The position numbers and the translations under genes are program-made. Shown here piece by piece: positions 1-64,000 of a stretch of DNA of 64,000 nucleotides. Within the stretch, counting starts at the first letter, position 1. Each line of letters begins with the position of its first letter. The DNA comes from Bacteroidota bacterium (GTDB lineage Bacteria; Bacteroidota; Bacteroidia; Chitinophagales; BACL12), in the NCBI GenBank assembly GCA_016718035.1, contig JADKEK010000003.1, positions 200,292 through 264,291 of the forward strand. Reading direction: 5' to 3'. The notes beneath the pieces are model-generated. The model was not told where the DNA came from, made no database searches, and saw only the letters and a program-made list of their open reading frames with translations.

Positions 1-1
1 T

Positions 2-1357
2 AATAATTATACCATTATTGACCTAGGTGTAATGGTGCCGACTGAAAAAATTCTAACAACTGCTGTTGCAGAAAAAGTAGACATTATTGGATTAAGCGGA
101 TTAATTACACCATCGCTGGATGAAATGGTGCATGTTGCTGATGAAATGGAAAAGCGGAATATGACTATCCCTTTATTGATTGGTGGTGCTACTACATCAA
201 GAACTCATACTGCAGTTAAAATTGCACCGGTTTATTCTCAGCCTGTTATTCATGTTACCGATGCATCACGCAGTGTTACTATTGCCGGGAAATTATTAGG
301 TGCCGAAAAAAACAATTTTATTAAAGAAATACGTGATGAATATGCCATTATACATACCAATCACAAATCGAAACAATCGTTTAAAGGGTATATTTCAATT
401 GGTGAGGCGCGGAATAACAAAATAGCGCTTCAACAAAAAAACTACACTCCTACTGTCCCAACTTTTACTGGGGTTAAAGTGTTTGATAATTATCCATTAG
501 CTGAGCTTGTTGCGTATATAGACTGGACACCATTTTTTCAAACATGGGAATTACATGGGAAATACCCTGCTATATTTGAGGATGAAATTATTGGTGATGC
601 AGCTCAAAAATTATATGATGATGCTCAACATTTACTTAAATCTATAATTGAACACAATTGGTTAACTGCAAAAGCAGTAGTTGGTATTTTTAAAGCTAAC
701 TCCGTTCAAGATGATATAATTGTGCGCAACGAAAATGATGAAACTATCACGGTATTACATCATATTCGTCAGCAAAATAAAAAAGCTGACAATCAACAAA
801 ATTATTGTTTAAGTGATTTTATTTTACCAGATACTGACGGCGTTACTGACTACATTGGCGCTTTTGCAGTAAGTGCAGGTTTTAATATTGAAACCAAAGT
901 TGCGGAGTTTGAAGCGCAACATGATGATTATAATTCAATTTTACTAAAAGCACTTGCCGACCGTTTAGCAGAAGCTTTTGCAGAAAGAATGCACGAGTTG
1001 GTTCGAAAAGAAATTTGGGGCTATGCTAAAAATGAAAGCACTACCTTAGATGATTTAATATCAGAAAAATATATTGGCATAAGACCTGCTCCGGGTTATC
1101 CTGCTTGTCCTGACCATACTGAAAAAATTACTTTGTTTAATTTATTGGATGTAACCAATAATATCGGTTTACAATTGACTGAAAGTATGGCGATGTATCC
1201 TGCAGCAAGTGTAAGTGGTTGGTATTTTGCACGTCCGGAATCTAAATATTTTGGTATTGGAAAAATCGGTAAAGATCAGGTGATTGATTTAGCTAAACGC
1301 AAAAATATGGATGTAACTGTGTTAGAAAAATGGTTAAGTAGCAACTTGAACTATTAA
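2..1357 (+). CDS. metH: Methionine synthase MetH, C-terminal part (cobalamin-binding and AdoMet-reactivation domains); the 5' end lies outside the window
   Basis: The frame is open from nt 2 (NNYTIIDLGVMVPTEKIL). GLSGLITPSLDEMVHVADEM and PLLIGGATTS match the B12-binding region, and RPAPGYPACPDH matches the reactivation domain. Confidence 0.9.
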   Translation, partial: NNYTIIDLGVMVPTEKILTTAVAEKVDIIGLSGLITPSLDEMVHVADEMEKRNMTIPLLIGGATTSRTHTAVKIAPVYSQPVIHVTDASRSVTIAGKLLGAEKNNFIKEIRDEYAIIHTNHKSKQSFKGYISIGEARNNKIALQQKNYTPTVPTFTGVKVFDNYPLAELVAYIDWTPFFQTWELHGKYPAIFEDEIIGDAAQKLYDDAQHLLKSIIEHNWLTAKAVVGIFKANSVQDDIIVRNENDETITVLHHIRQQNKKADNQQNYCLSDFILPDTDGVTDYIGAFAVSAGFNIETKVAEFEAQHDDYNSILLKALADRLAEAFAERMHELVRKEIWGYAKNESTTLDDLISEKYIGIRPAPGYPACPDHTEKITLFNLLDVTNNIGLQLTESMAMYPAASVSGWYFARPESKYFGIGKIGKDQVIDLAKRKNMDVTVLEKWLSSNLNY

Positions 1358-1365
1358 GTGGAATA

Positions 1366-2034
1366 CTATTTTGTTTTATTTTTTCCTAAAGAAGAACTGA
1401 TTTGTTCAGCTAATTTTTCTGCCCAAAGTCCATACATTTTTCCTGAAGGATGCAAACCATCGTTGGCCAATAAGGCATTGTCATTTTTCGCCAATCTCGA
1501 TATTGCTGTAATATCTAAATATTGCACCTTATACTGATTTGTTAGTTGTTTGTTAATGGCATTGAAGGTATTTATTTCTTCAGCTATCTGTTCAGAGCTG
1601 GTTTGTAAATTGGCTGCAAATGGTGTAACACCATAATCCGGAATGCTCAGTACAAAAACATGTTGTGCATTATTATCAGCAAATCGAATAGCTGTTTGTA
1701 ATAAAGCTTCGAAATTTTTTGCATAGGTCGCTGTATCATATCCTCTAAACTGGTCGTTTACGCCGATTAATAATGTAACGATTTCGTAAGTATGTTGAGG
1801 TGTATTTTTTTCGATATTCGTTATGAGTTCCTGACTGGTAAAACCTGTGCGTGCGATTATCTCCGGTTTTGCGAAATTAAGGTTTTGTTGTGCTAATAAT
1901 TCTACCGTTAATTCAGGAAATCGCTCTTCAGCGTGAACAGATTGGCCAATCGTATAGCTATCGCCTAAACAAAGCATAGTTTTTTCTTTAGGCATAAATA
2001 ATGTAGTGCAAAATAATAACAGCTGTATCATCAT
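1366..2034 (-). CDS. SGNH/GDSL-family hydrolase (esterase/lipase-like)
   Basis: SGNH blocks are present: LCLGDSYT (Ser), GVNDQ and DGLHPS (Asp/His). The N-terminus is short and hydrophobic. Confidence 0.75.
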   Translation of the reverse strand: MMIQLLLFCTTLFMPKEKTMLCLGDSYTIGQSVHAEERFPELTVELLAQQNLNFAKPEIIARTGFTSQELITNIEKNTPQHTYEIVTLLIGVNDQFRGYDTATYAKNFEALLQTAIRFADNNAQHVFVLSIPDYGVTPFAANLQTSSEQIAEEINTFNAINKQLTNQYKVQYLDITAISRLAKNDNALLANDGLHPSGKMYGLWAEKLAEQISSSLGKNKTK

Positions 2035-2074
2035 AACCTATATACGCATTAAATGCCGGTTTGGATGGCATTTA

Positions 2075-3400
2075 TCAGTTAAGTGGTAATTGTCCGCTCA
2101 ATTTCAACAGTTGCAATTCAGCCAATTTTGCATTCAGCGTTTCTACCAATAACCTATTTTTTGCCTGGAGTAAACTTTGCTGAATATCACGCAGTTCAAC
2201 GGCTGTAATATTGCCAAGATTATATTTCTCGATAGCAATAGCCACATTGCCTTGGGCAGCTGCAATATTTTTTTGTTCCAGGTTCATTAAATAAAGCGAT
2301 GTAGTATATTGATTATAAATAGTCAACAAAATAGTATTTAACTCTAATTGTATTTGCTGGGTTGTTGTAACAACCTTTTCCTGTTCAATACGAGCAATCT
2401 GCAAATTTTTTGTTGTAGTTAGCCCGTTAAACAATGGAACACTTAATGTTAACCCAACTGAAGGTCCGTAATTGAGATTTGATTCAACAAATCCGGATTC
2501 AGATGTTGAACGCAAATATCCATATCCACCTATAAGATTAAGTTCAGGGTACAACATTGCTTTATATTCTTTAATACCAAGTGCTATAATATCAACTTCA
2601 TTTTTAGCTATTTGCAAATCGGTATTGGCTTCGATAGTTTTAGCAAGTAAATCATTATAATTAAGGCTAGTTGCAATTTCAATTTTTTCGTCGGTATCAA
2701 AATCGGTTTCAGGGCTTCGACCTAATAAATTATTGATATTTGCTTTTACATTTTTTAATTGTAATTGTGTTTGCAACAATGATGTGCTGTCCGCAGATAA
2801 ATCAACTTCTGCTTGCAACACATCTAATCGCGAAGCAGCACCTAAACGTTCTCTGCCACCCGCAATATTCAATCGCTCTGTAGAAACTGCAATATTCGAC
2901 TTATTCACTGTTTCTGCTTCTTTTAGTTGTATTAGCTGAAACCACATTGCCTGCAGATTAAACATGGCAGTTTCTATTTGTTGCTTAAGTTGTAGTTGAC
3001 TTAAATTTTCGAATTCATTTAATTTATCCTTTGTTGCAAACATGGCAAAACCGTCGAATAAAGTCCAGTTAATATAAACACCTGCATCAAGCGCATTAGC
3101 GCCCGCATTATCAACTGACCTGACATCGCCGCTGAAATATTGTTGTTCTGAATTTGAAAGTTCAGTATTATATGCAGCTTCAGCAGTAACAGTAGGTAAC
3201 ATACCGGCAAAACCTGCAGAATTTTGCAAGCCGGAAATATCGGTTTCTAGCTTTTGAATAATTATCCCATAATTATTGCTAAGCATTATTGCTTTAGCTT
3301 CATTCAATGTTAATTGCTGCGCCTTTGTTGTTAATTGTGTAACAACAAACAGTATTGATATAAGTATTTTGAAATGATTAATCTTCATTTGTATGAGCAA
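2075..3400 (-). CDS. TolC/OprM-type outer membrane efflux factor of the RND system
   Basis: 441 aa with a signal-like N-terminus and the repeated helical composition typical of outer membrane factors. It overlaps the 3' end of the pump gene by 23 nt. Confidence 0.85.
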   Translation of the reverse strand: MLIQMKINHFKILISILFVVTQLTTKAQQLTLNEAKAIMLSNNYGIIIQKLETDISGLQNSAGFAGMLPTVTAEAAYNTELSNSEQQYFSGDVRSVDNAGANALDAGVYINWTLFDGFAMFATKDKLNEFENLSQLQLKQQIETAMFNLQAMWFQLIQLKEAETVNKSNIAVSTERLNIAGGRERLGAASRLDVLQAEVDLSADSTSLLQTQLQLKNVKANINNLLGRSPETDFDTDEKIEIATSLNYNDLLAKTIEANTDLQIAKNEVDIIALGIKEYKAMLYPELNLIGGYGYLRSTSESGFVESNLNYGPSVGLTLSVPLFNGLTTTKNLQIARIEQEKVVTTTQQIQLELNTILLTIYNQYTTSLYLMNLEQKNIAAAQGNVAIAIEKYNLGNITAVELRDIQQSLLQAKNRLLVETLNAKLAELQLLKLSGQLPLN

Positions 3401-6400
3401 TTTTTTTATGATTTGATGACCACATCAGATACAACAAAGGAATTAAGTATAATGTTAAAATCAATGAAAACAATAACCCGCCGACAATAACAATTCCCAT
3501 TGAAACACGGCTTTTTGATGATGCACCTAACGCCAATGCGATGGGTAAAGCGCCTAAAATAGTTGCAAAACTTGTCATCAAAATTGGTCTGAATCGTTGT
3601 GTTGCTGCTTCAAGTACAGCATCAAATTTATTTAAACCTGTCTCTTTTTTTTGATTAGCGAATTCAACAATAAGAATACCATTTTTGGTTACAATTCCAA
3701 CTAAAACAATGATACCAACATAACTAAAAACATTCAAGGTTTGTTTGAAAATAAACAATGACAAAACAGCGCCGGAAAGTGCTAGCAGAATTGTGAACAT
3801 CATAATAAAAGGGTCACGGAAACTTTCGAATTGTGCGGAAAGAATTAAATAAATTAAAATTAGTGCCAAGTAAAATGCATAAAGAAAACTGTTGCTGCTT
3901 TCTTCAAATTCTTTTGAAGTACCGGCTAATGCAGTGGAAAAGTCATCGTTCAACGTACTTTCTGCAATTTTATCCATCACTTCAATACCATCACCAATGG
4001 TATATCCCGGTGCAGGGTTTGCAGAAATAGTGGCAGATACGTATCTGTTATAACGAAATAACTGAGGTGGCGAACTTTTATCAGTAAGTGTTACTAAATT
4101 ATCCAATTGAATTAATTCACCTCGATTATTTTTAACGTAGGCTTTACTTAAATCGAGTGGTTCATCTCGATTATCCCGGGTTGCCTGACCAATTACCTGA
4201 TATTGTTTATTATTAAAAATAAAAAATCCAAAACGCTGACCACTAAAATATAATTGCAATGTTTCTGCAATATCACGGACAGTTACACCTAATGCACGAG
4301 CTCTGTCTCTATCTATTTCAACGGTTAATTCCGGTTTATTAAATTTTAAATTGATATCTACAACCAGAAATGCAGGTTCTTGTGCGGCCTTTTCCATAAA
4401 AACCGGGATAGCAGCGCGCAATTGTTCAAAGTCAGGCGCCTGAATTACATATTGAACAGGCAAACCTGCTCTCCTATCGCCACCAATAGTTTGCTCCTGA
4501 CTTACGAATGTTCTAGCGAAGTTGTATTTTTTAGCTAATGCAGCCATTTCATCCGCCAATTCCTGTTGCGATTTATCCCGCAATTCCGCTTCAACCAAAT
4601 TAACACGAATAAAACTGGAATTTGCAGCACTAGAAGAACCAAAACTTGGTGCGGTTACGGCAATGATATTTCTTTTTTCGGGCAGTGTATCAATAAATGC
4701 AATTAAATCCTGATTAAACGCATCCATTTTTTCGAATGACGTTCCTTCAGGCGCAGTTGCATTAATTACAAAACGTCCTTTGTCTTCCATAGGAGCTAAT
4801 TCTTCAGGCAGCTTTCCACCAAAATAAATAATGATAAATGCAGCCAGTCCTATGATTAAGAACGCAACACTTTTTATGCCCATTATCGTTTTTAAAGACC
4901 TGTTATATAAACGATTAAGTGCTTCAAAAAATGGTTCAGTGGCACGATATAACCAATTGTGACGTTCCCTGTTTTTTAAAATGCGGGAACTCATCATTGG
5001 TGTAAGTGTAAGGGAAACAATAGCAGAAATAATAACAGCACCCGCTACTGTAATTCCAAATTCGCGGAACAATCGCCCTGTTAATCCCTGTAAAAAAATG
5101 ATAGGTAAAAAAACTGCTGCTAATGTTACAGTAGTGGATATAATGGCAAATATTATTTCTTTTGAACCTTCGTGAGCAGCTTGTAAAGGAGGTGTGCCTT
5201 TTTCTACTTTCGCATAAATGTTTTCAAGCACAACTATTGCATCATCAACCACAATACCGGTTGCCAATACAATACCGAGCAGCGTTAAAATATTGATTGA
5301 AAACCCGGCAATATACATTATAAAAAATGCACCTATCAGGGAAATAGGAATAGCAATTACCGGAATTAATGTTGTGCGCCAATCTCTTAAGAACGCAAAA
5401 ATGATAAGCACCACAAGCAGGAATGCAATAATTAATGTTTCTTTTACCTCGTCAATTGCTTTGCGGATACTAAGGGTTGAATCGAGTGCGATTTCATATT
5501 TTAAATCCGGAGGTAATTCATCCTTAATTTTATCTACCCGATTATAAAATTCATCTGCAATGTCGATATAATTAGAGCCGGGTTGTGGTGTAATCGCGAC
5601 AGCAACTTGCGGAATGCCACCATTTCCTCTAAGTATAGATCTTTCGTTTTCTGGTAATAATTTAGCTTCACCTATGTCTTTTAACTTTATTACAGCGCCA
5701 TCGGTTTCTTTAATAATTAATTCATTAAAATCTTCTTGAGTAGTTAGCCTTCCAAATGTTCGAATTGACAATTCGGTATTATATCCTTCTATTCTTCCAG
5801 TGGGCAATTCCACATTTTCTTTATTTAGTGCATCACGAACATCCAATGGTGTTAAATTGTATCCGGCTAATTTCACAGGATCCAGCAGTAACTTCATGGA
5901 ATATTTTTTTTCACCCCAAATTCTAATTTCACTTACTCCGGGAATTGTTTGTAATCTTTCCTTAAATACATTGTTAGCAATTTCTGACAATTCCAATAAT
6001 GTACGTTGATCACTTTGAATGGTCATTGAAACAATTGGATTAGAGTCCGCACTTGTTTTGGCAACTACCGGCGGATCACAGTCAGGAGGCAAATTCCTCA
6101 CAGCCTGACTTACACGGTCGCGAACATCATTGGTTGCTGCTTCCAAATCAACATCTAATTCAAACTCAACGGTGATGGTGCTTCTGCCATCGGCACTTGT
6201 TGAAGATAATGAACGAATACCTGCAATACCGTTAATATTTTCTTCGAGCACTTCTGTAATCTGCGATTCAACAACGTCAGCATTTGCACCAATATAGTTA
6301 GTAGTAACGGTAATAATTGGAGGGTCCACACTGGGATATTCTCTCACCCCTAAAAAGGAGTAACCAATAATTCCAAATAATAAAATTAAAATGGATATTA

Positions 6401-6446
6401 CTGTTGCGAGTACGGGACGATTTATAGAAACTGAAGATAAATTCAT
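3378..6446 (-). CDS. RND (AcrB/HAE1-family) efflux permease
   Basis: 1022 aa with two large periplasmic loops between TM clusters. It carries the conserved AcrB-type segments VVDDAIVVLENI and GIVTKNGILIVEFAN. Confidence 0.95.
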   Translation of the reverse strand: MNLSSVSINRPVLATVISILILLFGIIGYSFLGVREYPSVDPPIITVTTNYIGANADVVESQITEVLEENINGIAGIRSLSSTSADGRSTITVEFELDVDLEAATNDVRDRVSQAVRNLPPDCDPPVVAKTSADSNPIVSMTIQSDQRTLLELSEIANNVFKERLQTIPGVSEIRIWGEKKYSMKLLLDPVKLAGYNLTPLDVRDALNKENVELPTGRIEGYNTELSIRTFGRLTTQEDFNELIIKETDGAVIKLKDIGEAKLLPENERSILRGNGGIPQVAVAITPQPGSNYIDIADEFYNRVDKIKDELPPDLKYEIALDSTLSIRKAIDEVKETLIIAFLLVVLIIFAFLRDWRTTLIPVIAIPISLIGAFFIMYIAGFSINILTLLGIVLATGIVVDDAIVVLENIYAKVEKGTPPLQAAHEGSKEIIFAIISTTVTLAAVFLPIIFLQGLTGRLFREFGITVAGAVIISAIVSLTLTPMMSSRILKNRERHNWLYRATEPFFEALNRLYNRSLKTIMGIKSVAFLIIGLAAFIIIYFGGKLPEELAPMEDKGRFVINATAPEGTSFEKMDAFNQDLIAFIDTLPEKRNIIAVTAPSFGSSSAANSSFIRVNLVEAELRDKSQQELADEMAALAKKYNFARTFVSQEQTIGGDRRAGLPVQYVIQAPDFEQLRAAIPVFMEKAAQEPAFLVVDINLKFNKPELTVEIDRDRARALGVTVRDIAETLQLYFSGQRFGFFIFNNKQYQVIGQATRDNRDEPLDLSKAYVKNNRGELIQLDNLVTLTDKSSPPQLFRYNRYVSATISANPAPGYTIGDGIEVMDKIAESTLNDDFSTALAGTSKEFEESSNSFLYAFYLALILIYLILSAQFESFRDPFIMMFTILLALSGAVLSLFIFKQTLNVFSYVGIIVLVGIVTKNGILIVEFANQKKETGLNKFDAVLEAATQRFRPILMTSFATILGALPIALALGASSKSRVSMGIVIVGGLLFSLILTLYLIPLLYLMWSSNHKKIAHTNED

Positions 6447-6457
6447 GTAGTTTACAA

Positions 6458-7519
6458 TTAATTTGATTTACCTGAAAGAATTGGTTTAACCGGCATTCCA
6501 TCGCGCACAGTTAATAATCCTGTTACAATAACAGTATCTCCTTTCGAAATACCCTCAACAATTTGTGTAGTTGTTTCTGTTCTTAATCCGGTTGAAACCA
6601 CAGTCATGGTTGCTTTACCATTTTTCACCAGCATTACCGACTGCCCTTTAATTGTCGGAACTAATGCTTCAGAAGGCAAAACCATTGCATCCTGAATGGT
6701 GGACAAATTAATTTCCAACTTTGCAAACGCGCCTGGAATGAGTTCATTATTTGTATTTGGTCCTGTTGCTCTTATTTTAATTGTGCGAGTTGCAGGGTCA
6801 ATTTTTGGTTCTTTTGCGTAAACCGTTGCTGAATATAATTTATTATTACCTTCCACAGTATAATTAACTGTAGCACCATTTTTAATATTACCCGAATATT
6901 TTTCAGGGATACTAAATTCAATTTTAACAGGATGCGTTTGTTGTAATGTTGCAATTAAATTGGCAGGTGTAACATAACCACCTTCGCTGATGTATCGCAA
7001 ACCGATAATTCCGGAAAACGGTGCTGTAATTTTAGTTTTGGCAATTTGTGTATTTAATAATTCAATTTCCGATTCGAGTTTTAACAGGTAATTGAGAGAT
7101 GCATCATAATCTTCTTTACTAATGCCGCCAATTGCTGCTAATTGTTTTTTTCGTGATTCATCATCTTTAGCCAATTGAACAGATAATTCTGTTCGTTTTA
7201 ACTGAGATAGCAATTCTCTGTCATCAATACTAATCAGTAATTTACCTGCAGCAACACTTTCTCCTTCCTTAAAATACACACCTGTAACACGACCTTGAAT
7301 CTCGCTGCGTATTTCCACTTCCTCATTAGCGAGCACAGTGCCTGTAGCATCAATTGAGTTATCCATGTTTTCACTTCCGACAATAATTACCTTAACAGGT
7401 TGAGCAGGAGGTGGCCCAGCAACGACAGGTTGATCGACTGATTTCTTTTCCCCGCAGGCAGCAAATGCAATAAGCATTCCTGAACCAATCACCACTAATA
7501 AATATTTTGATGCACGCAT
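6458..7519 (-). CDS. RND efflux periplasmic adaptor (membrane fusion protein)
   Basis: Lipoprotein-like N-terminus (LIAFAACG) and HlyD/AcrA-like lipoyl, hairpin and beta-barrel composition. It lies 11 nt upstream of the pump gene. Confidence 0.9.
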   Translation of the reverse strand: MRASKYLLVVIGSGMLIAFAACGEKKSVDQPVVAGPPPAQPVKVIIVGSENMDNSIDATGTVLANEEVEIRSEIQGRVTGVYFKEGESVAAGKLLISIDDRELLSQLKRTELSVQLAKDDESRKKQLAAIGGISKEDYDASLNYLLKLESEIELLNTQIAKTKITAPFSGIIGLRYISEGGYVTPANLIATLQQTHPVKIEFSIPEKYSGNIKNGATVNYTVEGNNKLYSATVYAKEPKIDPATRTIKIRATGPNTNNELIPGAFAKLEINLSTIQDAMVLPSEALVPTIKGQSVMLVKNGKATMTVVSTGLRTETTTQIVEGISKGDTVIVTGLLTVRDGMPVKPILSGKSN

Positions 7520-7590
7520 AATGTATAGATATAAGAGATATAGAATATTTGTTTAAGTCTAATAATAGCAAAAAAGTTTACCAAAAATTG

Positions 7591-8469
7591 TTAATTCTCA
7601 AAGGAAATACCATAATCTTTTTTCAATTGTGCTAAATCCTCTTTAAAATATTGTATGGCAATTTCCTTTTCATGGGGAGATAAGGGTTGAATAACCACTT
7701 GTTTTTTATTCATTGCATATACTTTATCAATGATGCCTGATTTTATCACCAGATTCCGAAATGGGCGCAAAATAAATGATATCGTTTTACGAATTGGATT
7801 ATTTCGGTTTAAAAGGAATTGCTGTAACCAAATACTTTTCGCTCCTGAAGCTGCATTAAATTCCTTATTGGCTTCTTCAAAAGGGACATAATTAATATCC
7901 AATCGACTGCACAAATTGCGATAAAATGATTCCGGGTTGTTTTTTAAATCATTTAATTTCAATATAACAAGCTGAGATACATTAAAGTATTTATTCCAAA
8001 TGCTGATATGTTTATGATACAAACTGCCATATAAATGACAGGTATTATTTACATCAACAATATCAAGTGTATTCAATCTTTCTTTTTCCAAATCAATTGT
8101 GCTCAGAAATGAATTTTCTTTTTTCTCATGACCAAAATTGACTGAATAGTTATAATTACTATACGAGCGGGAAATTGGATCGCGCAGCATAATAATTATT
8201 TTCATATTTGGATTATAGGCGAACACTTTTTCAGGAGCAGAATGATCCATAAGTAAATAGGTATCTGCTGTTGTTGTTATTTTTTTTGTTTCTTTAGGGA
8301 ACAAACTATGGAAATAAGATTCACCTCTTTTATATAAATCGGCAATAGAAAAATAATGCACCTCTTTTGTAATAGAACTACTCACTTCAGGATGCGCTGC
8401 GAGATAAGCAGAAATAGAAGTTGTGCCACTTCGCCCTGCGCCAATTACCAAAACATTTACCAGCGTCAT
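7591..8469 (-). CDS. PAPS-dependent sulfotransferase (Sulfotransfer_1-like)
   Basis: 5'-PSB motif VIGAGRSGTTS near the N-terminus and 3'-PB motif MLRDPISRSYSNY. No signal peptide. Its start overlaps the stop of the deacetylase gene (ATGA). Confidence 0.8.
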   Translation of the reverse strand: MTLVNVLVIGAGRSGTTSISAYLAAHPEVSSSITKEVHYFSIADLYKRGESYFHSLFPKETKKITTTADTYLLMDHSAPEKVFAYNPNMKIIIMLRDPISRSYSNYNYSVNFGHEKKENSFLSTIDLEKERLNTLDIVDVNNTCHLYGSLYHKHISIWNKYFNVSQLVILKLNDLKNNPESFYRNLCSRLDINYVPFEEANKEFNAASGAKSIWLQQFLLNRNNPIRKTISFILRPFRNLVIKSGIIDKVYAMNKKQVVIQPLSPHEKEIAIQYFKEDLAQLKKDYGISFEN

Positions 8470-9461
8470 TTGCCAAGCCTCCTTTTAAAGCGGTGATAAT
8501 AATATTCGTTGCCAATTATTTCCTGTAATCCGTACCGTATATGTTCAGCAGGAATACGTTCAATATGTTTTGGATATTTGGTTGTTTGTAATCCGGCCGT
8601 ACCAAAACTTAAGTCAATTTTTAATTCTCCATACATAGCCGGAAATAATTCTTTCACAACACCATCTGCGGTAAAAGGAAAAGCAAAATATTTCTTTTTA
8701 AGTTGAAAATTATCTGCAATTATCTGCATACTATCACGAGTTTGCAAAAATTGAATTTGGGGGTCTATTGTCCGATATTCAGGATGATTTATTGAATGTG
8801 CGCCAATGGCATGACCTTCCTTAATTAAATCTAGAATTTGAGCAGAAGTTAAATAAGGGGTATGTTCAGCTAAATAAGTATTGAAGGACACATGACAAGC
8901 CAAAGCAATTTTATCTATTAATTCAGTATCGCTCCATTTAAGTTGCAATAAATATTTTGCGGGGTTTGCAATTTTTACTTTTCCTAAACTTAATAAATTG
9001 GTTATCTGTTTACTCAATTTTTCGGTTGGCACTTTTTCAATTAAAACAGCAACCTTGTATCTATAAAACAACCCTTTATTATCAATAAAATCGCTATTTA
9101 AAAAAAAGGTGGCAGGAATTCCCATTTGTTTGAGAATTGGTGCGACTACCGAATGCATTTCACTTAGACCATCATCAAAAGAAAGCACAAAATATAATTT
9201 GCCTTTTTCATAATTTCCTGCAACATAATCATCCATATGCAATGGCGTAAAATGTTTCAACAGGTATCCCATTTCATCTTCAAAAGAAGTTGTGTCTTTT
9301 ATAGGATAAAGGTGTTTGATATGAGGGACTGACTGATTACTAACAATATGATAAAATGGGAAAATGATGTGTACACCTGTATTTTTCGCAAGGCGCTGCA
9401 AGTCCGCATTTTTATTGCGATTGTTAAAAGTATTAAAATACAGTTGTTTAAAGCTTTGCAT
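8466..9461 (-). CDS. NodB-type polysaccharide deacetylase (CE4 family)
   Basis: The SFDDG motif and the HSINHPEY (H-S-x-x-H) metal-binding motif are present. There is no N-terminal signal peptide, so it is predicted to be cytoplasmic. Confidence 0.8.
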   Translation of the reverse strand: MQSFKQLYFNTFNNRNKNADLQRLAKNTGVHIIFPFYHIVSNQSVPHIKHLYPIKDTTSFEDEMGYLLKHFTPLHMDDYVAGNYEKGKLYFVLSFDDGLSEMHSVVAPILKQMGIPATFFLNSDFIDNKGLFYRYKVAVLIEKVPTEKLSKQITNLLSLGKVKIANPAKYLLQLKWSDTELIDKIALACHVSFNTYLAEHTPYLTSAQILDLIKEGHAIGAHSINHPEYRTIDPQIQFLQTRDSMQIIADNFQLKKKYFAFPFTADGVVKELFPAMYGELKIDLSFGTAGLQTTKYPKHIERIPAEHIRYGLQEIIGNEYYYHRFKRRLGK

Positions 9462-9536
9462 GCGCCAATTGTATAAAGCATGTAAAGCTAAATCAATTCA
9501 CTTAAAAGGTTCTCCTCATTTACCCATCTTTTACAA

Positions 9537-10640
9537 CTAGGCAAATAAATCGAAATCCAGTTTCAATTGACCGGGGCGCTTAAATGACTTGATATTATAT
9601 TCGAACGCTTTCTTTTTCGGCATGTATTTGTCACGCATTAGATAAAAAAGTTGATGAATACTATTAGCCAATTCTCCATCACCACGCATTCTGAGTGACC
9701 AGCGACTATCATTAAGTTGTCCCTGATGAGTAGAACGAATATTATTCAATACCTTTTCTGCTTTCATTGGGTATGTTTTCCAAATCCAATCGGTAAATAT
9801 TTTATCAAGCGCTCCATTTAAACGAACCATTGTATAATTGGCAGTTTGGGCACCGGAATCGGCTGCAGCGTTCATGATATCAGGAATTTCCGAATCAGTC
9901 AGACCTGGTATAATCGGACCTATCATTACACCGACAGGAATTCCGGCTTCAGCCAGTTTTTCTATTGTTTTCAGCCTGTTGCCACAACTGGAGGTGCGCG
10001 GTTCCAATTGACGACGTAAATCTTCCTTTAAGGTAGTGATAGTAATATTTACGAAAATCAGATTTTCTTTCGCCAGGTCTTTGAGTATATCAATATCGCG
10101 CAGTATTAATTGGTTTTTGGTAATGATACCTGCAGGGTTTTTGAATTTACGGCATACCTCGAGTAGGCTTCTGGTAATGGCCAATTTGCGTTCTACCGGC
10201 TGATAACAATCGGTGTTTCCAGAAAAAGTAACCGGTCCCGGCACCCATTTTTGCTCCATAAATACTTTTTCCAGCAATTCGGCGGCATTGTGTTTGACAA
10301 TTATTTTAGTTTCAAAATCCAATCCGGCGCTAAACCCCCAATAGTTATGTGAATTGCGCGCATAACAATAAATACAGCCGTGTTCGCAGCCCTGATACGG
10401 GTTAACAGAATACATCATAGCCGCATCAGGCATTTCCAATTTATTGAGAATTTTTTTGGGCTGTTCAATAAAATACTGCGTTTCACGCGGCTCCGGTAAG
10501 GCTTCATCGAGGCCTTCAAAGTGCTCTTGTGTAAGATTGGCATTATTGAATGGATTAAAAGGATTAATTTGGGCTCCGCGACCTTTAAAAAATTTTTCTT
10601 CAAATTTTGGAAATTCCATAATTGTCATTATTTTTGACAA
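9537..10640 (-). CDS. Radical SAM protein, PA0069/SplB (COG1533) family, function unknown
   Basis: CxxxCxxC cluster CEHGCIYC and N-terminal KGRGAQINPFNPF typical of the PA0069 family. The ORF track starts at a TTG (10640); an ATG at 10628 is a likelier start. Confidence 0.8.
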   Translation of the reverse strand: MSKIMTIMEFPKFEEKFFKGRGAQINPFNPFNNANLTQEHFEGLDEALPEPRETQYFIEQPKKILNKLEMPDAAMMYSVNPYQGCEHGCIYCYARNSHNYWGFSAGLDFETKIIVKHNAAELLEKVFMEQKWVPGPVTFSGNTDCYQPVERKLAITRSLLEVCRKFKNPAGIITKNQLILRDIDILKDLAKENLIFVNITITTLKEDLRRQLEPRTSSCGNRLKTIEKLAEAGIPVGVMIGPIIPGLTDSEIPDIMNAAADSGAQTANYTMVRLNGALDKIFTDWIWKTYPMKAEKVLNNIRSTHQGQLNDSRWSLRMRGDGELANSIHQLFYLMRDKYMPKKKAFEYNIKSFKRPGQLKLDFDLFA

Positions 10641-10663
10641 ATAAAGTCATATTTTCTGACAAA
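10622..10663. promoter_or_regulatory. Candidate operator array of four alternating GTCA/TGAC half-sites with an exact 11-bp period
   Basis: GTCA at 10624, TGAC at 10635, GTCA at 10646 and TGAC at 10657. Together they form GTCA-N7-TGAC, TGAC-N7-GTCA and GTCA-N7-TGAC. The array sits between the divergent radical SAM and repressor genes and overlaps the radical SAM start codon. Confidence 0.4.
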
Positions 10664-10683
10664 AACAAAAAAAATAAATTGTT

Positions 10684-11487
10684 ATGGCACTAATTGGTTC
10701 AAATCTCAGACATCTAAGAAACGAGCGAAAGCTTAGTCAGCAGGAACTTGCAGACCTTGTAGGTATAGGAAGGACAACAATTGCCAATATTGAAGCCAAC
10801 CTTGCTAACCCCGGTCATAAGACATTGCTTGAAATAGTCAAAGTTTTTGACATAACAATTGACGAGCTCCTACATACCGACCTAACTAAACGGATTAAAC
10901 AGGTGGTTACCAAGGATATAGAAAAGGGCAGCGGTACTATAATGTATCGTCCTATTGTAATAACCGTAGATGAGCAGGGACAGGAAAACATTGTAATGGT
11001 TGATACCAAAGCAGCTGCAGGTTACCCTACTCGTTACCTGGAACCAGAGTATTATAAAGAACTGCCGGCCTTCAAACTTCCGGGTTCAGACTACAGAAAC
11101 GGCACCTTCAGGTGTTTTCAGATTGAAGGTGACAGTATGCAGGACACCATACAGCATGGCGACTATGTAATTGGCCGCTTTTGTGATAATCATTTCAAAG
11201 ATGTAAGAGATGGTTATATACATGTAGTGGTTACAGCCGATAATGTTTTAGTAAAACGGTTGATCAACAGAGCAGAAACAGAACATAAATTATACCTGAT
11301 AAGCGATAACGATGCCTACCCTGAAATAGCGGTGGACATTGATGATGTGAAAGAAATATGGTTTGTGAAAAGTAAATTGTCGTCCTACATGCCGGTAAAA
11401 AAGAATGACCTGGACAAGTTAATCGGAGATTTGACTATGCAAGTTCATCTTTTGAAAAGCAGGCTGGACAACATCGAGCGGAATTAG
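10684..11487 (+). CDS. XRE-type HTH / S24 peptidase autocleaving repressor (non-canonical LexA-like or CI-like)
   Basis: N-terminal HTH_3 (KLSQQELADLVGIGRTTIANIE). Ala-Gly cleavage site candidate (KAAAGYP), catalytic Ser in EGDSM and Lys in VLVKRL. Confidence 0.85.
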   Translation: MALIGSNLRHLRNERKLSQQELADLVGIGRTTIANIEANLANPGHKTLLEIVKVFDITIDELLHTDLTKRIKQVVTKDIEKGSGTIMYRPIVITVDEQGQENIVMVDTKAAAGYPTRYLEPEYYKELPAFKLPGSDYRNGTFRCFQIEGDSMQDTIQHGDYVIGRFCDNHFKDVRDGYIHVVVTADNVLVKRLINRAETEHKLYLISDNDAYPEIAVDIDDVKEIWFVKSKLSSYMPVKKNDLDKLIGDLTMQVHLLKSRLDNIERN

Positions 11488-11751
11488 CACTTCTGCCCCG
11501 TCTTTACACATTATTATGTGCAGGTTGATGCCCTTGGAATAAATATTTGGTCGTTTTTATACTTGTGCCATCACCCGATTAAAGGCGGGGCGGGTGAATT
11601 CCCCGAAATTCAATTTTTTACACCCGAATACCCTTATGTTTTTATTTCCACTCCTATATATATTATATCGTATGTATCGTAATAAACGGTAGGAACCGGA
11701 ATTCCGGGCAGTGGATACCCTTGTGCCACATATTTTTTGCAATTTTGCTCC

Positions 11752-12576
11752 ATGTTTAAACAGTTTTCGGCTCCGGTTACTATTACACCAAACATCATTG
11801 TTGGAGAAAGCAAACCACTTTTAATTGCAGGACCATGTGTAATTGAAAGTCTGGAACTTTGTCGCGAAGTAGCTGCTACCATGCAAAAAGTGGCAGATAA
11901 AACCGGGTATAACTACATTTTTAAAGCCTCCTTCGATAAAGCAAACCGCACAGCAGGCGGGTCTTTTAGAGGAGATGGTATAGAACAGGGTTTACAAATT
12001 TTACAACAAATAAAAGCCGAATTCCAAGTTCCGGTGTTAACAGATATTCATTTACCGGAACAAGCCGCAATAGCAGCCGGAGTTGTGGATGTATTACAAA
12101 TACCTGCCTTTTTATGTCGCCAAACAGATTTACTGGTAGCAGCAGGCAAAACCGGCATAGCAGTTAATGTAAAAAAGGGACAGTTTATGGCACCTGAAGA
12201 CATGGCCTATGCTGTTGAAAAAGTTGCCGCAACCGGCAATAATAATGTGTTACTTACCGAAAGAGGAGCTTCATTTGGTTATCATAATTTGGTTGTAGAT
12301 ATGCGTTCACTGCCTATCATGCGCCAATTTGCACCAGTAATTTTTGATGTTACCCATAGCGTTCAAATGCCGGGTGGTGCCGGAGGAAAAAGTGGTGGCA
12401 AACGTGAATTTGCCCCTTATCTGGCCAAAGCAGCTGCAGCAGTAGGTGTTGACGGCTTTTTTATCGAAACGCATCCTAACCCTGAAGTAGCATTAAGTGA
12501 TGGCCCAAACATGGTGCCACTAGCAGAAATGGAAGCATTGCTTGCTACCCTCATGCGTGTTAGGCAGGCTATTTGA
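11752..12576 (+). CDS. kdsA: 3-deoxy-8-phosphooctulonate (Kdo-8-P) synthase
   Basis: [21 protein letters not shown] and THSVQ.PGG motifs. The ORF track starts at TTG 11737; ATG 11752 is preferred. Confidence 0.9.
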
Positions 12577-12654
12577 TGCTGTCTATATTACTACCCAGAT
12601 TTGGCGATTTGCAAATGTTAAGCAAATGAGTAAATTTGTTACTCATTCAGTTTT

Positions 12655-13197
12655 GTGTTAGAATCCTTAATCACATCGCGAACTCGAATCAAACTGCTGT
12701 TAAAGTTTTTTTCCAACAGCAAATCGTCGGCTCATTTGAGAGGTTTGGCAAAGGAGATGCATGAATCTACCAATGCTGTTCGCCTCGAACTCAACAAACT
12801 TTCCAAAGCCGGTTTCTTAGTTTCCTTCGATGAAGGCAATACCATTCAATACCGGGCAAATGAAAAACACCCTCTGTTCCCGGAATTAAAAAGTTTAGTC
12901 AGAAAGTATTTAGGTCTTGACAAAGTGGTTGAGAATATCGTCAACCAGATTGGCGAAATAAAATTTGCCTGTATTACCGGCGACTATGCTGAAGGTATAG
13001 ATAGTGGTATAATAAATCTGGTAATTGTTGGTGAGGTTGATAGGGATAAATTACAATATTGGGTAAATAAAACCGAAGCATTAATAAATAGGAAAGTGTC
13101 GACAACCATATTAAACACCGACAGCTTTATTATTTGGAAAGCGGAGGGCAACATAGAAAGTTCAATTGTATTGTGGACAAACAATACAGCTGAATAA
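12655..13197 (+). CDS. Winged-helix (ArsR-like) transcriptional regulator with a degenerate nucleotidyltransferase-like C-terminal domain
   Basis: The N-terminal segment RTRIKLLLKFF...AHLRGLAKEMHESTNAVRLELNKLSKAGFL resembles a wHTH. GTG start. It sits at the head of the polysaccharide locus. Confidence 0.5.
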   Translation: MLESLITSRTRIKLLLKFFSNSKSSAHLRGLAKEMHESTNAVRLELNKLSKAGFLVSFDEGNTIQYRANEKHPLFPELKSLVRKYLGLDKVVENIVNQIGEIKFACITGDYAEGIDSGIINLVIVGEVDRDKLQYWVNKTEALINRKVSTTILNTDSFIIWKAEGNIESSIVLWTNNTAE

Positions 13198-13261
13198 TTA
13201 TTTTATTTTTTAACTGTCTGCTCAACACACTATGTGACTGAGGAGGCGAAGCTGTAAAAAG

Positions 13262-14140
13262 ATGTTTCAATTCGACTATCAACAACCAAAGGTGATTGCA
13301 GAAATTGGATGTAATCATATGGGTGATTTTGAGATTGCAAAAACGCTTATTCGGTTAGCAAAAGAATGTGGCGCTGATTATGCAAAATTCCAAAAACGCA
13401 ATCCCAAAGAATTATTAAGCGAACAACAATACAACGCTTCACATCCTGAGCCTTGGCAGAGTTATGGTGAAACATACGGCCAACATCGCGAGTACCTCGA
13501 ATTTAATATTGAACAACATCAACAATTAAAAACATATGCTGAATCCATTGGCATTGGATACAGTGCATCTGTTTGGGATATAAGTAGTGCAAATGATATT
13601 ATTAAGTTACAGCCTGACTTTATTAAAATTCCATCTGCCTGTAATTTAAATATGCAGTTATTAAGTGTTTTACGAGATAATTACCAGGGTGATGTTCACA
13701 TATCAATAGGTATGACCACATCGGCAGAAACAGCATCAATTGTAGCCTTTTTTAATAATACGCCGGAAAATAAAAATAGATTGATTTTATATAGTTGCAC
13801 TAGCGGTTACCCAATAAAATTTAATGAAATCTGTTTATTGGAAATAAATAAATTATATCAAAACTACGGAGATAAGGTAAAAGCAATTGGGTTTAGTGGT
13901 CATCATTTAGGTATTGCAACTGACATAGCTGCTTATACACTTGGAGCTCGTTGGATTGAACGTCATTTTACCCAAGACAGAACATGGAAAGGCACTGATC
14001 ATGCTGCAAGTTTGGAAGTTCCGGGCTTACAAAAATTGGTTCGCGATTTACACCACACCTTTGAAGCATTACAATATAAAGAGAAAGAAATATTAGATGT
14101 TGAAACTGTTCAACGCAACAAATTAAAAAATAACGGGTAA
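13262..14140 (+). CDS. NeuB-family nonulosonic acid (Kdn / sialic-like, possibly 9-phosphate) synthase, short form without SAF domain
   Basis: IAEIGCNHMGD, ADYAKFQKR and GFSGHHLG...IERHFT...DHAASL match the NeuB TIM-barrel. At 292 aa there is no room for the C-terminal SAF domain. Confidence 0.85.
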   Translation: MFQFDYQQPKVIAEIGCNHMGDFEIAKTLIRLAKECGADYAKFQKRNPKELLSEQQYNASHPEPWQSYGETYGQHREYLEFNIEQHQQLKTYAESIGIGYSASVWDISSANDIIKLQPDFIKIPSACNLNMQLLSVLRDNYQGDVHISIGMTTSAETASIVAFFNNTPENKNRLILYSCTSGYPIKFNEICLLEINKLYQNYGDKVKAIGFSGHHLGIATDIAAYTLGARWIERHFTQDRTWKGTDHAASLEVPGLQKLVRDLHHTFEALQYKEKEILDVETVQRNKLKNNG

Positions 14141-14868
14141 TGGAAGTTTTGGCAATAATTCCGGCAAGGTCGGGCAGCAAAGGTTTACCGGGCAAAAATA
14201 TTAAGCCATTGTTGCAACATCCATTAATTGCGTATAGTATTAAAGCCGCATTATCAAGTAAATTGGTTACCAGAACGATAGTTAATACCGATTCAAATCA
14301 AATAGCAGATATTGCCAAAACATATGGTGCTGAAACGCCATTTTTAAGACCAAGTGTTTTAGCAGGTGATTTTACTACTGACTTAGAAGTATTTCAACAT
14401 CAATTGCAATGGTTAAAAGAAAATGAAGGATATATACCTGATTTAATAGTGCAACTTCGTCCAACATCGCCAATTCGTTTTGATGGCTGGATTGACGAAG
14501 CTATTACAAAATTACAAAGTAGCAATGCAGATTCATTACGAGCAATTACTGAGTCGCCAAACACACCATTTAAAATGTGGTTACTCAATGCCAATAATGA
14601 AGAAATAATGGAGCCATTGTTAAAAGTAAATGGTATAGATGAACCTTATAATCAGCCGAGGCAAAAACTTCCGGTTGTATATTGGCAAACAGGAACTTTA
14701 GATGTTATTAAAACATCGCTTATCAGCGAAAATCAATCAATGAGCGGTAAACATATAATTCCATTTATTATAGATAAAAAATATGCCATTGATATTGACG
14801 ATGTAAATAGTTTTTACAAGGCAGAAGAAATAATCCAGCAAACCAATTGTATAAAGTTTGATGAATAA
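14140..14868 (+). CDS. Acylneuraminate (CMP-nonulosonate) cytidylyltransferase, NeuA type
   Basis: The N-terminal AIIPARSGSKGLPGKNIKPL is the NeuA/LegF/PseF signature rather than the KdsB one. TAATG overlap with the synthase gene. Confidence 0.85.
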   Translation: MEVLAIIPARSGSKGLPGKNIKPLLQHPLIAYSIKAALSSKLVTRTIVNTDSNQIADIAKTYGAETPFLRPSVLAGDFTTDLEVFQHQLQWLKENEGYIPDLIVQLRPTSPIRFDGWIDEAITKLQSSNADSLRAITESPNTPFKMWLLNANNEEIMEPLLKVNGIDEPYNQPRQKLPVVYWQTGTLDVIKTSLISENQSMSGKHIIPFIIDKKYAIDIDDVNSFYKAEEIIQQTNCIKFDE

Positions 14869-15826
14869 ACAATCTCCCATATTAATAATAGGCGCAGGCT
14901 CAATTGGAGAAAGGCATATCAATAACCTAATACAATTGGGATATACTAATATTCATGTATTTCGCCAACGCAATTTACCCTTAAGGAATGTGGATTCAGC
15001 TTGTGTGCAAATTCATACCGATTGGGAAGTTGTAAAAAATATCGAATTTGTATTTGCCATAATTTGTACCCCAAGCAGTCAGCACTTAGCACAAACAATT
15101 TCCTGTCTCGATTTAAACATGCATGTATTAGTTGAGAAACCACTTTCCCATAATACTAATCATTTAGAGTTGCTAACCGAAAAGGTGAAATCTTCAGGTA
15201 AATTAGTTTATGTGGCCTACATGATGCGATTTCATCCGCATCTCATTGCTGTTAAAAATAGTATTACCTCAAATGCATATGGTAAATTATTATCCATACA
15301 AACACATTGGGGCAGCTATTTACCCGATTGGCACCCATATGAAGATTACACAACAAGTTATGCAGCACAAAAAGCACTTGGTGGTGGTGTTGCTTTAACC
15401 TTGAGTCATGATATTGATGTGGTTAACTGGCTTTCCGGAGATGCAATCAAAACCGTTCACAAACATTTTAGTTATGCGCCACATTTGGGAATAGATGTTG
15501 AAAGTGTAGCCGACTTTCAAATTGTTTATGAAAATGATGTTGTGGCTAATGTGCATTTGAATTATTTAGAAAAAACACCAAAACGTGTTTATCAGTTTTT
15601 ATTTGATAAAGCCAAAATCACCATTGATTATTTTGCAGCAACTATGGAAATAGACAATATGGGTATTATTACTAAAAATGAAATATCCGACTTTGACCGT
15701 AACAATCTATTTAAAGATGAGTTAGCTTTTTTTATAAATACAATTCAATCAGGTGAATTGACAACTCTTTCAATGAGTCAGATAGCAGAATCCCACACCA
15801 TAATAAATTTATGTAACCATGAGTGA
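14861..15826 (+). CDS. Gfo/Idh/MocA-family NAD(P)-dependent oxidoreductase
   Basis: N-terminal Rossmann segment ILIIGAGSIGERH and a VEKP motif. The ATG at 14861 overlaps the cytidylyltransferase stop by 8 nt. Confidence 0.8.
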   Translation: MNKQSPILIIGAGSIGERHINNLIQLGYTNIHVFRQRNLPLRNVDSACVQIHTDWEVVKNIEFVFAIICTPSSQHLAQTISCLDLNMHVLVEKPLSHNTNHLELLTEKVKSSGKLVYVAYMMRFHPHLIAVKNSITSNAYGKLLSIQTHWGSYLPDWHPYEDYTTSYAAQKALGGGVALTLSHDIDVVNWLSGDAIKTVHKHFSYAPHLGIDVESVADFQIVYENDVVANVHLNYLEKTPKRVYQFLFDKAKITIDYFAATMEIDNMGIITKNEISDFDRNNLFKDELAFFINTIQSGELTTLSMSQIAESHTIINLCNHE

Positions 15827-16640
15827 AAACATTTCCGTTCAGGATAAGGTAATTCTACTAACCGGAGCTTTTGGGTTAATAGGTAAAACCTTAGCAAAAA
15901 GTTTTATAGCCCAAGGCGCTAAAGTAATTTTAGCTGATGCCAATAAAAAACTGGCACCGCAAATAGCAGCAGAATTTAAAAAATTAAAAGCCAGCAAGCA
16001 GGTATTAGTTTGCCCAACAGACGTAACAAGTCTTTCATCATGCAATAATTGTATAACGTTGGCGCTTAAGAAATTTAAACGCATTGATGTTTTAATAAAT
16101 AACGCAGCCATTGATGCAAAGTTTGATAAACAGGCAAATAAAGTGACCAATTCTACTCGCTTTGAAAATTTCCCATTACCGCTTTTGCAAAAGTCATTTG
16201 ATGTAAATGTGAAGGGTTTAGTTCAAATCACTCAACTGGTAATTAAACAAATGTTAAAACAAGGCCATGGTAATATTATCAATGTAGCCTCTACCTATTC
16301 ATTAGTTGCTCCTAACCAATCGTTATATGACTTTGGTGAAAGTCAGCAACAATTTAAGCCGGTAGATTATGTAATTACCAAATCGGTTATACCAAATTTA
16401 ACAAGGTATATTGCCACGTTTTATGCAAAAGATAATATCAGATGTAATGCGATTGCGCCACATGGCATATTTAATGGGCATGACGATAAATTTCTGCAAA
16501 ACTTTGCTCAACTAAGTCCTTTAGGCAGAATGGCAGACCGCAATGAGTTCACAGGACCATTTACATTTCTAGCATCAGATGCATCAAGTTATATGACGGG
16601 AACAACATTAGTAGCAGATGGGGGCTGGACGGCATGGTAA
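15819..16640 (+). CDS. Short-chain dehydrogenase/reductase (SDR)
   Basis: TGAFGLIGK cofactor motif, NNAA, and S...Y.ITK catalytic residues (VASTYS ... YVITKS). 8-nt overlap with the upstream gene. Confidence 0.85.
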   Translation: MSENISVQDKVILLTGAFGLIGKTLAKSFIAQGAKVILADANKKLAPQIAAEFKKLKASKQVLVCPTDVTSLSSCNNCITLALKKFKRIDVLINNAAIDAKFDKQANKVTNSTRFENFPLPLLQKSFDVNVKGLVQITQLVIKQMLKQGHGNIINVASTYSLVAPNQSLYDFGESQQQFKPVDYVITKSVIPNLTRYIATFYAKDNIRCNAIAPHGIFNGHDDKFLQNFAQLSPLGRMADRNEFTGPFTFLASDASSYMTGTTLVADGGWTAW

Positions 16641-17596
16641 GAATTACAAAAATTCCCCAGCGTTTAGCTTGTGTTTTAGATGATTTAATTGATTTTAAAA
16701 ATAAATCGAGTGCAGTTGTAGAAGAGGGTTTACCTATAATAATAACCGGAGCACCGCGTTCTGCTACAACAACTTTAGAAGAAATTTTCAATTCAAACAG
16801 TGTTTTCTTGCATCATGAACCTTTTATCAAAAACACGCTACTGTGGAAAAAGCAATCGGAAATAAAAACCGATAGTGCAATATATGATAAGGCTGTAATT
16901 ACTTCAATACATCAAAGCATTTTAAGCGGGAAAAGTTGGTCGAATTATAGAAAAGCAGGAAGATGGTATCCTTATGTAACTAAAATGGCTTTACACAAAT
17001 CGCTGCCACTTAAACCGAGAAGAGTGATTATTAAAGATCCGGGAATATCTTTTTGTTTAGATGAAATTGCGCCATTGCTCGGTGAGCATATAGGGATAAT
17101 ATTTATGCGTAATCCTTTAAGTATAGTAACCAGTTTGAAGCGATTAAACTGGGACCCAATACAACGATTGGAATTAATTTACACCCATCCCTATTTTAAA
17201 CGTTTCGATATTCATAAGGCCAATATATCGTTAGACAAAATACGCGTAATGCAGCCAATTGAACGCATGGCATTACAAACCTCGTTGCTTCATCATTTTA
17301 TGCGTAAACATGCAGAGCAGTTACCCAATTATAGCATAGTTTATATGGAATCCTTATTCTCTAATCCATTTTCCAATATTTCTGAGTTATCGAATAAATT
17401 AGGTTTTTCAGCTAATTACATAAAGGAAACACATATAGCAGCCATAACAACAAGAGACATACACCCAATAACCAAGCATAGTTTTAAACGGCAATCGAGT
17501 CAATATATCAAGTATTGGGAAAACAAAATAACGAATGAAGAGTGTGCAATAATTAATAACTATTATTCACTTTTCAATAACCCTTACCAACAATAA
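16634..17596 (+). CDS. PAPS-dependent sulfotransferase (Sulfotransfer_3/Stf0-like)
   Basis: 5'-PSB motif IIITGAPRSATTT, then IIKDPG and the 3'-PB-like FMRNPLSIVTSLKR. The ATG overlaps the SDR stop (ATGGTAA). Confidence 0.7.
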   Translation: MVRITKIPQRLACVLDDLIDFKNKSSAVVEEGLPIIITGAPRSATTTLEEIFNSNSVFLHHEPFIKNTLLWKKQSEIKTDSAIYDKAVITSIHQSILSGKSWSNYRKAGRWYPYVTKMALHKSLPLKPRRVIIKDPGISFCLDEIAPLLGEHIGIIFMRNPLSIVTSLKRLNWDPIQRLELIYTHPYFKRFDIHKANISLDKIRVMQPIERMALQTSLLHHFMRKHAEQLPNYSIVYMESLFSNPFSNISELSNKLGFSANYIKETHIAAITTRDIHPITKHSFKRQSSQYIKYWENKITNEECAIINNYYSLFNNPYQQ

Positions 17597-17599
17597 AGT

Positions 17600-18076
17600 A
17601 TGGCAAAAATTAAACTATTTTTAAGTGATGTAGATGGCGTTATGACCGACGCCGGGATGTACTATACAGCTTCAGGTGATGAGTTTAAAAAATTCAACAC
17701 ACATGATGGTATGGCATTTAATATATTGCGCGAAGCCGGTATTAAAACGGGCATAATAACTACAGAAAATACAACTATAGTAGAACGCAGAGCAGCAAAA
17801 CTAAAAATAGACTATGTATATCAAGGTGCCGGTTTTAAGGGTAAACTTGCAGCTGCAATGGAAATTTGCGTTAAAGAAAATATAACCCTTAATGAAGTGG
17901 CCTATATTGGTGATGATATAAATTGTATTGAGTTATTAAAAGCAGTTGGTATAGCAGCCTGTCCAGCCAATTCAACGAAAAAAGTGAAAGCCATTCCTGG
18001 AATAATTCATCTGCAAAAAAGTGGTGGCGAAGGTGCTATAAGGGAATTTGTTGATGATTATATTTTAATCGAATAA
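17600..18076 (+). CDS. KdsC-family HAD phosphatase (Kdo-8-P / Kdn-9-P phosphatase type)
   Basis: 158 aa with HAD motif I LSDVDGVMTD, motif III K, and motif IV YIGDDIN. 3-nt gap to the upstream gene. Confidence 0.85.
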   Translation: MAKIKLFLSDVDGVMTDAGMYYTASGDEFKKFNTHDGMAFNILREAGIKTGIITTENTTIVERRAAKLKIDYVYQGAGFKGKLAAAMEICVKENITLNEVAYIGDDINCIELLKAVGIAACPANSTKKVKAIPGIIHLQKSGGEGAIREFVDDYILIE

Positions 18077-18093
18077 AACCACAATATCAAGTT

Positions 18094-19596
18094 GTGCCCA
18101 AAAAACCAAATCATTTCTTTAAAAACATAAGCAGCAATTATTTCATATATGCTGCCAAATTAGCTGTTGGGCTGTATGCTCTACCTGTTTGTTTAGCTGC
18201 TTACGGGAGTGAGATTTATGGTTTATACTTATTAAGCTTTGGGTTAAGTTCTGCATTAGCAGCTTTTGACCTTGGGTCATCAAGATCCATTTATAGGTAT
18301 ACTATCGAATTCGGTTCGGATAATAATCTAGAAAAATTCAAAACGGCATTAGACACGAGCTATTCATTTAATTTGTTTTCAGCTATATTAACAGCAACAC
18401 TAATAATTATACTCGGTCAATTTAGCACTACCTTATTTAATTTGCCAACTGATTCAAAACAAACTGCAACAACAATATTCCTATTAGCTGCAATCAACAC
18501 TTTTATTACAATGCTGGATGCCGCACCCCAAAGTCTTATAACTGCAAATAATCTATTTCACGCTCGAAACAAATATATAGGGGTTTCAATAATCCTCAAT
18601 CTAATGATTATATTAGCAGTACAATATTCCTCAGCTATTAACATCGAATTATATGCGTTTTTGGTAACGATTACTTCAATATTTGTTTGGTTTATGGACC
18701 ATGAGTTAGTTAAAAGTAAAAATCTTCTTAAAGGCATTAAAGTTTCCTTCAAAAATTTAACCTATTTAAAACGGTCAGAATATGCTGATTATTCACTCCA
18801 AGTTTTTGGACTTTCCTTAATAAGTTTCATGGCAATTCAAGCTGACAAGCTGATTATCGCTATCGTTTTGGATACCAGCGCTGTAACCTTATACACGATA
18901 ATTACAAAACCTTATGTTGTATTTAAAGGGATACTTGCTGCAACAATTCCAGTTGTCCAGCCAAAATTGAATGAATATTACTTTAACAATCTTTCAAACA
19001 ATTTCATACAGCTTTCACGTAAATTCACTAGAATTAGTTTTTTCATAATGCTATGCTGCACAATATTGATTGGGCTATATTACAAAGACTTGTTGTCCAT
19101 ATGGCTTAAAACCAATATATATAATAGCTATGCAAATTGGGGTATTATTAGCATGGCTACCCTTTGTTTAACCTTATTTTACACACAATTTCTGAGAACC
19201 TTGTTACATTCAAATAAAATAAAGTACATCATTTACTTTTCAATAATAGGCGTTTCTATTAATGTCATTACGAGTACAATTTTATCATACTATATAGGCT
19301 TCCAGGGGGTAATTATTGGAACAACAGTCCAAATTGCTTTAGAATTAATATATTATAAATACCTGGAACGCAAATTTATAAGCACTGACAAATTAAACCT
19401 TACTGGGTACAATTATCTTATTTATATTTTTACGATAATTCTGCTTTCAGTTGTCTGCTTTATTATGTTAGAATATTTTATCACCACATATTTATTAAAA
19501 ATTGTATCTTTCATTGTTTTATTGAGTGCTTTTTCCATAGTTATGTATATGATTTTAATTAAAGAAAATATTGTGAAAAGGGCAACTTTGCATTAA
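18094..19596 (+). CDS. wzx: Wzx-like polysaccharide flippase (MOP superfamily)
   Basis: 500 aa and highly hydrophobic, with about 12-14 TM segments. Position within the glycan operon supports the call. GTG start. Confidence 0.7.
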   Translation: MPKKPNHFFKNISSNYFIYAAKLAVGLYALPVCLAAYGSEIYGLYLLSFGLSSALAAFDLGSSRSIYRYTIEFGSDNNLEKFKTALDTSYSFNLFSAILTATLIIILGQFSTTLFNLPTDSKQTATTIFLLAAINTFITMLDAAPQSLITANNLFHARNKYIGVSIILNLMIILAVQYSSAINIELYAFLVTITSIFVWFMDHELVKSKNLLKGIKVSFKNLTYLKRSEYADYSLQVFGLSLISFMAIQADKLIIAIVLDTSAVTLYTIITKPYVVFKGILAATIPVVQPKLNEYYFNNLSNNFIQLSRKFTRISFFIMLCCTILIGLYYKDLLSIWLKTNIYNSYANWGIISMATLCLTLFYTQFLRTLLHSNKIKYIIYFSIIGVSINVITSTILSYYIGFQGVIIGTTVQIALELIYYKYLERKFISTDKLNLTGYNYLIYIFTIILLSVVCFIMLEYFITTYLLKIVSFIVLLSAFSIVMYMILIKENIVKRATLH

Positions 19597-19601
19597 TAAA
19601 A

Positions 19602-20900
19602 ATGACTATAGCAATTATAGTATCTTTTTTCGATTTAAGAAGTGACTTAAGACGCTTAATAGCCGAATTAAGCAAAACAAATAAAGTTATTTTATTTGTC
19701 AAACCAGAGCACGAGGCGTTAATCAAGCGTCATTTGAGCAATGAAATATCTTATCGTCTAATAAACGAAGCCAAACCGACTTTACGTAATTTTTTGACCA
19801 CAAGACTGTTTTTACTATTTAAAAAACTCCCGAAATCTAAACGCAATTATTACCTCATGGAAACTTTCAAAGCCCATGGATTAACAAATTCTAAAACTAA
19901 AAAAAAAGCGTTATCGATTATATTTTTACAAAAACTCATACCACATTTTATGAGTTATGACTTTTATTTAAACAATCTTAGGTATACAAGCAAAACTGAT
20001 CTATCTGGAATTGATGTAGCACTTACATTCACAGAAATACATGATGATTACCTTTATATTCGATTAATAAAATCAAAAACACCGCTTTTTACTTATGTTT
20101 ATAGCTGGGACCATGCATTTAAACACGTAAGATTTTCAAAGCGTATTCAATATCTAGTCTGGCATGCCGGAATTTCAGAGGACCTGGTGACAATGCATGG
20201 CATTCCAAACAAAAACATTGCCGTTATTGGCTCAACACAATTGTGTTATTTAGATCAGTTTTTGAGCACAAATACATCCCCAAAACACACCTATAAATAC
20301 TTTTATTACGCATGTGGAATTGGCATTCCTTCTCATGTTGAAGACGAACTTGCAATCGTAGTTCAATTAGCAAAAACAATATATACCATTTACCCTACCT
20401 ACAAGTTAATTGTTAGGCCTTATCCAAATTTGAAGAATTGGAATGTTTATGATTTATTAAAAGATCAACCTAATATAATATTAGAAGATAATTACAGGGA
20501 TCAAGATTTGGTTACAAGCGAGGAACAAATAATGGAAAAATTTCGTGTGATTTCAAATGCTAAAGGTTTCTTCCATATGGGTACAACATTGGGTTTGGAA
20601 GCATGTTTTACAAAATGCCCTGTTTTTATAATTGCAACTGTTCCGAAAACGCAATACAGTATAAGTATCTATGATTTTGTTTATCAGTCTCAAAATGTAA
20701 AATATTTAATCCATTCAAGTAAACTAAATACGATTGTAAGTAACTACCAGTTGAAAGATACCCTAATAAGTATTGACGATACGAAGTTTTTACATTTTAG
20801 CAATTTTATCAAATCCCAATTTAATAGTGAATCGTTTGAATTAATTACAACAAGGTTTACGAAGCAGTTAAGCAGCTATAATTCACATCGTGCACAGTGA
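19602..20900 (+). CDS. Hypothetical protein, possibly a GT-B-fold glycosyl/phosphotransferase
   Basis: 432-aa soluble ORF packed 5 nt after wzx and overlapping the next GT gene. The C-terminal FHMGTTLGLEACFTKCPVFII resembles a GT-B nucleotide-sugar-binding half. I recognise no family motif. Confidence 0.4.
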   Translation: MTIAIIVSFFDLRSDLRRLIAELSKTNKVILFVKPEHEALIKRHLSNEISYRLINEAKPTLRNFLTTRLFLLFKKLPKSKRNYYLMETFKAHGLTNSKTKKKALSIIFLQKLIPHFMSYDFYLNNLRYTSKTDLSGIDVALTFTEIHDDYLYIRLIKSKTPLFTYVYSWDHAFKHVRFSKRIQYLVWHAGISEDLVTMHGIPNKNIAVIGSTQLCYLDQFLSTNTSPKHTYKYFYYACGIGIPSHVEDELAIVVQLAKTIYTIYPTYKLIVRPYPNLKNWNVYDLLKDQPNIILEDNYRDQDLVTSEEQIMEKFRVISNAKGFFHMGTTLGLEACFTKCPVFIIATVPKTQYSISIYDFVYQSQNVKYLIHSSKLNTIVSNYQLKDTLISIDDTKFLHFSNFIKSQFNSESFELITTRFTKQLSSYNSHRAQ

Positions 20901-21981
20901 GGATAAAAAAATAAGAGTGCTTATGTTTCCCTTTTCAAGGAATAGTGAAAACCCTTATCAACAACTAATTGCTAAAGGGTTAATTGAAAATGGAATGGAG
21001 GTGATAACTATCCCCAATAGAAAATTATTTCCCATATTCCAGGTCCTAAAATATCAATTCGACATTTTGTATCTTTTTTGGCCAGAAGATTTTTATGTCG
21101 GCAAAAATTTGCTAACCGCTTTAATTAAACAAACATCCCTGCTTTTAAGTTTACCTATTTTACGAAATAAAATAACCATATATTCTGCAGACAATCTGTT
21201 TAGCCACACAATTACGCCTAAAACATTGCTTGCAGAATCCAAGTGGATAAACCGTATATTAAAGAATTGCTCAGGAATAATATTTTCAAGCGAGGCAGCA
21301 AAAACAATTTATCAAAATAGTCATAAATATAGCCCTGAAAACTATGCCATCGTTCCACATGTTAGTTTTTCCGGATTTTATCCTAATACAATTACAAAAG
21401 AAGCTGCAAAAAATATTTTAGGATTAACTAACACCTTTACTTTTTTAGTTTTAGGTCGTATATCCCCTTATAAAGGTATTGAGGCAATAATTGCAAACTT
21501 TAATGAAATTGCAATGAACAAAGAATTAAAACTCCTAATAGGTGGTAAATGTGATAAAAATTATGAACCTATTATTAATGATTTAATAAAAGATAACCCG
21601 AAAATTATTTTTATTAACAAGTATATTAAGCATGAAGACATACAAATCTATATGAATGCAGCAGACGCATTAATTGTAAATTATATCGACACTCCATTAA
21701 ATCCTGGAACTTTAGAGTTAGCACATATTTATAAAATACCTGTAATTGCGCCTAATCTACCAACTATCATAGCAAATTACGCCCCCCAGTTATTATATAC
21801 ATACAAACCATTAGATAATCTTGCATTAAAAACGACCATGCTTGATGCAGTTGAGGCTATTCCAAAAATATCGGGAACATCTTTTAATAAAAACAATTCA
21901 CCTGCTCAAATTGGAAAAGTATTAAAAGACTTTTACCACTCTCAACTGAAATTGAAAGAAAATATAAACAATAATGTTTAA
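20890..21981 (+). CDS. Glycosyltransferase, group 1 (GT4-like)
   Basis: VLGRISPYKGIE and a C-terminal LELAHIYKIPVIAP-type GT-B motif. It overlaps its neighbours. Confidence 0.7.
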   Translation: MHSEDKKIRVLMFPFSRNSENPYQQLIAKGLIENGMEVITIPNRKLFPIFQVLKYQFDILYLFWPEDFYVGKNLLTALIKQTSLLLSLPILRNKITIYSADNLFSHTITPKTLLAESKWINRILKNCSGIIFSSEAAKTIYQNSHKYSPENYAIVPHVSFSGFYPNTITKEAAKNILGLTNTFTFLVLGRISPYKGIEAIIANFNEIAMNKELKLLIGGKCDKNYEPIINDLIKDNPKIIFINKYIKHEDIQIYMNAADALIVNYIDTPLNPGTLELAHIYKIPVIAPNLPTIIANYAPQLLYTYKPLDNLALKTTMLDAVEAIPKISGTSFNKNNSPAQIGKVLKDFYHSQLKLKENINNNV

Positions 21982-23365
21982 AGGCACTGGCAAACATATA
22001 TCAATAGCTTTTATTGCTATTTTATTACGATTTGGTGTTGCATGGCTGGGCTGGAATACAAGCTTATTTGAAGCTTATGATAATTCTATAACTGTCGTTT
22101 ACCAGCGTAGCGCTTATTTGCTTGCATTCGGATATGGTTACCAACAATCACTGCCAGAATCACCAGCGTATTATCAATTGGATTCAATTATTACCACAAT
22201 TAATTTAGGTAGCAACTTAGCTACCAATTATGAAATCACTGAGAATGGTCGTTTTAACACCTCGCATTACCCACCGGGATTGCCACTGATTGGCGCAGGT
22301 TTATATAAAATTACCAAAATACCAATTGCCTATTTATATCAGATACTCGGTATATTGATAGATTTAATCACTATATATTATTTGTATTTATTGATTTTAA
22401 AGATAAGCACTCAAAAAGTTGCCTGGATAACTGCATGGCTTTATTGTTTAAGCCCGCAAGCAATTTCCTTAAGTGTTTCAATGACACCGGACGCCTACAT
22501 GCCATTATTAGTTGTAGCCACTACCTATTACTTTTTGCAATACTTGGAGCATAAGTCTTTTAAATACATTATTATTATTGCCATTATAAACGGTTTAGGC
22601 GGCTACCTCCGCAGTGATTTTATTTTACTCCCGTTTGCTTTTAATTTACTTTTTTTATTCAGATGGAATCAATTTAAATTGTTTAATATTCTAAAGTTCA
22701 ATCTTGCAATTGCTGTTATTAGTTTTATAATTCTAACCCCATGGGCTTTACACAACAAAAAAACTCATGGTGAATTTAATCCCACGTCAACCTCGTTAGG
22801 TGCTACATTAATAACTGGATTATCTATTTTGCCAAACCCCTGGGATTTAGGGCCTACCGACTATGACAGGTTTGCTGAAGCTAAACACATGGGATTTGAC
22901 ACACCATTTGAATCGGGTGCCAATTACATGTTTACAGAACGTTTTAAATCGTATATAGCAGAGGAACCGGGTTATTATGCCAGAACATGTTTATATAGAA
23001 CCGGTTATTTTTTAACCGCTCCACATGGTTGGGGGTTAGAAGTAGATAAATATGCCAAAACTTATTCCGAACTAAGAAATGAAGGTGCTGCTTTGGGTTC
23101 ATTTTCATATTTATTAGGAAAATACTGGACACAAATGTTGTCAGCGATTTTTACTTTAATAAGTTTCCTTTCATTATTCCTATTTATGCGGAAACATCAA
23201 GACCTAAATGTTAAATTAATTTTAATTGCCGTTTTTATATCCGTATATTTAAGTCATGTTTTCATACATATTACCTCAGTTTATTTAATGTCGTTATACC
23301 CCATTCAATGTTTTTTTATAGCGTATATGACAACAAACTTTAAATTCAGGAAGGTTGGAACATAA
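21974..23365 (+). CDS. Polytopic membrane protein, GT-C-like (ArnT/PMT_2-type) putative glycosyltransferase
   Basis: 463 aa with more than 10 hydrophobic segments. The N-proximal loop motif HYPPGLPLIGAGLY resembles the PPL loop of ArnT/PMT-type enzymes. Confidence 0.4.
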   Translation: MFKGTGKHISIAFIAILLRFGVAWLGWNTSLFEAYDNSITVVYQRSAYLLAFGYGYQQSLPESPAYYQLDSIITTINLGSNLATNYEITENGRFNTSHYPPGLPLIGAGLYKITKIPIAYLYQILGILIDLITIYYLYLLILKISTQKVAWITAWLYCLSPQAISLSVSMTPDAYMPLLVVATTYYFLQYLEHKSFKYIIIIAIINGLGGYLRSDFILLPFAFNLLFLFRWNQFKLFNILKFNLAIAVISFIILTPWALHNKKTHGEFNPTSTSLGATLITGLSILPNPWDLGPTDYDRFAEAKHMGFDTPFESGANYMFTERFKSYIAEEPGYYARTCLYRTGYFLTAPHGWGLEVDKYAKTYSELRNEGAALGSFSYLLGKYWTQMLSAIFTLISFLSLFLFMRKHQDLNVKLILIAVFISVYLSHVFIHITSVYLMSLYPIQCFFIAYMTTNFKFRKVGT

Positions 23366-24398
23366 AAAAACACTGTTATACATTTGCACCAACGATGGTT
23401 CTGATATGCGCATCAATAAGGAGCTGCGAACCTTGTCGTCCAATTTTGCCATAACCTATATAGGTATTGGCCAAGGAGAAGTATTTACTTTTGGCAAACA
23501 ATACTGTCATTCGTTCCACCTAATTAAAGGCAAACGTAACAACCCGTTCACCATCCTTAAACTATTTCTAAAACTCATTCAACTCAAGCTTGCTAAATAC
23601 GATTCTGTTCATGTAGTAAATGAAAAGTTGATTATATTTTTGTATCCTATCATTTTCCACAAACATTTGGTTGTCGATATTTTTGATAGCATATTTCTCA
23701 TTAATAACAAATCCAGAAACAAAAACATATTCCTTAAAAAAATCCTCTATGCTCCGGCTAAAACATTGTTGGTTACCGATGAAAACAGGAAATCATTGAT
23801 GCCTGACTTCGCTAAACACAAAGTTGCCATTTTGCCTAATTACCCTTACAAATACGAAGGTCCTGTTTCAGAGAAACAAAATAATCAACTTACTATATTA
23901 TATAATGGGTGGTTAGGTGAAAACCGAGGGACAGAGTTCATTTACAAGTGTTTGGCGGCTGATACAGATTTACACGTAATTATGGCCGGTTGGATAGCTG
24001 ACGAAACTTCCAAAAAACTACTAGATCACCCACAGGTAATTTACAAGGGTATTATGAAACAGGACGAAGTGCTACAATTAGCAGCAACAGATTGTGATTA
24101 TATTTTATGTGTATATGCACCAATAAACGAAAATAATATCAATGCCAGCCCCAATAAAATTTACGACTCAATACAAACAAGAACCCCAATAATTACCAAT
24201 GCCGAAGTAGTTGTTGCCCAATTTGTTGCAACGAACGAAATTGGTGTAGTAATTGACAACTACTACCATTTTGATGCTGCAGAGCTGCTACATGAATTGC
24301 GAATAAGAAAAAACCAATTTGTATTCAACGATACGTTAAGAACCATTTATACTTGGGAAAATGTTGAAGGGGTATTATTGGCGGCTCATAGTTTATGA
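23355..24398 (+). CDS. Glycosyltransferase (GT-B fold, GT4-like)
   Basis: YNGWLGENRGTEF and SPNKIYDSIQTRTPIITN segments. TTG start overlapping the upstream gene. Confidence 0.6.
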   Translation: MEHKKTLLYICTNDGSDMRINKELRTLSSNFAITYIGIGQGEVFTFGKQYCHSFHLIKGKRNNPFTILKLFLKLIQLKLAKYDSVHVVNEKLIIFLYPIIFHKHLVVDIFDSIFLINNKSRNKNIFLKKILYAPAKTLLVTDENRKSLMPDFAKHKVAILPNYPYKYEGPVSEKQNNQLTILYNGWLGENRGTEFIYKCLAADTDLHVIMAGWIADETSKKLLDHPQVIYKGIMKQDEVLQLAATDCDYILCVYAPINENNINASPNKIYDSIQTRTPIITNAEVVVAQFVATNEIGVVIDNYYHFDAAELLHELRIRKNQFVFNDTLRTIYTWENVEGVLLAAHSL

Positions 24399-25498
24399 AA
24401 ATACTACTTTGCACCAATGCATTTGAAACCGTGAGCAATGGCCCTGCCAAATTTGCACACTTAGTATTGGAAATGGAGCGTTATTTCCCCGACTGTGAAG
24501 TGCGCGTGTTAACAGAGGATTGCACAACTCCTGTTAAAGACAAAATTTACAAGCAACAACTTAGTATACCTCAGATACTAAAACCATTAGGCATGTTTTT
24601 GCGCATGTTTCAATACCATAACAAGGCAATGTCTATCAAACACACTGATTATAATTTTGATTATCTCGTATACAATAATGCTATTGTCGGAATATGGAGT
24701 GGATTGTGTTTTAAAAATACAATTGGGTTCATCAATGACGACACTTATGCCACTGCAAGTTGGAAATCTTTTTGGGGGGTGAATTGGACCAAGGGAAGAA
24801 TATTTTTTATCACAGAGAAAATAGCGTGTAAATGTCTGCGTTTGATTATTGTAAATTCCAATTATTTAAGCGCTTTAATTCAAAAAAAATATCGAGTTCC
24901 GGCTCATAAGGTTCAACGATTATATAAAGCTAAAGGAGTTGAAAATGAGCTTCCTACTAAATCAAACCCGGTGCCAACAATATTGTTTGTAAAAAATGAT
25001 TATTTACGTGGTGGCTTATTCAACCTGATTGATGCTTTAAAACAAATATCTCAACCTTTCAAGTTAATTATTGCAGGACCTCACGCTGCGAGTAAACAAC
25101 CAATATTATCTTATATTGGACAGCAACACCAACTAGAAGTAGAATTTAAAGGAATTGTGACACCAACAGAAATATATGATGATATGAGAAAAGCAGACAT
25201 CTTTTGTGTGCCATCAACAAAAGAAGCTTTAGGTGTAGCCAATATTGAAGCCTTAGCACTAGGATGCACGGTAATAAGTACCCAAGTAGGTGGTATACCG
25301 GAAGTTTTAGATAATGGCAATAACGGATGGTTAGTGCCACCTGATAATCCTAAAGCCCTCGCCAATGCAATTCAAACTGCCCTTTCTAACCCAGATTTAT
25401 GTGCAGAAAAAACAAAAAACGGGCATATATTTGTTGAACAATTTAACTTGGGTAATGTGTTATCCAATTTCAAGCAGCTTATAACTAACCTTGGCTAG
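24395..25498 (+). CDS. Glycosyltransferase, group 1 (GT4)
   Basis: Classic EX7E region: PSTKEALGVANIEALALGCTVISTQVGGIPEVL. ATGA overlap upstream. Confidence 0.85.
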   Translation: MKILLCTNAFETVSNGPAKFAHLVLEMERYFPDCEVRVLTEDCTTPVKDKIYKQQLSIPQILKPLGMFLRMFQYHNKAMSIKHTDYNFDYLVYNNAIVGIWSGLCFKNTIGFINDDTYATASWKSFWGVNWTKGRIFFITEKIACKCLRLIIVNSNYLSALIQKKYRVPAHKVQRLYKAKGVENELPTKSNPVPTILFVKNDYLRGGLFNLIDALKQISQPFKLIIAGPHAASKQPILSYIGQQHQLEVEFKGIVTPTEIYDDMRKADIFCVPSTKEALGVANIEALALGCTVISTQVGGIPEVLDNGNNGWLVPPDNPKALANAIQTALSNPDLCAEKTKNGHIFVEQFNLGNVLSNFKQLITNLG

Positions 25499-26774
25499 AG
25501 CACTCACACAACAGCAAAAAATATTCAGAAATGTGGATTTCATATTACTGAATATTAATGCATTATTAATAATATTAGGTTACGGTTTAGCTGTTTATAC
25601 AGACACCGCATCTGTGCCAATGGTAAAACTCATAAAAACGGCATTTTTAGCTGTTTCACTGATTGCACTGTTAAAGAATTTACAATTTAAGAGTAATCCC
25701 TTTCCAAGTCCTACAATTATTTACTTATTGGTGTTTGCCTTCTGGGTTACATTAATGGCGTTTTTTGTTGAAGATGTTGTGTTTTCCATTATGCGGGCAA
25801 TGACATTTATTTTTCCGCTTTTTTACACCTATCTGGTTTTAAGCAATTTAGCGAACAAGTATGATGTGTATTCATTGCTGAAAGCTTTTGCTAGGTCATT
25901 CAACCTCATTTATAGTTTACCAATCATTGTTTTTTTGCTAAGTGGTGCAGGTTTTTCACAAGCAAATATCTATGGGCAGACAGGTAATTCCGGACATTTT
26001 TTTATTTCCAATCAATATGGATGGGCCTGTGCCATGTTTTTGATAACCGGAATGGATGTATGGTTAAATACCCAGCCCAAAAAAATATATAAATATTATT
26101 TATTAGGCACAAGCGTAGTAGGTCTCTTTTTAGTAATGGCAAGTGGGAATAGGGCTTCCTGGGTTGCCATATGTTTAGCCATTATCATTTTTACATTACG
26201 ATTAAAAAATATCCGTTCAGATTTTAAATTGTTGATAGCTTTAATACCAATTGTTGGCATAATCTGGTTTTATCAATTACCTGAATCCTCTTTGCAGGCA
26301 AGGTTATCGGATACAGAAACACAAATCGATAAAGGAGAAGCAAGATTCAATACTGCAAAATATGCATTCGGCGTATTTAATGAAGATAAAATAAAATGGA
26401 TAACCGGAGCCGGCATGTTTAATTACGAAGGAACAATTGGCTCCGATGGCCTTGGCGACTATCACAATTCCTATTTAGAGGTATTATTTGGTGGTGGCAT
26501 AGGCTTATTTATCATGTTTATAAACTTTATGATTTTCAGGCCGTTTTATTATTATATTAAATATTATTCGAAAACTTTTTTATTAATCACACCTGTAGCA
26601 ATTATCCCGGTTTTTGAAAGTAATCTTACAGGTGGTCAATTTTTATTCTACCCGTGGTTTGTTTTTATTTTGTTATTTAACATCCCTCCTGAATATGATA
26701 AAAAGCGATGGGAATTAATTCAGTCCAAAAAGGAAAAGCAACAAAAGTTGTTAGTTAAACCAAAATTTATTTAA
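25491..26774 (+). CDS. wzy: Wzy-like O-antigen/EPS polymerase (O-antigen ligase family)
   Basis: 427 aa with about 10-12 TM segments, an SGNRASWVAICL segment and a large loop before the last TM cluster. Confidence 0.7.
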   Translation: MARALTQQQKIFRNVDFILLNINALLIILGYGLAVYTDTASVPMVKLIKTAFLAVSLIALLKNLQFKSNPFPSPTIIYLLVFAFWVTLMAFFVEDVVFSIMRAMTFIFPLFYTYLVLSNLANKYDVYSLLKAFARSFNLIYSLPIIVFLLSGAGFSQANIYGQTGNSGHFFISNQYGWACAMFLITGMDVWLNTQPKKIYKYYLLGTSVVGLFLVMASGNRASWVAICLAIIIFTLRLKNIRSDFKLLIALIPIVGIIWFYQLPESSLQARLSDTETQIDKGEARFNTAKYAFGVFNEDKIKWITGAGMFNYEGTIGSDGLGDYHNSYLEVLFGGGIGLFIMFINFMIFRPFYYYIKYYSKTFLLITPVAIIPVFESNLTGGQFLFYPWFVFILLFNIPPEYDKKRWELIQSKKEKQQKLLVKPKFI

Positions 26775-27916
26775 TGCTTAAAATACTGGTGGTAATAGGC
26801 ACAAGGCCTGAAGCTATTAAAATGGCTCCGGTAATCCTATCATTAAAAAAACAAAAAAAGTTAATCTGCGAGGTGTGTGTTACAGCTCAACACAGGGACA
26901 TGCTCGATCAGGTGCTCACCTTTTTTCAAATCAAGCCTGATTATGATTTAAATATTATGACCGGGAACCAGCAACTAAATACCATTACTGCTAAAATACT
27001 ATCTGCTTTAGATGAAATTTATCAACAATGCAAACCGGATTTAGTACTTGTACATGGTGACACTAACACTTCTTTTGCTGCAGCATTGGCCGCTTTTTAT
27101 CGCAAAATAAAAATTGGACATATTGAGGCAGGAATGAGAACAGGTAATTTACAATTACCATTTCCAGAAGAAGGAAACCGTGTGCTAACAACACAAATTA
27201 GCAATTACCATTTTGCACCAACAAAAGAAAATGTTGCGCATTTAAAAAGAAGTGGTGTTAAAACAAAAAATATTATTAAAACAGGAAATACGGTTATAGA
27301 TAGTTTATTGCTTACCAGTAAAAAAGTAAAATCGTTTACATCTGCTATTACTGATTCACGTCTAACTGATATCATCCAATCCAAGAAAAAAATTATTTTG
27401 GTTACCGGACACAGAAGAGAAAATCTTGGAAACCCTTTGGCTCAAATTTGTGACGCTTTATTACAAATTGCTAATAAATTTCCTGAGACAACAATAATTT
27501 ATCCGGTTCATCCAAATCCTAATGTAAACAAACCGGTATATGCAGCGCTAAATAACACACCTAATATTATATTAACCCACCCATTAGATTATCCAGATTT
27601 TGTTTTACTCATGAAACATGCATATATTTTGCTGACTGATTCAGGTGGTATACAGGAAGAAGGACCATCATTGGGTAAGCCTGTATTAGTACTTCGTGAA
27701 ATTACTGAGCGACCTGAAGCACTTAAAGCCGGAACGGTAAAACTTGTAGGCACTAAAAGCAAAAACATTGTTCAACATGTTAGTGCATTAGTAACTTCCA
27801 AAACCGCCTATCAAAAGATGTCCTTAAAAATTAATCCGTATGGTGACGGTAATGCAGCGGCTAGGATTACAAAATGGATTAAAGCAAATGCGCAAATTTT
27901 GAAAAAAACAACTTAA
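26774..27916 (+). CDS. wecB: UDP-N-acetylglucosamine 2-epimerase (WecB/NeuC family)
   Basis: ILVVIGTRPEAIKMAPV, VHGDTNTS, TDSGGIQEE and ERPE motifs. Hydrolysing and non-hydrolysing types cannot be separated by eye. Confidence 0.85.
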   Translation: MLKILVVIGTRPEAIKMAPVILSLKKQKKLICEVCVTAQHRDMLDQVLTFFQIKPDYDLNIMTGNQQLNTITAKILSALDEIYQQCKPDLVLVHGDTNTSFAAALAAFYRKIKIGHIEAGMRTGNLQLPFPEEGNRVLTTQISNYHFAPTKENVAHLKRSGVKTKNIIKTGNTVIDSLLLTSKKVKSFTSAITDSRLTDIIQSKKKIILVTGHRRENLGNPLAQICDALLQIANKFPETTIIYPVHPNPNVNKPVYAALNNTPNIILTHPLDYPDFVLLMKHAYILLTDSGGIQEEGPSLGKPVLVLREITERPEALKAGTVKLVGTKSKNIVQHVSALVTSKTAYQKMSLKINPYGDGNAAARITKWIKANAQILKKTT

Positions 27917-30030
27917 TGAAACAACTGATTCAACATTTACAAAGTGGGAAAACGACTCTGGAAGAAGTGCCCATACCGGCTGTAAAAAATGGGTATATTG
28001 TTGTCAGGTCGATTTATAGTTTAGTGTCCACTGGCACTGAAAAAATGCTTGTTGAATTTAGTAAAGCAAGTATTATTAATAAAGTGCGTCAAAACCCCGA
28101 TCGCGTTGAACAAGTATTGAATAAAATTTCAAGTGATGGGTTAATTCCAACTTTGGATGCTGTGTTTAGAAAATTAGAAGAACCAATGCCTTTAGGGTAT
28201 TGTAATCTTGGTGTAGTGACTGCAGTTGGAGAAGGAGTAAACGATTTTAAGATTGGAGACAGGGTGATTAGTAATGGGCCGCATGCAGAATATGTTGCAG
28301 TCCCAAAAAATCTAGCTTGCAAAGTACCACATGAAGTAAGTAATGAAGCAGCTGTTTTCACAGTAGTAGGTGCAATTGGTTTAGAAGCCATTCGATTAGC
28401 AAAACCGCAACTTGGTGATACTGTTTGTGTAATTGGTTTAGGGTTAATTGGATTACTTACCTGTCAATTATTACGCGCTTCAGGTTGTAATGTAATGGCA
28501 TATGATATTGATGATAAAAAAATAGCTATTGCCAAATCGATGCAAATTGCTGCATTTAATTCAAGCAACATTGATATCGATGCTCATGTATTGGAACAAA
28601 CAAACAATTTTGGTTGCGATGTAGTATTTATTGCAGCATCAGCTAAAAACGACAATCTTGTAAATATTGCGGCCAGGGCAACAAAAAAACGCGGCCAGGT
28701 GATTCTCATTGGTGTAATAAATCTGCAGTTAGACAGAACCGAATTTTATAAAAAAGAAATTACTTTTCAGGTTTCATGTTCGTATGGCGCAGGACGTTAT
28801 GATGATCAATATGAAATTCAAGGTATTGATTATCCCGAAGCCTATGTGAAATGGACTGCCAAACGAAATTTTGAAGCTTTTTTAAGTTGTTTAAACAATA
28901 ACACTGTTCAAACAACACAATTAATCACATCTACTATTTTATTTGAACAGGCCCCGGAAGCTTATGCCGAAATTGCCGCACCCGATACTGTTGCCTTATT
29001 ATTAAAATATGCGAATGACTATAAGCTTACAGCACAACCTGAACAAGTTACAATTAAACCAAATAAACCTTCTGCAGTTACAGTTGGAATTATAGGCTCA
29101 GGTAATTTTGCTAAAGCTACATTAGTTCCTATTCTTCAAAAAATTGGTGCTAACATCAAATATATTTGCGGAAATGACGGACTAAGTGCTGCATTATTGG
29201 CAAAAAAATTCAACATTCCGCACGCGGTAACTTCAACCGATACTATTATAAATGACCCTGAAGTAAACTTATTAATTATAGCAACACGCCATGATTCACA
29301 TGCTGCTTTAGCTATTGCCGGCTTAAATGCCAATAAACATATATTTGTCGAGAAACCAATTGCGATTGACCTTAATTCACTAGAACAATTAAAAGCAGCG
29401 CATGCTCAACACCCTGAATTAATTTTTCAAAGTGGATTTAACCGCAGGCATGCCCCATTGGCAAAACAATTAAAAGCACACATTCAAAACAATCCGGTTA
29501 GTAATATTGTTATCACTGTAAATGCAGGTGCCTTACCTGATGGCCATTGGTTGTATAATAAAACAACCGGTGGGGGACGAATAGTTGGAGAAGCTTGTCA
29601 TTTTTTTGACTTAATGAGTTACTTTACCGGTAGCACCATAAAATCGGTTTATGCCACAGAAGCGCCAATAAGCAACCAACAAGAAAACACTATTATACAT
29701 TTAACCTATCACAATGGAAGCCATGGCACTATCAATTATTTTGCAAACGGACATAAAAAATATCCAAAAGAAAAAATAGAGGTGTTTGCAGGAAATAAAA
29801 TATTTATGCTGGATAATTTCAGAAAACTGTATGCTTACGGCGCCAACATTACCAATAGTTTATTTTCAACGCAGGATAAAGGACATAAAGCCCAATTTGA
29901 AACATTATTACAATCATTACATTCAGACCAACTCTCATCAAGCACTTTTGAATCTCTCTACAACACTACTAAAGCAACTTTATTAGTAGAAAAAAGTATC
30001 ACTACAAAAGCACCACAGGAGGTAGATTAA
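27916..30030 (+). CDS. Bi-domain oxidoreductase (N-terminal Zn-ADH/MDR-like fused to C-terminal Gfo/Idh/MocA-like)
   Basis: GroES-like N-terminus, Rossmann VCVIGLGLIGLL, then a second Rossmann VGIIGSGNFAK and a VEKP motif. 704 aa. Confidence 0.8.
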   Translation: MKQLIQHLQSGKTTLEEVPIPAVKNGYIVVRSIYSLVSTGTEKMLVEFSKASIINKVRQNPDRVEQVLNKISSDGLIPTLDAVFRKLEEPMPLGYCNLGVVTAVGEGVNDFKIGDRVISNGPHAEYVAVPKNLACKVPHEVSNEAAVFTVVGAIGLEAIRLAKPQLGDTVCVIGLGLIGLLTCQLLRASGCNVMAYDIDDKKIAIAKSMQIAAFNSSNIDIDAHVLEQTNNFGCDVVFIAASAKNDNLVNIAARATKKRGQVILIGVINLQLDRTEFYKKEITFQVSCSYGAGRYDDQYEIQGIDYPEAYVKWTAKRNFEAFLSCLNNNTVQTTQLITSTILFEQAPEAYAEIAAPDTVALLLKYANDYKLTAQPEQVTIKPNKPSAVTVGIIGSGNFAKATLVPILQKIGANIKYICGNDGLSAALLAKKFNIPHAVTSTDTIINDPEVNLLIIATRHDSHAALAIAGLNANKHIFVEKPIAIDLNSLEQLKAAHAQHPELIFQSGFNRRHAPLAKQLKAHIQNNPVSNIVITVNAGALPDGHWLYNKTTGGGRIVGEACHFFDLMSYFTGSTIKSVYATEAPISNQQENTIIHLTYHNGSHGTINYFANGHKKYPKEKIEVFAGNKIFMLDNFRKLYAYGANITNSLFSTQDKGHKAQFETLLQSLHSDQLSSSTFESLYNTTKATLLVEKSITTKAPQEVD

Positions 30031-30033
30031 CGC

Positions 30034-31950
30034 ATGTGCGGAATAGCAGGTCTCATTAAAACATCCGGTAACAATTCGAATTTTCGAGAAGCATTTAAAA
30101 ATATGCAACATCGTGGTCCTGATGCTACGGGTATTTACGAAGATGATGAATTAATTCTAGGCAACCACCGATTAAAGATTCAGGACATCAGCGACAACGG
30201 CAACCAGCCACTTTTCGATGCCACTAACAGATATGCCATTGTTTTTAATGGTGAGATATATAATCATCTGGATATCAGGAATAAATTAAGTGGTTATAAT
30301 ATCCAATATGTCAGCTCATCAGATACAGAGACCTTGTTATATGGTTTTATTCATTTCGGTGAGCAAATATTAGCTGAGTTAAATGGAATTTTTTCTTTCG
30401 TAATTTACGACAAAGTAAAAAAACAGTTATTTGGTGCCAGAGACCAAATTGGTGTAAAACCGTTTTACATTTATTCCAAACAAAATACGTTTGCATTTGC
30501 TTCAGAATTAAAAACCCTGGTTGCATTAGATAATTTCGACAAAACCATTAATTATCCTGCTCTAGCTAATTACATGAATTATTTATGGTCACCGGGGGAA
30601 GCAACACCATTTCTTTATGTAAATAAACTATTACCCGGCGAATGTTTCACTATTAATCTTAACGAACCGGGTAACCTGAATAGAAAAAAATATTATGAAA
30701 TCAATTTTGATGGAAAACGCAACAACCAGGATGAAGCCGCCTGGACAACTTCCGTTGATCAAAAAATAAAACAATCACTTAAGTCGCAGCTCATTTCGGA
30801 TGTACCTGTTGGATTTTTCCTTTCAGGCGGAATAGACTCTTCATTGCTTGTTGGTCAGGCCAAATCAATAATGCCAAACGAGCAAATACATTGTTTCACC
30901 ATTAAAAATTCGAACGGCGACCATCAGGATGGATTTGAAGATGATTTTAAGTATTCAAATGAAGTGTCAAAAGCATTAGGTACAAAATTGCATGTAGTTG
31001 ATGGCGGAATTGATGTATTACACGATTTCGATAAGATGATTTGGCATTTAGATGAACCCCAATCCGACTTGGCACCAATTTATGTTGCAAAAATTTGTGA
31101 ACATGCAAAACAAGAAGGTTTTAAGGTTCTAATTAGTGGAACAGGTGGCGATGATGTATTTTCCGGATATCGAAGACATCAGGCTATAGTAACCGATAAG
31201 TTTACCAAACATATTCCAAACGGGGTTTATCAATTCGCAGCCAAAATTATTGGTTCAGGTAATTCCAACCACCCAACTGTGCGTAGAATAAATAAACTCA
31301 TTAAACATAAAAATGACGATGCATTAACACGATTAGTTGGATATTTTGAATGGTTCCCGATTATGGAGCATCTGGATTTATTCCATGATGATATCCAATC
31401 ACAAGTCGTCAACAATAATCCCTCCGATTACATGCTGAAATTGTTGGATAATGTAAACAATGAGCAGGATTTACTCAATAAAATGTTATACCTTAAATTA
31501 AAAACTTTCCTGGTAGATCATAATCTCAATTATACTGATAAAATGGGCATGTCAGCAGGTGTAGAAGTGAGGGTTCCCTATTTAGATATTGATTTGATAG
31601 CAATGAGCACTCAAATTCCAACTAAACTAAAAGTACATAATTTTCAAACTAAATATTTATTAAGACGCATTGCCGCACAACATTTACCGCAGTCAATAAT
31701 TAATCGTCCGAAAACAGGATTCGGCGCTCCTATTCGTAACTGGGTAACTAATGAAATGGCTACTATGGTGAATGAGCGATTATCTGCAAGTGAATTGAAT
31801 AAATATCATATTTTCAATCCTGTAGCCGTGCAAAAATTAATCAACGATAACAAATCAGGTCGCATTGACGGAGCCTATACAATAATTTCAATTATGGCTA
31901 TCCAAAGTTGGATGTCACAGTTTTATGATAACGACAATCTACATAATTAA
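30034..31950 (+). CDS. Asparagine synthase (glutamine-hydrolysing)-like amidotransferase
   Basis: N-terminal MCGIAG Ntn nucleophile and the PP-loop FLSGGIDSS. Confidence 0.9.
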   Translation: MCGIAGLIKTSGNNSNFREAFKNMQHRGPDATGIYEDDELILGNHRLKIQDISDNGNQPLFDATNRYAIVFNGEIYNHLDIRNKLSGYNIQYVSSSDTETLLYGFIHFGEQILAELNGIFSFVIYDKVKKQLFGARDQIGVKPFYIYSKQNTFAFASELKTLVALDNFDKTINYPALANYMNYLWSPGEATPFLYVNKLLPGECFTINLNEPGNLNRKKYYEINFDGKRNNQDEAAWTTSVDQKIKQSLKSQLISDVPVGFFLSGGIDSSLLVGQAKSIMPNEQIHCFTIKNSNGDHQDGFEDDFKYSNEVSKALGTKLHVVDGGIDVLHDFDKMIWHLDEPQSDLAPIYVAKICEHAKQEGFKVLISGTGGDDVFSGYRRHQAIVTDKFTKHIPNGVYQFAAKIIGSGNSNHPTVRRINKLIKHKNDDALTRLVGYFEWFPIMEHLDLFHDDIQSQVVNNNPSDYMLKLLDNVNNEQDLLNKMLYLKLKTFLVDHNLNYTDKMGMSAGVEVRVPYLDIDLIAMSTQIPTKLKVHNFQTKYLLRRIAAQHLPQSIINRPKTGFGAPIRNWVTNEMATMVNERLSASELNKYHIFNPVAVQKLINDNKSGRIDGAYTIISIMAIQSWMSQFYDNDNLHN

Positions 31951-33828
31951 TTGAATTTTCGCAGATACATTGATTTTCTAAATAACATGGGCATTCCCTA
32001 TGTTTTAGATAGAAGTCTTTATAGCTTAAAACAAAAATCAGGATCTTTAAAACATACATTAAACATTACACCAGTTAGTAGTTTCCCGCTTACCGGAAAT
32101 TCATGGGTTAATAACAGGGGTCAATTTTTATTTCAGGATAAAACAGCCCTCACCGGTCTACAAGCACCAACAGAAACATTAAAAAATAAAGCGTCAGCAA
32201 TTTTTTCAGGCAAATTACCCTATTTTAATTATCACTATTTTGATATTCCGGAAACAAACAGGTGGCATGTTCATCCGTTAACCGGATATCATTACCCAAA
32301 TAACATTTATTATTTCAACATCAATGATTTTGCAGAGGAACAGGACATAAAATATGTGTGGGAAGCTTCCAGGTTTTGTTATATCTACGATATCATTAGG
32401 TACGATTACCATTTTCAGGAAAATCAATTTGATTTTATATTCAAAGAAATCACTTCTTGGATACACAATAATCCGCTCAACTACGGCCCGAATTATATGT
32501 CCGGGCAGGAAGTTGCCATTCGGTTATTAAACTGGTGTTTTTGTATCAATTATTATGCGAATGAAATTGCCAACAATGAAACGCTTTGGCAAGAAGTAAT
32601 GTCTTCTGTTTACGAACAACTTAAACATATAGAGGCGAATTTATTTTTTTCACAAAAATTTGTCCGCAACAACCATCTAATATCAGAAGCCACTTGCCTA
32701 TTTGTTTATAGCCTGCTGTTCCCAGCATTACCGGAATCTGCCAAATGGCAAAACAAATCAAAACAAATATTGGAGCAGGAAGCACAATTTCAAATATTTA
32801 ATGATGGCAGCTACCTGCAATATTCAATGAATTACCATCGTGTCATCATCCAACTTTACAACTGGGTGATTAAAATTGGCAATCTAAATAAGGTGAAATT
32901 CAGTGATGCCTTTATCAGTCAAATTAAAAAGTCATTACAATTTTTAGTTCAAAACACAGACCCTTTAAGTGGTTACACACCAAATTACGGAGCAAACGAC
33001 GGATCCTTAATTTTTCCATTAAACGATAACGATTATCGTGATTTCAGACCACAATTGCAATCGCTTGCACATACATTACACCTAAATTTATACGAAGAGA
33101 TTTTTGAGGATACTTGCTGGGTAAATAATAAAAGCGATTTCAACTTCAGCGAAACATTACAGCAACAAAAAATCAACCAGTTCCCCACAGGAGGTTACTA
33201 TAATTTCAGCGATGCTGAAACATTTACCTTTATCAGATGTGGCAGCCATATTAGAAGACCTTCACAGGCCGACAATTTGCACTTAGACCTTTGGTATCAA
33301 TCACAAAATATCATGAGAGATGGAGGCACTTATGTTTACAATGGGGAATCATCAGTACGGCAGTATTTTTTTGGCACACAGTCTCACAATACAATAAAAA
33401 TTGGCAACTACGATCAAATGCTAAAAGGTTCGCGGTTTATTTGGTATTATTGGTCTAAATTAATTACGGCAGATTTAATTGAAAGCGATGATGCATTTAT
33501 TTTTAATGGCAGTATAAAGGCATTCGCCTTAAAAGGTAAATGGGCCACACATTCACGTAAAGTAATCAAACAAAAAAAATCCGTTGCTTGGGAAGTAACA
33601 GATAGTATAAGTAATCATAACAATTTACCGATCACGCAAATTTGGAACCCAGGGCCACAGTTTAAAGCACAATTTGACATTGATGCAATTGATGCGAATA
33701 ACAATTCAATTACACCAGTTTATGAAAAAGGATATTTTTCAAACACTTATGGCCATATTGAAGAAATACAACAAATACTTTTTTGCACAAATAGTAATAC
33801 AATAACCACCCGAATTACATTAAAATAA
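31951..33828 (+). CDS. Heparinase II/III-fold (alginate-lyase-like) protein, cytoplasmic
   Basis: RNNHLISEA (N-terminal toroid NH motif) and ADNLHLDLW...RDGGTYVY (C-terminal sandwich domain). No signal peptide. TTG start directly after the asnB-like stop. Confidence 0.7.
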   Translation: MNFRRYIDFLNNMGIPYVLDRSLYSLKQKSGSLKHTLNITPVSSFPLTGNSWVNNRGQFLFQDKTALTGLQAPTETLKNKASAIFSGKLPYFNYHYFDIPETNRWHVHPLTGYHYPNNIYYFNINDFAEEQDIKYVWEASRFCYIYDIIRYDYHFQENQFDFIFKEITSWIHNNPLNYGPNYMSGQEVAIRLLNWCFCINYYANEIANNETLWQEVMSSVYEQLKHIEANLFFSQKFVRNNHLISEATCLFVYSLLFPALPESAKWQNKSKQILEQEAQFQIFNDGSYLQYSMNYHRVIIQLYNWVIKIGNLNKVKFSDAFISQIKKSLQFLVQNTDPLSGYTPNYGANDGSLIFPLNDNDYRDFRPQLQSLAHTLHLNLYEEIFEDTCWVNNKSDFNFSETLQQQKINQFPTGGYYNFSDAETFTFIRCGSHIRRPSQADNLHLDLWYQSQNIMRDGGTYVYNGESSVRQYFFGTQSHNTIKIGNYDQMLKGSRFIWYYWSKLITADLIESDDAFIFNGSIKAFALKGKWATHSRKVIKQKKSVAWEVTDSISNHNNLPITQIWNPGPQFKAQFDIDAIDANNNSITPVYEKGYFSNTYGHIEEIQQILFCTNSNTITTRITLK

Positions 33829-33832
33829 CACC

Positions 33833-35131
33833 ATGCATATCTTATTGATACATCAATATTTTCAGGAAACAGATGATCCGGGAGGTATGCGCTGGAATGC
33901 CATGGCTAAATTATGGGTTGAACAGGGCCATACTATCACCGTAATTGCTGGGATGACACATTATGCAAAGGGCACTCGCAATCCTAAATACAATAATAAA
34001 TATGTTGTTGTGGACGACTTTGCTCCGGGTATAAAAGTGATTAGAACACATGTTTCCCGTTCATATAACAATAACTTCAGGGGCAGAATGAATGCCTATT
34101 TTGCATTTGTATTTTCAGGAACAATTGGTGGTTTACTAAAAGCAAAAGATAAATACGATTGTATTATTGTTAGTTCACCTCCTTTAACTGCAGGCATCAC
34201 TGCATTAATATTAAAGTTTTTCAAACGTTTACCTTTTGTTTTTGAAATTCGGGACTTATGGCCTGAGTCAGCAATCGATACGGGTGTGCTCACCAATAAA
34301 ACAATTATAAAATTTGCATTACTGTTGGAGCGAAGATTATACAAAAGTGCTTCATTGATAAATGTGTTAACGCCTGCAATGAAAAATAGTTTGATTACTA
34401 AAAAAGGAGTTGCAGAAAATAAGATAATTTATTTCCCCAATGCTGCGGATTTTGAATTAAGTGAACACCTAATTACTAACGCTACAACAAATTCTCTAAG
34501 AAAAGAACTTGACTTGCCAACAGACAAATTAATTGTATGTTATGTAGGCGCCCATGGTGTTGCCAACCATTTAATTCAAATTTTAGATGCAGCAGTGCTA
34601 ATAAAAAATGAGCCCATTATATTTTTATTGTTGGGAGATGGTATGCAAAAAGCAACATTGCAGGAAATAGCCACACAACGTAATTTATCTAACGTTGTTT
34701 TTCGTCCGGCAGTACCGAAAGGAGAAGCAATGAAATATATTTTGGCCAGCGATATCGGAATGTCCATCCTAAAAAAAGCGGAAACATTTAAAACAGTATT
34801 CTCCAATAAAACATTTGACTATATGGCTTGTAAAAAGCCGATAATTTTAGGAATAGATGGTGTTTCCAGAGAATTGCTAGCCACTGCTGATGCTGGTATA
34901 TATGTTGAACCCGAAAACCCTGAAGCGCTTGCAAACGCTGCAATACATTATTTACACAATCGCGAATTAATATTTACTCACGGTGAAAACGGATATCGTT
35001 TTGTCAAAGCTAATTTTGATAGAACGATTTTAGCTACAAATTATATTCAGACCCTAAGTAATTTCTTTGACAAAAAACCGGTACAATCAACCGTGCAAAA
35101 AGCCTCTACAAATGTACCTCAGGCTGATTAA
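33833..35131 (+). CDS. Glycosyltransferase family 4, WbuB-like
   Basis: MHILLIHQYF...PGGMRW N-terminus, EIRDLWPES, and a C-terminal GT-B motif. Confidence 0.85.
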   Translation: MHILLIHQYFQETDDPGGMRWNAMAKLWVEQGHTITVIAGMTHYAKGTRNPKYNNKYVVVDDFAPGIKVIRTHVSRSYNNNFRGRMNAYFAFVFSGTIGGLLKAKDKYDCIIVSSPPLTAGITALILKFFKRLPFVFEIRDLWPESAIDTGVLTNKTIIKFALLLERRLYKSASLINVLTPAMKNSLITKKGVAENKIIYFPNAADFELSEHLITNATTNSLRKELDLPTDKLIVCYVGAHGVANHLIQILDAAVLIKNEPIIFLLLGDGMQKATLQEIATQRNLSNVVFRPAVPKGEAMKYILASDIGMSILKKAETFKTVFSNKTFDYMACKKPIILGIDGVSRELLATADAGIYVEPENPEALANAAIHYLHNRELIFTHGENGYRFVKANFDRTILATNYIQTLSNFFDKKPVQSTVQKASTNVPQAD

Positions 35132-35734
35132 ACCTTTTTTCGACGTTTTATTCGCTTTTATAGGCATCATTTTATGTTTGCCTTTATTTATTGTTATTAG
35201 CTTGTATTGTGCCATCAATTTTAATGGCCAAGTATTTTTTACACAACAACGCATTGGTAAAAACGAAAAAGTGTTCATCATTTATAAATTTATTACCATG
35301 CATCCGCCTACCGGTAAATACAAAGATAAATCGGATGCAGCAAGACTGACAAAAGCAGGCGCTTTATTACGACTTACTTCTTTAGATGAATTACCACAAC
35401 TGTTTAATATTATTTCCGGTAAAATGAGTTGGGTAGGACCTCGACCATTGTTGCCTGAATATTTACCTTTTATACTACTGAGGAAAAGAAACGGCATCAT
35501 GTAAAACCCGGAATAACCGGCTTAGCACAAATAAATGGCCGCAACTTAGTAGGCTGGGATGAGCGCTTACGTCTTGATGCAGAGTATGCTGATAAAGTGA
35601 ATTTATTGCTAGATATAAAAATCGTGTTTCGTACAGCGATTTATATTATTCAACGACGTGATGTAGTAGCTAACCCACAATCAGTATTGCAACCTTTGCA
35701 TATAGTCAGAAAATTAAATCCCCCTAACAAATAA
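35112..35734 (+). pseudogene. Small PglC/WcfS-type initiating phosphoglycosyl transferase (Bac_transf family), interrupted by a 1-nt frameshift
   Basis: Frame A gives IKPFFDVLFAF...YKF.TM...LDELPQLFN...GPRPLLPEYLPF and stops at 35504. The conserved continuation YTTEEKKRHHVKPGITGLAQINGRN...LDIKIVFRT runs in the -1 frame to 35734. The junction is at a T4 run (35468-35471). Confidence 0.8.
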
Positions 35735-35741
35735 TTTTATT

Positions 35742-36875
35742 ATGGAAAACGAACGTATTTATTTATCTCCGCCTCATATGGGAGGTACAGAGTTAGCATA
35801 CATTCAAAATGCATTTGATACTAATTGGATTGCACCATTAGGTCCTCATGTTGATGCATTTGAAAATAACCTGTCAGGGTTTCTGCAGGTAAAGGCTTGC
35901 GCCGCATTGTCTTCAGGAACCGCAGCATTGCACCTGGCATTAATACAACTGAATGTGCAACAAAGTGATTACGTAATTTGCCCTACGTTTACTTTTTCAG
36001 CATCGGCAAATCCCATATTATACCAAAAAGCAATTCCTGTATTTGTAGATAGTGAAAAAGAAACATGGAATATGGACCCGGAATTATTAGAAGAAGCAGT
36101 CCAATTTTGTTTGCGTCAAAATAAAAAACCGAAAGCAATAATTGTAGTACATTTATATGGTATGCCGGCTAAATTAAAAGCCATTCAAAAAATAGCTGAT
36201 GACCATGGTATCCCCATAATTGAAGATGCTGCCGAATCGTTAGGTTCAACATATTATGGCAAACATACGGGTTCATTTGGCACATTTGGCATATTATCAT
36301 TTAATGGAAATAAAATAATTACTACTTCGGGTGGTGGCGCATTGGTGTCATCTAATTTAGAAGCGATAAAAAAAACCCGTTTTCTTGCAACTCAGGCACG
36401 TGACCCTGCTCCTCATTATCAGCATTCCACAATAGGCTACAATTATCGTATGAGTAATATTTGTGCAGCTATTGGGAGAGGTCAAATGGAAGTACTTTCT
36501 AATAGAGTAGATAGCCGTAAAAAGAATTTCAATTATTATCAATCCCGTTTATCAGTTTTACCAGCTATTACATTTTTACCTGAACCTGAAAATGTTTCAT
36601 CCAACCGTTGGTTAACTACTATTCAAATAGACAGCACTCAAACAAGTGCAACACCAAATACCATTAGACTTGCATTAGAATCATTAAATATAGAATCACG
36701 ACCACTTTGGAAGCCGTTACATTTGCAACCGATATTTGCCCAGTTCCCATCTTTTGTAGCTGATATCAGCACTAATTTATTCTTCAATGGCCTGTGTCTT
36801 CCCTCCGGGTCTGCTTTAACTGAAGCGCATTTAGACCGAATCTGCAGTAGCGTTGAAGCTACAATCGGCTCATAA
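35742..36875 (+). CDS. DegT/DnrJ/EryC1-family PLP-dependent sugar aminotransferase (PglE/WcfR-like)
   Basis: The N-terminal IYLSPPHMGG and SFNGNKIITTSGGGAL (PLP lysine region) match the family. Confidence 0.9.
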   Translation: MENERIYLSPPHMGGTELAYIQNAFDTNWIAPLGPHVDAFENNLSGFLQVKACAALSSGTAALHLALIQLNVQQSDYVICPTFTFSASANPILYQKAIPVFVDSEKETWNMDPELLEEAVQFCLRQNKKPKAIIVVHLYGMPAKLKAIQKIADDHGIPIIEDAAESLGSTYYGKHTGSFGTFGILSFNGNKIITTSGGGALVSSNLEAIKKTRFLATQARDPAPHYQHSTIGYNYRMSNICAAIGRGQMEVLSNRVDSRKKNFNYYQSRLSVLPAITFLPEPENVSSNRWLTTIQIDSTQTSATPNTIRLALESLNIESRPLWKPLHLQPIFAQFPSFVADISTNLFFNGLCLPSGSALTEAHLDRICSSVEATIGS

Positions 36876-36998
36876 ACTCCACTTACTTTACACTAAAGTT
36901 TATTTTGTAATTACAAACCAGTAATTTTGGCCTGAACAGCCATCAATTACAGTTTACCCTATTCTTGTTATCCCGAACCATCTCCATGAACCCAAAAG

Positions 36999-38828
36999 TT
37001 GAAGCCATTTATGAGTAACAATTGGAGTAATTATATAAATCGGGAATTCGGCACGCGCATTATTTCAAAATGGGTGGTATTTATTTTTGATATTGTTATT
37101 ACTCTTTTTACCTATGGAGTTGCCTATACATTAAGATATAATTTTAATACTTCTGCTGTTTCGTTTGATGTATTTATTGAAGACATCATTTTAACCATTC
37201 TCGTTTACGCAATAAGTTTTTTATCTTTTAAATCTTATGATGGCATTATTCGCCATTCCGGTGTAGCTGATGCGCTTCGGATAATTAAAGCCGGATTAAT
37301 GGCAATAATTATACTTATTGTATTATCTACAATAAGTAAAGTGTATGACTTCAGCTTTGGCATAACACCTATTGCTATTGCCATTATTCATTTGGTAATA
37401 AATGTTTCTATTTTAGTGTTTAGTCGGTATGGAATCAAAGTATTTTTTTATGAAGTTAACCGGAATAAAATAAGCAAAATTCCGGTGGCCATTTACGGAG
37501 CCGGCCGTCGTGGACTAAGCGTTTTCCAAGCCATTAAAAATGATTCGGAGTCAAATTTCGTAGTAGCTGCTTTTTTAGATGACAACGATACCAAACTCAA
37601 TAAAACCATAGAAGGAGTTAAAATATTTTCTCCTAAAAAAATGGAAGCAGTAATTCACAGGTATCAGATACAACAGCTCATTATCGGTATTCATGAGATT
37701 GAACCACAGAAAAAAAATGATATTGTAGCCATTTGTTTCGAGCACCAGGTAAGCGTAAAATCAGTGCCGCCGGTGGCAAACTGGATTAATGGTCAGCTTA
37801 GTTTAAAACAATTAAAAAATATCAATATTGAAGATTTGCTTGGTCGTGAACCAATTTTGCTGGAAAACGAACAAATTCATCAAACATTATCGGGTAAACG
37901 CATTATGGTTACCGGTGCAGCCGGATCAATAGGCAGTGAGTTGGTAAAACAAATAATTAAATACGCACCAAAGCAACTCATTTTAATTGATCAGGCTGAA
38001 AGTCCTTTGTTTGATTTAAAAATGGATTTATTATTTGCAGAGCAATTGCGGTTGCATACCCAGGTTGCTTTTATAGTTTGCGATATTACTAACCAGTCGA
38101 GATTGGAAAAAATATTTGCAACATATCATCCTGAAATGATTTTTCACGCTGCTGCATACAAACATGTTCCGTTAATGGAAGATAATGTTTACGAAGCAGT
38201 AGACGTAAATATTTTTGGCTCAAAAAATTTAATTGATCTAGCCTTAAAACACAAAGTAGAAAAGTTTGTCATGATTTCGACAGACAAAGCGGTTAACCCA
38301 ACCAATGTGATGGGAGCAACTAAAAGAGCTGCGGAAGTATATGTTCAGTACAAATCAAAATTATCACCATCCAATCCGGTTTTTATTACAACCCGTTTTG
38401 GTAATGTATTAGGTAGTAATGGCTCGGTAGTTAATTATTTCAGTAAACAAATAGCCCAGGGCGGACCATTAACTATTACCCATCCGGAAGTTACCCGTTA
38501 CTTCATGACCATTTCAGAGGCTTGTCAGCTAGTTTTAGAAGCGGCAACTATGGGTAAAACCAGCGAACTGTATCTGTTTGATATGGGAAACCCGGTAAAA
38601 ATTATCGATTTGGCCCGTAAAATGGTGCTTTTAAGCGGTTTGGAGCCCGAAACGGATATACCATTTGTTTACACAGGATTACGTCCCGGTGAAAAATTAC
38701 ATGAGGAATTATTGAACACGAACGAAAATACCTTACCTACCCATCATCACAAAATCAAGGTTGCTCTGACAGCCGAATATAGCCCCGAAATTGTGGAATT
38801 CATATCTCTTCGCTTCAAAACGCCCTGA
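36999..38828 (+). CDS. Membrane-anchored UDP-HexNAc 4,6-dehydratase (CapD/PglF/WbpM family); the 3' end is apparently frameshifted
   Basis: Four N-terminal TM segments, a first Rossmann YGAGRRG, the SDR core VTGAAGSIGSEL, and the YKHVP / STDKAV catalytic region. The likely start is ATG 37011. A conserved-looking C-terminal tail continues in the -1 frame to 38953. Confidence 0.85.
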   Translation: MKPFMSNNWSNYINREFGTRIISKWVVFIFDIVITLFTYGVAYTLRYNFNTSAVSFDVFIEDIILTILVYAISFLSFKSYDGIIRHSGVADALRIIKAGLMAIIILIVLSTISKVYDFSFGITPIAIAIIHLVINVSILVFSRYGIKVFFYEVNRNKISKIPVAIYGAGRRGLSVFQAIKNDSESNFVVAAFLDDNDTKLNKTIEGVKIFSPKKMEAVIHRYQIQQLIIGIHEIEPQKKNDIVAICFEHQVSVKSVPPVANWINGQLSLKQLKNINIEDLLGREPILLENEQIHQTLSGKRIMVTGAAGSIGSELVKQIIKYAPKQLILIDQAESPLFDLKMDLLFAEQLRLHTQVAFIVCDITNQSRLEKIFATYHPEMIFHAAAYKHVPLMEDNVYEAVDVNIFGSKNLIDLALKHKVEKFVMISTDKAVNPTNVMGATKRAAEVYVQYKSKLSPSNPVFITTRFGNVLGSNGSVVNYFSKQIAQGGPLTITHPEVTRYFMTISEACQLVLEAATMGKTSELYLFDMGNPVKIIDLARKMVLLSGLEPETDIPFVYTGLRPGEKLHEELLNTNENTLPTHHHKIKVALTAEYSPEIVEFISLRFKTP

Positions 38829-39048
38829 AATCGGGTGATACAACGGATATTGTGACAGCATTAAAACATATGATACCTGAGTTTATAAGTCAAAACTCCG
38901 ATTTTGAGCACCTTGATGCAACCAAATCTGACAAATTGCCTGTCACCAATTAACTTACATTGCCAGAATTGGTGCTTTTGTAATCATGCCGAAACCCTAT
39001 ATTTGTCGGCTAATTAAATTTACATTCAGGTTTAGTTAAAGCGTTAAC

Positions 39049-39840
39049 ATGTTGACCAGAGCACACTATAGGAATACGATTTTCAAAATACTACTTTTGA
39101 TTTTGATAGCATCGCCTTTGTTTCAGGCATGTGGCATCATTAACCCTAATCGAATGCTAGATGCAGACAAAGAATATATCGGCGCAAGCTTTCTCAATAC
39201 AAGCACGCCTGATTTTACAATTGCTCAAGGCGATATTGTTCAGGTTTTAGTATTTACAAAAAATGGATATGCCTTAGTTGAACCGCAAATTAGTACTCAA
39301 AACAATGGAAATACCCCGGAAACAAATAGTGTTCCTCTTGATTATTCGATTGATATAAACGGCGAAGCAAATTTACCTTTGGTTGGACATGTAAAACTTG
39401 CAGGTTTAACTATAAGAGAAGCAGAAACATTCCTTGCTCAAAAGTATGCTTCAAATTATATCGACCCATTTGTTAATGTAAAAATTACCAATAAATATAT
39501 TACGGTATACAGAGGTGGCACTGACGCCAGACAAGTAATCCTTTCCCGGCCTGATATGACAATTTTAGAAGCGATAGGTGCTGCAGGTGGTGTGCCTGAA
39601 AATGGTAAAGCCTCTACAATTACTGTGATACGCAAAATTGATGGTCAACCCCAAACCGAAATAATTGACCTTTCTGAAATTGAAAGCATAGCAAAAGCCA
39701 ACACTGTTGTAATGCCAAATGATGTAATATATGTTGAGCCGGCATTTAACGCTTCTATAGTTAGAGAAGTTGCACCAATACTTAGTGCATTTTCAAGTAT
39801 TGTTCTTATTTATGTTTCGTTAGTTAATTTAAATAGATAA
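39049..39840 (+). CDS. wza: Wza-type polysaccharide export outer membrane lipoprotein
   Basis: Lipobox LFQAC, a Poly_export segment (FTIAQGDIVQVLVF) and SLBB-like ILEAIGAAGGV. Confidence 0.85.
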   Translation: MLTRAHYRNTIFKILLLILIASPLFQACGIINPNRMLDADKEYIGASFLNTSTPDFTIAQGDIVQVLVFTKNGYALVEPQISTQNNGNTPETNSVPLDYSIDINGEANLPLVGHVKLAGLTIREAETFLAQKYASNYIDPFVNVKITNKYITVYRGGTDARQVILSRPDMTILEAIGAAGGVPENGKASTITVIRKIDGQPQTEIIDLSEIESIAKANTVVMPNDVIYVEPAFNASIVREVAPILSAFSSIVLIYVSLVNLNR

Positions 39841-39850
39841 TTTTCAGGGC

Positions 39851-42280
39851 ATGTCGAATACAGGTGAAAATTTAAAAAATAATGAGATAGCAGAAGAACA
39901 ATCGTTTAACTGGAAACTATTTCTTACGATTGGTTGGATAACAAGATGGTGGGTTGTGCTGTATATTATTCTCGCAATTGTTGCCTCGTTTTTAATTAGC
40001 CGTTACTCCACACCCTTATACTTATCACAAGCTGATGTGCAGTTTAAAGACAAGTCGAAAGAAAACACTATTGATTTAGGCATTTTAGTTTCCAACACCA
40101 ACGTTGACCGACTCAATGAGGAAATGACTATCCTTAAATCGAAAGGGTATAAATTAGATGCACTTAAACAATTACCTATTCAAGTTTCTTATTTTATCAA
40201 AGAAAATGTAAAGGAAGGTGAAATTTATAAGGGGAGCCCTTATGATGCAATAGTTGAAGTTATCGACTCTAGTATAATTGGACAAAAAATAACAGTCGCA
40301 ATAATTGATACCAATTATTTTAGTTTAAAGTACTTATACAACCATGAAGAATTAGAATACAAATTTGAATTCGACAAACCATATAGCACTCCGGCATTTA
40401 ACATCACAGCACATTTGGTGCGAAAAGAAAAAACGAACCTCAACAAGGATTACTTTTTTATCATCAACAATGTGGAAAAAGAGGCTGAGAAGATTGAAGG
40501 CAAAATACAAATCGATGTAGACAATTTATACGGCGGTAAAATTGTTATTAACTATCGCGACAACAACCCGATTAAAACGCGTGATATCGTAAATGCCATT
40601 GCAGAAGAAATTGTTGCAATGAGTTTACAACGTAAAGCCGGAAGTGCTGAAATGATTATTACGTTTATTGAAGATCAGATCGACTCTCTTGAACAGGAGT
40701 TGTATAACCAGGAAAACATACTGAAAAATTTCAAAAAAGACAACCTGATTATCAGCCCCGAACTTGCCGAAACAAATATCATTCAAAAATTAAATGAAAT
40801 TGACCAAGCTAAATTCGAAGTACTGCTGGAAGGAAAAAGTTTGAAATGGTTGAAAGATTTTACCAATAATAAAAATACGGATATAGATGCCTTAGCTAAC
40901 TATTTTGGCGACTTACAATACAACGATTTTACTCCATACTTAAACTCACTGGTTGAACTCAATAAAGAGCGTGAAAACCTCAGCTTGAGTGTCCCTTCAA
41001 ACGACCCGAGGTTAAGTTCAATTAATAATCAGATGAAAAAAGTAACTGCCAATTTTAAAGAAGCTATTGTCAATGCTGAAAATAAATTGGAAGTAAGGAC
41101 GAAATATTTAACAGAAGAGCAGGAAAAATACGAGGCTGAGTTTTTACAATTACCTGAAAAACAATCTGAATTTGCGCGCTTAACACGGTTAAATGATTTA
41201 AAAGAAAAGTATTATTTATTACTGCTCGAGAAACAGTCAGAATACGAAATCACACTTGCTGGAATGAGCAGTGATTATGTGATTTTAGATGCAGGTGAAC
41301 GAGGCACTTTGGTAGCCCCTGTAAAATCTAAAATATGGGGACTCGCAATACTTATTTGTATTGGTATTTCTTTTGCCCATATTTATTTACGTTTCCTTTT
41401 ACACAGCACTATTATTGGTGTTCCTGATGTTGAGAAGTCAACAAACGTTCCATTACTGGGCGCGCTTCCATTATACAGTAAAGGGAAATTAGATTTACCT
41501 CGTGTAGTTGTTTCTGAAAGTCCTAAATCACAAATAGCAGAATCGTTTAGGGCTATTCGAAGCAATATGCAGTATTTTATTAAAAACGACAACAAGTCGA
41601 AATTAATAGTAATCACTTCTACAGTGAGTGGAGAAGGTAAAACCTTTACTGCAATCAATTTAGCTAATGTAATAAGCGCAACAGGTAAAAAAGTAATTCT
41701 TGTAGATTTTGATTTACGCAAGCCAAAAATCCACAAAGCTGTTGAAGTAAAAAATATCAAAGGTGTCAGCACCATTCTGATTAACAGAGACACTATTGAA
41801 GATTGTATTTTAACAGATACAAATGCCGGTTGCGATGTTTTAATTGCTGGACCAGTTCCACCAAATCCTGCAGAGTTGTTGGTTTCAAAAGCTGCTGATA
41901 AATTATTGGATGATTTATTGGCTATCTACGATTACGTGGTAATAGACAGCCCTCCTGTCGGTATAGTATCTGACTCTATTCCTATTATGGCCAAGGCCGA
42001 TTTAGCAATTTACATGATTAGAGTTAATTATTCTAAACGTAATTTCATAGGCAATGTGCATAGACTTTATAACGATAACCAATTAACAAATTTAGGTATA
42101 GTTGTAAATGATGCCAATGCAAGTGGAACAGAATATGGTTACGGATATGGTTATGGATACGGTTACGGATATGGCTATACCGGCTATAATGAATATTATT
42201 CTGATAGCGTTGGACCAACCTCTTTCTGGAAACGTTTCTTTACAATAAACAGAAAACGTAAAAAGAAAAAGTCGTTATAA
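39851..42280 (+). CDS. wzc: Wzc-type chain-length determinant / BY tyrosine autokinase
   Basis: Two TM segments flank a coiled periplasmic domain. Walker A is SGEGKT, Walker A' is LVDFDLRKP and Walker B is VVIDSPP. The C-terminal tyrosine cluster is EYGYGYGYGYGYGYGYTGYNEYY. Confidence 0.9.
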   Translation: MSNTGENLKNNEIAEEQSFNWKLFLTIGWITRWWVVLYIILAIVASFLISRYSTPLYLSQADVQFKDKSKENTIDLGILVSNTNVDRLNEEMTILKSKGYKLDALKQLPIQVSYFIKENVKEGEIYKGSPYDAIVEVIDSSIIGQKITVAIIDTNYFSLKYLYNHEELEYKFEFDKPYSTPAFNITAHLVRKEKTNLNKDYFFIINNVEKEAEKIEGKIQIDVDNLYGGKIVINYRDNNPIKTRDIVNAIAEEIVAMSLQRKAGSAEMIITFIEDQIDSLEQELYNQENILKNFKKDNLIISPELAETNIIQKLNEIDQAKFEVLLEGKSLKWLKDFTNNKNTDIDALANYFGDLQYNDFTPYLNSLVELNKERENLSLSVPSNDPRLSSINNQMKKVTANFKEAIVNAENKLEVRTKYLTEEQEKYEAEFLQLPEKQSEFARLTRLNDLKEKYYLLLLEKQSEYEITLAGMSSDYVILDAGERGTLVAPVKSKIWGLAILICIGISFAHIYLRFLLHSTIIGVPDVEKSTNVPLLGALPLYSKGKLDLPRVVVSESPKSQIAESFRAIRSNMQYFIKNDNKSKLIVITSTVSGEGKTFTAINLANVISATGKKVILVDFDLRKPKIHKAVEVKNIKGVSTILINRDTIEDCILTDTNAGCDVLIAGPVPPNPAELLVSKAADKLLDDLLAIYDYVVIDSPPVGIVSDSIPIMAKADLAIYMIRVNYSKRNFIGNVHRLYNDNQLTNLGIVVNDANASGTEYGYGYGYGYGYGYGYTGYNEYYSDSVGPTSFWKRFFTINRKRKKKKSL
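42134..42199 (+). repeat. Imperfect hexanucleotide (TAY-GGN) repeat encoding the Wzc tyrosine cluster
   Basis: tat ggt tac gga tat ggt tat gga tac ggt tac gga tat ggc tat acc ggc tat ... tat tat. It is coding, and synonymous variation breaks the perfect repeat. Confidence 0.9.
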
Positions 42281-45169
42281 TTTCATTTCTATTTTAAGGT
42301 ATTTCCCTGTATGGCTTTTTGTATGCTTAGCCACTTGTTCCGGTGTGCCTTCCACCAGGATATTTCCACCACCGGCACCACCTTCAGGTCCAAGGTCAAT
42401 GATATGGTCAGCGAGTTTAATTACATCGAGATTGTGCTCAATAATCAAAACCGTATTGCCTTTATCTACTAAATCATTAATTACATTCATCAATACACGA
42501 ATGTCCTCAAAATGTAATCCTGTGGTTGGCTCATCTAATATGTAAAAAGTATTTCCGGTATCTTTCCTTGATAACTCCTCAGCCAATTTAACACGCTGTG
42601 CTTCTCCTCCACTCAATGTTGTTGACGATTGCCCCAATCGAATATAACCCAATCCCACTTCCTGCAAGGTTTTTATTTTTTTGAAAATCCGTGGATGGTT
42701 TTCAAAAAAATCAGCCGCATGATCAACGGTCATATCTAAAACATCAGCAATATTTTTTCCTTTGAAATATATTTCCAGTGTTTCTCTGTTATATCTTTTA
42801 CCCCGGCACTTTTCACATTCTACATATACATCAGGTAAAAAATTCATCTCTATCACTTTCATACCACCGCCTTCACAAACATCACATCTACCTCCCTTAA
42901 CGTTAAATGAAAATCTACCAGCTTTGTAACCACGAATTTTTGCTTCGGGTACCATGGCAAATAAATTTCTTATTTCAGAAAACACATCAATGTAAGTAAC
43001 AGGATTCGAACGTGGTGTCCGGCCAATTGGCGACTGGTCTATTTCAATTACCTTATCAATGTTTTTCAGACCATCAATTTTTTTATAAGGCAGCGGTTTT
43101 TTCAGTGAGTTGTAATAATACTGCTGCATGATAGGAAATAAGGTGCCATTAATTAAACTGGATTTTCCACTACCACTCACACCTGTTACGCAAATCAAAA
43201 CACCTAAAGGAAATTTTACAGCAACATCTTTTAAATTATGACCAGTTGCTCCCTGTAGTGTTATTTCTTTCCCATTTCCTTTTCTGCGTGTTTTTAAATA
43301 TTCAATTTTACGTTGCTCATTTAAATAATCTGCAGTTAAAGTATTTGCCTGCATAAATTTAACAGGGTCCCCTTCGCCAACTAATTCACCTCCATGAATT
43401 CCCGCGCCAGGCCCAAGGTCGATAACATAATCGGCATGCATCATCATATCTTTATCATGCTCAACCACTAAAACTGTATTGCCACTATCGCGCAAATCTT
43501 TTAAAGCCTCAATCAATTTATTATTATCGCGTTGGTGCAGTCCAATAGAAGGTTCATCCAGAATATAGGTAATACCAACTAATTGCGAACCAATTTGTGT
43601 TGCCAGTCTAATACGTTGTGACTCACCACCACTTAATGTCCGAGTAGGGCGATCAAGCGACAAATAATCTAATCCCACATTTTGAATAAATCCAATGCGT
43701 GCACGAATTTCTTTTAATATATCTTTTGCTATTACCTGTTGTTTGGCGTTCATCCTTACATCAACATCACTAAACCAATTATTGAGTTCTTTGATATCCA
43801 TTAAGGCTAACTCCGCAATATTTTTTTCATCTACCTTAAAATATAATGCTTCCTTTTTGAGGCGTGTTCCATTACATTCATCGCAGGTAGCTTTTTCCAT
43901 AAAGTCTTCAGCCCATCTGCGCATATTTTCAGAAATGGAATTGGAGAAACAACGTTTTATCAATTTGGTTAAACCACCAAATTCTAGGGTATACCACCTG
44001 TCTGTTTCACCTAAAAATACCGTATCATCTTCAGGCAATTCGGCATCACCTTCGTTACCAAATAAAATAGCGTTTAATCCTTTTTTAGGAATATCTTTTA
44101 TTGGAGTAGATAAATTAAATTTATATTTTGTTGAGATGGATTTAATCTGCTTAAATAAAATATTGTCTTTAAATTCTCCAAGTGCCACTATACCACCATT
44201 ATTTATAGTTTTAGATTTATCCGGAATCAATGTTTCCAGATTTACTTCATACACAACTCCCAGCCCTTTACATTTGGGACAGGCGCCATATGGTGAATTA
44301 AATGAAAATGTATTTGGCGATGGCTCTTCGTATGAAATACCTGATGCAAGACACATTAATTTTTTGGAATAATTAAATACAGTTCCTTTATCAGCATCCA
44401 TTACCATAATAAACTGCTTTCCTGATTTCAAAGCTTGCGCCACACTTTGCTTAATGCGCACTAAATCATCTTCGTCAACCTTAAATCTATCAATTACAAT
44501 TTCAATATCGTGCATTTTATATCGGTCAACCTGCATCTTAGGGATTAAATCTTTAATCTCACCATCAATACGCACTTTTAAAAATCCCTGCTTGCGAATT
44601 TGTTCAAACAATTCGCGGTAATGGCCTTTCCTTCCTCTTACAACAGGCGCCAATAAAACAATTCGTTTACCATTAAACTTGGTAATAATACTTTGTATTA
44701 TCTGCTCTTCTGTAAACCGCACCATTTTTTCACCGGTTGCATAACTATAAGCATCGGATGCCCTTGCATATAGCAGACGCATAAAATCATATATCTCGGT
44801 AATAGTACCAACCGTTGAACGGGGATTTTTATTTGTCGTTTTCTGCTCTATCGAAATAACCGGACTAAGGCCGGAAATATTATCTACATCAGGTCGTTCA
44901 ATGGCACCAAAAAATTGTCGCGCATAGGCAGAAAAACTCTCCATATAACGACGTTGCCCTTCTGCATAAATGGTGTCAAATGCCAATGAACTTTTTCCGC
45001 TTCCACTCACACCGGTAATTACCACCAAACTATTTCTCGGAATATTTACATTGATATTTTTCAAATTGTGCACACGAGCGCCCTGCACTTCTAAATAAGT
45101 AACATCTTTATCGCTTATTTCGGGCAAATTAGCGGGTAATTCGGTATTTGAAGACTTTGTTTTTTTCAC
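42275..45169 (-). CDS. uvrA: Excinuclease ABC subunit A
   Basis: 964 aa with GVSGSGKSSLAFDTIYAEGQRRY, two ABC modules (LSGGE.QR ... ILDEP twice) and zinc-finger Cys pairs. Confidence 0.95.
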   Translation of the reverse strand: MKKTKSSNTELPANLPEISDKDVTYLEVQGARVHNLKNINVNIPRNSLVVITGVSGSGKSSLAFDTIYAEGQRRYMESFSAYARQFFGAIERPDVDNISGLSPVISIEQKTTNKNPRSTVGTITEIYDFMRLLYARASDAYSYATGEKMVRFTEEQIIQSIITKFNGKRIVLLAPVVRGRKGHYRELFEQIRKQGFLKVRIDGEIKDLIPKMQVDRYKMHDIEIVIDRFKVDEDDLVRIKQSVAQALKSGKQFIMVMDADKGTVFNYSKKLMCLASGISYEEPSPNTFSFNSPYGACPKCKGLGVVYEVNLETLIPDKSKTINNGGIVALGEFKDNILFKQIKSISTKYKFNLSTPIKDIPKKGLNAILFGNEGDAELPEDDTVFLGETDRWYTLEFGGLTKLIKRCFSNSISENMRRWAEDFMEKATCDECNGTRLKKEALYFKVDEKNIAELALMDIKELNNWFSDVDVRMNAKQQVIAKDILKEIRARIGFIQNVGLDYLSLDRPTRTLSGGESQRIRLATQIGSQLVGITYILDEPSIGLHQRDNNKLIEALKDLRDSGNTVLVVEHDKDMMMHADYVIDLGPGAGIHGGELVGEGDPVKFMQANTLTADYLNEQRKIEYLKTRRKGNGKEITLQGATGHNLKDVAVKFPLGVLICVTGVSGSGKSSLINGTLFPIMQQYYYNSLKKPLPYKKIDGLKNIDKVIEIDQSPIGRTPRSNPVTYIDVFSEIRNLFAMVPEAKIRGYKAGRFSFNVKGGRCDVCEGGGMKVIEMNFLPDVYVECEKCRGKRYNRETLEIYFKGKNIADVLDMTVDHAADFFENHPRIFKKIKTLQEVGLGYIRLGQSSTTLSGGEAQRVKLAEELSRKDTGNTFYILDEPTTGLHFEDIRVLMNVINDLVDKGNTVLIIEHNLDVIKLADHIIDLGPEGGAGGGNILVEGTPEQVAKHTKSHTGKYLKIEMKL

Positions 45170-45192
45170 CTTTTGAAACTCCTTGCAACCGA

Positions 45193-45209
45193 CTTCATTA
45201 TTTCTGAAG
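45193..45209. promoter_or_regulatory. Palindrome CTTCA-N7-TGAAG upstream of uvrA, resembling the LexA-like operator half-site arrangement
   Basis: The core TTCATTATTTCTGAA at 45194-45208 matches GTCATTATTTTTGAC (10624-10638) at 12 of 15 positions. It lies 24-40 nt upstream of the uvrA start codon. Confidence 0.3.
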
Positions 45210-45314
45210 CCGAATTATTTTAACGTGCAAAGGTAAGGGTTTTAGTCTCGAAAAACAGTAAACCTCCAATAATAGTAGTATAGTAAATGGTAAAATATTT
45301 ATCAACAAAAGCCA

Positions 45315-45734
45315 TCAGGGCAGCGCTGCAATACATTTTAATTCGATAGCTATTGGCGTTGGCAAGCTGGTGATGCCCACTGTGGTTCTGCAGGGCTGAC
45401 TATCCTTGAAATATTCAGCATAAAGGCGATTGTAAGTGGCGAAATCACGCTGCATATCTGTTAAAAAAACTGTCACGTCCACTAAATCCTCCCAACGGGC
45501 ACCGGAAGCTTCCAAAACGGTTCTTACATTATGAAAAACAGAGCGACACTGTGCTTCGAAGTCGAAAGCCGTAAAATTGCCATTTTTGTCAATTTCCACT
45601 CCCGGAATCTTGTTAGTTCCTGCTTCACGCGGTCCAATTCCGGATAAAAACAACAAATTGCCCACTTTACGTGCATGCGGATACAAACCAACAGGTTCTG
45701 GTGCTTTATTGGTATGGATGATATTATCGCTCAT
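45315..45734 (-). CDS. RidA/YjgF/UK114-family reactive-intermediate deaminase
   Basis: 139 aa with the C-terminal RTTVGITSLPTPIAIELKCIA signature. Confidence 0.8.
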   Translation of the reverse strand: MSDNIIHTNKAPEPVGLYPHARKVGNLLFLSGIGPREAGTNKIPGVEIDKNGNFTAFDFEAQCRSVFHNVRTVLEASGARWEDLVDVTVFLTDMQRDFATYNRLYAEYFKDSQPCRTTVGITSLPTPIAIELKCIAALP

Positions 45735-45867
45735 GTGCCAAATATAAAGTCAAAACTGCAAAATTGACTACTCTCATACTATTTTTTTGTAATTAACGTT
45801 TTTTAACCCATGTGAAGTGTGAAAAAGGTTTGGTGTCAGCATCTTGAATTTACCTAAAACCAATTAT

Positions 45868-47031
45868 ATGAAAAGTTTCATTGTTACACTTCTTATTTGC
45901 AGCGTTTTTTTATTCACTAATTGCGACAACACATCAACATCAACAGCACCTCGTGCCACTACATTGGAGGATGTATCGGACGCAGAACCTTATACTGTTG
46001 ATGAATCAACCACTTTACCTCCAACCGTTACACTCAATGCTCCCGAAGAGGAAAAATCCACGGTGAGTGAAAGTGTGGAAGCGCGCATTGATGCCGAAAT
46101 TAAAAGGCAATTAAAATTAAACCCCGATTTGCCAGCGCTTAATGAAGTGGCAGCCTCCTACAACAACATTACCGTAAAAGTATTTACCGGATTAGCCGAT
46201 GCAACAGGTGGTGAAACGTATATGGTTGACAATGCCAAATTTGTTGTTGAAGCCATTACCGATATTATTAAAACCTACATGTCGAACGAAACCGATTTGG
46301 TTTTTTTAATTGACAAAACAGGTAGCATGAGTGATGATATTGCTGAAATTAAAAAGAGTATTACGGCAATTATCGAACAGATTGCCCCTTTCGAAAATAC
46401 CAGAGTTGGCTTTGCATTTTATGGAGATAAAAATATTGATAAAGCAACATGGTATAGCAAAGTTAATTTAAGTGATGATTTCACCGCGGCGAAAAAAATC
46501 ATTGCGTCGACGCATACCACCGGTGGAGGTAATCTTGAAGAAAGTGTATATGATGGTGTAGCTAAAACCATTAAAGAAATGAACTGGGAAGAAGGGAGAA
46601 GACGTGTAATTTTATTAATTGGCGATGCGCCAAGTTTAGAACCACCTTATAGTGAATTCACCATGGATGATGTTATTAAAATGGCAAAGGACGAATCTGT
46701 TTCTATGAATTTTTATCCAATTGTTATTGGCTTATCAGGAAGTATAAATGGTGTAGGCAAATTGGCTGAAGTGCCAACTACAGATGCAGCAATTATTGCA
46801 TCAATTGCACCAAACCCGGCAACCAATTACACCTTATTAAAAGCTACTGCAACCGGCAAATACACGGTAGAAATTTTTGATATAAATGGCAAGTTAATTC
46901 AAACAAAAAAATTCAACGATAATAATACATCTATTATGACCGACGAATTGGCAACAGGTGTATATGTAATTCGGTTATATGATGAGGACAATAAAAAAAT
47001 CGACAGCAAAAAACTTGTTGTACGACATTAA
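45868..47031 (+). CDS. Secreted von Willebrand factor A domain protein with a T9SS C-terminal sorting domain
   Basis: Signal/lipobox-like MKSFIVTLLICSVFLFTNC, a MIDAS-like DKTGSMSDD, and a C-terminal roughly 80-aa Por-secretion tail (YTVEIFDINGK...GVYVIRLYD...KLVV). ATG 45868 is preferred over TTG 45844. Confidence 0.8.
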   Translation: MKSFIVTLLICSVFLFTNCDNTSTSTAPRATTLEDVSDAEPYTVDESTTLPPTVTLNAPEEEKSTVSESVEARIDAEIKRQLKLNPDLPALNEVAASYNNITVKVFTGLADATGGETYMVDNAKFVVEAITDIIKTYMSNETDLVFLIDKTGSMSDDIAEIKKSITAIIEQIAPFENTRVGFAFYGDKNIDKATWYSKVNLSDDFTAAKKIIASTHTTGGGNLEESVYDGVAKTIKEMNWEEGRRRVILLIGDAPSLEPPYSEFTMDDVIKMAKDESVSMNFYPIVIGLSGSINGVGKLAEVPTTDAAIIASIAPNPATNYTLLKATATGKYTVEIFDINGKLIQTKKFNDNNTSIMTDELATGVYVIRLYDEDNKKIDSKKLVVRH

Positions 47032-47064
47032 TTAAGGTTATTTTTTGGGGTTAAATACAGTTGC

Positions 47065-47095
47065 AAATCACCTATGTGAGTCGGTGATTTTTTTT
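47065..47095 (+). terminator. Rho-independent terminator downstream of the vWA gene
   Basis: 8-bp stem aaatcacc/ggtgattt, 10-nt loop, followed by a T8 run. Confidence 0.6.
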
Positions 47096-47109
47096 GCAAA
47101 TTAATACAT

Positions 47110-47140
47110 AAAAAAAGAGGCACTCGTGTTGAGTGCCTCT
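47110..47140 (-). terminator. Rho-independent terminator downstream of the M23 peptidase gene
   Basis: Perfect 10-bp stem agaggcactc/gagtgcctct with a 5-nt loop. An A7 run on the plus strand gives a T7 tail on the minus strand. Confidence 0.7.
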
Positions 47141-47162
47141 TTATAAATATTATTTTTATTGT

Positions 47163-48311
47163 TTATTTAATTCTTAATCGTTGCCCTGGTTTCAAAACTT
47201 TTTTACTGGAAATACCATTTAATTTACAAATTTTAGAAACCGTTGTATGATTGCGTGATGCAATTTTTCCAAGCGTATCACCTTTTTTAACAGTGTAATA
47301 TTTTTTACCTGTAGAAGAAGTTGCATTTGTTGAAGATGTTGTTGACGGTTTGAAATGTTCCTTTTTTAGGTAAAACATTTCAGCTGTTAAATCCGAATTT
47401 TTAAAATCAACTAAATATTTAGGATTAATTGCTGCTCCGCGATAACGCAACTCATAATGTAAGTGAGGTCCTGTGCTTCGTCCTGTATTTCCACCCAATG
47501 CAATTTTGTTACCGGAATCAACTGTATCACCTTCGGCAACTAAAATTTTTGATAAGTGGGCGTAATAAGTTTCTAAGCCATTAAAATGTTTAATCACTAC
47601 TAAATTTCCATAACCTGAAACTACATCAGCTTTTTTCACAATTCCATCAAAGGAAGCATACACATCATCACCAATTTCAAGGTCTAAATCTATTCCTGAA
47701 TGAAATCTGCTTCTTCTCCAACCAAAATCGGAGTTTACTTTGCTGTTCCCTAAAGGAAAAGTATAACAATTGCTCCAAGGACTAACTAAAAACACCTGAA
47801 TACTGTCGGTCATTTTTGTTGGATCAAAAACTTCACCGGCATTTAATTCATTTGCCATAAATAAGTCGTCATAAACTTCAAAATCATCAGCCTCTTCCGG
47901 TGTAGCATAATCCACACCACCGATATTTTCATTTTCAGCTTGTTCGCTTAAACGAATATTTTCGCCAAGTAAAACCAGCTGTTCACTAATCGGCAATTGT
48001 TCGTGGGCAGTTATAAGTGACTGGCCGCGAAGATTTGCTTCGGGTGTGTAATCTGATATTAATCTTGGTGCTGCATTCGCATTAGCGTCAACAACATAAA
48101 AATCTTCTATAAATAGAAGTTCGGTTGATGGCGTCGAAGTAGTATCGACAATTGCCTGAAAATTTGTGTTTTCGTTTTGTATGGCAGCTGTGTAAGTCCC
48201 GCAGGCACTCATCATTGCTACCGCCGCAAATCCGGCTGTTAAAACTGTTGTGGGGGTTCTTCTGATTTTTTTTAAATAAGCCACTTTCCTCCGTTTTAAA
48301 GTTTTATACAA
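47163..48311 (-). CDS. M23-family metallopeptidase with a C-terminal LysM domain
   Basis: HxxxD (FHSGIDLD) and HxH (GPHLHYE) motifs. LysM is YYTVKKGDTLGKIASRN...LKPGQRLRI. Lipobox-like MMSAC. Confidence 0.85.
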   Translation of the reverse strand: MYKTLKRRKVAYLKKIRRTPTTVLTAGFAAVAMMSACGTYTAAIQNENTNFQAIVDTTSTPSTELLFIEDFYVVDANANAAPRLISDYTPEANLRGQSLITAHEQLPISEQLVLLGENIRLSEQAENENIGGVDYATPEEADDFEVYDDLFMANELNAGEVFDPTKMTDSIQVFLVSPWSNCYTFPLGNSKVNSDFGWRRSRFHSGIDLDLEIGDDVYASFDGIVKKADVVSGYGNLVVIKHFNGLETYYAHLSKILVAEGDTVDSGNKIALGGNTGRSTGPHLHYELRYRGAAINPKYLVDFKNSDLTAEMFYLKKEHFKPSTTSSTNATSSTGKKYYTVKKGDTLGKIASRNHTTVSKICKLNGISSKKVLKPGQRLRIK

Positions 48312-49738
48312 ATATTTTTAGGTTCGGTAAAAAACCGAAGAGCCTCTACTCCTCCTTCACGACCTACACCGGATTGTTTAACGCCTCCGAATGGCGTGCG
48401 CAAATCGCGCTCCAGCCAACAGTTGACCCAAACAATACCGCTTTCAATCTTTTCAGACAAGCGATGAGCTCTAGTTAAATGATTGGTCCAGATTACAGCG
48501 GCCAGACCGTAATCGGATTGATTGGCCAAATTTACGGCTTCTTCCTCGTTATTAAAAGGATGAAGGGTAACTACAGGCCCAAAAATTTCTTCTTTTACTG
48601 TTCTGCACTGCTGTTCAAGGCCTTCAATTACCGTTGGGGCAATGTACCAGCCACTTTCCAGCTCTCCTGTTAAATTAACCGCTTGTCCGCCACATAATAT
48701 TATTCCTCCCTCTTCTTTAGCTAAGTCGATATAACTGAGTATTTTATTGTAATGCACTTCCGAAACTACAGCTCCAACGTTGGTTTCAGCTGATTTAGGG
48801 TCACCAACTACCAATTTTTTTGCCCGCTCAACAAAATCGGCCTTAAAGCGCTCGTATAAACTGCTTTCTATATAAATCCGGCTTCCGCAGAGGCAAATTT
48901 GCCCTTGATTGGTGAAAGAGCTGCGAACAGTGGTGTTCAGCATGTCCTCGTAATCGCAATCAGCAAATATTACCACAGGGTTTTTGCCTCCCAGTTCCAA
49001 GCTTAGTTTTTTAAACATTGGCGCCGCAACAGAGGCTATTTCTTTACCTGCTCTGGTACTGCCTGTAAATGAAACCCCTTTAATTTTCGGGTGTTTTACT
49101 ATTGCTGCACCGGTTTTAGGACCTGTACCATGCACAATATTCAGCACGCCTGCCGGTAATCCGGCATCAATACATATTTCAGACAATAAATAAGCGGTAT
49201 AAGGGGTAATTTCAGATGGTTTTGCTACCACACAATTACCCGCTGCTAAGGCAGGAGCAATTTTCCATGAGAATAAATATAATGGCAGGTTCCAGGGAGA
49301 TATACATCCAACAACCCCAATCGGATTGCGGGTTGTATAGTTAATAAATTTCCCTTTTTGGTGATGGCTTTCACTTGCGAAATGTAATACCGAAGCAGCG
49401 AAAAACTCAAAATTGTCACGGGCACGGGTTATGTCCATACGTTTTGCCAACGCAAGGGGTTTACCCGAATCCATTGATTCAGCCTCTGCCAAAGCATCAA
49501 ACCGCTCTTCAATTAAATGTGCGATGCGATATAACACCCTGCTTCTGTTAGCCGGATCCATGGTAGACCACTCTTCAAATGCTTGCTGAGCAGCATTTAC
49601 AGCCTGTTCAACGTCATTTTCATCAGAATCGGGAATTTTCGAATATACTTTACCTGTTGCCGGATTGTAGTTATCCAGATAATTACCGCTTACAGGCGGT
49701 TGAAGCTTGCCTCCAATATAGTTTGATAATATGAACAA
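48296..49738 (-). CDS. NAD(P)-dependent aldehyde dehydrogenase
   Basis: FTGSTRAGK, ELGGKNP (catalytic Glu) and GQICLCGSR (catalytic Cys). Confidence 0.9.
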   Translation of the reverse strand: MFILSNYIGGKLQPPVSGNYLDNYNPATGKVYSKIPDSDENDVEQAVNAAQQAFEEWSTMDPANRSRVLYRIAHLIEERFDALAEAESMDSGKPLALAKRMDITRARDNFEFFAASVLHFASESHHQKGKFINYTTRNPIGVVGCISPWNLPLYLFSWKIAPALAAGNCVVAKPSEITPYTAYLLSEICIDAGLPAGVLNIVHGTGPKTGAAIVKHPKIKGVSFTGSTRAGKEIASVAAPMFKKLSLELGGKNPVVIFADCDYEDMLNTTVRSSFTNQGQICLCGSRIYIESSLYERFKADFVERAKKLVVGDPKSAETNVGAVVSEVHYNKILSYIDLAKEEGGIILCGGQAVNLTGELESGWYIAPTVIEGLEQQCRTVKEEIFGPVVTLHPFNNEEEAVNLANQSDYGLAAVIWTNHLTRAHRLSEKIESGIVWVNCWLERDLRTPFGGVKQSGVGREGGVEALRFFTEPKNICIKL

Positions 49739-49884
49739 ATCGTGTCCGTAAAGTTTTCGAATTGATTAACGGTTGCGAAGATACCATTTGGAGGGCAAAT
49801 TGTTAAATAATTATCGAAAATTAGGGTCAAAAAGGCTAAAAAACGGAGCTTTTATTGGACAATTCGAAAAAACATGGCCTCTTA

Positions 49885-50526
49885 TTATTCATTCAGGAAA
49901 GGATTTTCCCTTCGCTCTTCGCCTATAGTTGTTGGCTGCATATGACCTGCATACACTTTTATGTCATCGGGTAAAACCATGAGTTTTTCTTGTATCGATT
50001 GCATCAATGTTGCATAATCACCACCCGGTAAATCGGTACGGCCAATTGAGCGGCGAAAAAGCACATCACCACTCACAATAAACTTATCTGCTTCATTATA
50101 AAAACACACACTGGCCGGAGAATGTCCCGGTGTGAAAAACACCTTTAAACTAGTGCTTCCAAAGGTTACAATATCACCTTCATCCACAAAAATTTCCGGT
50201 TCAGGTGAACCTTTGTAATACATACCCATAGTTGGCGCGTAGTTAACCACTTCGTGCAACACCGGTATCTCCCCTTTGTGCATCATAATTGGCACCCGCC
50301 AGGTATCAGCCACAAATTTATTTCCTAATACATGGTCAATATGACAATGGGTATTAATCAAATATTTGGGTTTCAATTGCTTGCGAGTAATAAAATCGCC
50401 CAATTCCTCCATCTCCTCTTTTGAATAACAACCAGGGTCAATTACAACACATTCACCTGTTTCATCGTATATAACGTAGGTGTTTTCATAAAAGGGGTTA
50501 AACGTAAAACTCACAATATGGGCCAT
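49885..50526 (-). CDS. MBL-fold metallo-hydrolase (glyoxalase II-like)
   Basis: THCHIDH motif, TPGHSP and GDVLF...GRTDLPGG. Confidence 0.85.
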   Translation of the reverse strand: MAHIVSFTFNPFYENTYVIYDETGECVVIDPGCYSKEEMEELGDFITRKQLKPKYLINTHCHIDHVLGNKFVADTWRVPIMMHKGEIPVLHEVVNYAPTMGMYYKGSPEPEIFVDEGDIVTFGSTSLKVFFTPGHSPASVCFYNEADKFIVSGDVLFRRSIGRTDLPGGDYATLMQSIQEKLMVLPDDIKVYAGHMQPTTIGEERRENPFLNE

Positions 50527-50594
50527 CTATATATCGTTATTTTGTAAAATTTTATGGAATAATTGAACTTTACGGCAAAACTACGTATTTTGCA

Positions 50595-53500
50595 ATGGTG
50601 ATGAGGGCTCCAGGTATGAAGATTAAATTACATCTCAATATAAAATATTTAGCATTAGCGATAATACTATTTGGCACTGCCGTTTCCTATAGTCAGGGAA
50701 CTCAGGTTCAATTTGGCCAAAACAGAGTTCAATACAAAGATTTTACCTGGCAATTTTACGATGGCGAACACTTTTTAGTGTATTTCAGCCAGGGTGGTCA
50801 AAATCTGGGCAAATTTACCGCTCAAATTGCTGAGGCCGATTTAGTTCAAATTGAAGATTTATTAGATTATAAACTCAATTCAAAACCTGAAATAATTGTT
50901 TATAATAATATTGCCGATTATAATCAAAGTAATTTTGCGATAGGTAAAGAAGAACAATATAATCTTGGCGGCCAAACAAAAATAATTGGCAATAAAATAT
51001 TTATTTACTTCGATGGCAATCATCAGCATTTACGCAAACAAATTCGCGAAGGTGTTGGCAAAGTATTATTAAACTCCATGATTTTTGGTGGCAACTTACA
51101 GGAAATTGTTCAAAATGCTGTTTTATTAAATTTACCCGAATGGTTTACCGAAGGTTTAGTTTCTTATATTGGTGAAGAATGGAATAGTGAACTCGATAAT
51201 CAATTGCGCGAAGGTGTATTGTCAGGACGATACCAGAAATTCAACAAACTCACAGGCGAAGATGCGCGATTTGCTGGCCACGCTTTGTGGTATTATATTG
51301 CTGAAAGTTATGGCGAAGCAACCATACCTAATTTATTGTATTTAATCCGCATCAACCGTTCACTTGAAAATGGATTTCTATTTGTTTTAGGAGCGGGCGT
51401 AAACAGCACTATCGACGATTGGTATAAATATTTATTAGCCAAATATCAAAACGAAGCAAAAGATAAAGTAAAACCTGATGCTGCAAATATCATCCCGCGC
51501 AAAACCAAAAAAAATATCCACTATCACGAATTAGCATTAAGTCCTGATGGGAAAAATATTGCTTACGCAATTGATGATCACGGAAAATTTAAAGTATATA
51601 TTCAGGAAATTGGCAGTAAAGACGTCGATAAAATAAAAAAAGGCGGATTAAAAACACGCACATTGGCAACTGATCTTAGCAATCCACTAGTGAGTTGGAG
51701 CCCTGACGGTAAAAAGCTTGCTATTGTTTATGAAAAACGAAATAAAAATTTCATTACTACATACGATACAGAGAAGGACGAAAAAGAATCGAAAGAGCTC
51801 TCTCGCTTTCAAAAAATTCTCGACATGAATTTCGCCAAAACAAATAATCGTTTGGTGATGAGCGTGATGAACAATGGTCAAAGTGATATTTATGTATACC
51901 ATTTACTCAACGACCGTGTTGAGCAAATTACCAACGATTTTTTCGACGACCTTACGCCTTGTTATGTAGAACTTAATAATGGTTATGAGGGTATAATTTT
52001 CGCTTCTAACCGCGATCGTGATACGCTATATACAACCAGAACAGTTGATTCTATTTTACCAGTTGGGAATATGGATTTATACTTTTACGATTATCTGCAC
52101 AAATCGAAAAATCTGGTAAAAATTTCGCATACTAAAAAAATTAGCGAAACAACACCTTTACAGTTTGATGCAAAACACTTCGCTTATTTAAGTGACCAAA
52201 ATGGAATAACCAACAGATTTGCCGGATATTTAGATAGTTTGTATGACCATACCGATACCTTGGTATTTTATCCAGACTCAACCGTAACCAATCCAACTTA
52301 CGATTATACCGATTTGAAAACATGGCCGAAATTCGATTCCATGTTATTAGCTGATATTTACCGCGATACCGCTTATGTTTTCCCAACAACTAATTATGCA
52401 GGCAATATAGTTGAACATGATATTAATTGGAAAACAGGTAAAATGGTAGAAGTATTCCAACAAGGAAAAGCCAATGTGTTTTATTTGTCGAAAGCACCCG
52501 GTGACATGAGTGAGATAAAAAACAACACACTCAACAATACCACATTCCGCAATTTTATTAATTTAAAGAAAAAAGAAGACGATGTAATTACAACCATAAG
52601 TAATACCGACTCTTCTACCATGATTAAAACACAAACTATTATTACCAGCACTGATACTATTAAAAAAGAAATAGATGAAGGCATGTATTTCCAAACCGAT
52701 TTTCCGGAAGAAATAACACCTTCAATTGTAAACGACCCGGTTGCACTCGGTCAGTCGAAAAGTCCTGAACAGGAAAACATCAATACCGGTAAAAAATTCC
52801 GCTCATCACGAATTGTTCCTTATCGTTTGAAATTCAGTAACGAATACGTAACCAGTCAGCTCGACAATAGTTTGTACATTAACAAATACGAAAGTTTTAA
52901 TACCACAGGAGGTGTTTATTCAACACCAAATTTAGGCGCATTATTTACAGTAAGTATCAGTGATTTATTTGAAGATTATCGTTTTACCGGCGGTATGCGT
53001 TTCCCAACATCTTTTTCAGGGGGTGAATATTATTTATCCTACGATGATTTAAAACATCGCATTGATAAAAAAATTACCTGGTATCATCAAACAGAAAAAA
53101 CACAATATAATTTCCAACCATTTTGGTATCCTGTAGTAGATGCCGGCATCAGAACAAATGTTGTGGAAGGAACACTCAAATATCCATTTGACGTAATTCG
53201 CAGCCTGCGAGGTAGTGTTTCTTATCGCGGCGAAAAAATTATTTTCCTTGCCAATGATACATTCAGTTTAAATTTACCTAATTACAAGGAGGACTGGCTT
53301 TCGTTTAAATTAGAATACGTGCATGACAATACGTATCCGATAATGACCAATATTTTAAATGGCATGCGATACAAAGTATGGTTCGAAATGCACAAACAAT
53401 TTGAAGTAAATGCTAGCCAGGGGTTAAAAATCAGTTTAAATGATGGCTACATGGGTGTGTTTGGATTTGATTTCCGCCATTATCAAAAAATACATCGTCA

Positions 53501-54053
53501 ATTAACCTGGGCAAACAGAATAGCCGGTGGCACTTCATTTGGTCCCCAAAAATTAATTTATTATTTAGGCGGTGTGGACAGCTGGATTGCACCTGTATTT
53601 AATACCGATGTTGAAATAAATCAGGATGCAGGTTATGCATATCAAACATTAGCCACCAATTTACGAGGGTATGATCAAAATGTTCGAAATGGAAATGGTT
53701 ATATCGCATTTAACTCTGAATTGCGTTTCCCGATATTCTCTTATTTCTTTAATAAACCTTTGCGTTCTGAATTCTTAAGAAACTTACAAATTATAGGATT
53801 CTATGATATCGGTTCTGCATGGGAAGGCAAATCACCTTTTGAAGAAGATAATCCGTATACCAACTCAACAATTAGTCAAACACCTATAACCGTTAATGTA
53901 AACTATTATCGCGACCCGCTTGTGATGGGAACCGGTGTCGGCTTGCGAACAACATTATTTGGTTACTTTATTCGTGTTGATCGTGCTCAACCTCTTGATG
54001 GAAGTGGACTTGGTGACCCGCGTTGGTATTTCTCATTAAGCCTGGATTTCTAA
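50595..54053 (+). CDS. Large outer membrane protein: N-terminal domain, TolB/PD40-like beta-propeller repeats and a C-terminal Omp85 (bacterial surface antigen) barrel
   Basis: Signal peptide after MKIKLHL (ATG 50616 is the likely start). PD40-like LSPDGKNIAY and SWSPDGKKLAIVY. Omp85 signature NLRGYD...NSELRFP and terminal ...YFSLSLDF. Confidence 0.6.
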   Translation: MVMRAPGMKIKLHLNIKYLALAIILFGTAVSYSQGTQVQFGQNRVQYKDFTWQFYDGEHFLVYFSQGGQNLGKFTAQIAEADLVQIEDLLDYKLNSKPEIIVYNNIADYNQSNFAIGKEEQYNLGGQTKIIGNKIFIYFDGNHQHLRKQIREGVGKVLLNSMIFGGNLQEIVQNAVLLNLPEWFTEGLVSYIGEEWNSELDNQLREGVLSGRYQKFNKLTGEDARFAGHALWYYIAESYGEATIPNLLYLIRINRSLENGFLFVLGAGVNSTIDDWYKYLLAKYQNEAKDKVKPDAANIIPRKTKKNIHYHELALSPDGKNIAYAIDDHGKFKVYIQEIGSKDVDKIKKGGLKTRTLATDLSNPLVSWSPDGKKLAIVYEKRNKNFITTYDTEKDEKESKELSRFQKILDMNFAKTNNRLVMSVMNNGQSDIYVYHLLNDRVEQITNDFFDDLTPCYVELNNGYEGIIFASNRDRDTLYTTRTVDSILPVGNMDLYFYDYLHKSKNLVKISHTKKISETTPLQFDAKHFAYLSDQNGITNRFAGYLDSLYDHTDTLVFYPDSTVTNPTYDYTDLKTWPKFDSMLLADIYRDTAYVFPTTNYAGNIVEHDINWKTGKMVEVFQQGKANVFYLSKAPGDMSEIKNNTLNNTTFRNFINLKKKEDDVITTISNTDSSTMIKTQTIITSTDTIKKEIDEGMYFQTDFPEEITPSIVNDPVALGQSKSPEQENINTGKKFRSSRIVPYRLKFSNEYVTSQLDNSLYINKYESFNTTGGVYSTPNLGALFTVSISDLFEDYRFTGGMRFPTSFSGGEYYLSYDDLKHRIDKKITWYHQTEKTQYNFQPFWYPVVDAGIRTNVVEGTLKYPFDVIRSLRGSVSYRGEKIIFLANDTFSLNLPNYKEDWLSFKLEYVHDNTYPIMTNILNGMRYKVWFEMHKQFEVNASQGLKISLNDGYMGVFGFDFRHYQKIHRQLTWANRIAGGTSFGPQKLIYYLGGVDSWIAPVFNTDVEINQDAGYAYQTLATNLRGYDQNVRNGNGYIAFNSELRFPIFSYFFNKPLRSEFLRNLQIIGFYDIGSAWEGKSPFEEDNPYTNSTISQTPITVNVNYYRDPLVMGTGVGLRTTLFGYFIRVDRAQPLDGSGLGDPRWYFSLSLDF

Positions 54054-54092
54054 TTACCATACATAGTTGTAGCAGTTATGTAATTTTGCGCC

Positions 54093-54995
54093 GTGAAACC
54101 TGCACTTAAAGCCCACCTTTTTATTCTGGGAGCAAATATTATTTATGGAATAAATTACGCAATAGGCAAAGTTGCACTCGAACATATTGAGCCATTTGGC
54201 ATTGTATTACTTCGTGTAAGTGGCGCTTTAATCATATTTACAATTTTGGCATTTTTAACCGGTCATGAAAAAATTGAGAAAGGTGACCATAAAAAATTAT
54301 TGATTGCTTCTTTGTTTGGTGTAGTTATCAATCAACTTATGTTTTTCAAAGGGCTTAGCCTTACTTCTGAAATACATTCGGCAATGATTATGATTGCCAC
54401 ACCAATTATTGTATTGATTATGGCATGGGTTATTCTTAAAGATAAAATTACATGGGTGAAATCGCTTGGGATTTTAATCGGAGGTATAGGTGTTGCCATG
54501 TTAATTTCATCAGGTGCAGTTGATGTACATTCACCATCAAGTTTGGCAGGTGATATTTGTATTACCATTAATGCTACATCTTATGCTGTATTTTTAATCA
54601 TAGCCAAACCATTAATGTTGAAGTATTCACCTTATACAATAGCCAGATGGATATTTACTTATGGGATTTTATTTGTGTTGCCTTTTGGCTGGAAAGAAGT
54701 AGATGCCATTTCGTGGAGCTCTATTCCAGCTATTGCTATTTGGGCATTGGTATATGTAATTTTAGGCGCAACAGTGCTGGCTTATTTATTTAATATTTTA
54801 GGGCTCAATTACGGTTCACCCACACTGGTGAGTATTTATATTTACACGCAACCGGTAATTGCAACAATTATTGCAGTTGCATATGGCAGCGACCACCTTA
54901 CAATAGGTAAGGTAGTTTCTGCAATATTAGTTTTTAGCGGAGTGGCATTAGTAAGTTTCACCGGGGCTAAAAAACCTTTGAGTTCCGGCGTATAA
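54093..54995 (+). CDS. EamA/DMT-family transporter
   Basis: 300 aa with ten hydrophobic segments arranged as two EamA repeats. Confidence 0.85.
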   Translation: MKPALKAHLFILGANIIYGINYAIGKVALEHIEPFGIVLLRVSGALIIFTILAFLTGHEKIEKGDHKKLLIASLFGVVINQLMFFKGLSLTSEIHSAMIMIATPIIVLIMAWVILKDKITWVKSLGILIGGIGVAMLISSGAVDVHSPSSLAGDICITINATSYAVFLIIAKPLMLKYSPYTIARWIFTYGILFVLPFGWKEVDAISWSSIPAIAIWALVYVILGATVLAYLFNILGLNYGSPTLVSIYIYTQPVIATIIAVAYGSDHLTIGKVVSAILVFSGVALVSFTGAKKPLSSGV

Positions 54996-55022
54996 TTGTA
55001 TTTTTACATTCAAATTAGTAGT

Positions 55023-55895
55023 ATGATAATATCAATGACAGGTTATGGAAGAAGCACATTTTCGCTTGGCGGGAAAAATATTGTGCTTGAAATGAAAACA
55101 TTAAATAGTAAATCGTTTGACCTCAACCTGCGAATTGCCCCTTTATTTAAAGAATATGAAATTGAAATCCGCAATATTCTGAATAAGTCTATCATGCGTG
55201 GAAAAACCGATTGCACTATTGGTTATGAAATGAGCGATGACAAGGGAGGAGAAGTAAATCCTGTTGCCGTAAAAGAATATTATCGCCAGTTAAAAGCTAT
55301 TGCCAACGAATTACAAATTGACGATTCAAAAGTATTTGACCTGGTATTCCGTTTGCCAAATGTAACAACAACTTCAAATGAAAGTTTGAGTGAAGAACAA
55401 TGGGAATTAGTTCAATCTCAAATTGAAGCAGCTTGTAAGCAATTAAATAAATTCAGAACCGATGAAGGTGCCAATCTTGAAAAGGATTTGGTTTTGCGTG
55501 TGCAATTAATGCGCGAAGCATTGAAAGAAGTTGAAGGACTGGACCCGCAGCGTATGGAGCAACAGCGGACTAAAATGTTCAGCGATTTGCAAAATTATAT
55601 GGGAGATGAAGATATCGATAAAAACAGATTTGAGCAGGAATTGATTTTTTATCTGGAAAAAATGGACATCACCGAAGAAGTTACCCGCCTTCGTTCCCAT
55701 TGCGATTACTTTATCGAAACTATGGAAGAAACACTGAACGAAAAAGGTAAAAAATTGGGATTTATTTGTCAGGAAATGAACAGAGAAATAAATACCATTG
55801 GTTCAAAATCATATCATGCCGAAATGCAACGTAAAGTTGTGGTAATGAAAGATGAATTAGAAAAAATAAAAGAACAATTAAATAACGTGTTGTAA
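55023..55895 (+). CDS. yicC: YicC-family stress-induced protein
   Basis: N-terminal MTGYG and C-terminal QEMNREINTIGSK signature. ATG 55023 is preferred over the upstream TTG. Confidence 0.85.
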   Translation: MIISMTGYGRSTFSLGGKNIVLEMKTLNSKSFDLNLRIAPLFKEYEIEIRNILNKSIMRGKTDCTIGYEMSDDKGGEVNPVAVKEYYRQLKAIANELQIDDSKVFDLVFRLPNVTTTSNESLSEEQWELVQSQIEAACKQLNKFRTDEGANLEKDLVLRVQLMREALKEVEGLDPQRMEQQRTKMFSDLQNYMGDEDIDKNRFEQELIFYLEKMDITEEVTRLRSHCDYFIETMEETLNEKGKKLGFICQEMNREINTIGSKSYHAEMQRKVVVMKDELEKIKEQLNNVL

Positions 55896-55897
55896 CC

Positions 55898-56461
55898 ATG
55901 CAAGGTAAGCTCGTAATTGTAACAGCGCCATCAGGTGCAGGAAAAACAACCATTGTAAAACATTTGCTTGCCCAAGAAAACCGCTTGTCATTTTCTGTAT
56001 CTGCAACAACACGTCCCATTCGTGCAAATGAAATTGATGGCCGCGATTATTATTTTTTGACAGAAGCTGCATTCAGACAAAAAATAGAAGAAGATGCTTT
56101 TTTGGAATGGGAAGAAGTTTATCCGGGTAAATTATACGGCACTTTAAAAAGTGAAGTAGAACGCATTTGGAACGGAGGCAAGCATATCATATTCGACGTA
56201 GATGTCAAAGGTGCATTATCGTTAAAAAATAAATATCCGGAACACACTATTTCCATATTTATTGAACCGCCTTCATTGCCAATTTTAATCGACAGGCTTA
56301 CCAAACGCAATACTGAAACACCGGCAACTTTGGCAACCAGGATAGAACGTGTCAAGTATGAACTCACATTTGCGGGCAGTTTCGACCATGTAATTATCAA
56401 CGACAACCTGGAACTAGCGCAAACACAGGCATTTGACCTTGTTCATAATTTTTTAGCCTGA
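55898..56461 (+). CDS. gmk: Guanylate kinase
   Basis: P-loop APSGAGKTT, SVSATTR and the GR.YYF motif. Confidence 0.95.
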   Translation: MQGKLVIVTAPSGAGKTTIVKHLLAQENRLSFSVSATTRPIRANEIDGRDYYFLTEAAFRQKIEEDAFLEWEEVYPGKLYGTLKSEVERIWNGGKHIIFDVDVKGALSLKNKYPEHTISIFIEPPSLPILIDRLTKRNTETPATLATRIERVKYELTFAGSFDHVIINDNLELAQTQAFDLVHNFLA

Positions 56462-56495
56462 CATTAGCAGCAATCCAATTTTTAGCTACTTTTAC

Positions 56496-56882
56496 GTGGG
56501 CATGGTCACTTCAATAACTCAAGGTGTAAAAGTTAGCGTTGAAACATTTTTTCAACCAGATTACTCTAGAAGGGGTGAATTTGTGTTTGCCTATCGCATT
56601 ACCATTGAAAACAAAAGTGAAAATACCGTGCAACTATTGCGCCGCCACTGGCATATTTACGATGGGATTGGCGTTTGGCGTGAGGTTGAAGGTGAAGGTG
56701 TTGTAGGTGAAACTCCAATCATAGAACCAGGGCATATGCACCAATACGTCTCGGGATGTCACTTAGTGGCTCCTATGGGTAAAATGAAAGGCACTTATTT
56801 AATGCTTCGCACCGCAGATGGCAACTATTTTGATGTAATAGTGCCTGAATTTCAAATGATTGCGCCGTTTTTGTTTAATTAA
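56496..56882 (+). CDS. apaG: ApaG (DUF525) protein
   Basis: 128 aa with the motifs FAYRITIEN and LLRRHW.I.DG...EV.GEGVVGE.P. Confidence 0.85.
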   Translation: MGMVTSITQGVKVSVETFFQPDYSRRGEFVFAYRITIENKSENTVQLLRRHWHIYDGIGVWREVEGEGVVGETPIIEPGHMHQYVSGCHLVAPMGKMKGTYLMLRTADGNYFDVIVPEFQMIAPFLFN

Positions 56883-57937
56883 CTCTCGGGGCCGTATCCT
56901 GAAAGTTTCAAAATTTTCAGCGCATCTATTTCATTAAACAAGTCGTTCAAATCAGTATCAGGATTTTCGCGCATATAAGCACGAATTATCTGCCAGCCAG
57001 TCCATGCAGCCACTCTTCCTGGGGCTTCTTCAGGCATACCAACAGAAGTAGGAGCATCGTCCATATACCTGCGCATATCGTCAGTTCTTTTTGAGAAGAG
57101 CAATTCTTCCCCGGCAAAAAATTTCCATATTTCGGCTTCATTTGCAACACACCACTCAATTTGTTCTTCAGTATATCCCATTTTGATAGAATCTTCCATA
57201 TCAGGCAACACACAATCCAAATAATACATCATTTTACCCTCCAAAACCATTGCATCTAATAACGACATTTCCATAGTCGGAGCCGGCAAATACCCATCCA
57301 TCAAACTCCTCATCACATTAAGCGAAATAAACGGCCTGTCGAACCTAAAAGTGATATACAACGGCATATTACTTTCATAGGCGCCATAATACCCGAAATG
57401 TTGGCCCATATACATATCTAACTCAATACCCAGCGTGGTTTCATTGAATAAAGTTTGGTAAACAAAAGGGCCTGTGTAAGTATATAATTTGGGCAATGAA
57501 CTGTCGGGGAAATAATATTTATAATATCTGAAAGCTTCAGCCAATTCCTCTTCAACGTCATCCAAATCGCTATAAATTTTCGAAATCGTGTCCTGCAATT
57601 GCATCATCCACTTATTTCCTGCAGTATTTACAAATAATGTATCAAAAAGGTTGTAGTTTGCTGAAGTATCATTTGCGGACAGTCCCCAAAAATTGGTGTA
57701 ATAAGCTTCAAAAATTTCAGGATGTTTTGATGTTAAATCGCTAAAAACCTGCTTATAATTGCCGGGATTGGCAGAAGCAATTATTTGATCCAGTCTGACA
57801 ATCTCCACCTGCTGTTCAGGCACTTTAGAAATATCAGGATGCGGATTTTCGTTACCGTTGCCGCAACTCGATAACATAGTTATTACAGCAATTGATATAT
57901 TAAAAATTACAAAAAATAGCCTATGTTTGTGCACCAT
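56879..57937 (-). CDS. gldB: Lipoprotein, GldB-like (gliding-motility lipoprotein family)
   Basis: Lipobox MLSSCG. The C-terminal pattern GYTEEQIEW...NEAEIWKFF...APGRVAAWTGWQIIRAYM and the neighbourhood with nadE match what I recall for GldB. Not verified by search. Confidence 0.45.
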   Translation of the reverse strand: MVHKHRLFFVIFNISIAVITMLSSCGNGNENPHPDISKVPEQQVEIVRLDQIIASANPGNYKQVFSDLTSKHPEIFEAYYTNFWGLSANDTSANYNLFDTLFVNTAGNKWMMQLQDTISKIYSDLDDVEEELAEAFRYYKYYFPDSSLPKLYTYTGPFVYQTLFNETTLGIELDMYMGQHFGYYGAYESNMPLYITFRFDRPFISLNVMRSLMDGYLPAPTMEMSLLDAMVLEGKMMYYLDCVLPDMEDSIKMGYTEEQIEWCVANEAEIWKFFAGEELLFSKRTDDMRRYMDDAPTSVGMPEEAPGRVAAWTGWQIIRAYMRENPDTDLNDLFNEIDALKILKLSGYGPES

Positions 57938-57972
57938 GTAAATCTAATTTTAAAATGTAAAACTAATAAGGT

Positions 57973-58641
57973 ATGAAGAAAATTATAGTAACAACCATGT
58001 TTTTTTGCGCTTTATGGTCAACTGTAGGCGCTCAGGAGTTCCGATTTGGATTAACAGCCTCTCCAGTTTTCGATTGGGCAAGAGTTGATGGTGAATTATA
58101 TGAAAACGTAGGCACTAAACTTGGTTTTCAATATGGCTTATTGTTCGATCAAACAATTGGTAGCGTTGAACGGTATGCATTTTCAACAGGAATACTTATA
58201 AATTATGTTAATGTAGGTGTTGATTCAATTGATGAAAATAATGTACTGACTACTGAATGGACAGTTAGGTCACAATACATTGAAATCCCGCTTACTATTA
58301 GGCTGAGAACCAACGAAGTAAACTATTTTAGTTATTATGGCCAGTTTGGTTTAACACCGGGTATTTGCATTAAATCTAGAGGTGATAAGTCAATAGGCGA
58401 CATAGCTTCATATGAGGATATAAATTTGCGGGATAAAGACAATGTAACAAATATTCAAACTCAATTATTCAACGTGAGTTTAACTCTCGGGATAGGTGCA
58501 GAATACTCAATTGCAGAAAATACCAATATTATAGGTGGTATCTTCTTCCAAAATGGATTTGCCAACATTATTGATGATGATGTTGACGACAACAGTGCTT
58601 TTCTTAAACAACTGGGCATCCGCGTTGGCGTGTTGTTCTGA
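57973..58641 (+). CDS. Small outer membrane beta-barrel protein (porin family)
   Basis: Signal peptide ending VGAQE, alternating amphipathic strands and terminal GIRVGVLF. Confidence 0.7.
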   Translation: MKKIIVTTMFFCALWSTVGAQEFRFGLTASPVFDWARVDGELYENVGTKLGFQYGLLFDQTIGSVERYAFSTGILINYVNVGVDSIDENNVLTTEWTVRSQYIEIPLTIRLRTNEVNYFSYYGQFGLTPGICIKSRGDKSIGDIASYEDINLRDKDNVTNIQTQLFNVSLTLGIGAEYSIAENTNIIGGIFFQNGFANIIDDDVDDNSAFLKQLGIRVGVLF

Positions 58642-58669
58642 TACGGTTTAACAAATAACATCTAACTTT

Positions 58670-58696
58670 GTCACGCTCAAAAGGCGTGACTTTTTT
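58670..58696 (+). terminator. Rho-independent terminator after the OMP gene
   Basis: 7-bp stem gtcacgc/gcgtgac, 7-nt loop and a T6 run. It ends 4 nt before the nadE start. Confidence 0.6.
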
Positions 58697-58699
58697 ATT

Positions 58700-60355
58700 A
58701 TGAAAATAGCACTAGCTCAAATCAACGTCCACATTGGCAATTTCGAAGCCAACTTTAATAAAATTGCCAATTTTATTGATGATGCGAAAAAACAACAGGC
58801 AGATATTATTCTATTTCCTGAATTAAGTGTTTGTGGTTACCCTCCACGCGATTTTCTCGATTTTGATGATTTTGTAGACAAATGTTACGAAGTAATTGAA
58901 AAAATAAAACCACTCACACAAGAAATTGCTGTTGTTGTTGGTTCACCAAGTCGCAACCCAAAAATTGAAGGCAAAGATTTATACAATTCAGCTTTTTTTA
59001 TTTTTGAAGGGGAGATAAAACATATTGTAAATAAAGCATTATTACCTACTTACGATATTTTTGATGAGTACCGTTATTTTGAGCCAGCGACTGAATTTCA
59101 AAACATCACATTTAAAGGCAGGAAAATAGCCCTCACCGTTTGCGAAGATTTGTGGAATGTAGGCAACGACAATCCAATGTATAAAGCGTGCCCAATGGAT
59201 GTACTCATAAAAGATAAAGTGCAACCGGAAGTAATGTTAAATATCTCAGCATCACCTTTCGATTATAATCATGCTGAAGGACGTATTACCACATTAAAAG
59301 CTAATACTGCAAAATATAAAATTCCGGTGTTTTATGTAAATCATTGCGGCGCACAAACCGATTTAATATTTGACGGTGGCAGCATTGTTGTTAATGCTAA
59401 CTCAGTGGTGTTTGATGAGATGAAATATTTCGAAGAACAATTAGCTGTTTATGATTTAGATGAAGTGATTGCATCAAATCAAACGCAAAATATAGACAAA
59501 GTTCAACCCAAAGAAAAAATTGATTTAATTTATCGGGCTTTAGTTACCGGCATCAGGAATTACTTCGAAAAACTCGGATTTAAAAAAGCCATTTTAGGTT
59601 TAAGCGGAGGCGTTGATTCAGCACTCACTGCTGTATTAGCCGCCGAAGCCTTAGGTTCAGAAAACGTGTGGGGTTTATTAATGCCTTCACAATATTCAAC
59701 AGGACATTCTGTAACTGATGCACTTGAATTAGCGCAAAATTTAGGTATTAAACACGATACCATCGCGATAAAAAACATGTATGATTCTGTAGTGGGTGAA
59801 TTAACACCTTTGTTTGATGGGAAATCATTTGATGTTACTGAAGAAAATATTCAGGCACGTTTACGCGGATTAACTTTAATGGCAATGTGTAACAAACATG
59901 GTTATATATTATTAAATACTACCAATAAAAGTGAAGCCGCCGTTGGATATGGCACTTTATATGGTGATTTATGCGGAGGCCTTGCAGTATTAGCCGATGT
60001 TTACAAAACAGAAGTGTACGAATTAGTCGCATATATTAATCGCGAAAAAGAAATTATACCTCAACACATTATCACCAAAGCACCAAGTGCAGAATTGAGA
60101 CCGGGTCAAAAAGACCAGGACACTTTACCACCCTATGATGTGTTAGATAAAATATTATTTCAATACATCGAATTATCACAAAGCCCTCAGGATATATTAA
60201 ATTTAGGTTTCGATGAGCATACCGTTCGCAGAACACTCAAAATGGTAAATAGCAATGAGTGGAAACGTTTTCAATTTCCTCCCGTATTGCGCGTTTCACC
60301 TAAAGCATTTGGTGTTGGTCGACGTATGCCAATTGAAGGCAAATATTTATCCTGA
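58700..60355 (+). CDS. nadE: Glutamine-dependent NAD+ synthetase
   Basis: N-terminal CN-hydrolase domain (FPELSVCGYPPRD, CEDLW) and a C-terminal PP-loop LGLSGGVDS. Confidence 0.95.
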   Translation: MKIALAQINVHIGNFEANFNKIANFIDDAKKQQADIILFPELSVCGYPPRDFLDFDDFVDKCYEVIEKIKPLTQEIAVVVGSPSRNPKIEGKDLYNSAFFIFEGEIKHIVNKALLPTYDIFDEYRYFEPATEFQNITFKGRKIALTVCEDLWNVGNDNPMYKACPMDVLIKDKVQPEVMLNISASPFDYNHAEGRITTLKANTAKYKIPVFYVNHCGAQTDLIFDGGSIVVNANSVVFDEMKYFEEQLAVYDLDEVIASNQTQNIDKVQPKEKIDLIYRALVTGIRNYFEKLGFKKAILGLSGGVDSALTAVLAAEALGSENVWGLLMPSQYSTGHSVTDALELAQNLGIKHDTIAIKNMYDSVVGELTPLFDGKSFDVTEENIQARLRGLTLMAMCNKHGYILLNTTNKSEAAVGYGTLYGDLCGGLAVLADVYKTEVYELVAYINREKEIIPQHIITKAPSAELRPGQKDQDTLPPYDVLDKILFQYIELSQSPQDILNLGFDEHTVRRTLKMVNSNEWKRFQFPPVLRVSPKAFGVGRRMPIEGKYLS

Positions 60356-60372
60356 AATTCAACCCGGTACCT

Positions 60373-61905
60373 ATGACATTTTATCAGCCATCACGCAAAA
60401 AACCCGTATTAGGGTTAGTAATTTTCCTATTATTTATTGGTGTAGCTGCCGTATTATTTTTTTCGATTCGTAGCTGCTCGAATACAGGTTTTTTTCGCTC
60501 TGCAAAAAGCAGTGATGCCAATTATGTGTATCAGGTTTATCCGGTTATTACTAACGATGGCGTATATTTTATCAGTCTGGAAGGTGTATTCAGAACTAGT
60601 ATTTATGAGCAGAAAGGCGGAATGACTATGCGAAGTGGTTCTACAGAATTGCGCCTCAGCTTACATGATTTAAATAAAGGTACATTAATAAAACGCGAAG
60701 TTATTGGCGATTATCACAAAAAGTATTCAAGTATTATTGGTGCTCGTGATAGCATTTTCTGGATGTATAACACTACTGATGGTTTACACGGAAGAAGTGT
60801 AAAAGAGCTCGAGATAATTATTACACAGGAGCAATTAATAGCAGCTAATCCTGCCTTGTCAGAAGGCCTTGCCATGTCGCAATCTACATTGACCAATCTC
60901 AACGAATTATATGCCTTCGACAGAGAGCACAACGCATTAATGTTAACTACATTAAGCGGCAAAAAAGTTTGGGTAGATGGCGGGAATTTCAAAACAGTCG
61001 AATCACCGGTAGCGTATTTACCCAAGAACAGCTATGATGATATTATTGAACGCACTATCGAACAGGCATTAGCCGGAGAAACTATTGATGTCAATTTAAT
61101 TACTGAACAAATATTACAGGCGACTGCAGGAGTTAATACACGATTTGAACTCGACCACCTTTCAGACAGAATTGTTGCGTTTGATAGCTGCACATATAAA
61201 TTAGATGGTGGCACTTTAAGAACAATCACTAAAACAGATTGCCCAAAACCTATACCTCGGAATAATGCCTCGGGAAGCGATGCTAAATTTATTGAACCAC
61301 ATTTAATCAGTGTTTATAACAGTGAAAAAAAGGTGGCTATCAACCCTGAGTTTTTGCCGGAAAACATGAGTGTTATTACACATGCTAAATCAATTGGCGA
61401 CAAAACAGAATTACTGATCAGCGGCATTAATAATACCAATTTGCAAAAACAATTTACCATTGCAACAGGCATCACCTTAGGCAACCACCGTTCTGGATAT
61501 AAAATAAGTGCTGTTTACGGCAATCAGGATACTTTATTATTAGGTATCAATAATCAGCTGTTTAATATAAATACCAAAACTGGTAAACTCATTTGGAAAA
61601 AAGTAATCGCCAAAGAGGATTATAATGCACAACTTTTATCTGTTGGTGAAGCTGTCCAAAACGGCAAACGTTATATTGTTGTTGTAAACAATTACTTTAC
61701 AGTTTTAAGCAAACAAGGCATATTTGTTAATGGCAGAACCGACTATCAACAACTTGTAATAGATGCTGGCAGCGGGAAGACATTATACCAGCAGGACATC
61801 AATAATAGTCAGCCGGAAAAACTTCCTTATTATCTTGGAAATGCACAGGGATTAAATTGGTTTTACACTAATGAACTCGGTTTTCATACGCGCTCTTTTC
61901 CCTAA
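60373..61905 (+). CDS. Hypothetical membrane-anchored protein with possible PQQ-like beta-propeller repeats
   Basis: N-terminal TM (VLGLVIFLLFIGVAAVLFF). Repeats of the type INTKTGKLIWKK and DAGSGKTLYQQ. No family recognised. Confidence 0.5.
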   Translation: MTFYQPSRKKPVLGLVIFLLFIGVAAVLFFSIRSCSNTGFFRSAKSSDANYVYQVYPVITNDGVYFISLEGVFRTSIYEQKGGMTMRSGSTELRLSLHDLNKGTLIKREVIGDYHKKYSSIIGARDSIFWMYNTTDGLHGRSVKELEIIITQEQLIAANPALSEGLAMSQSTLTNLNELYAFDREHNALMLTTLSGKKVWVDGGNFKTVESPVAYLPKNSYDDIIERTIEQALAGETIDVNLITEQILQATAGVNTRFELDHLSDRIVAFDSCTYKLDGGTLRTITKTDCPKPIPRNNASGSDAKFIEPHLISVYNSEKKVAINPEFLPENMSVITHAKSIGDKTELLISGINNTNLQKQFTIATGITLGNHRSGYKISAVYGNQDTLLLGINNQLFNINTKTGKLIWKKVIAKEDYNAQLLSVGEAVQNGKRYIVVVNNYFTVLSKQGIFVNGRTDYQQLVIDAGSGKTLYQQDINNSQPEKLPYYLGNAQGLNWFYTNELGFHTRSFP

Positions 61906-62683
61906 ATTAACACCTGAGCAAAACGACTTTGCCTTATCATTAAAGGTGGCAGAAATCACTTCCCCTTTGGTTAAAACCAGTGGGTATGGACGCGCCATAG
62001 ACGACAAATACATATCATTTGATTCGGCTAAAAAATTATGTTACTTCACTACCGAAAATGGATTACATTATGTTTATGATATTACTAATAAAAAAATAAG
62101 TGAAATAAACGCACCGGATGAAGCATTGTATCACAATCTAAAAATGCAAAACCGCAATGTAAATTATTATTACAGAAATGCTTATTATTCTACGCCTGAC
62201 AAAATTGAACTCCCTAACGGAGGTGCTTTAACAGCTAAAAATGAAAATGCAATTCCGATTTTACGTTATGAGGCTGCACAAAAAACATCTCCAACAGCAT
62301 CTACAACAACTGGCACTCAATTTATTGAAGGGGAATTTTTAATCAATGGCATTAGTTTAAATAAGGACATTTATTACACCGATAAAAATTACAATCCGAT
62401 AAGTACAAATAATAAAGAATCGTTTTGTTACATCTGGCATAAAAATAAAATTGCTGTTGATGCACATCGGATTATCAGCAAATACAATTATGCCACACAA
62501 CAATCTGCATGGCAATTTGATGTAACAGCACTTTTGGGCGTTGAAGGTGAAATTTCCAGAGTTTACAATCGCAAGTCGAGTTTGGTAATCATATTCAAAA
62601 CACATCCAAAACTCGATGACAATTACACCTGTGTTTCAATTAATACAGACACCGGTAATATGGAATGGGTGTATAAATTCTAA
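61871..62683 (+). CDS. Hypothetical protein, possibly the continuation of the upstream ORF
   Basis: 270 aa with no signal peptide. It overlaps the upstream ORF by 35 nt out of frame and ends with a TDTGNMEWVY propeller-like repeat. Confidence 0.4.
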   Translation: MNSVFIRALFPKLTPEQNDFALSLKVAEITSPLVKTSGYGRAIDDKYISFDSAKKLCYFTTENGLHYVYDITNKKISEINAPDEALYHNLKMQNRNVNYYYRNAYYSTPDKIELPNGGALTAKNENAIPILRYEAAQKTSPTASTTTGTQFIEGEFLINGISLNKDIYYTDKNYNPISTNNKESFCYIWHKNKIAVDAHRIISKYNYATQQSAWQFDVTALLGVEGEISRVYNRKSSLVIIFKTHPKLDDNYTCVSINTDTGNMEWVYKF

Positions 62684-62695
62684 CATGATTAGTAT

Positions 62696-62740
62696 AAAAA
62701 AATACCCCGGGCAATTTAAACTGACCGGGGTATTTTTTTT
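62696..62740. terminator. Bidirectional rho-independent terminator between convergent genes
   Basis: Perfect 10-bp stem aataccccgg/ccggggtatt with a 14-nt loop, flanked by an A7 run upstream and a T8 run downstream. Confidence 0.8.
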
Positions 62741-62765
62741 ATTTCAAGAGTAGGTTATACTCACA

Positions 62766-64000
62766 TTACTCAACATGTATCTCTTCATCACCTTTATCAT
62801 AGAAACGATATTCCATATATTGAAATTCGTTGCTGCCAGATACGTGAATTTTGCGTTTATATTCCCAATACCATTTCCATTGAATACTATTAAAGAATCT
62901 TCCTTTTTTAATAAACGACTCAACAAAAGGGTGAACAATTAATTTAACGTATTGCTGATTTTGATTTTTAACGAGATATTTAATTTTTCTTTCTATATCA
63001 TCAATTAACAACACACTGGCTTCAATTTTACCTGTACCACTGCACGTAGGACAAACTTCAGTAGTAGTTATATTTACTTCAGGTTTAACGCGCTGACGGG
63101 TAATTTGTGCTACACCGAATTTCGAAATTGGTAATATAGTATGCTTGGCCCTATCGTTAGCCATAGCTTCTTTTAATGCATTGTAAACTGCTTTTTTATT
63201 ATCAGGGTGTTTCATGTCGATAAAGTCGACAATGATAATTCCACCCAAATCGCGCAAACGCAATTGACGGGCAATTTCTTTAGCTGCTTCAACATTAACG
63301 GCAACAGCATTTTGTTCCTGATCGCCTTTTACTGCTGTTTTATTTCCGCTGTTTACATCTATAACATGTAATGCTTCTGTATGCTCAACAATTAAATATG
63401 CACCACTGTCCATATTAACTGTTCTGCTAAACAGCGATTTTATTTGTTTTGTCACCCCAAATTGGTCGAACACCGATTTCCCTGTTGTATGCAGGGTTAC
63501 CATTTTTTCGGAACCCGGGCTTATTTTTTTGATATACTCTTTTACTTCATTCGCAATTGATGGTTCATTTACCACAACATTGTTAAATGAGTCGTTGAGT
63601 ACATCTCTCAATAAGGTATTTGTTTTGCGTGTTTCGCTGTAAACAATTTGCGGAGCCTGAAGTTGCTGCAAACGTTTAGTTATTTCTGCCCACTGCGCAA
63701 TCAAATCATTTAAATCTTCATGTAATAGCTGAGTGGCAACTCCTTCGGCAACTGTACGAATAATTACCCCAAATCCTTTTGGTCGCAATTGTTCAATTAA
63801 TGCCTGCAGTCTTTTTCTTTCGTTGGCTGATGCAATTTTTCGCGATACCCCAACAACTTCATTAAAAGGTGTGAGTACCAGGTAACGACCTGCCAATGAA
63901 ATTTCACAACTCAGTCTTGGTCCTTTAGTTTGAATTGGCTCTTTTATAATCTGCACTAAGATGTGCTGATTTTTAGCCACCACATTATTGATTTTCCCGG
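62766..64000 (-). CDS. rng: Ribonuclease G (RNase E/G family); the N-terminus lies beyond the window end
   Basis: HVIDVNSG and DLGGIIIVDFIDM catalytic-core motifs plus the Zn-link CPTCSGTG. The frame stays open to nt 64000. Confidence 0.9.
   Translation of the reverse strand, partial: GKINNVVAKNQHILVQIIKEPIQTKGPRLSCEISLAGRYLVLTPFNEVVGVSRKIASANERKRLQALIEQLRPKGFGVIIRTVAEGVATQLLHEDLNDLIAQWAEITKRLQQLQAPQIVYSETRKTNTLLRDVLNDSFNNVVVNEPSIANEVKEYIKKISPGSEKMVTLHTTGKSVFDQFGVTKQIKSLFSRTVNMDSGAYLIVEHTEALHVIDVNSGNKTAVKGDQEQNAVAVNVEAAKEIARQLRLRDLGGIIIVDFIDMKHPDNKKAVYNALKEAMANDRAKHTILPISKFGVAQITRQRVKPEVNITTTEVCPTCSGTGKIEASVLLIDDIERKIKYLVKNQNQQYVKLIVHPFVESFIKKGRFFNSIQWKWYWEYKRKIHVSGSNEFQYMEYRFYDKGDEEIHVE

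Follow-up and report, generated by a model that had tools for sequence, protein, structure and literature searches.

A candidate sulfotransferase for a sialic-acid-type sugar in a predicted Kdn operon of a Chitinophagales bacterium

Background

The phosphorylated route to CMP-Kdn is represented by the pathway of Bacteroides thetaiotaomicron, comprising the synthase BT1714, the phosphatase BT1713 and the synthetase BT1715, and by that of the alga Prymnesium parvum, whose 312-aa Kdn-9-P synthetase is specific for Man-6-P. In the KL49 locus of Acinetobacter baumannii (8-epi-legionaminic acid), a CMP-nonulosonate synthetase (ElaB), a 323-aa Gfo/Idh/MocA enzyme (ElaA) and an SDR (ElaC) are encoded side by side and have been proposed, from genetics, structures and docking and without assays, as the set for C8 epimerisation of the CMP-nonulosonic acid, with ElaC as the reductase of a CMP-8-keto intermediate. 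In Acinetobacter the Gfo/SDR pair is present in the loci making 8-epimers and absent from plain legionaminic loci; the AciE/EpaB reductases and the Campylobacter PtmF/LegF/PtmA arrangement are related to this system. The only characterised sialate sulfotransferases are the vertebrate WSCD1 and WSCD2, which act after transfer, on finished sialoglycans, and give no sulfated product from free Neu5Ac or CMP-Neu5Ac.

The locus described here lies in a 64-kb stretch of DNA (the window) from a Chitinophagales bacterium. It is predicted to have the three activities and the phosphorylated route in common with B. thetaiotaomicron and P. parvum, but inserts a Gfo/Idh/MocA enzyme, an SDR and a sulfotransferase between the synthetase and the phosphatase, and its cytidylyltransferase is only distantly like the algal CMP-Kdn synthetase (65 aa align). 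A Gfo/Idh/MocA enzyme of ~320 aa, a CMP-nonulosonate synthetase and an SDR stand side by side as in KL49, a likeness of family only; the substrate here, Kdn, would be a non-aminated sugar rather than a 5,7-diacetamido one, and therefore the N-acetyl-binding pockets proposed for ElaA would not apply. Like WSCD1 and WSCD2, which put sulfate on a sialic-acid-type sugar, the sulfotransferase is predicted to be PAPS-dependent and carries 5'-PSB and 3'-PB motifs. The vertebrate enzymes, however, are Golgi membrane proteins of ~570 aa with WSC domains, whereas the window enzyme is a soluble bacterial protein of 320 aa of the Sulfotransfer_3/TPST-like type; by description the two are set apart, with superfamily membership at most in common. 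The tyrosylprotein sulfotransferases (TPSTs) and the CurM/OLS sulfotransferase domains resemble it in fold, in the PAPS loops and in having a Glu/Lys pair at the TPST motifs, but at 11-15% identity and TM-scores of ~0.45-0.55, with unaligned acceptor-binding regions and in a wholly different genomic setting.

Results and Discussion

Organisation and conservation of the locus

The predicted features, with the profile matches in brackets, are as follows.

13262..14140, + strand: predicted Kdn-9-phosphate synthase, short NeuB family, without SAF domain (PF03102, 219 bits)
14140..14868, + strand: predicted CMP-nonulosonate (CMP-Kdn) synthetase, NeuA/ElaB type (PF02348, CTP_transf_3, 85 bits)
14858..15826, + strand: Gfo/Idh/MocA NAD(P) oxidoreductase, ElaA-like (PF01408 and PF22725; likely start ATG 14861)
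15819..16640, + strand: SDR reductase, PtmA/ElaC-like (adh_short; adh_short_C2, 147 bits)
16634..17596, + strand: predicted PAPS-dependent sulfotransferase, rare TPST-like clade (Sulfotransfer_3, 32.9 bits, cut-off 27, E 1e-7)
17600..18076, + strand: predicted Kdn-9-phosphate phosphatase, KdsC-type HAD (TIGR01670, 128 bits, cut-off 107; NF058599, 177.5 bits, cut-off 180)
18094..19596, + strand: 500-aa polytopic membrane protein, probable repeat-unit flippase
19602..20900, + strand: 432-aa protein of an unannotated family, candidate Kdn (nonulosonate) transferase from gene linkage
20890..42280, + strand: remainder of a Wzx/Wzy-type polysaccharide locus (Pfam and NCBIfam matches to glycosyltransferases, Wzy, WecB, an amidotransferase, an aminotransferase, a 4,6-dehydratase, Wza and Wzc)

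The initial annotation had described six coupled genes at 13262-18076, and their coordinates, junctions and motifs (IAEIGCNH and SGHH...DHAAS in the synthase, IIPARSGSKGLPGKN in the cytidylyltransferase, GAPRSATT and RNPLSIVTS in the sulfotransferase) were all verified, each of the profile matches predicted for the six products being obtained in Pfam and NCBIfam. The six plus-strand ORFs are packed head to tail: NeuB and NeuA overlap by 1 nt (TAATG), NeuA and Gfo by 8 nt from the ATG at 14861 (11 nt if the TTG at 14858, the start in the mechanical ORF list, is taken), Gfo and SDR by 8 nt and SDR and the sulfotransferase by 7 nt, while a 3-nt gap separates the sulfotransferase from the HAD phosphatase. 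The arrangement is not a product of chance, because the same order is kept in relatives whose sulfotransferases are only 63, 53, 38 and 37% identical to that of the window. The coupled unit extends to eight genes with two conserved additions downstream (18094-19596 and 19602-20900), and this eight-gene head is constant across the related loci while the rest of the polysaccharide locus varies. The best explanation is that the block forms the conserved front part of a polysaccharide locus of the capsule/O-antigen type and supplies a modified CMP-activated Kdn.

Predicted synthesis and activation of Kdn

Over 285 aa the synthase shares 61% identity (E 4e-135) with the characterised Kdn-9-P synthetase of P. 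parvum, and its homologues in Dyadobacter and Catalimonadaceae show 70-72% identity. Its length of 292 aa, with no Pfam match to a SAF domain, had been regarded as an oddity; it proved normal for the family, the P. parvum enzyme itself falling ~40 residues below the classical NeuB of ~350 aa and nearly all of the 120 listed among more than 8000 relatives having 290-302 aa. The phosphatase retains the DxD motif and scores just under the cut-off of NF058599, the Kdn-9-P phosphatase model; its top PDB match (3e81, E 1.4e-41) is presumably the B. thetaiotaomicron Kdn-9-P phosphatase BT1713. Among solved structures NeuA is most like CMP-Neu5Ac synthetases (6ifd, E 6e-28), and it shares 57% identity with the NeuA portion of a NeuA-HAD fusion from a minimal Kdn cluster. 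The 2-epimerase of the polysaccharide locus is of the WecB type and not of the NeuC type, and there is therefore no hydrolysing epimerase to supply ManNAc. Close homology with characterised enzymes thus points to a route in which the short NeuB would join mannose-6-phosphate and PEP into Kdn-9-phosphate, the KdsC-type HAD enzyme would take off the phosphate and NeuA would convert Kdn and CTP to CMP-Kdn; the sugar-6-phosphate route proposed earlier is supported by the identity of the synthase to the characterised enzyme.

The Gfo/SDR pair

NeuA, the Gfo/Idh/MocA enzyme and the SDR belong to the same three families as ElaB, ElaA and ElaC, and the Gfo enzyme matches ElaA in family and size. The SDR scores 163 bits against PRK09186 and 137 bits against FlagModPtmA of NCBIfam, each under its cut-off. 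The trio recurs across other nonulosonate loci, and the suggested likeness to ptm/leg-type cassettes is upheld. Similarity of NeuB, NeuA and HAD is alike (57-72%) in loci with and without the Gfo/SDR pair, which suggests that the pair acts downstream of the core steps. By analogy with ElaA and ElaC, drawn from family and not from sequence, and with a system itself proposed without assays, the Gfo/Idh/MocA enzyme would oxidise one side-chain carbinol of the CMP-sugar, at C8, and the SDR would re-reduce it to give an epimer of Kdn.

That the pair acts at another position, leaves a keto sugar as the end product or works on the hexose-6-phosphate precursor, so that another Kdn isomer or plain Kdn results, is rather unlikely. 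The regiochemistry of ElaA and ElaC is modelled only, and the Gfo enzyme has as its closest solved relatives secondary-alcohol dehydrogenases of sugars and cyclitols (DgpA, inositol dehydrogenases, WbpB) that oxidise ring positions of the C2/C3 type. Campylobacter, which has the homologous pair PtmF/PtmA, reportedly produces legionaminic acid itself, not the 8-epimer, the pair being said to serve precursor supply, which counts against C8 epimerisation. Against these points stand the restriction of the Acinetobacter pair to the 8-epimer loci and, for an altered precursor, the equal conservation of the core enzymes with or without the pair.

The sulfotransferase family

Sulfotransfer_3 is matched by 69 of the 71 members of the family. 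The AF2 model of the window protein has a pLDDT of 94.8, and in Foldseek against the PDB 49 of its 50 best matches are proteins of the sulfotransferase fold, though at TM-scores of 0.36-0.55. When the family profile is compared with PDB sequences, tyrosylprotein sulfotransferases match best (E 4e-12), and the profile aligns with the TPST motifs at P41-T46, E62, K134-P136 and R159...S167; both PAPS loops are preserved, and one Glu falls in register with the TPST 'RCGEE' motif. Neither a signal peptide nor a hydrophobic membrane-spanning segment is present in the sequence. The protein diverges at a rate like that of the Gfo enzyme and is therefore not decaying. No PAPS-supply genes lie within the 64-kb window; a second sulfotransferase is encoded nearby in the same organism. 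The family is rare: at E<=1e-30 it accounts for 15 of 1.84 billion clusters, and it occurs in one of 185,579 species genomes, which upholds the rarity of a sulfotransferase in such a module.

Linkage was counted for family members that match at E<=1e-60 and whose readable context exceeds ~1.3 kb; these members represent six lineages. NeuA-Gfo-SDR shares the locus with the sulfotransferase in all six, and linkage to nonulosonate genes holds down to 34% identity. The sulfotransferase is an optional insertion into the backbone, since Dyadobacter has the Kdn backbone without it. A single insertion may be the ancestor of all five embedded arrangements, and the conserved position of the gene is therefore not independent evidence. 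Gene linkage suggests that this cytoplasmic PAPS-dependent enzyme would O-sulfate the Kdn-type sugar. The soluble sugar, free or CMP-linked, is its target with a chance a little short of even; sulfation of the Kdn residue once on the lipid-linked glycan is a more tentative proposition, and anything else is unlikely. The earlier suggestion of sulfation before incorporation has the behaviour of WSCD1 and WSCD2 against it.

The two downstream genes

The 500-aa membrane protein has no match in Pfam or NCBIfam and is encoded directly 3' of the phosphatase in every sulfotransferase-bearing locus (39-45% identity). The 432-aa protein, with no match in Pfam, NCBIfam or the PDB, belongs to a family of 195 clusters, nearly all labelled 'hypothetical'; its relatives (38-50% identity) are encoded beside NeuA in four independent contexts, whether or not Gfo, SDR or the sulfotransferase is present. 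These linkages suggest that the 432-aa protein would attach the sugar to the lipid-linked repeat unit and that the 500-aa protein would then flip this unit.

Alternative acceptors and products

The sulfotransferase would act on another residue of the repeat unit, or on another glycan, if its position among sugar-nucleotide genes reflected operon history. In a sponge-metagenome relative (locus L021), the homologue lies outside the sugar module, in the company of glycosyltransferases and of sulfotransferases from three other families, and the 4.5 kb contig of a more distant member (P0014) lacks nonulosonate genes; with the second sulfotransferase nearby, sulfated glycans may be general in the window organism. 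Characterised bacterial carbohydrate sulfotransferases reportedly use acceptors already assembled, and the nearest folds (TPST, CurM ST, heparan 3-OST) belong to enzymes with peptide, carrier-protein-bound or polymer acceptors. However, the linkage to NeuA-Gfo-SDR in all six lineages, and the variation of the downstream glycosyltransferases, and hence of the rest of the repeat unit, among loci that keep the sulfotransferase, make such an acceptor improbable.

It is very improbable that the sulfate serves as a transient leaving group, as it does with CurM ST, the olefin synthase (OLS) ST, LGS1 and retinol dehydratase, later eliminated or displaced to give a nonulosonic acid in anhydro, unsaturated or deoxy form and a sulfate-free polymer. 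CurM ST is the top Foldseek match, OLS ST, LGS1 and retinol dehydratase also rank high, and the gene is flanked by redox enzymes and a phosphatase, but at these low TM-scores the TPSTs and ordinary sulfotransferases are on a par with CurM ST, Pfam and NCBIfam profiles reveal no thioesterase-like or lyase-like elimination partner in the block, and carbohydrate sulfotransferases usually yield persistent sulfate esters. Even less credence can be given to an enzyme that sulfates tyrosine in proteins or peptides, or a small molecule, and is unrelated to the polysaccharide: TPSTs are the best profile matches, but the low identity to them, the translational coupling of the gene in a sugar operon, its nonulosonate linkage among diverged homologues and the lack of a candidate peptide substrate gene among the nearby ORFs all argue against it.

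Conclusion

The reading as a whole, in which CMP-Kdn arises by a 9-phosphate route and is converted to an epimer, with O-sulfation, transfer and flipping of the Kdn-type sugar, is considered slightly better than an even prospect. From its sequence and gene context, the window sulfotransferase is the first good candidate for bacterial sulfation of a sialic-acid-type sugar. If the reading is true, a bacterial enzyme that sulfates such a sugar would be encoded inside the Kdn operon of a Chitinophagales bacterium.

Gene organisation of the locus

The six open reading frames of the initial annotation were recovered at exactly the coordinates proposed there; their translational coupling is borne out by the junction sequences, every motif quoted is present in the six proteins, and Pfam and NCBIfam profile searches returned all of the predicted families. 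The six genes form the start of a tight plus-strand polysaccharide locus of ~29 kb, with kdsA and a small HTH-like protein upstream. They are followed by a 500-aa membrane protein and a 432-aa protein of unassigned family, which complete an eight-gene head, then by glycosyltransferases, Wzy, WecB and an amidotransferase and, further along, by a heparinase II/III-like protein, a DegT aminotransferase, a 4,6-dehydratase, Wza and Wzc.

Features of the locus and its flank
7591-8469 and 8466-9461, minus strand: second sulfotransferase (Sulfotransfer_1/3) and polysaccharide deacetylase, 4-nt overlap
12655-13197, plus strand: 180-aa protein with a faint ArsR-like HTH signal
13262-14140, plus strand: NeuB-family synthase, 1 base in common with the next gene (TAATG)
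14140-14868, plus strand: NeuA-type synthetase, 8-nt overlap with the next gene if that starts at the ATG at 14861
14858-15826, plus strand: Gfo/Idh/MocA oxidoreductase (Gfo), 8-nt overlap with the next gene
15819-16640, plus strand: SDR, 7-nt overlap with the next gene
16634-17596, plus strand: 320-aa sulfotransferase under study, 3-nt gap to the next gene
17600-18076, plus strand: KdsC-type HAD phosphatase
18094-19596, plus strand: 500-aa polytopic membrane protein
19602-20900, plus strand: 432-aa protein
27916-33828, plus strand: in order, a 704-aa protein, an AsnB-type amidotransferase and the heparinase II/III-like protein
35067-35504, plus strand: 145-aa Bac_transf phosphoglycosyl transferase

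The ATG at 14861 is also the Gfo start chosen by gene callers in related contigs. The GC content is ~35% across the whole window, which encodes GldB and a T9SS sorting domain, both markers of the Bacteroidota; relatives of its proteins carry the name "Chitinophagales bacterium", and an identical copy of the sulfotransferase gene is present in the NCBI assembly GCA_016720495.1.

Several other features of the region were observed. The 12655-13197 protein is 83-84% identical in related loci, where its gene immediately precedes the Kdn block, and may be a locus-specific regulator. The second sulfotransferase and the deacetylase are reminiscent of N-deacetylase/N-sulfotransferase logic; the pair is kept upstream of the locus in two relatives (L001 and L026), with a radical SAM gene of the PA0069 family and an S24 repressor resembling LexA as neighbours. 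The 704-aa protein is a zinc-type alcohol dehydrogenase fused to a Gfo/Idh/MocA domain, and the heparinase II/III-like protein is a lyase-like protein within a synthesis operon. The phosphoglycosyl transferase gene, as called, shares 65 nt with the GT4 gene before it; its start codon is probably mis-set, or the gene may be truncated.

Predicted synthesis of CMP-Kdn

In the synthase, PF03102 spans residues 29-274 of 292 and the Pfam search gave no match to a SAF domain. The chain had been described as too short for a classical synthase; its length is typical of its own family. It is 61% identical over 285 aa (E 4e-135) to the Kdn-9-P synthetase of Prymnesium parvum, the coding sequence of which was taken from the supplement of PMC6200933. 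That enzyme has been biochemically characterised and, of seven substrates tested, converted Man-6-P alone. At 312 aa it falls ~40 residues short of the classical NeuB chains of the PDB, which have ~350 aa. Database relatives of the window synthase number more than 8000, and the 120 listed share 69% identity or more with it and are nearly all 290-302 aa long; the best solved relative, 6ncs, is likewise a short NeuB of 290 aa. The characterised homologue and the numerous relatives rule out an aberrant or truncated NeuB. From this homology and the paired phosphatase, the synthase is predicted to take mannose-6-phosphate and PEP.

The synthetase NeuA matches PF02348 (CTP_transf_3) with 85 bits and carries the N-terminal PARxGSKG(L/I)PxKN loop as IIPARSGSKGLPGKN; since it scores 149 against a PseF equivalog cut-off of 206, it is not classed as PseF. 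The phosphatase passes the KdsC subfamily model TIGR01670 (128 bits, cut-off 107) and reaches 177.5 bits on NF058599, the NCBI equivalog for Kdn-9-P phosphatase, with a cut-off of 180. Its best PDB match is 3e81 (E 1.4e-41), which we take to be BT1713 of B. thetaiotaomicron, with KdsC entries at 1e-26 or weaker. The catalytic DxD motif is D10-V-D12, and residues E56, R64 and K67, presumably with a role in specificity, are conserved in the alignment. The C-terminal domain of the vertebrate CMP-sialic acid synthetase (PDB 3ewi) also matched this phosphatase.

A Neu5Ac- or legionaminic-type product was considered and ruled out. The synthase falls far under the NeuB (186 against 400) and PseI (129 against 340) equivalog cut-offs and is close to a Man-6-P-specific enzyme, while the UDP-GlcNAc 2-epimerase of the locus is of the non-hydrolysing WecB type (486 bits) and not NeuC, so that ManNAc would be left without a hydrolysing epimerase as its source. 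No LegG, LegH or NeuC homologue is present in the locus; the DegT enzyme, the 4,6-dehydratase and the small phosphoglycosyl transferase (35-39 kb) are therefore more readily taken for initiating-sugar genes than for a Leg pathway. On grounds of homology, a route from Kdn-9-P through Kdn to CMP-Kdn is a well supported prediction for the window.

Redox pair adjoining the CMP-nonulosonate synthetase

A Gfo/Idh/MocA oxidase and an SDR reductase are encoded beside the CMP-nonulosonate synthetase, an arrangement also found for the ElaA/ElaC-type pair. In the KL49 locus of A. baumannii, as described in a 2026 study, the CMP-nonulosonate synthetase is ElaB, and ElaA (323 aa) and ElaC belong to the Gfo/Idh/MocA and SDR families, respectively; on the basis of knock-outs, crystal structures and docking it was proposed that ElaA oxidises C8 of CMP-Leg5,7Ac2 and that reduction of the resulting 8-keto intermediate by ElaC gives the 8-epimer. 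In Acinetobacter the ela genes belong to loci making the 8-epimer, and the related SDRs AciE and EpaB have been linked with the 8-epimerisation of other nonulosonic acids. Matched by family and published description, NeuA, Gfo and SDR of the window are the same family trio as ElaB/ElaA/ElaC. By this analogy the pair would oxidise and re-reduce C8 on the CMP-sugar. A Sulfitobacter plasmid also carries the trio, alongside a PtmE-like nucleotidyltransferase; on a Halorussus plasmid the match is a Gfo gene whose surroundings are nonulosonate-like but hold no clean trio, and tblastn searches of phages and plasmids for EpaB and ElaA gave generic SDR matches only, among the matches listed.

Related loci reveal that the Kdn backbone is modular.

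Arrangements of the Kdn backbone in related loci
Catalimonadaceae MAG: NeuB, NeuA-HAD fusion and 434-aa protein, without the redox pair
Dyadobacter sp. CECT 9275: NeuB-NeuA-Gfo-SDR-HAD, without the sulfotransferase
Window lineage: sulfotransferase gene inserted precisely where SDR and HAD meet

NeuB, NeuA and the phosphatase are about equally similar (57-72%) to their counterparts in loci with and without the redox pair, which suggests, in keeping with the Ela model, that the core steps precede the action of the pair. In the Catalimonadaceae MAG (L016, 9898-11100), CMP-Kdn synthetase is joined to the Kdn-9-P phosphatase as one 400-aa fusion, resembling the architecture of the vertebrate CMP-sialic acid synthetase.

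The sulfotransferase family

The assignment of 16634-17596 to the sulfotransferases is secure at the superfamily level. The single-sequence match to Sulfotransfer_3 is modest (32.9 bits); 69 of the 71 family members match the model. The 5'-phosphosulfate loop is P41-R42-S43-A44-T45-T46 (PRSxTT) and the 3'-phosphate motif R159...S167; R42, R159, P161 and S167 are invariant over the 71 members, and conservation of E62 and K134-D135-P136 is 90% or higher. In a profile alignment with tyrosylprotein sulfotransferase (TPST), the PRSxTT loop matches its TPST counterpart, E62 lies under 'RCGEE', K134-D-P under 'NKDP' and R159...S167 under 'RDGRASVHS'. The TPST residues aligned with E62 and K134 are the catalytic base and the transition-state lysine, and E62 and K134 are candidates for the same roles.

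An initial structure model, built from 8 sequences (pLDDT 62), was replaced by one from the 71-sequence alignment (pLDDT 94.8, pTM 0.92). With the latter, 49 of the top 50 PDB matches in Foldseek have the sulfotransferase fold (probability 0.99-1.0), including CurM ST, TPST1/2, OLS ST, LGS1, heparan 3-OST and Stf9; as the TM-scores are only 0.36-0.55, the family is a distant branch. The protein has neither a hydrophobic membrane-spanning segment nor a signal peptide and should therefore work in the cytoplasm. A search of the window for the PAPS-supply genes cysD, cysN and cysC gave none, which says little for a stretch of 64 kb. Its identity across lineages (62%, 53% and 38%) tracks that of Gfo (61%, 56% and 51%), which argues that it is not decaying; together with the conserved motifs, the Pfam matches, the model and the fold, this Gfo-like divergence rules out a pseudogene or a misannotation.

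Distribution and genomic linkage

The family is rare. Among 5.8 billion proteins, word-indexed searching gave 8 clusters; among 1.84 billion searched exhaustively with a profile, 15 representatives reached E<=1e-30 and 123 reached E<=1e-10. A GTDB scan with the closer set of relatives gave one locus, in one of 185,579 species genomes. The metagenome scan returned four loci, all of one lineage (two exact copies and two close relatives).

Eight lineages of the family were looked up, six of which have more than ~1.3 kb of readable context. All six (E<=1e-60) share the locus with NeuA-Gfo-SDR, and the placement of the sulfotransferase between SDR and phosphatase noted in the initial annotation recurs in five of the six, namely the window and relatives at 63%, 53%, 38% and 37% identity. 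The sixth, a sponge metagenome locus (L021), has a 34%-identical sulfotransferase among glycosyltransferases and three other sulfotransferase families; at a distance of 6.6 kb, the opposite strand encodes a 433-aa protein together with NeuA-Gfo-SDR. Elsewhere, one member (P0011, E 9e-69) is alone on a contig of 1.3 kb in all, and no nonulosonate genes were seen on the 4.5 kb contig of a distant member (28% identity).

The four families at L021 (DRR248316, 60-8582) are Sulfotransfer_1/3, Gal-3-O_sulfotr, Sulfotransfer_2 and the present one; with the NeuA-Gfo-SDR trio alongside, they suggest that the polymer of this sponge symbiont is heavily sulfated and contains nonulosonate.

Proteins of 500 and 432 residues

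The 500-aa membrane protein gave no match to Wzx, MurJ or other curated families, weak-match Pfam and NCBIfam searches included. It is 39-45% identical across the sulfotransferase-bearing loci, the sponge locus excepted; at the latter and in loci without the sulfotransferase, a MurJ-type protein or an ABC transporter takes its place. From this linkage it is read as a putative flippase.

For the 432-aa protein, searches of Pfam and NCBIfam, weak matches included, and of PDB sequences likewise gave no match. It is 38-50% identical to NeuA-adjacent proteins in four independent contexts, and its family comprises 195 database clusters, nearly all labelled 'hypothetical', with members of 420-445 aa, also in cultured Runella, Persicitalea, Telluribacter and Rhabdobacter.

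Members of the 432-aa protein family
Window: 19602-20900, plus strand
L016 (Catalimonadaceae MAG): 11097-12401
L006 (related locus): 5209-6471
L021 (sponge metagenome): 14380-15208

The members always adjoin Kdn-pathway genes, and this linkage makes the 432-aa protein a candidate Kdn transferase; the family may be an undescribed family of nonulosonate transferases.

Probable acceptor of the sulfotransferase

In the window lineage the downstream glycosyltransferase set varies and the eight-gene head is kept, which points to a Kdn-type sugar as the acceptor and not to another residue of the repeat unit. The position of the sulfotransferase gene favours a soluble intermediate. The five embedded arrangements may, however, represent one ancestral insertion. 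WSCD1/2, the sole characterised sialate sulfotransferases, sulfate sialoglycans, free Neu5Ac and CMP-Neu5Ac having given no sulfated product, and the sponge locus fits sulfation at the glycan level. For these reasons, sulfation of the Kdn-type sugar, as indicated by the genomic linkage, is given only slightly better than an even chance; if it is the target, we lean slightly towards sulfation at the soluble stage.

A more specific proposal, that the enzyme acts on the CMP-sugar to give a CMP-linked, epimerised, O-sulfated Kdn, which the 432-aa protein, as a new glycosyltransferase family, would move into the extracellular polymer of these wastewater Bacteroidota, is tentative and on present indications rather unlikely. 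Sulfation may instead be transient, with the sulfate serving as a leaving group; this is a rival of low probability, raised because sulfate has that role in several of the best fold matches (CurM ST, OLS ST, LGS1 and retinol dehydratase).

Significance

To our knowledge, sulfated sialic acids and their enzymes are confined to deuterostome animals; the WSCD1/2 sulfotransferases were reportedly discovered in 2022. A literature search found no paper with wording that denotes a sulfated nonulosonic acid of bacteria. High-molecular-weight polymers of granular sludge contain both Kdn and sulfated glycoconjugates, and homology searches have had difficulty in finding the sulfotransferases behind the latter.

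Environmental Bacteroidota have the Kdn-9-phosphate route very widely, as the locus also shows. Both the CMP-Kdn route and the Ela-type pair were known before; a sulfotransferase genetically tied to both is new. Sulfation at the CMP level, if true, would provide the first bacterial sulfated nonulosonic acid, the first bacterial sialate-type sulfotransferase and the first O-sulfation at the nucleotide-sugar level described for bacteria. The locus offers a concrete, well-delimited and clonable module of six to eight genes that links a sulfotransferase genetically with the making of Kdn, and it points out an unannotated protein family of Runella, Telluribacter and Persicitalea as a likely Kdn transferase.
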